Shown: positions 1-37,015, numbered from the stretch's first letter. The stretch: 37,015 bases of DNA from a bacterium (GCA_044869795.1 JBIOXT010000298.1:1-37015); one strand, 5' to 3'. Notes: a model not told the origin generated them from the sequence alone. A program made the numbers and translations.

Positions 1-840
1 ATCGAACCGCACGAGCGCGTTGGCGCCCCAATCGGCCACCCAGACCATGTCGCGGTCATCGACGAACACGGCGTAGGCCATCGGATTGGACCCCGGGAGT
101 TTCCACTCCCGCCAGCGGCCTGTCGACGGATCGTACAGACCCAACTGTCCCGCATTCCACTCACTGACCCAGATGCGGCCGTGCGAATCGGACCACACCC
201 GGCGCGCCCCCTGGCGCGGCGTCGGCGGCTCGAGGACGGTCGCGGATCCGCTGTTCACGTCGATACGCCCCACGTAATTGCCGGCCAGGGATGCGAAGTA
301 GACCTCACCGCCCGGCGTCGTGGTCACTCCATAGGGCCCGCGGCCGCGAGGGGCGTCGAAGACCTCGATGCGCCCGCTGGACGGATCGAGGCGGCCGTAG
401 ATCCCATTCTGCCCGGTGAACCAGAGGACGCCCCGGCGGTCGAACGTGGCGGTGTTGAGGTTGGCGCGCGGCCGGTTCGGCGGCAGCGGGAACACCTGAA
501 CGCGCGACGTGGTGGGATCTACGCGCACGATCGCATTGAGCCCGCCGTCGGTGATCCAGGGCGCGCCGTCCGGCCCGACGATCACACCGTGCGGAGCCGA
601 GCCGCTACCGAGCTTGATGTGGCGGGTGCGGCCGGAGGCCGGGTCGAGATGGCCGAGCTCTCCCGTCCTCTGCGCGGTGTACCAGACCCCGCCGTCGCGC
701 GCGGGAGCGACGTCGTGTGGACCGGAGCCGGCAGGGATGGGAAATTCCTGGATCGTCTCAGCCGGCGCGGCCGTGACCTTCGGGCCGACCCCCACCACAA
801 CCAGGATCAGGAGCACGATCAGGCCATGATGGCGACGCAA
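1..840 (-). CDS. Virginiamycin B lyase (Vgb)-family beta-propeller protein with N-terminal membrane anchor; partial, 3' end runs off the window
   Basis: Absent from the supplied ORF track because there is no stop inside the window. The reverse frame is open for all 280 codons from TTG (838-840), preceded by GAGGTG (845-850). Translation: LRRHHGLIVLLILVVVGVGPKVTAAPAETIQEFPIPAGSGPHDVAPARDGGVWYTAQRTGELGHLDP...WITDGGLNAIVRVDP...LWFTGQNGIYGRLDP...VYFASLAGNYVGRIDV...IWVSEWNAGQLGLYDP. This is the repeated blade pattern of Vgb-type propellers. Third codon positions are G/C-rich. Confidence 0.75.
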   Translation of the reverse strand, partial: MRRHHGLIVLLILVVVGVGPKVTAAPAETIQEFPIPAGSGPHDVAPARDGGVWYTAQRTGELGHLDPASGRTRHIKLGSGSAPHGVIVGPDGAPWITDGGLNAIVRVDPTTSRVQVFPLPPNRPRANLNTATFDRRGVLWFTGQNGIYGRLDPSSGRIEVFDAPRGRGPYGVTTTPGGEVYFASLAGNYVGRIDVNSGSATVLEPPTPRQGARRVWSDSHGRIWVSEWNAGQLGLYDPSTGRWREWKLPGSNPMAYAVFVDDRDMVWVADWGANALVRFD

Positions 841-908
841 TAGTCACCTCGATAGCATGGGAATGGTAGGACCCGTCTGTTTGAAGACGGATGCCACCCA
901 ATCGGCGT

Positions 909-1946
909 TTATGGCTTCACCGGCTCCAATTTCACCAGCGCGTCTCCGGCGGATGACACGCCCCAAATATCGTTGCCGTCGCCGACGAGTTGGAGCAGTC
1001 CGGGCACACCCACCGGCAAGGTCACTGGGAGAAACAGCCGCTGACGCGGACGGAACAGCCACAAGAACGGGACCGTGGAATCGGAGAACCAGACGACGCC
1101 GTCGATCTGGACGAAGATGCTCTCCGGCGCGGCGGGTGCGGGCGGACGGTGCAGCGTCCAGCGGTTCTCAGCCGGGTCATAGACACCCACAGTTCCCGCA
1201 CTCGACATCGTGACCCAAATCCGGCCGGTCAGATCGGCCGCAACGTCTCCCGCACCGCTCCATTTGGTTGGCGACCGGATCACGATCGCCTTGCCGGTCT
1301 CACCGTCGACGCGCACGATGGAGCCGTCGATCCTCGACCCGAAGTACACGACATCGTCAGGGGTGATGGTGAGACCATAGGCTTCCCCGCCCGGGGCATT
1401 GTAAATCGTGAGTTTCCCGGAGGCGGTGTCCAGGCGTCCATAGATCCCGCGCTCCATCGTGAACCACAGGCGACTGCCGCGATCGAATGCCATTTTGAAG
1501 ATGCGTTTCGATGCGGCGCGCTGCGGCAGCGGGTAGCGCCGCATGACCTGCATCGTCCCCGGATCGATCCGCAGGATTGCGTTCAAGCCGCTGTCGCCGA
1601 CCCATAGAGCACCATCGTATCCGGCCGTGACCGCCTCAGGCACCGAGCCGGGACGGAGCACGATCTGCTGCGTCCGGCCGGTATGTGGGTTGAACCGCCC
1701 AAGCGCCCCGGCGCGACGAGCCGCATACCAGACGACACCTCCCGTGGGGGCAATGCTCGCGGCGCCGGCATCCTTAGGAATGGGAAAGACGAGCGCCTGC
1801 GGCGGGAGTGTCTTCGCAAATTCCTTGCGTGCCTCAGGAAGCACATACCTGAGCGAGAGGATCGTACTGGCGAGGACCGCAACAATCACCAGCAGGGCGG
1901 CGATGCGCTCGTCCCGTTTCTCGACCTCTCGAGGAAACGCGCTCAC
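909..1946 (-). CDS. Vgb-like (streptogramin-lyase family) beta-propeller protein, N-terminal TM anchor
   Basis: 345-aa ORF. The GTG start (1944-1946) overlaps the TGA of the upstream LLM gene (GTGA). TM segment: IAALLVIVAVLASTILSL. Repeated blades: VWYAARRAGALGRFNP, LWVGDSGLNAILRIDP, LWFTMERGIYGRLD, VYFGSRIDGSIVRVD, IWVTMSSAGTVGVYDP. Diverged paralogue of the gene at 1-840. Confidence 0.7.
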   Translation of the reverse strand: MSAFPREVEKRDERIAALLVIVAVLASTILSLRYVLPEARKEFAKTLPPQALVFPIPKDAGAASIAPTGGVVWYAARRAGALGRFNPHTGRTQQIVLRPGSVPEAVTAGYDGALWVGDSGLNAILRIDPGTMQVMRRYPLPQRAASKRIFKMAFDRGSRLWFTMERGIYGRLDTASGKLTIYNAPGGEAYGLTITPDDVVYFGSRIDGSIVRVDGETGKAIVIRSPTKWSGAGDVAADLTGRIWVTMSSAGTVGVYDPAENRWTLHRPPAPAAPESIFVQIDGVVWFSDSTVPFLWLFRPRQRLFLPVTLPVGVPGLLQLVGDGNDIWGVSSAGDALVKLEPVKP

Positions 1947-2872
1947 CGTCGATCGCCGGGGAAGTGCGGCAGCACGGCCTGCGCGAAGGCCGCCAGACCG
2001 TCCAGATCATCCAGATCGAGCCACTGCAGCATGACACGGTCCAGGCCGGCCGAGGCCAGCGCCGCGAGCTGGTCGACCGCCGCGGACGGCGCACCATAGA
2101 TGATCCCCCGCGCCCGCACCTGCTCCAGCGAGCGACCCTGGAGTTTTTCCTGCAGTCCCGCATCGGTGCGCGCGATGACCGTTCCCGTCATCATCGACCG
2201 GCGCACCTCCTGCGGGCTCCGGCCCCGGCGTTCGAGCAGTGTGTCCAGCCGGCGGCTCAGCGCCGAAAACCCCGCTGGCGTCTGAGAGGTCGCGTTCCAC
2301 TCCACCGCGTACCGCGCCGCCAGCGGCAGGGTCCGGCGCGTGCCGTTGCCGCCGACGAGAATCGGTGGTCCGCCCGGCCGCGCCGGGCGGGGCAGGATGA
2401 TCGCCTCCTGCACGCGGTAGAACGAACCGGCGAATGAGACGGGCTCCTCGGTGCGGAGGAGGCGGCTGACGATCTCCAGACCTTCGGCAAACCTGTCGAA
2501 GCGTTGACGGATCGGCAGCAGGTCGAAGCCGAACTTCGTGTGTTCACGTTCCTGCCAGGCCGCTCCCAGTCCCAGGGTCATCCGGCCCGCCGACAGATCG
2601 TCCACGGCGATCGCCATCCGCGCCGTGAACGCCGGATGCCGGAACGACAGAGGCGTGCACAGCGGTCCGAATGCGATCCGCGAGGTGTTGGCCGCCAGCC
2701 AGGTCAGCGAGACCCATAGTTCCAGCGAATCCTTGTCGGGCGGACTGGCGTTGGTGAAGTGGTCGGAGCGATACAATCCGGCGAACCCGAGGTCCTCGAC
2801 CGCTTTGACCAGACGCTGCCAGCGCGGCCAGGTCAGCCCGTTCTGGCCTTCGACCATGATGGCGATGTCCAC
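1943..2872 (-). CDS. LLM-class (luciferase-like) F420-dependent oxidoreductase
   Basis: 309-aa ORF. GTG start with GAGGGG 5 nt upstream. Typical LLM N-terminus: DIAIMVEGQNGLTWPRWQRLVKAVEDLGFAGLYRSDHF, followed by GRMTLGLGAAW and PPILVGGNG motifs. Confidence 0.85.
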   Translation of the reverse strand: MDIAIMVEGQNGLTWPRWQRLVKAVEDLGFAGLYRSDHFTNASPPDKDSLELWVSLTWLAANTSRIAFGPLCTPLSFRHPAFTARMAIAVDDLSAGRMTLGLGAAWQEREHTKFGFDLLPIRQRFDRFAEGLEIVSRLLRTEEPVSFAGSFYRVQEAIILPRPARPGGPPILVGGNGTRRTLPLAARYAVEWNATSQTPAGFSALSRRLDTLLERRGRSPQEVRRSMMTGTVIARTDAGLQEKLQGRSLEQVRARGIIYGAPSAAVDQLAALASAGLDRVMLQWLDLDDLDGLAAFAQAVLPHFPGDRR

Positions 2873-2881
2873 GGGCGCCCC

Positions 2882-3364
2882 TCAGCGTGTCGGGGTCGGA
2901 GGCTGCTCGTCGTCCTCTTCGGCGCGGCGGCGGAAGAGGAGGTAGACGCCGATAGCGATCAGAATCAGCGGCCACCAGCGTCCGATCGCGCCGGTGACTC
3001 CGTACTGGCCGCCCGCCTGCAGCAGCCCGATCACGGCGAGGACGCCGCCGGGCAGCAGTGGCCACCATTGCGCCCCGCGGCGGCCGCCGGTCATGACATC
3101 GAAGAGGTAGATGCTGATGAACCCTAGCCCCAGGCCTAAGACCACCGCCCAGCCCGCCTTGACCTGCGACTGCGACTGGTAGACGATGCCTAACCCCAGG
3201 CCGGTCATGATCCCGCCGGGGACGAGCAGGCCGTAGTTCCGAGCATAGAAGAATGCCACCAAGAATGCGATGCCGATCGCGGCGACCACAGCTTGCTGGG
3301 CGAGCAGGAACACCACTCCGATGACGATGAGCATGATTCCAGGCAAGACCCGCCGTCGTTCCAC
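2882..3364 (-). CDS. Multi-pass membrane protein (LiaF/DUF5668-like hydrophobic repeats)
   Basis: 160-aa ORF. GTG start with GGAGG (3374-3378, reverse strand) 8 nt upstream. About 5 hydrophobic helices. Ends with WWPLILIAIGVYLLFRRR plus an acidic tail. Lies 9 nt upstream of the LLM gene on the same strand. Confidence 0.6.
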   Translation of the reverse strand: MERRRVLPGIMLIVIGVVFLLAQQAVVAAIGIAFLVAFFYARNYGLLVPGGIMTGLGLGIVYQSQSQVKAGWAVVLGLGLGFISIYLFDVMTGGRRGAQWWPLLPGGVLAVIGLLQAGGQYGVTGAIGRWWPLILIAIGVYLLFRRRAEEDDEQPPTPTR

Positions 3365-3380
3365 GCGCAGTGCCTCCTTC

Positions 3381-3396
3381 TACCGAGGTCTCGGTA
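3381..3396. promoter_or_regulatory. Perfect 16-bp palindrome TACCGAG-GT-CTCGGTA in the divergent intergenic region
   Basis: Read directly from the sequence. It lies 2 nt from the GGAGG of the membrane-protein gene (minus strand) and about 110 nt upstream of the cyclase-STAND start (plus strand). Confidence 0.3.
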
Positions 3397-3506
3397 TGCG
3401 CGCTCAGTTCGACGCACGGCCTGTCCGTTCCCACCCGCATCAGATGACCGCAGGATTCGGTCTGCGGCCCGTCCAACACTCGCGGTTGTATCCTCACCTG
3501 ATCCCC

Positions 3507-6500
3507 ATGCGCTGTCCCAACTGTGGCCGCGAGAATCCAGACGACGCGAAGTTCTGCGCCTATTGCGGCGCCGGGCTCCCTCCGCTCCCGGCGGCCACAT
3601 CGGAAGAACGCCGCATCGTCACCGTGCTGTTCGCAGACCTTGCCGGGTTCACGACGCTGGCAGAATCGATGGATCCGGAGGATCTCCGCGCAGTGGTGGC
3701 GCGGTTCTACAACCTCGTCGCGGCGGAGGTCGCCCGTTTCGGCGGGACGGTCGAAAAGTACGTCGGCGATGCGGCGCTGGCAATCTTCGGCCTGCCGGAC
3801 CTGCACGAAGACGATGCCGAGCGCGCCGTCCGCGCGGCGCTGGCCGCCCAGGACGCGCTGACGGGGTTGAACGACCAGCTGGCGCGCGAGGGCGGCCCGC
3901 AGCTGGGCATGCGGATCGGGATCAACACCGGCGAAGTCGTCGCCGATCCCAAGGGGGGCGCGGCGGGGGAATTCCATCTCGCCGCCGACGCGATCAACGT
4001 GGCGGCGCGGCTGCAGCAGCACGGGCAGGCCGGCTCGATCCTGATCGGACCGCGCACCGAAGGCCTCGTCCGCGGCGTCGTCGAGACCGTCGCCGTCGGC
4101 CCGGTCGCGCTGAAAGGAAAGACCCAGCCGCTCAACGCCTGGCAGGTGGTGGCGCTGCGCGCCGAACGCGGCCTGCGCGGCATCCCCGGCCGGCAGGCCC
4201 CGCTGATCGGCCGGAGCGAGGAAATGGATCTCCTGCTCCGCCTCTACGACCGCGTCGCGCGGGAGCGGCGCTCGCACCTCATTACGGTGCTGGGCACGCC
4301 GGGAGTCGGGAAGTCACGCCTGCAATTGGAATTCGTCGGCCTGCTGCGCGCGCTGCCGGAGGCCCCCGCGATCCGCAAGGGCCGCTGCCTGCCCTACGGT
4401 GACGGCCTCGCGTTCGCCGCGGTGGGTGAGATCCTCAAACAGGACACGCACATCATGGAAGGCGACGGCGCCGAGATCGTCAGACAGAAACTGCGTGAAG
4501 GCATCGGACAGTGGCTCAGCACGGATGCCGACCGCGTCGCCGCCGCGCTGGGGTTCCTCGTCGGCATCGTGTACCCCGGCGCCGCCATCGCCGGCTACGA
4601 TCCGAAGAGCGCCCGAGAGGAAGCCTTCCTCGCCTGGCGCCGGTACCTGACGGCCCGCGCCGCGGGGCAGCCGGTGCTGCTGGTCGTCGAGGACCTACAT
4701 TGGGCCGACGAGGCGCTGCTCGATCTGGTCGACTACACGGTCTCGCGTCTGCACGAGGTCCCGGTGTTGCTGCTGTGCCTGGCGCGTCCCGAACTGCTGG
4801 AGCGGCGGCCGCAGTGGGGCGGCGGACGGCGCAACGCGGCGACGATCAACCTCGAGCCGCTGACCGAGGCGGAAGCGCGCGCGCTCATTGCCGCGCTGCT
4901 CGACGTCGACGACCTGCCCGAGTCCGTGCGCCTCGACATCATCCAGAAGGCCGAGGGCAACCCGTTCTTCGTCGAGGAGATCGTCCGGATGCTGATGGAG
5001 CAAGGCGCGATCGTCGAGGACGCCGGCCGCTGGCGGGCGGCCGGGCACATCGCGCAGGTGCCGCTGCCGGACACGGTTCAGGGTGTCATTGCCGCGCGTC
5101 TCGATCGACTGCCCGAGGACGAAAAGCGGGTGCTGCAGCAGGCCGCGGTGATCGGGCGGATCTTCTGGGCCGGCACGCTCGCTGCTCTGATCGGCGCCGA
5201 CGGCGGGCTCGCGGCGGCGCTGGACCGGTTGGAGGACCGCGATCTCATTCGCGAGCGGCCCACCTCCTCGCTCGCCGGCGACCGCGAGTACATCTTCAAA
5301 CACACACTGACGCGGGAGGTGTCGTACGCGAGCATCCCACGCGCCGTCCGGGCCCCGGCGCACGCCCGCGTCGCCGCGTGGATCGAGTCGATGCTGGCCG
5401 GGCGGATCGATGAGGTCGTCGACCTGCTCGCGTATCACTGGTCGGCGGCCGGCGATGCGGCCAAGACCGTGGAGTATGCCCTGCGCGCGGGAGACCGCGC
5501 CCGGGCGCTGTTCTCCAATGCGCGCGCCGTCGAGGCATACCGGGCCGCGCTCGAAGTCGCCCCCGGCGTGCTGACGACCGATCAGATCGCCGATGTCCGG
5601 CAGCGGCGCGGTGAAGCCCTCGAACGCCTTGGGCGCTACGACGACGCCCAGATTGACTTCCAGGCCGCGCTCGACAACGCCGTGACGACAGCAGACCGCC
5701 GCGCGGAGGCCAGGCTTCGGTTTGAGATCACGCGCCTCGATCACCGCCGGCGCGCCAAGCCGTTTGATGCCATCATCGCGGCGTACGAGCAGGCGCGCAT
5801 GATCGCCGTCGACGTCGGGGACCGCGACACGGAAGGCCGGTGCCTGACCGAAATCGCTACGGCCTACTGGGATGCGAACGACCTCGGCGAAGCGAACCGG
5901 CTTGGGCTGCAGGCCCTGGAAATCTTCCGGGGACTGGACGACCACGCGGGGATGGCCGGGGTCATGAACCTCCTGGCCATGGCACACTGGATGAGCTTCG
6001 ATTTTCCCGCCGCCCTCGCCCGCGCGGAGCGCGCCGTCGCCGAGGCCCGCGCGGCAGGGGACCGTTCGCGCGAGGCGACCGCCCTGAGCTACGTGGGCAT
6101 GTTCCTGTCCTACAGCGGCCGGCCCGAGGAAGCGACCCGCATGCTCGACGACGCCGACCGCATCGCGGCAGAGATCGGCGACCGGCGGCGCCTGATGTGG
6201 GTGCATTCCTTCCGAGCGTTCCTCTATCTCGCCCTCGGCCGGTTCGAGTCATTCCTCGCGGCGGTCGAAGCCAGTGCACGGCTCAGCGAGGAGATTGGAT
6301 ACCACAACCCCGGCATCGACGTCCTCCAAGCGCTGGGGCTGGCGACGATCGGCAAAGCGCAGGAGGCGAAGGATCTGCTCGCGCCCCCGATCGAGTTTCT
6401 CAAAGACCAGGATATCGAAGCGGCCGGCGTGTATGCGTCGGCGGCGATCGTGCGGATGATGACCGGCGATCCGGCCGGCGCGCGCACCGCGCTGGAAAAG

Positions 6501-6995
6501 GCGGAAGCGAATTCGGCGGGAATGGCCCGCGCGGATTGGGTCATGCTGGGCGGATCGTGGATGGCGCTGCTCTGGTACCTGCTCGGCGAATCCGAAAGGG
6601 CGGCGGCGTTGGCCCAGTACCTCATCGATCGGGTCCCGGACGGATGGATGCACGAGCCTTCCGCGTTCGCCCATGTCGTGTTGGGCCTGGCGGCGTTTGG
6701 TCGAAACGACTTCCCGGGGGCTCAGCGGGCATTCGACCGCGCCCAACGCTTGATCGGGGACCTGCCGTTCTTGCCCGTGCGGCTCGAGCTGCACCTGGCC
6801 CGGGCGCGGCTGCTGTCGGCGCAGAGCAGATTCGAGGACGCCGAGGCGGAATTAGCCCGGGCCGCCGACGCGGTCGACCGCATGACCGCGCAGATCGAGA
6901 AACCCGAGCTGAGAGATTCGTTCCTGGCGTCGTGGGAGGTGACGCGCGTGCGGGATGCCCGCGACGCGCTCGCCGCGACACGGGCGGGACGCTAA
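3507..6995 (+). CDS. Zinc-ribbon / class III adenylate-guanylate cyclase / AAA_16 (STAND-type) ATPase / TPR-repeat protein
   Basis: The ORF is open from 3270, but the family-typical start is ATG 3507 (MRCPNCGRENPDDAKFCAYCG, a zinc ribbon). The cyclase domain (about 3606-4155) has FADLAGFT, KYVGDAALAIFG, INTGEVV and ADAINVAARL. Walker A is GTPGVGKS (4293-4316) and Walker B is LLVVEDLHWAD (about 4678-4710). The C-terminal ~500 aa is a helical TPR-like repeat region. Confidence 0.85.
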   Translation: MRCPNCGRENPDDAKFCAYCGAGLPPLPAATSEERRIVTVLFADLAGFTTLAESMDPEDLRAVVARFYNLVAAEVARFGGTVEKYVGDAALAIFGLPDLHEDDAERAVRAALAAQDALTGLNDQLAREGGPQLGMRIGINTGEVVADPKGGAAGEFHLAADAINVAARLQQHGQAGSILIGPRTEGLVRGVVETVAVGPVALKGKTQPLNAWQVVALRAERGLRGIPGRQAPLIGRSEEMDLLLRLYDRVARERRSHLITVLGTPGVGKSRLQLEFVGLLRALPEAPAIRKGRCLPYGDGLAFAAVGEILKQDTHIMEGDGAEIVRQKLREGIGQWLSTDADRVAAALGFLVGIVYPGAAIAGYDPKSAREEAFLAWRRYLTARAAGQPVLLVVEDLHWADEALLDLVDYTVSRLHEVPVLLLCLARPELLERRPQWGGGRRNAATINLEPLTEAEARALIAALLDVDDLPESVRLDIIQKAEGNPFFVEEIVRMLMEQGAIVEDAGRWRAAGHIAQVPLPDTVQGVIAARLDRLPEDEKRVLQQAAVIGRIFWAGTLAALIGADGGLAAALDRLEDRDLIRERPTSSLAGDREYIFKHTLTREVSYASIPRAVRAPAHARVAAWIESMLAGRIDEVVDLLAYHWSAAGDAAKTVEYALRAGDRARALFSNARAVEAYRAALEVAPGVLTTDQIADVRQRRGEALERLGRYDDAQIDFQAALDNAVTTADRRAEARLRFEITRLDHRRRAKPFDAIIAAYEQARMIAVDVGDRDTEGRCLTEIATAYWDANDLGEANRLGLQALEIFRGLDDHAGMAGVMNLLAMAHWMSFDFPAALARAERAVAEARAAGDRSREATALSYVGMFLSYSGRPEEATRMLDDADRIAAEIGDRRRLMWVHSFRAFLYLALGRFESFLAAVEASARLSEEIGYHNPGIDVLQALGLATIGKAQEAKDLLAPPIEFLKDQDIEAAGVYASAAIVRMMTGDPAGARTALEKAEANSAGMARADWVMLGGSWMALLWYLLGESERAAALAQYLIDRVPDGWMHEPSAFAHVVLGLAAFGRNDFPGAQRAFDRAQRLIGDLPFLPVRLELHLARARLLSAQSRFEDAEAELARAADAVDRMTAQIEKPELRDSFLASWEVTRVRDARDALAATRAGR

Positions 6996-7007
6996 ACGGG
7001 GCGGCGT

Positions 7008-7583
7008 CTACGCTTCGACCCGCTTGAGCCCTTGCGCCCGGCGCAGCGCGGCGATGTATCCCAACACCCAGTCGTCATGGCCGTAGTAGAACAAGAGGTA
7101 CCAGATGACCGGTTGGTCACCCGGCCATGCGCCCGATGACGGGACCACCGTGACGGCGTCGCGGTCATCGATGGCGCCGACGACTTCCTCCACGGCGGCA
7201 AACGCGCGGCGCGCGTAATCGACGAGGCGCTCCTTGCCCGGCAGGCGGACGGCGGCCGCGTCCTCGTCGCTCATCCCCGAGCCGCTCTGACGCCTGCCCA
7301 GACGGTCGGGGTCCAACCCCCACGCCGCCGCAAGACCTTCGGCCATCCAGATCTGTTCGCGCGCACCGACTTTCTTGCTCAGCGCAGGCGTGATCGTCGC
7401 CAGCCGCACGGCCAGCCCGTCGTTCGCGCGCGCCGCATGCCACAGCTCGAACCCGATCGAATGTGAGGCCGGCGTGGGCCGCCACGCCAACTGATCGTCT
7501 GTGAGGTCATCGACGGCGTTGAGCAGGCGCCGGTGGTTGAGCGCAACGTTTCCTTTCACGACATCGAGCACATTGGCATCCAT
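7008..7583 (-). CDS. DinB-family (DinB_2 four-helix-bundle) protein
   Basis: The ORF is open to 7697, but ATG 7581-7583 has GAGGTG 7 nt upstream. Sequence: NHRRLLNAVDDLTDDQLAWRPTPASHSIGFELWHAARAND ... WYLLFYYGHDDWVLGYI, which is typical of DinB/YfiT-like proteins. Confidence 0.7.
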   Translation of the reverse strand: MDANVLDVVKGNVALNHRRLLNAVDDLTDDQLAWRPTPASHSIGFELWHAARANDGLAVRLATITPALSKKVGAREQIWMAEGLAAAWGLDPDRLGRRQSGSGMSDEDAAAVRLPGKERLVDYARRAFAAVEEVVGAIDDRDAVTVVPSSGAWPGDQPVIWYLLFYYGHDDWVLGYIAALRRAQGLKRVEA

Positions 7584-7698
7584 CCCGCGCCACCTCGGTT
7601 TCAGAGAATCGTTTCCAGCGGCGAGTGTTCGCGCCGCCTCCGCTCCGTCCTTGTGGCCGATACAGGAAGGGTGCTGCGGCGCACAGTAATCCTGCACC

Positions 7699-8619
7699 GT
7701 GCAAAAGATCTACCAGTTCATCATGACCTACCTCGCGGTGTTTGCCGCGCTGGGGTTCAGCTTCGTGCAGATCCTCAACCTGCGCCCCACCGATCAGTCG
7801 CTGCCGGCGTTCGTCTTCTTCACCGTCTGCGCCATTGCCATCGTGGCCTACGCCGTCGCAGTGCTGCGCGAACGGCGTGTGGTCCGGCGCGGGACGAAAC
7901 TGGTGAACGAACCGGCCCACGACCGCCGCAGCCGCTGGTTCGCCACGGTGTACCTGACGCTCACGCCTGTGCTCTACGTGGTGCTGACGATCGCGTTCCA
8001 CATCCCCAACTCGTGGCCGTTGGAGATCCGTGCGGGCGCGGAACCGCGCGGGCGCAATCCGTGGATCACCCGGCTGCCGGGGGAATCGCTGCTGGGGCTG
8101 GACGAGGAAGTGGGACCTCTGTTTGTGCCCGGCGGCGACCTGGTCGCCAACCGCGCCAGCATCAGGTACGCCGTGATCTACAACCGCAGCACGGTGCCGT
8201 CGCCTCCGCTGGAGATCCAGCTGGAGCTGCAGACGCCGAAGACCTGGCTGGTGCCGCCGGCGCGCATCTTCGCGGTCGCGATCGCGTCGCCGGCTCAGCG
8301 CGGCTGGCTGCCGTGGGACCGTCCGCTGCCGACGGCGCATTGGATGCCGTACAATCATGGCTGCGCCGCTCGACTGCTCGACACGGGCTGGTGCTTCTAC
8401 CATCCGCCGGATGACCGGCGCGGGTGGCTGCAGCCGACGATCCGGCTTCCGGGGATTCCCGCGCGCGGCAGCGTCGAGCTCTTCTTTGAAATGGCCGCTC
8501 CTCCGGGGGCCCCCCTGGACGGCATTCCTGCTATCCTAACTCTGAAGCAAACAGCCGAAGGACGGTTTGTCGTAGGCCTGCGAACGGAAATCGACTTCAA
8601 CGCCGGTGCAGCGAGGTAA
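7699..8619 (+). CDS. Hypothetical membrane protein (3 N-terminal TM helices plus ~200-aa beta-rich C-terminal domain)
   Basis: 306-aa ORF. GTG start (an alternative ATG is at 7723). Strong G/C third-position bias in this frame. No family recognised. Confidence 0.55.
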   Translation: MQKIYQFIMTYLAVFAALGFSFVQILNLRPTDQSLPAFVFFTVCAIAIVAYAVAVLRERRVVRRGTKLVNEPAHDRRSRWFATVYLTLTPVLYVVLTIAFHIPNSWPLEIRAGAEPRGRNPWITRLPGESLLGLDEEVGPLFVPGGDLVANRASIRYAVIYNRSTVPSPPLEIQLELQTPKTWLVPPARIFAVAIASPAQRGWLPWDRPLPTAHWMPYNHGCAARLLDTGWCFYHPPDDRRGWLQPTIRLPGIPARGSVELFFEMAAPPGAPLDGIPAILTLKQTAEGRFVVGLRTEIDFNAGAAR

Positions 8620-8623
8620 AGCG

Positions 8624-9766
8624 ATGAAACGCGCAGCAGCACTCCTGACGCTCCTATTGACGATCGTCGCGGTGACCCCGATGCTGGGGCGTGCCCAGCA
8701 ACAGCCCGGCGACTGCCGTCCGGCAGGCGGCGCGCCGGCAGGGTTTCAGGCGATCACGATCGGCCATTTCTCGGAAGGGGCCAGCGACGTCGTGGAGTTC
8801 TGCCGCTATCTGGTCCGCCAGCGCATCTGGCCATCGTTTACCGATCTGGGCAGCTTCAAGGATCCCCGGGCCGCCCAGCGCGCCCATGATGCACTGGAGG
8901 CGGGCACGATCGACGTGCTGTGGGTCAATTCCTTCGCCGCCGGCGCGATCCTCGAGGCCAACCGTGCGCTCCGCCTGAAGGTCGTCGCGTTTACCGACTT
9001 CCTGGTCCTGCACGTCGGGACTCGCCAGGCCGGCGTCCAGGTCGCGACCGACACCGCGTTCGCTCCTGCTGAAGTCGCCGTGCGGGCCGGGCGCTCGATG
9101 TTTTTCGCCGACGCGCTGTTTGGGATACTCCATCTCAGGCCGCGGTGTCTGGAGTCGACGATCGGCTGCACGGTGCTGCCGGGAGAAGGCCTCGCGGCAG
9201 GGATCGAGCGGTTCCTCAGCGGCGGCGCCGGCCGTGCGGTGGTCATCGCGTCGTGGGCGCTGCCGCCGAAGGGTCCCGACGTCGTGGTCCGGTCCCTCTA
9301 CGCGGGGACGTTCCACCTCATCGGGGTGCCGCCCGCGACGGTCGTGTCGATGCAGGCGGTGGCGGGGACGCTGGCGATCCTGCAGATCCCGCGCGGCGCG
9401 TACGGCCCCAGCCAGAACGCCGACATCGGCACGGCGGCCGTCACGCAGATGGTTGTGAGCAGCACGCCCCCGGCCGTCCAGGCGCGCGTCAGCGAATTCG
9501 CCGACCGGCTCAACGAGGCGCTGCTGGACACCGAACCGCGATTCGACCTGATGAACGAGATGCCGGTGGCCCTCGCCATGGCCCGGCTGTTGGGCGCGAA
9601 CGTTGCAGGGCGGCTGATTCTGCACCCCCGGCTCGCGCTGTGGCTGGACCTGCATGATCTGCTGCGGTCGCCGCCCGAACCGCGGGAACCGGAGCCTCGG
9701 CCGAAGTGCCGGGACGGCGGCGGCGAGGGATCCCCGGTGCAGTCACCACCGCCTACGTGCGAGTGA
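8624..9766 (+). CDS. Secreted protein, possibly periplasmic solute-binding-like (PhnD/TAXI/NMT1-type), with a Pro/Glu-rich Cys-containing tail
   Basis: ATG 8624 with GAGGT upstream. Signal peptide: MKRAAALLTLLLTIVAVTPMLGRAQQ. The segment ALEAGTIDVLWVNSFAAGAILEA resembles type-2 binding proteins. Lies 4 nt after the previous gene. The functional assignment is weak. Confidence 0.55.
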   Translation: MKRAAALLTLLLTIVAVTPMLGRAQQQPGDCRPAGGAPAGFQAITIGHFSEGASDVVEFCRYLVRQRIWPSFTDLGSFKDPRAAQRAHDALEAGTIDVLWVNSFAAGAILEANRALRLKVVAFTDFLVLHVGTRQAGVQVATDTAFAPAEVAVRAGRSMFFADALFGILHLRPRCLESTIGCTVLPGEGLAAGIERFLSGGAGRAVVIASWALPPKGPDVVVRSLYAGTFHLIGVPPATVVSMQAVAGTLAILQIPRGAYGPSQNADIGTAAVTQMVVSSTPPAVQARVSEFADRLNEALLDTEPRFDLMNEMPVALAMARLLGANVAGRLILHPRLALWLDLHDLLRSPPEPREPEPRPKCRDGGGEGSPVQSPPPTCE

Positions 9767-10829
9767 TCTGAATGCGGTGCCAGGCGTTGTTGAGATATCC
9801 TTTGAAGTTCCACACCTGACGCGGGTCGTCCGGTTGCGAATTCCCCGCGGCATCCCGGGCGCGGGCGATCAGTTCATGGGTGCCGGGGGACAGATCCAGA
9901 TCGATGTCCCACAGACACCACCCCCACCTCGACGCCTGGCGGAGCGCAGCCTGCCGCCAGGTGCGCCCTCCGTCCGAGGAAACCTCGACCGCGGCGATCC
10001 TCCCTGCCCCGCTGAGGGCGTAGCCGCGCACAGCGCAGGGACCCGCGGGGATCTCGGCGTGGGCGGGGGGCGCGGCGATGACCGCATTTACGGGAATCTC
10101 CCCGATCATCTCCCCCGAGGCCCAATTCGCGGTCGCCGCGATCACGTCGGGGGGGAACATCTTGTACGCCTTCGCTTGAAAGAAGTTCTCAGACGGGGTG
10201 TCCGACACGACAATGTCCTTCAGCCACTTCACGCTGCGGGCGCCGATGTACCCTGGCACCATGACGCGCACGGGGGCACCATGCTCGGGTCGCAGAAGTT
10301 CGCCGTTCATCTCCCACGCGAGCAGGACCTCCGACGCCGTCGCTTTGTCCAGCGGGATCGATCCCCCGAACCCAAAGCGGCGGCCATCCTTGGTCACCTC
10401 ATCGGCGCCGGCAAACGCCACATGGCGCGCTTCCGGCATCGCCCCGGCGGCGGCGAGCACCGCCGTCAGCGGCACGCCCGCCCACCGCGCATTGCCAACG
10501 GCCTCGGTCTCCCAGGGAAGTTCACCCGGGACGGGCCGCAGCGCCATGAGCTCACTGCGGCGGTTTCCCGCGCATTCCACGGCGGCTTCCACCGTCGAGG
10601 CGGGAAATCGAGCCCGCAGCTCCCCGACCGTCAGCGCGAGCGCGTTCCGCACCATGCCCGTCACCGACACGCGGTGGGTGGCAGGGTCCAGCCGCGGCAT
10701 GGACCCGTGGTTGCGGACGAAGAAGTGATCGACAGGCGTCAGGGCGTGGGTCACCAGCCGATCGGCGGGAGCCCCGCCGTTGATTGGTTCGGACTCCTTG
10801 ACGACGAACGCCGCATGCTTTCCCTGCAA
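9753..10829 (-). CDS. Sulfite oxidase-family molybdopterin oxidoreductase (Oxidored_molyb + Mo-co dimerisation domains)
   Basis: Motifs: FFVRNHGSMP, the Mo-ligand cysteine in AVECAGNRR, VRVMVPGYIGARSVKWL, and a C-terminal Ig-like dimerisation domain. The ORF is open to 10922 (TTG). I prefer TTG 10827-10829, which has GAGGAG 5 nt upstream. The start remains uncertain. No Tat or Sec signal is visible. Confidence 0.8.
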   Translation of the reverse strand: MQGKHAAFVVKESEPINGGAPADRLVTHALTPVDHFFVRNHGSMPRLDPATHRVSVTGMVRNALALTVGELRARFPASTVEAAVECAGNRRSELMALRPVPGELPWETEAVGNARWAGVPLTAVLAAAGAMPEARHVAFAGADEVTKDGRRFGFGGSIPLDKATASEVLLAWEMNGELLRPEHGAPVRVMVPGYIGARSVKWLKDIVVSDTPSENFFQAKAYKMFPPDVIAATANWASGEMIGEIPVNAVIAAPPAHAEIPAGPCAVRGYALSGAGRIAAVEVSSDGGRTWRQAALRQASRWGWCLWDIDLDLSPGTHELIARARDAAGNSQPDDPRQVWNFKGYLNNAWHRIQITRT

Positions 10830-10921
10830 GGTCACTCCTCGTAGTTCAACAGGACCGTCGCTCCCGCCCTGCCCTAAACCAGCCGAGGCATTCCAGAGCG
10901 AGGAGCGAATCCCCAAGGGCA

Positions 10922-11620
10922 ATGGACTCGTTGATCCACATCACGAGGGAGCCCGCCCGCCCATCTGCGGGGAAACCTCCGCTGCTGCTGCTGCTGCATG
11001 GATTCGGCAGCCATGAAGGCGACCTGATGGGCCTGGCCCCGTACGTGGACGGCCGGTTCTTTCTCGTCAGCGCCCGCGGCCCGATCACACTGGCGCCCGG
11101 TGCGTTTGCATGGTTCCACATCATCGACCTGACCGTCAATCCGCCGGTGATTGCCGCAGAGGAGGCCGAGCGCAGCCGCCGGATGCTCGCGGGGTTCATC
11201 GACGAGGTGACGGACCGCCTCGGGCTGGATGCGCAGCGGGTGTACCTGATGGGGTTCAGCCAGGGCGCGATCATGGCGCTGAGCCTCGCCCTCACGGAGC
11301 CGGACACACTGGCGGGCGCGGTGGCGATGAGCGGGCGGATCATTCCGGACGTCCTTGCCCAGGCGGCCCCGCCCGAGCGGATGGCCGGGCTGCCGGTGAT
11401 GGTCGTGCACGGGGCATTCGATCCGCTGCTTCCTGTGGAAGACTACGGACGCCCGACGCGCGATATCCTCGCCGCCCTGCCGGTGGCACTGACCTACAAA
11501 GAATACCCGATGGGCCACCAGGTATCCGACGAGAGCCTGGATGACGCGATGCGCTGGCTGACGGAACGCCTTGAGAGTCCCCGCCGCGACGAGCCGGCGG
11601 GCTCGCAGGTGAGGCGGTGA
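10922..11620 (+). CDS. Phospholipase/carboxylesterase-family alpha/beta hydrolase
   Basis: 232-aa ORF. Motifs: PLLLLLHGFGSHEGDL, the nucleophile elbow GFSQGA, and VVHGAFDPLLP...GH. Confidence 0.8.
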   Translation: MDSLIHITREPARPSAGKPPLLLLLHGFGSHEGDLMGLAPYVDGRFFLVSARGPITLAPGAFAWFHIIDLTVNPPVIAAEEAERSRRMLAGFIDEVTDRLGLDAQRVYLMGFSQGAIMALSLALTEPDTLAGAVAMSGRIIPDVLAQAAPPERMAGLPVMVVHGAFDPLLPVEDYGRPTRDILAALPVALTYKEYPMGHQVSDESLDDAMRWLTERLESPRRDEPAGSQVRR

Positions 11621-12423
11621 TCACCGGCATCGATCACATCGTGATCCTGGTCGATGATCTCGGCGCCGCAATGCGGCAGTATGCATCCGTGGGGTTCGTC
11701 GTCACGCGGGGCGGGACGCATCCGGGAGCGGGGACGGAAAACGCCTTGATCCCGCTCGCCGACGGCGCATACCTGGAACTCCTGGCCGTGACCGACCCGG
11801 TCGTGGGGCTGGGGCATCCGCTGTGGTCACGCCCGGATGGAAGCCGGCGGAAGGCGGGGGACTACGGAGGGTTTGCCCTCAGCACCGACGACGTCGAGGG
11901 CGACGTCCGGCGGATCGTCGCTGCGGGGCTGACGATGACGCCGCCGCGGGACGGCTCGCGGGAACGCACCGACAAGACGGTCGTGCGGTGGCGGGTCTCG
12001 TTCCCGGACCAGGGCGAGCTGCCGTTCCTGATTCAAGATCTCACGCCGCGGAACGCGCGCATCGCGCGGCCGGAGCGGGGGCTGGGACTGCGCGCGGCCA
12101 TCAGCGAGGTCCGCGTCGCCACCGCCGACCTTCCCGCGGCAGTGCGCGCGTACAATCAGCTTCTCGACACGCCGGCGCTCGGCGCCGCCCCTGCCGCGGG
12201 GGAAGTTCACTTCCTGACGTCACGCGGCGAGATCATCCTGGCCGACCATGCCGGAAGCACCCGCGCCGGCGGGCTCTTCGAGATCGTGCTCGCGGTGGCT
12301 GAATGGAGCATTGCGACGCGGGAACTGCTGCCCCGCCTCGAGCATCGCGCCGGCGGCTGGCTCATTCCGCCGCCGATGACGGCGGGCGCACGCGTCCTGC
12401 TGCGCCCGAAGGCAGGCCCCTAG
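11617..12423 (+). CDS. VOC-family (glyoxalase-like domain) protein
   Basis: 268-aa ORF. The GTG start overlaps the preceding stop (GTGA). N-terminus: ITGIDHIVILVDDLGAAMRQYASVGFVVTRGGTHPGAGTENALIPLADGAYLELLAV. Confidence 0.75.
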   Translation: MITGIDHIVILVDDLGAAMRQYASVGFVVTRGGTHPGAGTENALIPLADGAYLELLAVTDPVVGLGHPLWSRPDGSRRKAGDYGGFALSTDDVEGDVRRIVAAGLTMTPPRDGSRERTDKTVVRWRVSFPDQGELPFLIQDLTPRNARIARPERGLGLRAAISEVRVATADLPAAVRAYNQLLDTPALGAAPAAGEVHFLTSRGEIILADHAGSTRAGGLFEIVLAVAEWSIATRELLPRLEHRAGGWLIPPPMTAGARVLLRPKAGP

Positions 12424-12440
12424 ACGCCGGAAGGCGGCCT

Positions 12441-12701
12441 TTAGACCGCGCGGGATCGGGTCAGGAGCCCGAGGATCCAGAGAAAGACGATTGCGCCGAC
12501 CGTGGCGACCACGATCGAGTAGAGGTTCACTCCGGTCGCCCCGGCGCCGCCAAACAACCCGAAGACCCAACCCCCGACGACGGCGCCGACCACGCCGACC
12601 AGCAGCGTGACCAGAAACCCGCCGCCCTGGCGGCCGGGCATGAGCAATTTCGCGAGATAACCGGCGATCAGTCCGATGACGATCCAGGCGATCCAGCTCA
12701 T
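12441..12701 (-). CDS. GlsB/YeaQ/YmgE-family stress-response membrane protein
   Basis: 86 aa: MSWIAWIVIGLIAGYLAKLLMPGRQGGGFLVTLLVGVVGAVVGGWVF, the classic transglycosylase-associated family sequence. GGAGGTG (12706-12712, reverse strand) lies upstream of the ATG. Confidence 0.85.
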   Translation of the reverse strand: MSWIAWIVIGLIAGYLAKLLMPGRQGGGFLVTLLVGVVGAVVGGWVFGLFGGAGATGVNLYSIVVATVGAIVFLWILGLLTRSRAV

Positions 12702-12720
12702 CGTTCACCTCCACTGAGTC

Positions 12721-12796
12721 TGGCGGGCCCGGAGGGATTCGAACCCCCAACGCCGGGGTTAGAAACCCCGTGCTCTGTCCGTTGAGCTACGGGCCC
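12721..12796 (-). tRNA. tRNA-Arg (anticodon UCU), CCA encoded
   Basis: Reverse complement: GGGCCCG-TA-GCTC-AACGGACA-GAGC-A-CGGGG-TTTCTAA-CCCCG-GCGTT-GGGGG-TTCGAAT-CCCTC-CGGGCCC-G-CCA. It folds by hand into a 76-nt cloverleaf. The anticodon loop TT-TCT-AA gives anticodon TCT. Confidence 0.9.
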
Positions 12797-12829
12797 GGAA
12801 TGTCCAACGGTAGTATAGCGCAGGGAGCC

Positions 12830-13807
12830 TTACGTGAGGCGGTTCACCCAGAACAGCGACAACCCGACGGCACCGAGCGCGAGCAGCGCGGCGGCCCCCG
12901 CGGCAACGCCGGTCACTTCGGTGGGCTTGTACTCCCACCCGATCATCCGGCTCAACTGACGGTACACGTCGCGGAGCTGGCCGACCGAACGCGCCAGGAA
13001 GTAGTTGCCGCCGGTGACCTCGGCCATTTCCCGCAGCGTGTCTTCATCCAGGCGCACCCAGATGCTGCGGCCGCCGAGGTTGAGGAACGTCCCCTCCGGC
13101 GTCCCCACGCCGATCGTGTACACTTTGACCTCCTGCTGCCGGGCCGTGCGCGCGGCGTCCACCGGCAGCACACCGCGGTTGCTCTGCCCGTCGGACAACA
13201 ACACGACCGTCCCCGGGGGCACGGGGGGCTTCGGCACCGGCGCCGGCATCCCCGAACCCAGCGGCCGCTCACGACCGGGCAGCGCCCAGACGGCTTCCAG
13301 CAGCCCGTCCCCGATGGCCGTGGCGAACTCGGTGTTCAGCAGATCGATGGCCTCGAGCACCCGGTTGTGGTCGACGGTCGGCGGAACCAGCAGCGTCGCG
13401 TAGCTGCTGAACGTCACCAGGCCGACCTTGAGGCCGCGCGGCAGGCCCTGCACGAATTCTCGCGCCGCGGCCTTCGCCGCTTCGATGCGCATCGGCGGCA
13501 GGTCGTCGGCGAGCATGCTGCGGCTGACATCAATCGACAGGACGACGGTGTTCTGGGTTGCGGGGATCGGGAACGGCGCGATGGGCCGTGCCATGGCAGT
13601 GATGACGGCGACCAGCGAAAGACCAAACATGACGGCCGGAACGTGCCGGCGCCAGCGTCTTCCCTGCTGCGCGGCAGTCTTCAAGACAGCGACGCCGGTG
13701 TACCGGACGGCCTCGCGGGGCGGCTGCCGCAGAGCCCGCACGTACAGCCAAGCGACGACGGGGATCAGGAGCAGCCCCGCCAGCAAGGACGGCCATTGAA
13801 AGGTCAC
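12830..13807 (-). CDS. VWA domain-containing membrane protein (BatB-like)
   Basis: The ORF is open to 13912, but GTG 13805-13807 overlaps the upstream TGA (GTGA). That start gives VTFQWPSLLAGLLLIPVVAWLY, which parallels the BatA-like N-terminus. MIDAS motif DVSRSM. C-terminal TM: AAGAAALLALGAVGLSLFWV. Confidence 0.8.
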   Translation of the reverse strand: MTFQWPSLLAGLLLIPVVAWLYVRALRQPPREAVRYTGVAVLKTAAQQGRRWRRHVPAVMFGLSLVAVITAMARPIAPFPIPATQNTVVLSIDVSRSMLADDLPPMRIEAAKAAAREFVQGLPRGLKVGLVTFSSYATLLVPPTVDHNRVLEAIDLLNTEFATAIGDGLLEAVWALPGRERPLGSGMPAPVPKPPVPPGTVVLLSDGQSNRGVLPVDAARTARQQEVKVYTIGVGTPEGTFLNLGGRSIWVRLDEDTLREMAEVTGGNYFLARSVGQLRDVYRQLSRMIGWEYKPTEVTGVAAGAAALLALGAVGLSLFWVNRLT

Positions 13808-14853
13808 GGCACTCTCCGGAACCAGACCAGCGACAGCAGCCCGCCCGTTACCAGCAGTATACCCGCTCCGCCGGCCACGATGGAGGAAACCTCGGTGCGC
13901 CGCCGTTCCCATCCGATCGAGCGGCCGAGCTCCTGGTAGGCTTTGCGGAGCGCATCTTCTTGGGTGATGTCCAGGTAGCGGCCGTCCGCCAGCTGCGCGA
14001 TCTGCTGGAGGATGCGCGAGTCGAACGGCACGAGCACGAGTTGCCCGTCGATCGTCATCACGCTGCCGGCCGGGGTGCCGACGCCGACGCCGAAGACGCG
14101 CACCCGTCCCTCCCGCGCCAGCGCCGCGGCCTGGGTGGGATCGACACCCATGTTGCTCACACCATCGGAAAAGATGATCACGGCCGCCGGCGGCAGATCT
14201 TCCGCGCGCAGCGGAGTCGCCGGCTGGCCGGGACCCTGCGACGGGGGCGGCGGGACCGGTGCGAGCTGCCCGGGGATCTGCCGCCCGATGTTGAGCTTGT
14301 CGCCGAGGAACTCCTTGCGGCCGGGCAGCGCCCGCAGCGATTCGACAATCGCCCCCCCGACGCCGGTGGCCTGCTGCAGCTTCAAACCTTCGATCGCCTC
14401 ACGGAGCTGCTGGCGGTCCGTCGTCGGGGGCACCAGCACCTGCGCGTAATCGCTGAAGATGACGATCCCGACCTGCGTCGAGCGCGGCACGGCGTCCAGC
14501 GCCTGAAGGGCCGAGTCCTGCGCCGCCCGCAGCCGGCTGGGCTTGACGTCGTCCCCGATCATGCTCTTGCTGACATCGATGGCCAGGATCACGGCGGCCC
14601 GGTTCACCGGCAGGGGGACTGCCGCGATCGGGCGCGCCACCGCAAACAGCAGCAGCGCGATGGCGATGCCGTACAGCACCAGCGGCAGCGTGCGGCGCAC
14701 CGCCGGCGGCCGCTGCCAGAGAAACGGCCTCAGGTGAGGATCGGCCAGGACGCGCTCACGCCGGGCGGCCGCCCGCCGAAAGCGGACGTAGGCCCACAGG
14801 AGCAGCGGGACCAGGAGCAGTCCCCACAGCATCACCGGCCAGCCAAATTCCAC
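13804..14853 (-). CDS. VWA domain-containing membrane protein (BatA-like)
   Basis: 349 aa. N-terminus: MEFGWPVMLWGLLLVPLLLWAY. MIDAS motif DVSKSM. Has a C-terminal TM helix. The start overlaps the DUF58 gene by 22 nt. Confidence 0.8.
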   Translation of the reverse strand: MEFGWPVMLWGLLLVPLLLWAYVRFRRAAARRERVLADPHLRPFLWQRPPAVRRTLPLVLYGIAIALLLFAVARPIAAVPLPVNRAAVILAIDVSKSMIGDDVKPSRLRAAQDSALQALDAVPRSTQVGIVIFSDYAQVLVPPTTDRQQLREAIEGLKLQQATGVGGAIVESLRALPGRKEFLGDKLNIGRQIPGQLAPVPPPPSQGPGQPATPLRAEDLPPAAVIIFSDGVSNMGVDPTQAAALAREGRVRVFGVGVGTPAGSVMTIDGQLVLVPFDSRILQQIAQLADGRYLDITQEDALRKAYQELGRSIGWERRRTEVSSIVAGGAGILLVTGGLLSLVWFRRVP

Positions 14854-15719
14854 CGACCCTTCCTCCTCCGGTATGTGACAAATCTCAGCAGCGGATCCAC
14901 CAGCGGCTCCGCGGTCGACAGATCCAGGACATCGACGCGCGCGTTCCGGAACATCTGGTCCGTCCTCGACCGCTGCGCGCCGACGAGCTGACGGTACGCC
15001 TCACGGACCTTGGGGTCGGACGTGTCCACCCACAACTGCTCGCCGGTTTCCGGATCCCGGACCGGCATCCCGCCGACGTCCGGCAGCTCGCGCTCGGCCG
15101 GATCGTCGATGCGAACCGCAATCAGATCATGCCGCCCGGCCAGCTCGCGCAGCGGCCGCTCCCATCCGTCACCGAGGAAATCCGAGATGACGAACACGAG
15201 GCTGCGGCGCCGCAGGATGGGGATCAGGTCGCGCAGGCTCGTGGCCAGATCGCCGGGGCGATCGTGGTCGCCCAGCGAGGTCAGTTCATGGATGATGCGC
15301 AGCGTGTGGATGCGCCCGCCGCGCGGCGGCACGTAGACGCCGCGGCCGGGAAATCCGATCAGCCCCATCTTGTCGCCGTGCCGGCTGACGATGTAACTCG
15401 CCACCGCCGCGAACTCGGTCGCCGTGTCCCGCTTCAATTCCCGCCGCGTCCCAAAGCGCATCGACGGCGAGAGGTCGACCAGCAGCCAGGCCGTGAGCTC
15501 CTTCTCCTCCAGGTACTGCCGGACGAACAGCCGGTGCATGCGGGCGGTGACGTTCCAGTCGATGCGCCGCACCTCGTCGCCGGGCTGGTACTCGCGGACC
15601 TCGGCGAGGTCGAGGCTGGGACCGTAAAAGATGCCGGTGTAATCGCCGAACAGGAACCCGTCCAGGCGGCGCACGACCTTGAACTCCAGGCGGCGGAGGA
15701 CCTTCTCTGGAGTTTCCAT
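14832..15719 (-). CDS. DUF58 domain-containing protein
   Basis: 295 aa. Sequence EVREYQPGDEVRRIDWNVTARMHRLFVRQYLEEKELTAWLLVDLSPSM is the signature DUF58 region. Lies 10 nt downstream of moxR. Confidence 0.85.
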   Translation of the reverse strand: METPEKVLRRLEFKVVRRLDGFLFGDYTGIFYGPSLDLAEVREYQPGDEVRRIDWNVTARMHRLFVRQYLEEKELTAWLLVDLSPSMRFGTRRELKRDTATEFAAVASYIVSRHGDKMGLIGFPGRGVYVPPRGGRIHTLRIIHELTSLGDHDRPGDLATSLRDLIPILRRRSLVFVISDFLGDGWERPLRELAGRHDLIAVRIDDPAERELPDVGGMPVRDPETGEQLWVDTSDPKVREAYRQLVGAQRSRTDQMFRNARVDVLDLSTAEPLVDPLLRFVTYRRRKGRWNLAGR

Positions 15720-15729
15720 GGGGGCAGCC

Positions 15730-16764
15730 CTACCCCGGAGGCGTGATCGCTCCGGCCTTGGTCTGCTCGTAGGGGTCGCCGATGTGGACCCGCGGGGCCG
15801 GGACCCGCTCGAGCACCCGCGCCAGGATCTGGTCCGGCCCGACGTCCTGCGCGAGCGCTTCGTAGGAGAGCACGAAGCGGTGCCGCATCACCTCCGGCGC
15901 GAGGTCTCGCACGTCCTCCGGGAGGACGTACTCGCGGCTGCGCAGCAGGGCCAGCGCCTTCGCGCCGAGGATGAGGTTGAGCGATGCGCGGGGGCTGCTG
16001 CCGAATGAGATGAACGCCCCGAGGTCGGCGAGGCCGAAGTCCTTCGGCCGCCGCGTGGCGTTGGCCAGCGTCACCGCGTACTCCATGATCTTGGGATGGA
16101 CGTACACGGCGTCGGCGATGCGCTGGATCTGCAGCAGCTCGTCCGCGGTCATCACGGGCTGCACCGTCGGATACTCCACGGTCATGCGCTCGACGATGGT
16201 GATCTCCTCGTGCACGCTGGGGTACGAGATGACGACTTTGAACAGGAACCGATCGACCTGCGCCTCGGGCAGCGGGTACGTGCCTTCACTCTCGATCGGG
16301 TTCTGCGTCGCCAGCACCAGGAACGGGTTCGGCACCGTAAAGGTCTGCTTGCCGATGGTGACCTGACGCTCTTGCATCGCCTCAAGCAGCGCGGACTGGA
16401 CTTTGGCCGGAGCCCGGTTGATTTCGTCGGCGAGGACCAGGTTGGCGAACACCGGACCGAGCTCGGTCTCGAACGTCCCGGTGTGCTGGTTATAGATCCG
16501 CGTGCCGACAAGATCGGCGGGCACCAGATCCGGCGTGAACTGGATGCGTTTGAATTCGGCGTCGATGGACTGCGCCGTGGTCTTGATGGCCAGCGTCTTG
16601 GCCAGCCCCGGGACGCCCTCGATCAACACGTGTCCGCGCGCCAGCAGGGCGACGAGGATCCGCTCCAGCATCAAGTCCTGACCCACGATCACCTTCTTGA
16701 TCTCGACCAGCACTGTGCGCATCGTGGCCGAGGCCTGCTGGAACGTCTCCACCGGATAGACCAT
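15730..16764 (-). CDS. MoxR-family AAA+ ATPase
   Basis: 344 aa. Motifs: HVLIEGVPGLAKT (Walker A), LADEINRAPAKVQSALLEAM (Walker B / sensor), TFTVPNPFLVLATQNPIE. GGAGG lies 7 nt upstream of the ATG. Confidence 0.92.
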   Translation of the reverse strand: MVYPVETFQQASATMRTVLVEIKKVIVGQDLMLERILVALLARGHVLIEGVPGLAKTLAIKTTAQSIDAEFKRIQFTPDLVPADLVGTRIYNQHTGTFETELGPVFANLVLADEINRAPAKVQSALLEAMQERQVTIGKQTFTVPNPFLVLATQNPIESEGTYPLPEAQVDRFLFKVVISYPSVHEEITIVERMTVEYPTVQPVMTADELLQIQRIADAVYVHPKIMEYAVTLANATRRPKDFGLADLGAFISFGSSPRASLNLILGAKALALLRSREYVLPEDVRDLAPEVMRHRFVLSYEALAQDVGPDQILARVLERVPAPRVHIGDPYEQTKAGAITPPG

Positions 16765-16780
16765 GCGAGTGCCTCCGTCT

Positions 16781-17794
16781 CTAGATATTCGGTCTCTCCC
16801 CCAGCATTACGGGGACCGGGAAGCTCCGCCCGTCTCTGAGGATCTCCAGCATCACGGTGTCGCCGATGCGCTTGCTGAGGACGTGCGCAGCCAGCCCGCC
16901 GAAGGTGCGGACCGGCCGGCCGTCGATCGCCACGATGATATCCCCGCCGCGCGGCGCATCCCGCGGGGACATGCCCGGCCTGCCACCCCGCAGCCCCGCC
17001 AGTGCCGCCGGGCCGCCGTCGACCACCTCAAAGATCAGCACGCCGCTGCGAACGGGGAGCCCCACCTCGGCGGAGAACTCATCGTCGATCGTTTGGCCCG
17101 TGATCCCCAGCCAGGGATGACGCACGAGCCCGACCCGCATGTCCGGCAGCACGGCCTTCACCGCGTCCGCGGCGACCGACAGGCTGAAGGTTCCGTCGCG
17201 CGCCGTCGCCACGATCACGCCGACGACGTCCCCCCGATCGTTGACCAGCGCGCCGCCGGAGTCGCCGGGGTAGACGGCGGCGGTGGTCCGCAGGTACGGG
17301 GCACCCGGCCGGGCCTCGAAGTCCAGGGTGATGAATGACCCGGCCGATGGGCCGTTCGTGCGGCGCGGGGCCCTTCCGAATGAGGTCACGAGATCCCCTT
17401 CACGCAGCAGCGATGAGTTGCCCAGCACGATCCAGGGCAGCGTCCCCCGCGCATCGACATGGACCAGCGCGAGATCGAAGACCGGATCGGTGCCGACGAC
17501 CCGTGCCGGCATGGATTCACCGTGCTTGAAGAGGACGTCGATGGTGGAGGCCCGCGCCACGACGTGGTGCGCCGTCAGGATCAGCCCGCTGGGATCGATC
17601 ACGATCCCCGACCCGCTGGCGCGGCCGACCCGGCCGTTGCTGTCGAACGTGATGTTGAGCTGGACGACCGCCCGTTCGACCGCATCGACAACCGGCGTGG
17701 GGAGCGCCGTGACCTGGGCGACCGATCCCGCCGGCATTGCCGCCAGCACGGCGGCGGCCAGCGCGACTGCCAGCCAGCGATACCTTGCCTGCAT
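16781..17794 (-). CDS. HtrA/DegP-like S1C serine protease with C-terminal PDZ domain
   Basis: The ORF is open to 17848. ATG 17792-17794 has GAGGTAGG upstream and yields the signal peptide MQARYRWLAVALAAAVLAAMPAGSVAQ. Catalytic triad motifs: TAHHVV, DLALV, GDSGGAL. PDZ domain: GVLIFEVVDGGPAALAGLRGG...GDIIVAIDGRPV. The stop lies 16 nt from the moxR ATG, and the moxR RBS falls in that gap. Confidence 0.85.
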   Translation of the reverse strand: MQARYRWLAVALAAAVLAAMPAGSVAQVTALPTPVVDAVERAVVQLNITFDSNGRVGRASGSGIVIDPSGLILTAHHVVARASTIDVLFKHGESMPARVVGTDPVFDLALVHVDARGTLPWIVLGNSSLLREGDLVTSFGRAPRRTNGPSAGSFITLDFEARPGAPYLRTTAAVYPGDSGGALVNDRGDVVGVIVATARDGTFSLSVAADAVKAVLPDMRVGLVRHPWLGITGQTIDDEFSAEVGLPVRSGVLIFEVVDGGPAALAGLRGGRPGMSPRDAPRGGDIIVAIDGRPVRTFGGLAAHVLSKRIGDTVMLEILRDGRSFPVPVMLGERPNI

Positions 17795-17840
17795 GCCGTG
17801 TCCTACCTCGCCACTTGACTTTGCGACAAGCCGATCATAC

Positions 17841-17946
17841 GCGATCAAAGCGATAAAGGCGATAATAGTTTACTGCCTTCGACGCGTTCCAAGACGCCGT
17901 GGGTTTACCGTTATCGCCGTTATCCCTCTTATCGCTCTTATCCCGT
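17841..17946. repeat. Head-to-head arrays of a 9-nt tandem repeat: GCGAT[C/A]AA[A/G] x3 on the plus strand, a 43-nt spacer, then TTATC[G/C]CNN x4 (the same motif on the minus strand)
   Basis: Read directly. Left arm (17841-17867): GCGATCAAA GCGATAAAG GCGATAATA. Right arm (17911-17946): TTATCGCCG TTATCCCTC TTATCGCTC TTATCCCGT. GGCGATAA pairs perfectly with TTATCGCC. Located between the zwf stop and the htrA start. Confidence 0.8.
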
Positions 17947-17958
17947 AGTTCCGGGGTT

Positions 17959-19479
17959 TTAGTCTCCGCGCCAGCGCCGGCCGTCGCGCTCGAGCATACG
18001 GTTGGCCCCCTGGGGCCCCCACGACCCGGCGGGGTAATTCGGAAACGCGCGCGGCGGGTGCTCGTCCCAGTGTGCGAGCAGCGGATCGACCACCGCCCAC
18101 TGCAGCTCGACCTCGTCGCGGCAGGGCATGAAGCGTTGGTTCCCGCGCAGGGCCTCCAGCAGCAGGTGCTCGTACGGCGGATGCTCGGCCTCGCCGACGG
18201 AGTCGTAGGAAAAATCCAGCAGCACGGTGCGGATCCGGCGGCGGTGGCCGGGCACGCGGGCGCCGAAACTCAGCGAGATGCGCTCGTCGGCGGTGGTGTT
18301 GAGGATCAGGACGTTCGGATCCATCTCCGACATGTCGTAGTCTTTGAACAACCGCAGGGGCGGCTGCCGGAACACGACTGAGACCTCGGTGTCCTTTTCG
18401 GCCATCCGCTTGCCCGCGCGCAGGTAGAACGGTACGCCGGCCCACCGCCAGTTCTCGATCTGCAGGCGCATCGCCACATACGTCGGCGTGTTGGATTCGG
18501 GACTGATGCCCTCTTCTTCCCGGTAGCCCGGCACCGGCTCCCCGTGCATGGTCCCCGGCCCGTACTGCCCGCGCACGGCATCCTCGGGCCGCACCGGAGA
18601 GATCGCGCGCAGGACCTTCGCCTTCTCGTTGTGGAACTCGTCCGCATCGAACACCGTCGGCGGCTCCATCGCCACGATCGCCAGCAGTTGAAAGACATGG
18701 CTCTGCAGGACGTCGCGGACCACGCCCACTTCCTCGTAGAATCGACCCCGTCCACCGATGCCGATGTCCTCGGCAAAGGTGATCTGCACGTTGTCGACAT
18801 AGCGGCGGTTCCAGATCGGCTCGAACACGGTGTTCGCGAAACGGAACACCAGCATGTTCTGGACGGTCTCTCTGCCCAGGTAGTGGTCGATCCGGAAGAT
18901 GTTGTGCTCGCCGACGACGCGATCGATCAACGCGTTCAGGCGTTCCGCCGATGCCTCGTCGTGGCCGAAGGGCTTCTCGATGATCACCCGGTTCCAGCCC
19001 CGTCCGCCGCCGTTACGGTGCACCAGCTCCATGTCGCCCAGCGCGGAGAGGATCCCCTCGAAGGTCGACGGCGGAACGGCGAGGTAGAAGACCCGGTTGC
19101 CGGCGGTCTGATGCAGGTCCTCCACTCGGTCCAGTACCCGGCCGATGTTGCGGTAATCCCCCTCCCGAGCGAAATCGGCGGCGACGTAGTAGAGGCGCTC
19201 GGCGAAGCGGTCCCAGTGGCTGCGCTCCACGAGGTGGTGGATCGACGTGACCGCGTCACGCACCATCTCGCGGAATGCCTCGTCGGTCATCGCACGCCGC
19301 GCCACCCCGACGATCGCGAGCTTGTCGGAGAGCGCGCCCTCGGCAAACAACCGGTACAGGGCCGGCAGCAGCATCCGTTTCGCCAGGTCGCCGGTCGCGC
19401 CGAAGATGATGAACGCGACCGGATCGGGCGCCGCGATCTCCTTGATCTCTGCTTCGGTCTCTTTGGTGCCGAGCTTCAA
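17959..19479 (-). CDS. zwf: Glucose-6-phosphate dehydrogenase
   Basis: 506 aa. Motifs: IFGATGDLAKRMLLPALY (NADP site) and RIDHYLGRETVQNM (G6PD active-site signature). TTG start with AGGGG 6 nt upstream. Confidence 0.93.
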   Translation of the reverse strand: MKLGTKETEAEIKEIAAPDPVAFIIFGATGDLAKRMLLPALYRLFAEGALSDKLAIVGVARRAMTDEAFREMVRDAVTSIHHLVERSHWDRFAERLYYVAADFAREGDYRNIGRVLDRVEDLHQTAGNRVFYLAVPPSTFEGILSALGDMELVHRNGGGRGWNRVIIEKPFGHDEASAERLNALIDRVVGEHNIFRIDHYLGRETVQNMLVFRFANTVFEPIWNRRYVDNVQITFAEDIGIGGRGRFYEEVGVVRDVLQSHVFQLLAIVAMEPPTVFDADEFHNEKAKVLRAISPVRPEDAVRGQYGPGTMHGEPVPGYREEEGISPESNTPTYVAMRLQIENWRWAGVPFYLRAGKRMAEKDTEVSVVFRQPPLRLFKDYDMSEMDPNVLILNTTADERISLSFGARVPGHRRRIRTVLLDFSYDSVGEAEHPPYEHLLLEALRGNQRFMPCRDEVELQWAVVDPLLAHWDEHPPRAFPNYPAGSWGPQGANRMLERDGRRWRGD

Positions 19480-19481
19480 AA

Positions 19482-19510
19482 TTGACCCCTCTCACCCATC
19501 ATGCTAGGAT
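19482..19510 (+). promoter_or_regulatory. Candidate sigma-70-type promoter for tRNA-Pro: TTGACC - 17 nt - TAGGAT
   Basis: The -35 TTGACC is at 19482-19487 and the -10 TAGGAT at 19505-19510, an exact 17-nt spacer. The -10 ends 11 nt before the tRNA 5' end. Confidence 0.5.
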
Positions 19511-19521
19511 GCTCGTGTCAT

Positions 19522-19599
19522 CGGGGCGTAGCGCAGTTTGGCTAGCGCGCGTGGTTTGGGACCACGAGGTCGCCGGTTCAAATCCGGCCGCCCCGACCA
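19522..19599 (+). tRNA. tRNA-Pro (anticodon UGG), CCA encoded
   Basis: CGGGGCG-TA-GCGC-AGTTTGGCTA-GCGC-G-CGTGG-TTTGGGA-CCACG-AGGTC-GCCGG-TTCAAAT-CCGGC-CGCCCCG-A-CCA. The cloverleaf folds by hand. Anticodon TGG. Confidence 0.9.
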
Positions 19600-19613
19600 C
19601 CCTCGTTTCAATA

Positions 19614-20201
19614 CTACCCTTCGGCGGGGGGAGTTTCAGACGTTCCCGCGGCGGCTTTCGGCGCCGCCTTGCTTGCCGCCTCGCGGGCCAGTTCGGTCGT
19701 GCGCTTGGGCCGCATGTCCTGCATCCCGAGGAAGTCCGCCGCAAGGTAGCGCTCGATCAGCTCGCGGATCTGCGCTTCGCGCCCGGCACTGCCCGCCCGC
19801 GCTTCGGCCACCCACGTCTTGTCCACGCGGTAGGTCTTCAGCTGCTTGCCGTCGTGGAAGTGGACAAACGGGTGGTTCTTCGAGTCTTCCAGGACGAGGA
19901 TCTTCACGCTGAGGTTGAGTTTCTTTGCCACGCCGGCCGCCACGTCCAGGATCCACTGCCGCGTCGCGTCCGGCAGCTGACCCGGGCCCGCGCCGATCGT
20001 CGCCGCCACCGTCTGGCCCCGCAGCGGGTTGGGGTCGGCCGGCACGCCCTCACCTTTGATCTGCGCGCGGCGTTTCTTGACGTTGTCCCTGATCTGGTTC
20101 CAGACATCCAGTCCCGCCACCATCGACGCGAAGAGATAGAAGAAGAAGACCGCCAGCGTCAGCGACCAGTACTTCAGGAACGCGCTCAGTGCGTCCGGCA
20201 T
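19614..20201 (-). CDS. Hypothetical membrane-anchored protein
   Basis: 195-aa ORF. One N-terminal TM segment (YWSLTLAVFFFYLFASMVAGLDVW), then a soluble domain and an Ala/Lys/Pro-rich tail. No family recognised. Divergent from ku. Confidence 0.5.
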   Translation of the reverse strand: MPDALSAFLKYWSLTLAVFFFYLFASMVAGLDVWNQIRDNVKKRRAQIKGEGVPADPNPLRGQTVAATIGAGPGQLPDATRQWILDVAAGVAKKLNLSVKILVLEDSKNHPFVHFHDGKQLKTYRVDKTWVAEARAGSAGREAQIRELIERYLAADFLGMQDMRPKRTTELAREAASKAAPKAAAGTSETPPAEG

Positions 20202-20222
20202 CGACCGTTCATCCCTGAATTG

Positions 20223-20292
20223 GGCGCGCCGCGGGTCCCTTCCTTCACTTGTGCTGTATAATACTGGGTACGCTGTTTGCCCGGGGCGCGCC
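20223..20292. promoter_or_regulatory. ku / divergent-gene control region: perfect TATAAT (20257-20262) flanked by two GGCGCGCC palindromes (20223-20230, 20285-20292)
   Basis: Read directly. This is the only AT-rich block (TGTATAATACTG) in the 110-nt divergent intergenic region. No good -35 is present. The reverse strand reads TATTAT. The ku RBS, GGGAGGAAAGG, follows. Confidence 0.3.
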
Positions 20293-20311
20293 GGGAGGAA
20301 AGGATGACGCG

Positions 20312-21136
20312 ATGCGTCCGATCTGGAAGGGACACTTGACCTTTGGCCTCGTCACCATCCCCGTCAAACTCTACACCGCCACCGACTCGAAGGACATCCG
20401 GTTCCGCCTGCTGCACAAGAGCTGCATGACGCCGATCCAAAACAAGCGCTACTGCCCTCACCATGAGGCCATGGTCGACTGGAACGACGTCGTGCGCGCC
20501 TACGAGTACGCGAAGGACAAGTTTGTGCCCGTCACCGAGGAAGAGCTCGACAACGTGCCGCTGGAGACCGCCGGCACGGTGAGCGTCACCGCCTTCGTCA
20601 ACCTGGAAGAGATCGACCCCATCTACTACGAGCGCTCGTACTACCTGGCGCCGGATGAGGGCGGGCAGAAGGCGTTCCGGCTGCTGCACGACGTCCTCGG
20701 TGAGGCGGCGCGGGTCGCCGTCGGCAAGGTGGTCATCAAGGAGAAGGAACACCTCGTCTCCGTCCGGCCGCACGACGGCACGCTGGTGATGGCGATCCTC
20801 TACTACGCGGATGAAGTGCGATCCATCGAGGACATTCCCGAGCTGCCGGTCCAGACAAAGATCCATCCCAACGAGAAGAAGATGGCGCTGCAGCTCGTGG
20901 AAGGCCTCAGCACCACCTTCGACGTGGCGGAGTTCCACGATGACTACCGCGAGGCGCTGCAGAAGGTCATCACCGCGAAGATCGAGGGCGAAGAAGTCGT
21001 CGGCCTCCCTGCCAGGAAGGAAACCAAAGTCGTCGACCTGATGGATGCCCTGCGGCGCAGCCTGCAGACGACCGCGAAGGAGAAACCCGCCCGCCGGCCA
21101 CGCTCGGCCGCTCCACGCGCCGCCGCGCGTCGCTGA
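20312..21136 (+). CDS. ku: Ku protein (NHEJ DNA-end-binding)
   Basis: The ORF is open from 20249, but the family start is ATG 20312 (MRPIWKGHLTFGLVTIPVKLYTAT) with GGGAGGAAAGG upstream. Basic C-terminal tail: KPARRPRSAAPRAAARR. Confidence 0.92.
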   Translation: MRPIWKGHLTFGLVTIPVKLYTATDSKDIRFRLLHKSCMTPIQNKRYCPHHEAMVDWNDVVRAYEYAKDKFVPVTEEELDNVPLETAGTVSVTAFVNLEEIDPIYYERSYYLAPDEGGQKAFRLLHDVLGEAARVAVGKVVIKEKEHLVSVRPHDGTLVMAILYYADEVRSIEDIPELPVQTKIHPNEKKMALQLVEGLSTTFDVAEFHDDYREALQKVITAKIEGEEVVGLPARKETKVVDLMDALRRSLQTTAKEKPARRPRSAAPRAAARR

Positions 21137-21844
21137 GTGGCGCAGTTCCGCGGGGGGACGTCGGGCTTCAGCTATCCCGAGTGGAAGGGCACCTTCTACC
21201 CCGCCGGTGTGGCGGCCGACGGGATGTTAAAGCACTACGCGTCGGTCTTCCCGACGGTCGAAATCAACAATACGTTCTACCGGTATCCCAAGGACGAGAA
21301 CCTGCGGCAGTGGGCCGCCGCCGTGCCCGCCGGCTTCCGCTTCAGCATCAAAGCGCACCGCCGGATCACCCATCACAAGCGGCTGAAAGACACCGACAGC
21401 GACGTGGCCTTCCTCTACGAGCGGATGCTGGCGCTCGGCCCGCAGATGGGTCCCCTGCTCTTCCAGCTGCCGCCGACGCTGCGCGCCGATCTCGCGGTGC
21501 TGGAGACCTTCCTGGGACAACTCCGCCCGGGCCCGCCGGTGACCATGGAGTTCCGCCACGCCTCGTGGGCGACCGATGCGACGTACGCGCTGCTCGACCG
21601 GTACCGCGTCTCGCTGTGCCTCGCCGAAACGGACGAGCAGGCGGCGCCGGCCGTGGTCGTCGGACCCATCGCCTACGTCCGGCTGCACAAGTCCGGCTAC
21701 GATGACGCCGCCCTCTGGCGGTGGGCAGAATGGATACGGGAGCGCCTCCGCGAGGGCCGCGATACCTTCGCCTACTTCACCCACGAGGAGGGCGCTCCGG
21801 CCACCGACTACGCGCGCACCCTGACCACGCTGGTCAACGGCTGA
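21137..21844 (+). CDS. DUF72 (UPF0759, YecE-like) domain-containing protein
   Basis: 235 aa. The GTG at 21137 directly abuts the ku TGA (21134-21136). N-terminal signature: GTSGFSYPEWKGTFYP ... LKHYASVFPTVEINNTFYRYP ... FEFRHASW-like MEFRHASW. Confidence 0.88.
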   Translation: MAQFRGGTSGFSYPEWKGTFYPAGVAADGMLKHYASVFPTVEINNTFYRYPKDENLRQWAAAVPAGFRFSIKAHRRITHHKRLKDTDSDVAFLYERMLALGPQMGPLLFQLPPTLRADLAVLETFLGQLRPGPPVTMEFRHASWATDATYALLDRYRVSLCLAETDEQAAPAVVVGPIAYVRLHKSGYDDAALWRWAEWIRERLREGRDTFAYFTHEEGAPATDYARTLTTLVNG

Positions 21845-21860
21845 GAGGACCAAGACGACG

Positions 21861-24746
21861 GTGGGACTCCAGGAGTACCGCAAGAAGCGACGCTTCGCCG
21901 AGACGCCCGAGCCCCAGGGCGGCACAAAGACCGCCGGCAAAGGCAACCTTCACTTCGTCATCCAGGAACACCATGCGACCCGCCTGCACTGGGACTTCCG
22001 CCTGGAAATGGACGGCGTGCTGAAGTCGTGGGCCGTGCCCAAGGGTCCCACGCTCGATCCGGATGAGAAGCGCCTGGCCGTGCCGGTCGAGGACCACCCC
22101 ATGGACTACATGGAGTTTGAGGGCGTGATCCCCAAAGGCAATTACGGGGCCGGGACCGTGATGGTCTGGGACATCGGGACGTACGACGTGCTGGAGGGCG
22201 ACCCGGTCAAGGCCTATGACAGCGGCAAGCTCACGGTCGTGCTGCACGGACAGAAGCTGGACGGCGAGTTCCACCTCGTACGGACGAAGATGGGCGGGCA
22301 GATCCAGTGGCTGATGTTCAAGAAGCGCGACGACGACGCGGAGCCGGGATGGAAGCTCCCGGAACCGTCGGTTTCGGTGAAGAGCGGACGCACGATCGAG
22401 CAGATCCGGGAGGAAGGAACCGCGCGGTGGCACTCCGGAAGCCCGGAAGCGAGGAAACGGGGAAGCGAGGAAGCGGGAACGCCCTCGAGAGTTCGCCAGG
22501 CCCCGGGCCCGAGGCCCCAGGCCCGGATCCTTAGGCAGCTGGGTCTAGACAAACCGGGCAAGGATTCATTCCCGAAAGACCTCAAGCCTACCCTGGCGAC
22601 CCTGGTGGAGCAGCCCTTCGACGACAAGGCGTGGGTGTTTGAGGTCAAGTGGGACGGCGTGCGGACGATCGCGTACCTGCGGCGGCGCGGGAGCGAGCGG
22701 GAAGTGGCGCTGCGGAGCCGCAACAACCTCACGCAGAACCGGCAGTTTCCTGAAGTGGTCGAAGCCCTGTACCGGCTCGAGGTGCCCGATGCGGTCGTCG
22801 ACGGCGAGATCGTCGCGCTCGACAGCGAAGGACGCGCCCACTTCCAGCTCCTGCAGTCCCGCATCCCGATGGCTCGCGATGGACAGCGGCCGAAGGTACC
22901 CGAGCCGCTGACGATCGCGTACTACGTCTTCGATCTGCTGTACTACAACGGGCACTCCCTGCTGGAGCGCCCTCTGGAAGAGCGGCGGCGCGCCCTCGAG
23001 ACCATCCTGCCGCCCGGCCCGGTAGTCCGGCTGTCCGACGCGGTGCCCGAGTCGGGGCGGGCTTTCTATGCGGTGGCGCACGCCCACGGCCTCGAAGGCA
23101 TCGTCGGCAAGCGCAAGGATGCTCCCTACGCGCCGGGGAAGCGCACGCCAGCGTGGGTCAAGATCAAGATCAAGCAGCATCTCGAGGCCGTGGTCGGAGG
23201 GTTCACGGCGGGGCGCGGCGCGCGCGGGAAAGCCTTCGGCGCCCTCTTGCTTGGCGCATACGACGACGCCGGCCGGCTGCAGTACATGGCGCACTGCGGG
23301 GGTGGATTCACCGATGCCGAACTCCGCCGCCTCAAAGGCCTCCTCGACGACCGCGTCATCAGGACCAGCCCCTTCGCCACCGATCCCCCGACCACGAACG
23401 ATGTCCCGACCTGGGTCAAACCCGAGATCGTGGTGGAAGTCGAATACGGCGGCTGGACACGGGAGGGATTCCTGCGGTTTCCTGTCTACAAGGGCCTGCG
23501 CACCGACAAGTCCGCGCGCGACGTCAAGCTGGAGCGGCCGGACAAACTACCCTGGGAACCGGGAACCGGGAACGGGGAACCGCGGAAGCGCGGAACCGCG
23601 GAAGCGAGCAACGGAGAAAGCAGGCAAAGGGGCAGGCGGGCGAGCGGGCAAGCGGGCCAGCCACAGATCGAGGCCAAGAAGTCAGGGGCCCGAAGCCCGA
23701 AGCCCGAAGCCCGTGAGTTCATCGAGTCCGAACTCGCGCGTGCGAAAGTCCCCGTCCAGTTCACAAACCTCGACAAAGTCTTCTGGCCCGAGCAAGGCTA
23801 CACGAAGGGGGATTTGATCTACTACTACCTGAAGGTCGCCGACGCGATCCTGCCCCATCTGGAAGACCGGCCGATCACCCTGCGCCGGTTCCCGAACGGG
23901 ATCGCCGGGCAGAGCTTCTATCAGAAGGACTACCCCGACGCGCCCAAGTTCGTGACGATCGTCAACATTTGGACGGAGAGCTCAAAGACCACCCTCGCCG
24001 CTCCGGTCTGCAACAACCTGCCGACGCTGCTGTGGCTGGCGCAGCTGGCGGACATCGAGATCCACACCTGGTTCAGCCGCATCACGCCGCTGCGGGGGGC
24101 TGAGGGCCCCCGTGCCGGGGTCGAGTTTGCGCGCTCGGAGACGAGCCGGCGCGAGAGCGTGCTGAACCGCCCGGACTACATCGCCTTTGACATCGATCCG
24201 TACATCTTCCCGGACAACAAACTGCCCCAGCGCAAAGGCGAGAAGGATCCGGACTACTCACGGCGCGGATTCGACGCCGCCACCGAAGCCGCATTCTCGC
24301 TGCGAAAGATCTTGAAGAGCCTGGCGCTGGAGAGTTTTGTGAAGACGTCGGGGAAGACCGGCCTGCACGTATTCGTGCCGATCGAGCGGCGATACACCTA
24401 CGAGCAGACACATGCGGTGGCCAAGACGATCACGCAGCACCTTGAAGCGCAGCACCCCAAGACCATCACGACGGAATGGGACACGGCCAAACGCGTCGGC
24501 AAGGTCTTCCTGGACTACAATCAGAACCGGCTCGGCGCGACCCTGGCCAGCGCGTACAGTGTGCGCCCCACGCCGGAGGCCGGCGTGTCGTGGCCGTTGA
24601 CGTGGAGCGAGCTCGAGGCGGGGCTTGATCCCCTGGAGTTTACCTTGCAGTCGATCCCCGAACGCATCAAGGGGCGCCGCGATCCGTGGAGGACCCTGCT
24701 GGCCAAACCTCAGCGCCTCGAGAAGCACTTGGGCATCAAAGCCTGA
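21861..24746 (+). CDS. ligD: DNA ligase D, three-domain form (3'-phosphoesterase - ATP-dependent ligase - polymerase/primase)
   Basis: 961 aa. PE domain: FAETPEP, HFVIQEHHATRLHWDFRLE. Ligase domain: adenylation motif EVKWDGVR and LEGIVGKRKDAPY. Pol domain: FTNLDKVFWPEQGYTKGDLIYYY, DYIAFDIDP, GKTGLHVFVPI. The two interdomain linkers are low-complexity. Confidence 0.93.
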   Translation: MGLQEYRKKRRFAETPEPQGGTKTAGKGNLHFVIQEHHATRLHWDFRLEMDGVLKSWAVPKGPTLDPDEKRLAVPVEDHPMDYMEFEGVIPKGNYGAGTVMVWDIGTYDVLEGDPVKAYDSGKLTVVLHGQKLDGEFHLVRTKMGGQIQWLMFKKRDDDAEPGWKLPEPSVSVKSGRTIEQIREEGTARWHSGSPEARKRGSEEAGTPSRVRQAPGPRPQARILRQLGLDKPGKDSFPKDLKPTLATLVEQPFDDKAWVFEVKWDGVRTIAYLRRRGSEREVALRSRNNLTQNRQFPEVVEALYRLEVPDAVVDGEIVALDSEGRAHFQLLQSRIPMARDGQRPKVPEPLTIAYYVFDLLYYNGHSLLERPLEERRRALETILPPGPVVRLSDAVPESGRAFYAVAHAHGLEGIVGKRKDAPYAPGKRTPAWVKIKIKQHLEAVVGGFTAGRGARGKAFGALLLGAYDDAGRLQYMAHCGGGFTDAELRRLKGLLDDRVIRTSPFATDPPTTNDVPTWVKPEIVVEVEYGGWTREGFLRFPVYKGLRTDKSARDVKLERPDKLPWEPGTGNGEPRKRGTAEASNGESRQRGRRASGQAGQPQIEAKKSGARSPKPEAREFIESELARAKVPVQFTNLDKVFWPEQGYTKGDLIYYYLKVADAILPHLEDRPITLRRFPNGIAGQSFYQKDYPDAPKFVTIVNIWTESSKTTLAAPVCNNLPTLLWLAQLADIEIHTWFSRITPLRGAEGPRAGVEFARSETSRRESVLNRPDYIAFDIDPYIFPDNKLPQRKGEKDPDYSRRGFDAATEAAFSLRKILKSLALESFVKTSGKTGLHVFVPIERRYTYEQTHAVAKTITQHLEAQHPKTITTEWDTAKRVGKVFLDYNQNRLGATLASAYSVRPTPEAGVSWPLTWSELEAGLDPLEFTLQSIPERIKGRRDPWRTLLAKPQRLEKHLGIKA
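22437..22484 (+). repeat. Six tandem 8-nt units (GGAAGCCC GGAAGCGA GGAAACGG GGAAGCGA GGAAGCGG GAACGCCC) inside the LigD PE-ligase linker
   Basis: Read directly. 48 nt, in frame, encoding GSPEARKRGSEEAGTP. Confidence 0.8.
23554..23715 (+). repeat. Composite of four short-period tandem-repeat blocks inside the LigD ligase-polymerase linker
   Basis: Read directly. Blocks: GGGAAC[C/G] x4 (23554-23581); GCGGAA[G/C]C x3 (23582-23605); degenerate purine-rich units; GGGCNNGC x4 (23630-23661); GCCCGAA x3 plus GCCCGTG (23688-23715). Confidence 0.8.
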
Positions 24747-24755
24747 GTGGACGGG

Positions 24756-25487
24756 TCAGGCGTCGCCGGTGGGCCGGGGTCCCCCGACGGCCAGCCTGCG
24801 CAGGAAGGGCTTGGCCGCGGCCAGCGCGCGGGCGCGGTGACTGATCCGGTTCTTCGCGGCCAGGGACAGTTGCGCCATCGTCTTTCCCTCATGCGGGATG
24901 AAGAAAATCGGATCGTAGCCGAACCCGCCGGATCCGCGGGGCGTGGTCAGCACCTGGCCTTCGCACACCCCCTCGAACGTCCGCACGTCCCCCTCGGGCA
25001 GGGCCACCGCGAGGACGGCGCGATAGCGGGCCGTGCGCTCGCCGGGCTGCTTCCCGCGGAGCAGTTTCAGGAGCTTGGCGTTGCGCGCGCTGTCGTTGGC
25101 GCCGTCCTGCAGGAACCGGTTGGAGAACGGTCCGGGCCCGCCGCCGAGCGCGTCGACTTCGATGCCTGAGTCATCTGCGATCGCGATCCGACCCGTCATC
25201 CGCGACACGGTCAGCGCCTTGCTGATCGCGTTCTCGGTGTAGGTGCTGCCTTCTTCCGGCAGCGGCGGGATCTGCGGAAAGGCCGCCAGGGAATACACCT
25301 GCACCGGCAGACCCTGCATCAACTCGATGAACTCGCGGACCTTGCCGTCGTTGCGCGTGGCGAGAACGACCTCCAGCGGTTCGCCGGGGATAAGCTTCGG
25401 CCCCCGGGCCCGGGGCTCCGGCCCCGGCCCCGAGCGGGCTCGTCGCGGCGGCGGCGCCCTACGCTTTCGGGACCGGTTGGAGGACAT
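24756..25487 (-). CDS. rdgB: XTP/dITP diphosphatase (RdgB/HAM1 family)
   Basis: Conserved core from [16 protein letters not shown] to FGYDPIFF...[11 protein letters not shown]. The only canonical in-frame start downstream of the long-ORF start is ATG 25485-25487. It adds a 37-aa Arg/Pro-rich N-terminal extension and overlaps rph by 29 nt. The start is uncertain. Confidence 0.78.
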
Positions 25488-26196
25488 CGGCGAGTACGCT
25501 CTTCTGGTAGGCAACCAGCTGCTGGATTCCCCGTTCACCGAGGACGAGCAGCATCTGCATCTCGTCTTTGCTGAACGGCAACCCTTCCGCCGTCGCCTGG
25601 AACTCGACAATCCGTCCGCTGCCGGTCATCACCAGGTTCATGTCGACGCGGGCGTGGGAGTCCTCCTGGAAGTTCAAATCCAGGCGCGGCTCATTCTCCA
25701 CGATCCCGACACTCGTCGCGGCGAGGGAATCCCGGATCGGCCACCTGGTCAAGGCCCCGGTCTTGCGCAGGACCGCCAGCGCGTCCAGCAGAGCGACGTA
25801 GGCGCCGGTGATCGCCGCGGTCCGGGTGCCGCCGTCGGCCTGGATGACGTCGCAGTCGAGCCAAATGGTCCGCTCGCCGAGTTTCTCGAGATCCACCGCC
25901 GCCCGCAGAGAGCGGCCGACCAGCCGCTGGATCTCCTGCGTCCGCCCGCTGGGCCGGCCGATCTCACGCGGGGTCCGGTCCGTGGTCGCGCGGGGCAGCA
26001 TGCCGTACTCCGCGGTGATCCACCCCTGCCCCGCTCCGCGCAGCCACTGCGGCACGCGCTCCTCGACGCTCGCCGCGCAGATCACGCGCGTATCCCCGAG
26101 CTCGATCAACGCGGATCCCTCGGCGTGCTTCAGGTAATGCCGCGTGATCGCCACCTGGCGCAGTTGGTCGTTCGCGCGCCCGTCGGGTCGGCTCAT
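25459..26196 (-). CDS. rph: Ribonuclease PH
   Basis: 245 aa. Sequence: [44 protein letters not shown] ... [16 protein letters not shown] ... [23 protein letters not shown]. Confidence 0.93.
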
Positions 26197-26241
26197 GCCG
26201 ACCCTTTCGCGGGACGGAAAACTGATTCCTTGACCGGCATC

Positions 26242-26264
26242 AAAAAGGCGGCGGCTGACCGCCC
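26242..26264 (-). terminator. Possible weak intrinsic terminator after the amidase gene
   Basis: The minus strand reads GGGCGG-TCAG-CCGCC-GCC-TTTTTG. A short 5-6 bp GC stem is followed by a T5 run, which is rare in this G+C-rich sequence. Confidence 0.35.
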
Positions 26265-26271
26265 ATCCAGG

Positions 26272-28002
26272 TTAGTTTCCAGCGGGGACCGGGTAGATTG
26301 CCAGGAAGCGGGTGATGCCGCGATAGATCGCCTGCGCCACCTTCTGCCGGAAGCTCACGTCGCGCAGGCGGACCTCGTCGTCGGGATGGGAAATGAAGGC
26401 GGTTTCCACCAGGACCGACGGGATCCCCGGCTCACGCAGGACGACGAAGTTTGCGGTCTTCACGCCCCGGCTGGGAATCCCCAGCAGGGCGCCCAGCTCG
26501 TCCTGGATCATCTGGGCCAGGGCGAGACTCTGCGGGGTCAGGTAGTACGTTTCGGATCCGTTGACGGCGGTCTGGGCATGGGCGTTGGCGTGGATGCTGA
26601 CCATGATCGTCGCCCCGCGCTCGCGCGCGACCTTCGCCCGGTCGAACAGGTCGACGAACACGTCGGTGTCGCGGATCATGATCGTCCGGATGCCGTCGGC
26701 GCCCAGCAGGTCGCGCAGGCGCAGGGCGACATCGAGGACGACGTCGGACTCCCGCAGCCCGGTCGGGCCGATCGCGCCCGGATCTTTGCCGCCGTGCCCG
26801 GGGTCGATCGCGACGATGTGTCCGGCGCGCGCCGCGGTGGGATCGGCCAGGTCGATCGTCAGCCGGCCGTCGGCCTGATTCACCAGATAGTTGGTCTTGC
26901 GCTTCAGCGTCACCACGACCCGCGTCACAGGCGGCTCGGCGGTGAATTGCGCCGCGCGGACGGCGACCACCACCGTGCTGTCGACAGGAATGTCCTGCTT
27001 GACGGGGACGAAGACCGCGTCGGCGATGTCGATGGCCAGGCGATCCGGATACACGAACTCCCGCACTTTGTACTGCATCGTGCCGGTTCCTTCAATCGTC
27101 ACGCGGCCGCCCGATCCTGCGGCGGCATACGAGACGTTGAAGATCTTCAATCCATCCGGCTGCAGCGGCGCCGCGGGCGGTGGTGCCGGTGACGGCGGAG
27201 TGACCGGCGGCGGGGCGGAGGGTCCGGGAGGCGCCGGGGGCGGTGGGGGCGCAGCCGATGGAGCCTTGGGCTGGAGCTCGAGGGTCACCAGGTAGGTCGT
27301 CGCCGACGAGGTCACCCGGATGTCCACCGGCTCGGTCAGGTCGAAAACGAGCCGCGAGACGTACGGTTTGACCTGGAATTGGGCGGAGCGCATCCGGGCC
27401 ACCCCGCCGCCGTTGACGATGATCTCGCGTTCTTGCGTGCGCAGCGCGGCGTTGAGGAAGTCCACGACGAGCCGGTCGGGGTTGGCAAGCACGTTCGATT
27501 CGACCTGAACCGGACCGGTCGCCTCCACCCGGACCTGCAGGCCGTCGGCGGCGCGCTGCACCGTGATGGCCGTGATCTGCGAGCTGACGTGCAGCGTGCG
27601 CTCGGCGTCCTCGTACTTCGTCCAGGCGCCGAGGGCCGCGAACACCGCCTGGACGGGGATGAAGACCCGGTCGGCCACCTGGATCGGAGCGGCCGGAAGC
27701 GGGCGGGGCTGGCCGTTGACGAGCGCGGTGGGATCGTTGACGCGCATCCGCACCGTGGCGCGGAGGCGGTTGGTGACGACGATGCTGCGATCGGTCTCGT
27801 AGAACGCAGCGATGGCGCCCATGGGCTCGAACAGCCCCACGATAGGCGCCATGACCTGGCCGTTGGAGAGCACGGCAGGCGCGACCAGGGGGATGTCCAC
27901 GCCGTTGACGACGACCTTGATCCCGACGGCCTGCGCGAGGGCGGAACCATGCGGCGCCCACGCGATCATCGCCGCCAGGAGCGCGGCTGCAACGACCTTC
28001 AT
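26272..28002 (-). CDS. N-acetylmuramoyl-L-alanine amidase (Amidase_3) with N-terminal Cu-amine-oxidase-like stalk domain and two AMIN domains
   Basis: 576 aa. Signal peptide: MKVVAAALLAAMIAWAPHGSALAQA. Stalk domain: VVVNGVDIPL...NGQVMAPI...VNGQPRPL...DRVFIPVQAV. AMIN 1: NPDRLVVDFLNA...RMRSAQFQVKPYVSRLVFDL. A Pro-rich linker follows. AMIN 2: YPDRLAIDIADA...VRAAQFTAEPPVTRVVVTL. Catalytic domain: VAIDPGHGGKDPGA...VSIHANA...ETAFISH. Confidence 0.85.
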   Translation of the reverse strand: MKVVAAALLAAMIAWAPHGSALAQAVGIKVVVNGVDIPLVAPAVLSNGQVMAPIVGLFEPMGAIAAFYETDRSIVVTNRLRATVRMRVNDPTALVNGQPRPLPAAPIQVADRVFIPVQAVFAALGAWTKYEDAERTLHVSSQITAITVQRAADGLQVRVEATGPVQVESNVLANPDRLVVDFLNAALRTQEREIIVNGGGVARMRSAQFQVKPYVSRLVFDLTEPVDIRVTSSATTYLVTLELQPKAPSAAPPPPPAPPGPSAPPPVTPPSPAPPPAAPLQPDGLKIFNVSYAAAGSGGRVTIEGTGTMQYKVREFVYPDRLAIDIADAVFVPVKQDIPVDSTVVVAVRAAQFTAEPPVTRVVVTLKRKTNYLVNQADGRLTIDLADPTAARAGHIVAIDPGHGGKDPGAIGPTGLRESDVVLDVALRLRDLLGADGIRTIMIRDTDVFVDLFDRAKVARERGATIMVSIHANAHAQTAVNGSETYYLTPQSLALAQMIQDELGALLGIPSRGVKTANFVVLREPGIPSVLVETAFISHPDDEVRLRDVSFRQKVAQAIYRGITRFLAIYPVPAGN

Positions 28003-28142
28003 CCGCTACCCCGAGTGTGCGCCCACCACCTGCCGTTCCCACCCCGCCGGCAATCGACGGGGCACGTATACCTCTCCCGGACCTCTTGGGTTCGCCCGAT
28101 CCGGCCTGACCTCCTCTGCTGCGACGGGAAACTCACTACCAC

Positions 28143-28225
28143 AGTTGAAAGTGAGAAGTTGGAAGTTGGAAGGTTGAAGCAAGGGTCCGGGACTCACGTT
28201 CAACTTCCAACGTTCAACTTCCAAC
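28143..28225. repeat. Head-to-head heptamer arrays: AGTTGAA AGTGAGA AGTTGGA AGTTGGA AGGTTGA on the plus strand, a 20-nt spacer, then GTTCAAC TTCCAAC GTTCAAC TTCCAAC (the same motif on the minus strand)
   Basis: Read directly. Left arm 28143-28177, right arm 28198-28225. The arms can pair as a long imperfect hairpin. The right arm ends immediately before the GAGG RBS (28226-28229) of the LLM gene (GTG 28238). Confidence 0.8.
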
Positions 28226-28237
28226 GAGGTTTTCTGC

Positions 28238-29260
28238 GTGAAGGTCGACGCGCACATCGCGTACGATTCGCTGGACGACGTGCCGGGGCTGGCGCGGGCC
28301 GCGGAAGCGCTCGGCGTTGACGGGATTTGGCTCAGCGAGACCGCGCACGATCCGTTCCTCGGTGCGGCGCTGGCGGCCGAGCACACGCAGCGCGTCAGCG
28401 TCGGAACGTCGGTCGCGGTCGCGTTCACCCGCAGTCCGACCGTGCTGGCACACACCGCCTGGGATCTCGCCGCCTTGTCGAACGGGCGCTTCATCCTCGG
28501 ATTGGGCACCCAGGTCAAGGCGCACATCACGCGACGCTTCGGGCTGGCCTGGGATCCGCCCGCCACCAAACTGCGCGAGACGGTTGAAGCGGTGCGCAGT
28601 GTCTGGGAGACCTGGCGCACCGGTGCGCCGCTACAGTTCCGCGGCAGATTCTACACGCTGACCCTGATGACCCCGTTCTTCACGCCCCCGCGGCACGACG
28701 CGGCGATCCCGATCGTCACCGCAGGGGTGAACCCGGCGATGTGCCGCGCGGCAGGCGCCGTCGCCGACGGGTTCCAGGTCCATCCGTTCCATACGCCCGG
28801 GTACCTTCGCGACGTGATCAGGCCGGCCATCGCCTCGGCGCGGCGGAAATCTGGGCGGGCCGGAGAGCCCTTCAGCATCGCCGCGGCGGTCTTCGTCGTG
28901 ACCGGAGAGGATCCGGCCGAGCGCGCCCGGTCCCGGGAGCAGGTGCGGCAGTCGATCGCATTCTACGCGAGCACCCCCTCCTATCGCGGCGTGCTGGCAC
29001 ACCACGGATGGGAAGACGTAGGGGCGCAGCTCAGCGCGCTTGCTGCCCGCGGGCGATGGGCCGAGATGCCGCGGCTGATCAGCGATGAGATCCTGGCCTC
29101 CGTTGCCGTCGAGGCGGCGGGGGACATCGGGACGACGATCGTGCAGCGCTACCGGGACCTGGTCGACCGGATTGGGATCTACGAACCATTCGCACCGGCG
29201 GCGGATGGCCGGTGGCGCAGCCTCATTGCCGCAGCAAAACAGTTGAAAGTTGAAGGTTGA
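28238..29260 (+). CDS. LLM-class F420-dependent oxidoreductase (MSMEG_2256/TIGR03617-like)
   Basis: 340 aa. GTG start with GAGG 8 nt upstream. Sequence: MKVDAHIAYDSLDDVPGLARAAEALGVDGIWLSETAHDPF ... GRFILGLGTQVKAHITRRFG ... FQVHPFHTPGYL ... FYASTPSYRGVLAHHGWED. Confidence 0.85.
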   Translation: MKVDAHIAYDSLDDVPGLARAAEALGVDGIWLSETAHDPFLGAALAAEHTQRVSVGTSVAVAFTRSPTVLAHTAWDLAALSNGRFILGLGTQVKAHITRRFGLAWDPPATKLRETVEAVRSVWETWRTGAPLQFRGRFYTLTLMTPFFTPPRHDAAIPIVTAGVNPAMCRAAGAVADGFQVHPFHTPGYLRDVIRPAIASARRKSGRAGEPFSIAAAVFVVTGEDPAERARSREQVRQSIAFYASTPSYRGVLAHHGWEDVGAQLSALAARGRWAEMPRLISDEILASVAVEAAGDIGTTIVQRYRDLVDRIGIYEPFAPAADGRWRSLIAAAKQLKVEG

Positions 29261-29994
29261 AACTGCGCGGCCAGGACGTTCAGCGGTTTCCTGGCCAGGG
29301 AGAACGCTTCCGCCAGGGTGGCCAGCAGTTCCGCCATTCCCGTTCTCCGCGCCGTCAGGTGCTCCGACGCTAGACGATAGAACCGGCGGCCTTCCTCTTC
29401 GTAGTGTTCCAGCGTGCGCTGAGGCGAGGACCAGACCGGAAGCACCGATTGCGGGAACACCCCGGTCATGAACAGGGCGATGTCCGCGATGCGGCGGAGA
29501 AAGGGGAACCGCAGCTCCTCGGGCACCAGTGCCGCCAGGGCCATCATGTCCTCGCTGCTGAAGTCGCTGAACCGGCGGCGGCGCAGGCGGCCCCGCTCTT
29601 CGACGTCGAGCGTGAAGCTCGAGATCCGCGTGAACGACGCGAGCATCTCGACCAGGTAGTCGTGCATGCGGGAATCCGCCAACAGTTCGTCGGCGCGCCG
29701 CGCATCGAACACCGCGATGCGTTCCCCGCCGAACTGTTCAACCGTATAGGAACTGCCGCGCAGCTCGCGCCGGACCCGCCGCAGGAGGACGCTGAACAGG
29801 AGCCAGGGCGAGACCTGCGCAATCGCCTGGGTGTCGTCGTGGAGACGCCGCGCCACACGATCATCGTCGAGCACGCGATCGAGCCGTGCCTCGTCCTCGC
29901 GCAGGCGCGCAGTCATTGCCGGCTGATCATGGGGGGACAGCGTGGAGGCGATAAACGCGAGATCGGCATCGGTCAGGCGCTGCAGCGTCGACAC
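29179..29994 (-). CDS. Hypothetical protein (no recognisable domain)
   Basis: The ORF is open to 30123. GTG 29992-29994 has AGGAGGG 8 nt upstream and gives VSTLQRLTDADLAFIAS.... G/C-rich third positions. The last ~27 codons overlap the convergent LLM gene, so the true 3' end is uncertain. Confidence 0.5.
   Translation of the reverse strand: MSTLQRLTDADLAFIASTLSPHDQPAMTARLREDEARLDRVLDDDRVARRLHDDTQAIAQVSPWLLFSVLLRRVRRELRGSSYTVEQFGGERIAVFDARRADELLADSRMHDYLVEMLASFTRISSFTLDVEERGRLRRRRFSDFSSEDMMALAALVPEELRFPFLRRIADIALFMTGVFPQSVLPVWSSPQRTLEHYEEEGRRFYRLASEHLTARRTGMAELLATLAEAFSLARKPLNVLAAQFQPSTFNCFAAAMRLRHRPSAAGANGS
29241..29262. repeat. Heptamer repeat AGTTGAA AGTTGAA GGTTGAA, same family as 28143-28177
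   Basis: Read directly. It encodes the last residues (QLKVEG) and the TGA stop (29258-29260) of the LLM gene. On the other strand it lies inside the tail of the convergent ORF. Confidence 0.75.
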
Positions 29995-30144
29995 GGTCTG
30001 TGCCCTCCTGCCGCTGTTGTTCCCGCGGCGGCGATGTTTCGCCCCAGTTTCTGCTGCCGGGGCGGTCCTTCCTCCGTGAACCCATTCGTGACACACGCCG
30101 GGCAGGTCTCGGCTAGAATTCACTCACCAGAAGGGGGGACTGCC

Positions 30145-31080
30145 GTGAGTGACCTGCAGCAGTACATCGTCGAGGAGTGGGCCGAAGAATATCGAGAAGG
30201 ACGCCTGCACCGCCGGGAGTTCCTGCGGCGAACGGTCCTGCTGGCCGACGGCGTGGCGCTGGCCGCGCCGGTCCTGCAGCGATTGGGCGTCGCCGCCTCG
30301 GATATCGAGATCGCGGATGCTGCATCGGCACATCCGCCCGCGGTCGCTCAGGCGTCGGCCGTGACCGTTGCTCCCAACGATCCGGCGATCGACACCGCCG
30401 GCATGGTGTCGTTTCCCTCCGGCGCCGTCGGGGTCCAGGCTTACCTTGCGAAGCCGAAAACGTCGGCGCCGGTCCCCGGCGTGATCGTCATCCATGAGAA
30501 CCGCGGCCTGCTGGAACATTTCAAAGACATCTGCCGCCGGTTCGCGAAACTCGGCTACGCGGCCCTCGCCGTCGACCTGGCATCGCAAGAAGGCGGCACG
30601 GCGAAGTTCAGCGATGCGGCGGAAGTCACGGCCGTTCTCGGGCGCACCCCGCCGGAGCAGATGGTCGCGATGCTCAACGCCGGCGTGCGCTTCCTCCAGG
30701 CACAGCCCCAGGTCCGCCGGGAGCGCATCGGCGCGATGGGCTTCTGCTTTGGCGGCGGCATGACGTGGCGGCTGGCCACGCAGAACGAGGAGCTGAAGGC
30801 CGCAGCGCCATTCTACGGGCCCAACCCTCCACTGGGGGACGTTGCAAAGATCAAGGCGGCCGTCCTTGCCGTGTATGGGGCTCTCGACCAGCGCATCAAC
30901 GCCGGGATCCCCGCGGTGCGCGACGCCATGAGCAACGCGCGCGTCGTGCACGAGATCGTCATCTACCCGAACGCCGGCCACGCGTTCTTCAACGACACCG
31001 GCGCCAGCTACAACGCCACGGCGGCGAAGGAGGCGTGGACGAAGACGTTGGGATGGTTTGACAATTACCTGAAGAAATGA
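30145..31080 (+). CDS. Dienelactone hydrolase-family protein with Tat-like signal
   Basis: The long ORF (29404-) is an artefactual 5' extension antisense to the previous gene. GTG 30145 has AAGGGGGG upstream. Twin-arginine-like HRREFLRRTVLLADGVALAAP. DLH core: GVIVIHENRGL, Cys nucleophile motif MGFCFGG, YPNAGHAF. Confidence 0.82.
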   Translation: MSDLQQYIVEEWAEEYREGRLHRREFLRRTVLLADGVALAAPVLQRLGVAASDIEIADAASAHPPAVAQASAVTVAPNDPAIDTAGMVSFPSGAVGVQAYLAKPKTSAPVPGVIVIHENRGLLEHFKDICRRFAKLGYAALAVDLASQEGGTAKFSDAAEVTAVLGRTPPEQMVAMLNAGVRFLQAQPQVRRERIGAMGFCFGGGMTWRLATQNEELKAAAPFYGPNPPLGDVAKIKAAVLAVYGALDQRINAGIPAVRDAMSNARVVHEIVIYPNAGHAFFNDTGASYNATAAKEAWTKTLGWFDNYLKK

Positions 31081-31082
31081 CC

Positions 31083-31529
31083 TCAGCGCATCCGGCGCAC
31101 CGTACTGCCGACGACCAGTCCGGCGGCGATCAGGACGAGGTTCTTGATCACGAACTCACCCGTCACGGACAGCAGCAGGGGATTGCCGTGCTGAAAAGCG
31201 AGGTCGGGACGCACGAGCAGGACCAGGAACGTCCCGGCCATCTGCAGCCAGAACAGAAACAGGACCAGCCGGAGCGCTACCCCCGCGAGCAGCCCAAGCC
31301 CAACGGCGACTTCCCATCCTCCGAGGAAGGGAACGAACCACGCCGGATCGACCCAATACACGGTGTGGGCCACCAGATCGCCCACTGGACTGCGGCCGAT
31401 GATCTTCAGAACGCCGAACCAGACAAAGACGAGTCCGAGAGCGATGCGCAGGACGGTGATGCCGTGCTCCCGCATCGTGAAGATCATCGCGTTGTCAATA
31501 CGGCGCCAGATCGCCCTCACCGTCACCAT
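31083..31529 (-). CDS. DoxX/DUF417-like membrane protein
   Basis: 148 aa with four hydrophobic helices. Sequence: ITVLRIALGLVFVWFGVLKIIG ... EFVIKNLVLIAAGLVV. An internal start (MIFTMREHG) is possible. Confidence 0.55.
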   Translation of the reverse strand: MVTVRAIWRRIDNAMIFTMREHGITVLRIALGLVFVWFGVLKIIGRSPVGDLVAHTVYWVDPAWFVPFLGGWEVAVGLGLLAGVALRLVLFLFWLQMAGTFLVLLVRPDLAFQHGNPLLLSVTGEFVIKNLVLIAAGLVVGSTVRRMR

Positions 31530-31562
31530 CAGAGATCCTCAGTTATGAATAGCGGCAGCCTC

Positions 31563-32366
31563 TCAGGCGCGGGCGCGCACCACCAGCGAGGTCCCGGCAA
31601 ACAGGATGATCGAGGACAGCACGATCGCGCCGCCGGCGGCCAAGTTCAGGTAGAAGGAGGCCGTCATTCCCACCAGCACCGCGATGAGCGAGGCCAGCAT
31701 GGCGATCCAGACCGTGCTGCGGAAGCTGCGCGCCAGCCGCAGCGCGGTGACCGCCGGGATGACGATGAGCGCACTGGTGAGCAGGATGCCGACGACCCGC
31801 ATCGCCACCACCACGGTCACGGCAACCAGCAGCGTGAGCATGAAGTTGAGGGCGTCAACCGGCACCCCCTGCACGCGGGCGCCTTCTTCATCGAACGTGA
31901 TCGCAAACAGCTCCTTGTAGAAGAGGCCGACCGCGGCCAGCACCACGACCCCCAGCCCCAGAATCAGCCACAGATCGCGCGGCTGCACGGCCGTGATGGT
32001 CCCAAACAGGTAACCGAAGAGATCGACGTTGAACCCGCCGGCGAGCCCGATGATCACCACGGCGACGGCGAGACCGCCGGAGAGGAAGATGGCCAGCGCC
32101 GCTTCCCCAAACAGGCGGCCGGACACGCGCAGGCGATCGACGCCGACGGCTCCGGCGACCGCGACGGCCAGCGCGCCGAGGACGGGATGCACGCCCAGGA
32201 GCAGCCCCAGGGCGACTCCGGCCAGGGCCACGTGCGCAAGCGTGTCGGCGATCAGGCTGAGCCGGCGCAGCACGAGGAACGTGCCGATGGTCGGCGCGAT
32301 GGTGCCGATCATCAGCCCCGCGAGCAGCGCCCGCTGCATGAACGAGTACTGCAGGATCTCGGGCAT
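31563..32366 (-). CDS. Metal ABC transporter permease (ABC-3 family, ZnuB/TroC-like)
   Basis: 267 aa. Sequence: [54 protein letters not shown]. The start overlaps the ATPase gene stop by 1 nt. Confidence 0.88.
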   Translation of the reverse strand: MPEILQYSFMQRALLAGLMIGTIAPTIGTFLVLRRLSLIADTLAHVALAGVALGLLLGVHPVLGALAVAVAGAVGVDRLRVSGRLFGEAALAIFLSGGLAVAVVIIGLAGGFNVDLFGYLFGTITAVQPRDLWLILGLGVVVLAAVGLFYKELFAITFDEEGARVQGVPVDALNFMLTLLVAVTVVVAMRVVGILLTSALIVIPAVTALRLARSFRSTVWIAMLASLIAVLVGMTASFYLNLAAGGAIVLSSIILFAGTSLVVRARA

Positions 32367-33157
32367 CAGTGACGGTGCGCGACGACCAGCGACGCGGCCC
32401 GGTACATCTGGGCAAGGGCGCCGGTGCGGATGGCGTCCTCCGGGCTCCCGTGGAAGACCAGGCTGCGGTTGAGGCAGGCCAGCTGCGTCACCTCCTCGGC
32501 GACGACGCTGATGTCGTGCGAGACCAGCACGAGGGTCTTGCCGGCGTCCCGGTTCAGCGTCCTCAGCAGGGCGTAGAACTGCTCCTGCGCATCGAGGTCC
32601 ACGCCGACGGTGGGTTCATCGAGCAGCAGGAGATCCGGATCGTGCACCAGCGCCCGGGCGATGAAGACCCGCTGCTGCTGGCCCGCGGAGAGGCGTCCGA
32701 CCAGGCGGTCGCGATACGCATCCATGCCGACGGTGCCCAGCGCCCGCAGCGCCGCGGCGCGGTCCTCTCCGTCGAACCGGCGCCCCACCCCCGCCCGGCC
32801 GGAGCGCCCGCTGAGCACGATTTCGAAGACGCTGGCCGGGAAGCGGGTCTCGAACGCGACGGCTTTCTGGCTCACGTATCCGACGCGCGCCCAGTCGTGG
32901 AACTCACGCAGGTCGGTCCCGAATAACCGCACGTGGCCGCAGGACGGCCGCAGCAACCCCAGCATCACCCGCAGCAGCGTCGTCTTCCCCGATCCGTTGG
33001 GACCGATCAGGCCAAGGAAGTCTCCACGGCGGACCTGCAGGCTGACGTGGTCGAGCACGCGCTCCGCCCCGTAGTCGACGCAGACATGCTCGACCTCTGC
33101 GACGACCGGACGGTCAGCGACAGTCGAGACCGGCTGCGAGCGCTCGACGGTTTTCAT
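32366..33157 (-). CDS. Metal ABC transporter ATP-binding protein (ZnuC-like)
   Basis: 263 aa. Motifs: Walker [10 protein letters not shown], signature LSAGQQQRV, Walker B LLLLDEP. Confidence 0.88.
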
Positions 33158-34001
33158 CCATCACCGTGAAGTAGTTCTGGCCTTGACGCTGCTCCTGGGC
33201 GGTCAACCCTTCCACCGGATTGAGGACTGCGGTGCGCGCCCCGACTTCCCGTGCGATCACCTCCGCGACCCGCGGACTCACCAGCGTCTCGAAATAGATG
33301 ACCGGTACGCCGGCCCTGCGGGCCTCCTGCACGATCGTCTTCAGTCGGGCCGCCGAGGGCTCGGCCTCGGGCGACAGGCCGCTGATCGAAATCTGCGTCA
33401 ACCCGTAGCGGCGCGCCAGATAGCCGAACGCCGCGTGCGTCGTGATGAAGACGCGGCGTGCGCAGTTGGCCAGCGTTGCCGCGAACCTCCTATGCAGGGC
33501 ATCGAGATCGGCCCGCAGCCGCTCGCCGTTGGTCGCGTAGACCGCCCGGCCGTCAGGATCTGCGCGATTCAACCCCTCGAGGATCCGCTCGACCTGCCGG
33601 GCCGCCAGCACCGGATCGAGCCAGACGTGAGGGTCCTTGCCCACCAACGGGAGCCCGGCGGACGTGTTGACCCTAACGGTATCCGCCGGGACCGCAGGGA
33701 GCAGTTTCTCCAGCCATGGTTCGAATCCCGCCCCGTTGTAGATGATCAGGCGGGTCCGTGTCAGACTCGCGACCTCTTTGGGCGTCGGCTCAAAGTCATG
33801 AGGCTCGACGCCGGTCGGCACCAAGCTGCGCACGATGACCCGCTCGCCGCCGACGCGGCTGGCGAACTCATACAGGGGATAGAATGTCGCGGCTACCGTC
33901 AGGTTGGCCGGCGGTTCCGCGCGCGGAAGGCATCCGCCGGCAAGGCAGACACACAGCACCACGGTGGGGAGCAGACGTGACGTCGTTGACATGTGCCGCA
34001 A
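33114..34001 (-). CDS. Metal ABC transporter substrate-binding lipoprotein (ZnuA/TroA cluster 9)
   Basis: 295 aa. Lipobox LAGGC. Metal-ligand regions: GVEPHDFEP, DPHVWLDP, TTHAAFGY (a third His, as in Zn-type binders) and LNPVEGL. No His-rich loop. Confidence 0.85.
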   Translation of the reverse strand: MRHMSTTSRLLPTVVLCVCLAGGCLPRAEPPANLTVAATFYPLYEFASRVGGERVIVRSLVPTGVEPHDFEPTPKEVASLTRTRLIIYNGAGFEPWLEKLLPAVPADTVRVNTSAGLPLVGKDPHVWLDPVLAARQVERILEGLNRADPDGRAVYATNGERLRADLDALHRRFAATLANCARRVFITTHAAFGYLARRYGLTQISISGLSPEAEPSAARLKTIVQEARRAGVPVIYFETLVSPRVAEVIAREVGARTAVLNPVEGLTAQEQRQGQNYFTVMDENRRALAAGLDCR

Positions 34002-34040
34002 CTACCGAGTATGGGGCGCAAGCGGCGGATCTGTAAAGCC

Positions 34041-36020
34041 TCAATCGGTTTTGTGACCCTTGCGTTTGCCGCGATCGGGGCGGTCCCGCTCCTTGTTGTT
34101 GTCTTTGGGGCGCTGCTGGCGCGTCTCCTGTGACAGCGGCCGGTAGCTGACCTGCACGATAGGCCGGCCGCTGACGATCTCGCCTTCGGGGCCCTCCCAA
34201 TCGAGGATCGGAACGTCTTTCAGCACTCTGGACATGAACGCCGCCCAGATCTTCGCCGGCACGGTGCCGCCCACGACCTGCACCATCGGCGAGTTGTCGT
34301 CATTGCCGACCCAGACGGCCGTGACAAGCTGCGGCACAAAGCCGATGAACCAGGCGTTGCGATAGTCGTCGGTGGTCCCCGTCTTCCCCGCCGCCGGCCG
34401 GCCGATCGCCGCGCCGCGGCCGGTGCCGCGGAGGATCACGCCTTTGAGCAGGTCGATCATCTGCGAGGCGACGCCGGGCTGGAGACCCACCTGGCGCGAC
34501 GGCCGGTTCTCTTCGAGGACCTTGCCCGATGCATCGATCACGCGCACGATCGCGACCGGCTGGGCGTGCACGCCGACCGCGGCGAGGGTCCCGAACGCCG
34601 ACGCCATCTCCAGCGGCGTCACGTCGGACGTCCCAAGCGCCAGGGAGAGATTCGGTGCCAGCGGGCTCGTGATGCCCATACGGTGTGCGACCTCGATCAC
34701 GCGGTCCGGACCCAGCTCGGCGAGGGTCTTGATGGCCGGCACGTTGATCGAGTGCTCCAACGCATACCGAAGCGTCACGGCACCGCGGTAGCGCCGGTCG
34801 TAGTTCTTCGGCCGCCAGGGAGTCCCGCCGGCCCCGCCGTAGGTGACCGGGGTATCGTAGAGGATTTTCGTGGGACGCCATCCCTGTTCCACCGCGGTGG
34901 CATACACGAAGGCCTTGAACGCCGAACCGGCCTGGCGCTTCGCCTGCCACGCCCGGTCGAACTGGCTCTTCGCGTAGTCGTAGCCTCCGATCATCGCCCG
35001 GATGTATCCGGTCTGCGGCTCGATGGCCACCAGCGCCCCCTGCGATACCCTCAACCCCCGCGCGCCGTCGATCCCCTCGCGCACGGTGCGATCGGCCGCG
35101 ATCTGCATCGACAGGTCCAAGGTGGTGTAGATGCGCAGCCCGCTGCGGTACAAGACGTCCTCGCCGTAGCGATCGATCAGGTACGGCAGGAGGTAGGCGA
35201 CGAAGTACGGCGCCCGCACAGCCGTGAGCCCGGCATTGTGCTCCCGCCGCAGCTCGATGGGCGCCTCCATCGCGGCGTGGGCATCGGCGGGAGCGACCCA
35301 TCCGAGATTCGCCATGCGCTTGAGCACGATGCGCTGCCGCGCTTTCGCTCCTTCGGCGTTGTGGTACGGAGAGTACAGCGACGGGGCGCGGATGACGCCG
35401 GCGAGGAGCGCCCCTTCGGGGAGGGTGAGCTCGCGCGCCCCCTTCCCGAAGTACACCTGGGCAGCCATCTCCACGCCGTAGGCGCCCTGCCCGAAGTAGA
35501 CCTCGTTGAGGTACCGTTCGAGAATTTCGTCTTTCGAGAGCCGCCGCTCGATCTCGATGGCGAGCACGATTTCCGCGATCTTGCGGCCGACCGTGCGGTC
35601 CGGAGTCAGAAACAGGGTCCGCGCCAACTGCTGCGTGATCGTGCTGCCTCCTTCGGCGATCCGGCCCGCCCGCAGGTTGCTGAGGATGGCCCGACCGATC
35701 GCCCGCAGATCGATGCCGGCGTGGCGGTAGAAGCGGTTATCCTCGACCGCCAGCACGGCCCGCCGCACCACCAGCGGGATCTGGCGCAGCGGCACCGGTT
35801 CCCGGTTCTCCTTGTACAGGCTGGCCACGACCTCGCCGCTGGCGGCGTAGATGCGCGTCGCCTGCTCCGGAGGGGCGTAAATCCGATCGACGTCGGCGAG
35901 GTGGCGTGCAAAGGCGATGCCGATGATGGCCAGCCCGGCGGTCACCACGGCCGCCGCGGTGAGCACGACCTTGGGACCGCTCCGCAGCAGCTGGGAACGC
36001 GTGCGCGACGGGAACCGCAT
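34041..36020 (-). CDS. Class A penicillin-binding protein (PBP1A family: glycosyltransferase GT51 + transpeptidase)
   Basis: The ORF is open to 36095; ATG 36018-36020 gives MRFPSRTRSQLL plus a TM anchor. GT51 motifs: EDNRFYRHAGID, GGSTITQQLAR. TP motifs: SAFK, SIN, KTGTT. Basic C-terminal tail. Confidence 0.9.
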   Translation of the reverse strand: MRFPSRTRSQLLRSGPKVVLTAAAVVTAGLAIIGIAFARHLADVDRIYAPPEQATRIYAASGEVVASLYKENREPVPLRQIPLVVRRAVLAVEDNRFYRHAGIDLRAIGRAILSNLRAGRIAEGGSTITQQLARTLFLTPDRTVGRKIAEIVLAIEIERRLSKDEILERYLNEVYFGQGAYGVEMAAQVYFGKGARELTLPEGALLAGVIRAPSLYSPYHNAEGAKARQRIVLKRMANLGWVAPADAHAAMEAPIELRREHNAGLTAVRAPYFVAYLLPYLIDRYGEDVLYRSGLRIYTTLDLSMQIAADRTVREGIDGARGLRVSQGALVAIEPQTGYIRAMIGGYDYAKSQFDRAWQAKRQAGSAFKAFVYATAVEQGWRPTKILYDTPVTYGGAGGTPWRPKNYDRRYRGAVTLRYALEHSINVPAIKTLAELGPDRVIEVAHRMGITSPLAPNLSLALGTSDVTPLEMASAFGTLAAVGVHAQPVAIVRVIDASGKVLEENRPSRQVGLQPGVASQMIDLLKGVILRGTGRGAAIGRPAAGKTGTTDDYRNAWFIGFVPQLVTAVWVGNDDNSPMVQVVGGTVPAKIWAAFMSRVLKDVPILDWEGPEGEIVSGRPIVQVSYRPLSQETRQQRPKDNNKERDRPDRGKRKGHKTD

Positions 36021-36215
36021 GCTTTGCCTTTTCCCACAAATGTCCCGATCGCCGCCGACGGCGCCGGGCATCGGAGCCGGTCGTGAGCGACACATGACGT
36101 CCGGCGCTTTCCATCGGACGGGATCGTAGAGACGCCGCGCGGGGTTTCTGCCCGTCCGCCCGAGGGGTAACGCTGCTTACAGGACGCAATGCCAACGCGA
36201 AAGGAGGACGCAACG

Positions 36216-36866
36216 ATGCGCTATCTGTTGGTCGCACTGACGCTCGCGCTGCTCGTGGTTCCAAGCTTCGGGCAGGAAACGCAGGTGCAGTCTACCGCCG
36301 GGGCGACCGCGATCTTCTATGCGGGAGTGCCGTTCGAAGGCGGCTCGGCGATCGTCGCGAGCAGTCTCGACGCACAGGTGACGGAAGACCTCGGGATCCA
36401 GGACGCCGCGTACGTCACCCTGATCGTACGCTCGGCGAGTTTTGTGTTCATGATCGACCAGGTCGCGGCTCCCGGCCAGACGGCCGGCCAGACCACCGTG
36501 CATCTCAACGGCGCGACCCGGACCTTAGCCGAGGTGGGCGCCGAGCTCGTGGCGGCCATGAACGGCCAGACCAATCTGCTGGTGTTCACCAACGGCGGGC
36601 CGCGTGACATGGGCGTCGCCGTCGCCGTGATCAACGTCAGTCACGTCAAAGCCTCAACCCCGCTGCCGGTGGCGGGCTCGACCCATGTCACCGTGATCGC
36701 GCACGGACAGCTCCAGTCGTTCACGATCGTGTCGGCGGGAACGACCCTCGCCACGATCTCGGTGAGCGCGGATGAAGATACGATGATCGTGCTGGCGATG
36801 CCGTCGGACACCGATACGCTGCTGAACGTGCTCGGGTTGATCGGCGTCGGATCGATCGCACCGTAA
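36216..36866 (+). CDS. Secreted hypothetical protein
   Basis: ATG 36216 with AAGGAGG upstream. Signal peptide: MRYLLVALTLALLVVPSFGQE. G/C-rich third positions. No family recognised. Confidence 0.6.
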   Translation: MRYLLVALTLALLVVPSFGQETQVQSTAGATAIFYAGVPFEGGSAIVASSLDAQVTEDLGIQDAAYVTLIVRSASFVFMIDQVAAPGQTAGQTTVHLNGATRTLAEVGAELVAAMNGQTNLLVFTNGGPRDMGVAVAVINVSHVKASTPLPVAGSTHVTVIAHGQLQSFTIVSAGTTLATISVSADEDTMIVLAMPSDTDTLLNVLGLIGVGSIAP

Positions 36867-36882
36867 CGGTTGGACGGCTGCA

Positions 36883-36914
36883 GGACAGGGGACGGCCGCT
36901 GCCGTCCCCTGTCC
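36883..36914 (+). terminator. Stem-loop terminator: GGACAGGGGACGGC-CGCT-GCCGTCCCCTGTCC followed by TTGTTCGTCTGTT
   Basis: A perfect 14-bp stem with a 4-nt loop, 16 nt after the stop codon, followed by a T-enriched tract. Confidence 0.7.
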
Positions 36915-36950
36915 TTGTTCGTCTGTTCGCCGTTCGCTGTTCGCCGTTCG
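36915..36950. repeat. Five tandem YYGTTCG heptamers (TTGTTCG TCTGTTCG CCGTTCG CTGTTCG CCGTTCG); the minus strand reads CGAACRG
   Basis: Read directly. Sits between the terminator hairpin and the stop codon of the convergent partial gene. Confidence 0.75.
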
Positions 36951-36954
36951 CGGC

Positions 36955-37015
36955 TCAGTCCGGCAACAGCAGCAGTTTTCCCATGGCCTGCCGGCTCTGC
37001 AGGTAGCGATGTGCG
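36955..37015 (-). CDS. C-terminal 19 codons of a gene entering from the right edge (tail resembles zinc-type/MDR alcohol dehydrogenase or quinone oxidoreductase)
   Basis: The reverse frame reads ...AHRYLQSRQAMGKLLLLPD-stop (TGA at 36955-36957). The xHRxLxSxxxxGKxxL ending is typical of MDR dehydrogenases. Too short to be sure. Confidence 0.3.
   Translation of the reverse strand, partial: AHRYLQSRQAMGKLLLLPD

What the first reader, a model, noticed from the sequence alone, without database searches (positions are those of the whole stretch)
20312..24746. DUF72 gene wedged, translationally coupled, between ku and ligD: candidate third NHEJ component
ku ends with TGA at 21134-21136 and the DUF72 ORF starts with GTG at 21137, leaving zero intergenic nucleotides. 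DUF72 ends at 21844 and ligD starts at 21861, a 16-nt gap. All three genes share a strand, and the only obvious promoter-like region lies upstream of ku.

Bacterial NHEJ is classically described as a two-component Ku + LigD machine. DUF72 (PF01904; YecE/TM1631 family) has no established function. It is a metal-binding TIM-barrel family. To my recollection it has been compared structurally with endonuclease IV-type DNA-repair enzymes; that should be verified, not assumed.

The operon position suggests an end-cleaning role (AP site, 3'-blocked end or similar). Such a role would complement the phosphoesterase domain already present in this LigD.
Basis: partly seen in the sequence, partly recalled or inferred. 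Interest (0 to 1): 0.7.

Follow-up and report, generated by a model that had tools for sequence, protein, structure and literature searches.

The report
Conserved third gene in bacterial end-joining operons
A gene of unknown function (DUF72) sits between the two known bacterial DNA-break-joining genes here, and the same partnership recurs in at least nine bacterial phyla, which makes it a strong, testable candidate for a missing DNA-processing enzyme of that repair pathway.

Summary

The adjacency is not a local accident. Of the 80 species-level genomes whose DUF72 is closest to this one, 51 have Ku and/or LigD within 10 kb, and 40 within 300 nt. These cover 9 phylum-level groups and at least 9 gene orders.

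The reverse test agrees. In 118 Ku contigs picked with a Ku motif alone, DUF72 is on 28% of contigs of 6 kb or more, against 57% for LigD.

A second line of evidence is independent of neighbourhood. In Planctomycetota, at least 33 protein clusters fuse DUF72 to the 8-kDa and helix-hairpin-helix DNA-binding module of family X polymerases.

I could not reproduce the endonuclease IV resemblance. Foldseek and hhalign show only generic TIM-barrel similarity, and metal binding is unproven.

Best reading: DUF72 is a DNA-acting accessory enzyme of a large subset of bacterial NHEJ loci, probably processing ends, gaps or lesions before LigD acts. The chemistry is inferred, not shown. No paper in the searchable library links DUF72 to Ku or LigD.

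The parts
20255..20262 (+). Promoter-like extended -10 element (TGTATAAT) in the 110-nt region between a divergent ORF and ku
   Evidence: Read from the sequence. The consensus scan did not list it because no -35 hexamer matches. No promoter-like site was found inside the three-gene block.
20312..21136 (+). ku (274 aa), the DNA-end-binding protein of NHEJ
   Evidence: PF02735 1.2e-48. TIGR02772 Ku_bact 298.7 bits against a cutoff of 150. GGAGGA at 20294-20299.
21134..21139 (+). Stop/start junction TGA|GTG with 0 nt between ku and DUF72
   Evidence: Equivalent junctions of -4 or -1 nt occur in many Gemmatimonadota loci.
21137..21844 (+). DUF72 (PF01904) TIM-barrel protein, 235 aa; candidate NHEJ accessory enzyme
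   Evidence: Pfam 9.2e-61. AlphaFold2 model pLDDT 91.4. TM-score 0.86 to TM1631 (PDB 1vpq). Conserved linkage to Ku/LigD.
21845..21860 (+). 16-nt spacer holding a GAGGA ribosome-binding site for ligD
21861..24746 (+). ligD (961 aa) in the order phosphoesterase - ligase - primase/polymerase
   Evidence: PF13298 at aa 35-141, PF01068 at aa 253-436, PF04679 at aa 455-550, PF21686 at aa 648-943. TIGR02776, TIGR02777 and TIGR02779 are above their cutoffs.

Best explanation
ku, DUF72 and ligD form one co-directional, tightly packed three-gene unit, most likely an operon. The DUF72 protein belongs to a subfamily that is a recurrent accessory gene of bacterial NHEJ loci. It is a compact (beta/alpha)8 barrel. 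Its invariant polar residues (E42, N44, K72, H79, Q110, E138, R140, H141, D/E164, R182) sit at the C-terminal ends of the strands, where TIM-barrel enzymes carry their active sites.

I propose that it is a hydrolytic DNA-processing enzyme (phosphodiesterase or nuclease). It would work at Ku-bound breaks or short gaps to remove a blocked or damaged terminus, or a lesion close to the end, that the LigD phosphoesterase, polymerase and ligase cannot handle. This would leave a 3'-OH/5'-P substrate for LigD.

Shown: the gene arrangement; the cross-phylum linkage in both directions; the fold; the conserved residues; the fusion of DUF72 to a DNA-gap/5'-phosphate-binding module. Inferred: co-transcription, catalysis, the substrate, and any contact with Ku or LigD.
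For: 1. Linkage from the DUF72 side. 51 of the 80 closest species-level loci have Ku and/or LigD within 10 kb. The figure is 18 of 26 where both 10-kb flanks are present, and 40 of 80 within 300 nt. Binomial tails run from 1e-25 to 1e-78 against a generous chance rate.

2. Breadth. Linked loci occur in 9 phylum-level groups: Armatimonadota-like, Gemmatimonadota, Gamma/Betaproteobacteria, Myxococcota, Acidobacteriota, Verrucomicrobiota, Chloroflexota, Methylomirabilota and Eremiobacterota. At least 9 different gene orders occur, so linkage has survived repeated rearrangement.

3. Internal control. Among all ORF families within 10 kb of DUF72, Ku (47 loci) and LigD (36) are by far the most recurrent. 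Only two further families reach 16-21 loci; all others reach 11 or fewer, and 7 or fewer outside single-phylum synteny.

4. Reverse test. In 118 Ku contigs found with a Ku-motif DNA pattern, DUF72 is on 16% overall, on 28% of contigs of 6 kb or more, and on 32% of those with at least 2.5 kb on both sides of Ku. LigD scores 41%, 57% and 63% in the same strata. DUF72 is the commonest specific neighbour after LigD and a MerR-TPR gene.

5. Translational coupling. Ku-stop/DUF72-start overlaps of 4 or 1 nt recur in Gemmatimonadota. DUF72-to-ligD gaps of 3-5 nt occur in relatives of the window.

6. Domain fusion. At least 33 distinct 90%-identity clusters, the named ones from Planctomycetota and one on a 9.2-Mb contig, have HHH_8 + HHH_5 + DUF72. 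Their N-terminal 150 residues match residues 3-147 of the solved bacterial PolX structures 2w9m and 3au2 at about 1e-20 and NCBIfam PolX at 7e-35. In one Phycisphaerae genome DUF72 is divergently adjacent to a complete PolX.

7. Independent DNA-damage contexts. DUF72 is reported as enriched near polB2 and SRAP genes (PMC11791011). I saw DUF72, SRAP and a family-B polymerase together on a Deinococcus plasmid.

8. Residues. The TM1631 residues that Konc et al. predicted to contact DNA or phosphate (S10, Y47/Y48, H79, Q114, R145) align with S12, F47/Y48, H79, Q110 and R140 here. Most are conserved at 94% or more across 472 sequences.
Against: - There is no experimental datum for any DUF72 protein. 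The only published function is an in-silico prediction.
- The solved DUF72 structures contain no metal, and I could not superpose an active site.
- No specific similarity to endonuclease IV or UvdE was found.
- The family is much wider than NHEJ: 13,665 clusters at 50% identity.
- It occurs where no Ku or LigD is nearby: E. coli yecE sits in a yecD-yecE-yecN context, and several plasmid, Nonomuraea and Nitrobacter loci have no NHEJ gene within 8-10 kb.
- About 70% of sampled Ku loci lack DUF72, so it is not a core component.
- Eight of 26 full-flank loci of the same subfamily are unlinked.
- The NHEJ cassette is known to move horizontally, so the phylum count overstates the number of independent events.
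- The linked LigDs all already carry a phosphoesterase domain, so the need for a further end-healing activity is assumed, not demonstrated.
Confidence: 0.55

Rival explanations
1. DUF72 is a general DNA-lesion enzyme, for example a UvdE-like 'alternative excision' endonuclease or an AP/oxidised-site processing enzyme. It is merely co-regulated with NHEJ as part of a stationary-phase, desiccation or general stress repair regulon, and does not act at Ku-bound ends.
For: - The family occurs without a nearby Ku (E. coli yecE; T. maritima TM1631).
- It is also associated with polB2/SRAP and with PolX.
- On rhizobial and Legionella plasmids it lies among Hsp20, general-stress, ferritin-like and topoisomerase IB genes, not NHEJ genes.
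- The PolX-module fusion genes stand alone.
- Konc et al. predicted a lesion with two unpaired nucleotides as the substrate.
Against: - Simple co-regulation does not require stop/start overlap with ku, or 3-5-nt spacing to ligD, repeated across phyla.
- No other repair gene shows comparable linkage to DUF72 in the 87 loci.
- The NHEJ-linked proteins form one subfamily (42-84% identical), distinct from the unlinked plasmid and YecE types (30-45% identical).
Confidence: 0.25
2. DUF72 deals with the ribonucleotides that the LigD polymerase domain adds at breaks. It would trim or excise ribonucleotide tracts at or after the junction, rather than clean damaged DNA ends.
For: From established knowledge of LigD: the polymerase domain prefers rNTPs and the phosphoesterase domain trims 3'-ribonucleotides. 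DUF72 is always found with PE-containing LigDs in the linked loci. The PolX-module fusion points to gap or nick substrates.
Against: No sequence or fold similarity to RNase H-type or other ribonucleotide-excision enzymes was found. This is pure inference with no direct support.
Confidence: 0.08
3. DUF72 is a non-catalytic partner, such as a scaffold, end-bridging factor or regulator of Ku or LigD.
For: No metal is present in the crystal structures and no activity has ever been shown. The tight translational coupling to ku would suit a stoichiometric partner.
Against: The invariant E, K, H, Q and R residues all sit at the C-terminal ends of the barrel strands. That is the signature of a TIM-barrel active site rather than a protein-protein interface. 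The same residues are conserved in family members from genomes without adjacent NHEJ genes.
Confidence: 0.06
4. The linkage is hitch-hiking. DUF72 is a metabolic TIM-barrel enzyme unrelated to DNA that happens to travel with a horizontally mobile NHEJ cassette.
For: NHEJ genes are patchily distributed and horizontally transferred (Sharda et al. 2020, PMC7719229; listed, not read in detail). Some linked loci lie on a megaplasmid, for example Gemmatirosa.
Against: - At least nine different gene orders retain the linkage.
- The reverse sampling gives 28-32%.
- The fusion to a PolX DNA-binding module is independent of any NHEJ cassette.
- There is a separate association with polB2/SRAP.
Confidence: 0.04

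Closest known systems
DUF72 / UPF0759 family (PF01904): TM1631 (PDB 1vpq), EF0366 (1vpy, 1ztv), E. coli YecE
   Same: Member by sequence and fold: Pfam 206 bits, TM-score 0.86 to 1vpq. It shares the family-wide invariant residues E42, N44, K72, H79, Q110, E138 and R140.
   Different: - It is shorter (235 aa against 272-289 aa).
- It belongs to a subfamily with a distinctive beta-8 motif, YFTHEEGAP, in place of the F-(D/N)-N-(D/N) motif of other members.
- This subfamily, unlike YecE or the plasmid types, is linked to ku and ligD.
Canonical two-component bacterial NHEJ (Ku + LigD of Mycobacterium, Pseudomonas, Bacillus)
   Same: Ku and a PE-Lig-Pol LigD are present and adjacent, as in the described systems. 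The literature describes the pathway as two-component (PMC6547435).
   Different: A third conserved gene is inserted into the unit. To my knowledge it is not present in the studied model loci, but I could not check this here. It is present in about a quarter to a third of environmentally sampled Ku loci.
Endonuclease IV (Nfo) and UV-damage endonuclease (UvdE), xylose-isomerase-like TIM-barrel nucleases
   Same: Same general fold class, (beta/alpha)8. Konc et al. [quoted passage not shown] The proposed kind of job (incision or cleaning of damaged DNA) is the same.
   Different: There is no detectable profile similarity (hhalign probability 0.15). Neither enzyme is among the top 50 Foldseek hits; only one xylose-isomerase-like epimerase appears, at rank 50 with E = 0.013. 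The trinuclear metal site could not be mapped, and the DUF72 crystals hold no metal.
Bacterial family X polymerase (PolX) with its C-terminal PHP domain
   Same: In Planctomycetota, DUF72 is fused to the same 8-kDa and HhH 'fingers' module that anchors PolX on gapped DNA. In those proteins DUF72 takes the place of the palm-thumb-PHP part. From my own knowledge, the PHP domain supplies 3'-end cleaning and AP-endonuclease activity.
   Different: The window protein has no HhH module. DUF72 is not homologous to the PHP domain or to the polymerase palm.
Eukaryotic NHEJ end-processing accessory factors (Artemis, PNKP, APLF, TDP1/2)
   Same: Functional analogy only: dedicated enzymes that clean 'dirty' ends for the Ku/ligase core (listed in PMC6547435).
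   Different: There is no sequence or fold relationship. Recruitment by Ku is not shown for DUF72.

Membership tests
DUF72 / PF01904 (UPF0759, YecE/TM1631) | Match to the Pfam model above the gathering score over the whole domain | tested here: met
   206.1 bits against a cutoff of 25.3; residues 21-231 match model positions 1-216 of 217.
DUF72 / PF01904 (UPF0759, YecE/TM1631) | TM1631-like (beta/alpha)8 barrel fold | tested here: met
   AlphaFold2 model with pLDDT 91.4 and pTM 0.89, showing eight strand/helix units. Foldseek gives 1vpq E = 5e-12 with TM 0.86, and 1vpy/1ztv E about 1e-13.
DUF72 / PF01904 (UPF0759, YecE/TM1631) | Family-wide conserved residues (E in beta-2 'vEiN', K in beta-3, TH after beta-3, Q in 'QlPP', 'EfRH' in beta-5) | tested here: met
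   E42, N44, K72, H79, Q110, E138 and R140 are conserved at 98% or more in 472 sequences, including YecE. They align with TM1631.
Endonuclease IV / UvdE (xylose-isomerase-like TIM-barrel DNA-repair nucleases) | Detectable sequence or profile homology (AP_endonuc_2 PF01261 or UvdE PF03851) | tested here: not met
   hhalign of A1 against E. coli Nfo gives probability 0.15. None of 44 members hits either Pfam family at E <= 10. A profile search of PDB sequences finds only DUF72 entries. No UvdE sequence was available for a direct hhalign.
Endonuclease IV / UvdE (xylose-isomerase-like TIM-barrel DNA-repair nucleases) | Fold similarity beyond that of any TIM barrel | tested here: not met
   No endonuclease IV or UvdE chain is in the top 50 Foldseek hits. 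After the DUF72 entries come CutC, IGPS, designed barrels, DHDPS and GH5, with TM 0.4-0.5.
Endonuclease IV / UvdE (xylose-isomerase-like TIM-barrel DNA-repair nucleases) | Conserved His/Asp/Glu ligands of a two- or three-metal site | tested here: inconclusive
   Invariant E42, E138, D/E164, H79 and H141 exist, but no coordinates were available for superposition. The published structures hold no metal.
Endonuclease IV / UvdE (xylose-isomerase-like TIM-barrel DNA-repair nucleases) | AP-endonuclease, 3'-diesterase or UV-lesion incision activity | not testable with these tools
   Needs biochemistry.
Bacterial NHEJ system (Ku + LigD) | A Ku homologue and a multidomain ATP-dependent ligase D encoded together | tested here: met
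   The same trio is present in relatives at 62-84% identity with the same flanking genes.
Bacterial NHEJ system (Ku + LigD) | DUF72 is linked to Ku/LigD non-randomly and beyond one lineage | tested here: met
   51 of 80 and 18 of 26 loci; 9 phylum-level groups; reverse test 13 of 46 and 6 of 19.
Bacterial NHEJ system (Ku + LigD) | Single ku-DUF72-ligD transcript | not testable with these tools
   Only indirect support: 0-nt and 16-nt gaps, and no internal promoter-like or terminator-like sites.
Bacterial NHEJ system (Ku + LigD) | DUF72 contributes to break rejoining, or binds Ku or LigD | not testable with these tools
   Needs genetics and biochemistry. No multimer prediction tool was available.
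HhH(PolX)-DUF72 fusion proteins | N-terminal HHH_8 + HHH_5 module | tested here: not met
   The window protein is a bare DUF72 domain. The fusions are used as evidence for a DNA substrate, not as the family of this protein.

The most novel reading that the evidence does not exclude
DUF72 is the dedicated end- or gap-processing nuclease/phosphodiesterase that bacterial NHEJ has been assumed to lack. It would make the pathway a three-component machine (Ku, DUF72, LigD) in roughly a quarter to a third of environmental NHEJ loci. It would sit within a wider conserved island that also recruits an Abhydrolase_11 hydrolase and a MerR-TPR regulator. The same catalytic barrel would be reused with PolX-type DNA-binding modules and alongside PolB2/SRAP in other repair settings. 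This would assign a first function to a structural-genomics orphan family of more than 13,000 sequence clusters.
Probability: 0.4. Interest if true: 0.85.

Novelty: new variant of a known kind. Interest (0 to 1): 0.75.

Why it matters
Bacterial NHEJ is taught and modelled as a minimal Ku + LigD pair. The enzymes that trim or clean non-ligatable ends in vivo are largely unassigned.

A conserved third gene would change that picture. It is tightly coupled to ku or ligD in nine phylum-level groups and is about half as frequent next to ku as ligD itself.

It would also give a concrete, cheap-to-test hypothesis for DUF72, a family with crystal structures since 2004 and no known function.

The hypothesis is testable now:
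- A cultured carrier exists: Gemmatirosa kalamazoonensis KBS708, plasmid 2, with the arrangement ligD<- ->ku-DUF72.
- The proteins are small.
- Defined oligonucleotide substrates and ku/ligD reconstitution assays are standard.

If the activity is real, it may also improve NHEJ-based genome editing tools that use bacterial Ku/LigD.

Tried and rejected
1. Endonuclease IV homology. hhalign of the DUF72 profile against E. coli Nfo gave probability 0.15. A Pfam scan of 44 members at E <= 10 gave only weak chance hits (ComA and others). A profile search of PDB sequences returned only DUF72 entries. Foldseek against the PDB showed no Nfo or UvdE in the top 50. I had no UvdE sequence, so the UvdE claim of PMC11791011 could not be tested by hhalign.

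2. Anti-phage defence reading. PADLOC gave no hit for Ku, DUF72, LigD, the Abhydrolase_11 protein or the fusion protein. The only hit was a weak HTH match for the MerR-TPR protein.

3. Cultured model organisms on plasmids or chromids. Bradyrhizobium, Rhizobium, Legionella, Streptomyces, Deinococcus, Nonomuraea and Nitrobacter DUF72 genes (31-40% identical) have no Ku or LigD within 8-10 kb. Only Gemmatirosa kalamazoonensis does.

4. Apparent DUF72-Ku read-through ORFs in L017 and L019. These were artefacts of tblastn alignments running one codon past the stop; the ORF table shows separate genes.

5. Literature.
- 'DUF72' as a whole word occurs in 12 papers, none on NHEJ.
- DUF72 + ligase returns one unrelated paper.
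- YecE appears only as a Stx-phage integration site.
- A search with 'yunF' was swamped by personal names.
- A search combining LigD with TIM barrel or genomic context found nothing relevant.

6. Unlinked loci of the same subfamily. Inspection of their neighbours showed no common alternative partner, apart from one PolX and one histidine phosphatase.

7. Single-linkage ORF clustering around Ku. It merged Ku, LigD and shadow ORFs into one component, so I used it only to rank the remaining neighbours.

Full report
**Observation.** A GTG at 21137 opens a 235-aa ORF that ends at 21844. A GTG at 21861 opens a 961-aa ORF that ends at 24746. All are on the + strand.

Pfam and NCBIfam identify them as follows:
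- Ku: PF02735 1.2e-48; TIGR02772 well above its cutoff.
- DUF72: PF01904 9.2e-61.
- A complete LigD in the order phosphoesterase - ligase - primase/polymerase.

The DUF72 start is supported by the N-termini of 43 homologues. ku and ligD have GGAGGA/GAGGA sites at suitable distances, whereas DUF72 has none and abuts the ku stop codon. That arrangement fits termination-reinitiation coupling.

A consensus scan found no promoter-like or terminator-like site inside the block. A TGTATAAT element lies 50 nt upstream of ku.

The contig comes from an uncultured bacterium whose closest relatives are labelled Armatimonadota or simply 'bacterium'.

**Is the adjacency more than local synteny?** I scanned one genome per species (GTDB set) with a 44-sequence DUF72 alignment. 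I kept the 80 loci closest to the window protein, which are 42-84% identical and span 16 phylum-level groups.

A tblastn search with the window Ku and the three LigD domains gave these counts:
- Ku and/or LigD within the available 10 kb or less: 51 of 80 loci.
- The same, for loci with both 10-kb flanks complete: 18 of 26.
- Ku or LigD within 300 nt of DUF72: 40 of 80.

Several of the 29 negatives are truncated on one side. Their DUF72 proteins are often 70-78% identical to linked ones, so they look like orthologues placed elsewhere in the genome.

Linked loci occur in nine groups: Armatimonadota-like, Gemmatimonadota, Gamma/Betaproteobacteria, Myxococcota/delta, Acidobacteriota, Verrucomicrobiota, Chloroflexota, Methylomirabilota and Eremiobacterota.

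The gene order differs between groups:
- ku>DUF72>ligD
- ligD< >ku>DUF72
- DUF72>ligD>ku
- ku<ligD< >DUF72
- DUF72>ku>merR-TPR
- ku>merR-TPR>DUF72
- ku< >ligD>DUF72
- DUF72> <ligD ... ku>
- DUF72> <ku >ligD

Retention of linkage through this much rearrangement argues for selection, not recent shared ancestry. Against a deliberately generous chance rate of 2%, the binomial tails are 1e-25 or smaller. These figures ignore relatedness and possible cassette transfer, so they are illustrative only.

As an internal control, I clustered all ORFs in the 87 loci. Ku (47 loci) and LigD (36) are by far the commonest neighbours of DUF72. Only an Abhydrolase_11 hydrolase (21 loci) and a MerR-TPR protein (16) come near. 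Everything else is lineage synteny or generic families in 11 or fewer loci.

**Reverse test.** I searched metagenome contigs with a degenerate DNA pattern for the Ku N-terminal motif. This sampled Ku loci without reference to DUF72: of 120 contigs, 118 carry Ku. The table gives the share of Ku contigs that also carry each gene.

| Stratum | DUF72 | LigD |
|---|---|---|
| All 118 Ku contigs | 19 (16%) | 41% |
| Contigs of 6 kb or more (n = 46) | 13 (28%) | 57% |
| At least 2.5 kb on both sides of Ku (n = 19) | 6 (32%) | 63% |

So DUF72 is about half as often next to ku as ligD is. Among the other neighbours it is the commonest specific family after the MerR-TPR gene. It is also absent from about 70% of Ku loci, so it is an accessory gene and not part of the core.

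**Coupling.** The zero-nucleotide junction is peculiar to this contig. Close relatives have 6-106 nt between ku and DUF72. In Gemmatimonadota, however, the Ku stop and the DUF72 start overlap by 4 nt (ATGA/GTGA) or 1 nt in locus after locus. In relatives of the window, DUF72 and ligD are 3-5 nt apart. A 62%-identical relative has the same trio and the same flanking genes: zwf and gnd on one side, rdgB and rph on the other.

**The protein.** AlphaFold2 with the alignment gives a confident eight-stranded barrel, with pLDDT 91.4. Foldseek against the PDB finds the three DUF72 structures (1vpq TM 0.86; 1vpy; 1ztv) and then only generic TIM barrels at E > 1e-4. Neither endonuclease IV nor UvdE appears in the top 50.

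Three further tests agree:
- hhalign against E. coli Nfo gives probability 0.15.
- No member touches AP_endonuc_2 or UvdE in Pfam at E <= 10.
- A profile search of PDB sequences returns only DUF72 entries.

Konc et al. 2013 (PMC3828134) built a TM1631-DNA model on the endonuclease IV complex. They also state that sequence identity is about 7% and that no metal is present in 1vpq, 1vpy or 1ztv. A 2025 paper calls the fold close to UvdE and reports DUF72 as enriched near polB2 (PMC11791011). So 'metal-binding' and 'endonuclease IV-like' are not established.

What is solid is the residue pattern:
- In 472 sequences, E42, N44, K72, H79, Q110, E138, R140 and R182 are 96-100% conserved, and H141 and D/E164 nearly so.
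- In the model all of these lie at the C-terminal ends of strands 2-7, the canonical TIM-barrel active-site face.
- They include the counterparts of the residues Konc et al. predicted to touch DNA or phosphate.

**Independent evidence that the substrate is DNA.** An exhaustive HMMER search found 13,665 DUF72 clusters at 50% identity. Among the best 150, four are long proteins. Their N-termini are HHH_8 + HHH_5, the 8-kDa and 'fingers' helix-hairpin-helix subdomains of family X polymerases.

A search with one of them found at least 33 distinct clusters with this architecture, 43-63% identical to one another. The named ones are from Planctomycetota, and one sits on a 9.2-Mb contig. The N-terminal 150 residues match residues 3-147 of the solved PolX structures of Deinococcus and Thermus at about 1e-20 and NCBIfam PolX at 7e-35. 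In these proteins DUF72 occupies the place of the palm-thumb-PHP part of PolX.

The fusion genes stand alone. Their DUF72 moiety is 41-44% identical to the window protein. Two further contexts point the same way:
- In a Phycisphaerae genome, DUF72 is divergently adjacent to a complete PolX.
- On a Deinococcus plasmid, it lies beside an SRAP gene and a family-B polymerase, matching the published polB2 association.

From established knowledge of Pol beta/lambda and bacterial PolX, the 8-kDa domain binds the 5'-phosphate on the downstream side of a gap or break. A catalytic barrel tethered to it would therefore be held at a gap or nick, or at the 3' terminus facing it.

**Mechanism proposed.** Putting this together, DUF72 is most likely a hydrolytic DNA enzyme co-expressed with Ku and LigD. 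It would act at Ku-held breaks or short gaps on a terminus or near-terminal lesion that LigD cannot process.

One concrete candidate is the 3'-PUA block. This block arises when an AP site near a 3' end is cut by a lyase, and the literature says it 'requires additional processing' (PMC6547435). All linked LigDs already have a phosphoesterase domain, so DUF72 adds to that domain rather than replacing it.

The steps stand as follows:
- Shown: arrangement, linkage, fold, conserved residues, fusion.
- Inferred: co-transcription, catalysis, substrate, partnership with Ku or LigD.

I put 0.55 on this statement. I put about 0.8 on 'acts on DNA' and more than 0.95 on 'the linkage is real and selected'.

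**Rivals.** The main rival (0.25) is that DUF72 is a general lesion-processing enzyme that is only co-regulated with NHEJ. This fits three observations: the family occurs without nearby Ku (E. coli yecD-yecE-yecN); it sits in stress-gene islands on rhizobial and Legionella plasmids; and it has polB2 and PolX contexts.

Three further readings get lower weight, for the reasons given in their entries:
- A ribonucleotide-trimming role.
- A non-catalytic partner role.
- Pure hitch-hiking.

A defence-system reading found no support.

**Novelty.** The family and the pathway are both known. The conserved three-gene (and larger) NHEJ unit and the PolX-module fusion are not described in any paper I could search:
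- 12 papers contain 'DUF72' as a whole word, none on NHEJ.
- DUF72 + ligase returns one unrelated paper.
- Other searches found nothing relevant.

Subscription-only literature and database neighbourhood resources such as STRING could not be checked. I class this as a new variant of a known kind. A cultured carrier, Gemmatirosa kalamazoonensis KBS708 (plasmid 2, ligD<- ->ku-DUF72), makes it directly testable.

Noticed in passing
L024:9199-9909(-), L032:2745-3437(+), L053:9202-9951(+), L031:9020-9706(+); also L103, L159, L175, L177, L178, L210: A ~230-aa alpha/beta hydrolase of family Abhydrolase_11 (PF20408, E ~1e-47) lies directly next to DUF72 or LigD. It occurs in 21 of 87 DUF72 loci (Gemmatimonadota, Beta/Gammaproteobacteria, Verrucomicrobiota, Myxococcota) and in 6 of 118 independently sampled Ku contigs. 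It may be a further NHEJ-associated enzyme. It matches no NCBIfam model.
   Followed up: partly
L047:11629-12498(+), L019:7302-8159(+), L068:5430-6254(-), L053:8312-9193(+); 20 of 118 Ku-sampled contigs (e.g. L132, L154, L192): A ~280-aa protein with an N-terminal MerR-type HTH and C-terminal TPR repeats sits immediately downstream of ku on the same strand. It occurs in Proteobacteria, Myxococcota, Methylomirabilota and some Gemmatimonadota, often with DUF72 on its other side. It is probably a dedicated regulator or adaptor of these NHEJ loci.
   Followed up: partly
L020:3983-6943(-) and 10 other Gemmatimonadota loci; fragments in L024:6817-9202(-): A ~980-aa UvrD/PcrA-type helicase with an inserted DnaQ-like (RNase_T) 3'-5' exonuclease domain lies convergent to, or between, the ku-DUF72 and ligD genes. 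It was seen only in Gemmatimonadota, so it may be lineage synteny. A helicase-exonuclease next to NHEJ genes is still worth a look.
   Followed up: partly
P0135, P0170, P0146, P0183, P0271-P0297 (proteins); loci L092:5825-7129, L093:4617-5732: Planctomycetota encode stand-alone proteins of about 430 aa. In these, the PolX 8-kDa and HhH fingers module is fused through a basic linker to DUF72, with a Lys/Arg-rich C-terminal tail. At least 33 clusters show this architecture, which I did not find described in the searchable literature.
   Followed up: yes
L012:7674-9401(-) next to DUF72 at L012:9881-10720(+): In a Phycisphaerae MAG, DUF72 is divergently adjacent to a complete bacterial PolX (HHH_8, HHH_5, palm, thumb, PHP).
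   Followed up: yes
L086 (Deinococcus taeanensis plasmid p_TS293_4): DUF72 7977-8735(+), SRAP 10249-10581(-), family-B polymerase 10886-13201(-), Ada-domain gene 16335-16702(-, cut at locus end): DUF72 lies beside an SOS-response-associated peptidase and a PolB-like polymerase. This is a concrete example of the polB2/SRAP/DUF72 association reported in PMC11791011.
   Followed up: partly
window 19614-20201(-): A 195-aa ORF with an N-terminal hydrophobic helix and no Pfam or NCBIfam match is divergent from ku across a 110-nt region. A 197-aa gene with no Pfam hit occupies the same position in a 62%-identity relative (L089:8237-8830). It may share the ku promoter region.
   Followed up: no
window 19522-19599(+); window 24756-25610(-) and 25459-26196(-): tRNA-Pro(TGG) lies just upstream of the divergent ORF. 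Downstream of ligD, convergent, are rdgB (Ham1 family, 8.8e-61) and an ORF at the position where the relative's locus (L089) carries rph (RNase PH). This flanking synteny is conserved in the Armatimonadota-like relatives only.
   Followed up: partly
L081 (Bradyrhizobium japonicum pS11L-1), L083 (Rhizobium leguminosarum pR132503), L082 (Legionella sainthelensi plasmid): The more distant plasmid-borne DUF72 genes (33-36% identical) are not near Ku or LigD. They lie among Hsp20, 'general stress protein', ferritin-like, hemerythrin and (in Bradyrhizobium) topoisomerase IB genes, which suggests membership of a general-stress or dormancy island.
   Followed up: no
L031:401-10696 (Verrucomicrobiota MAG): Between ku and ligD lie a ResIII/DEAD helicase (840 aa), a 197-aa ORF and an N6/N4 DNA methylase. 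This looks like a restriction-modification-like insertion into an NHEJ locus that also carries Abhydrolase_11 and DUF72.
   Followed up: no
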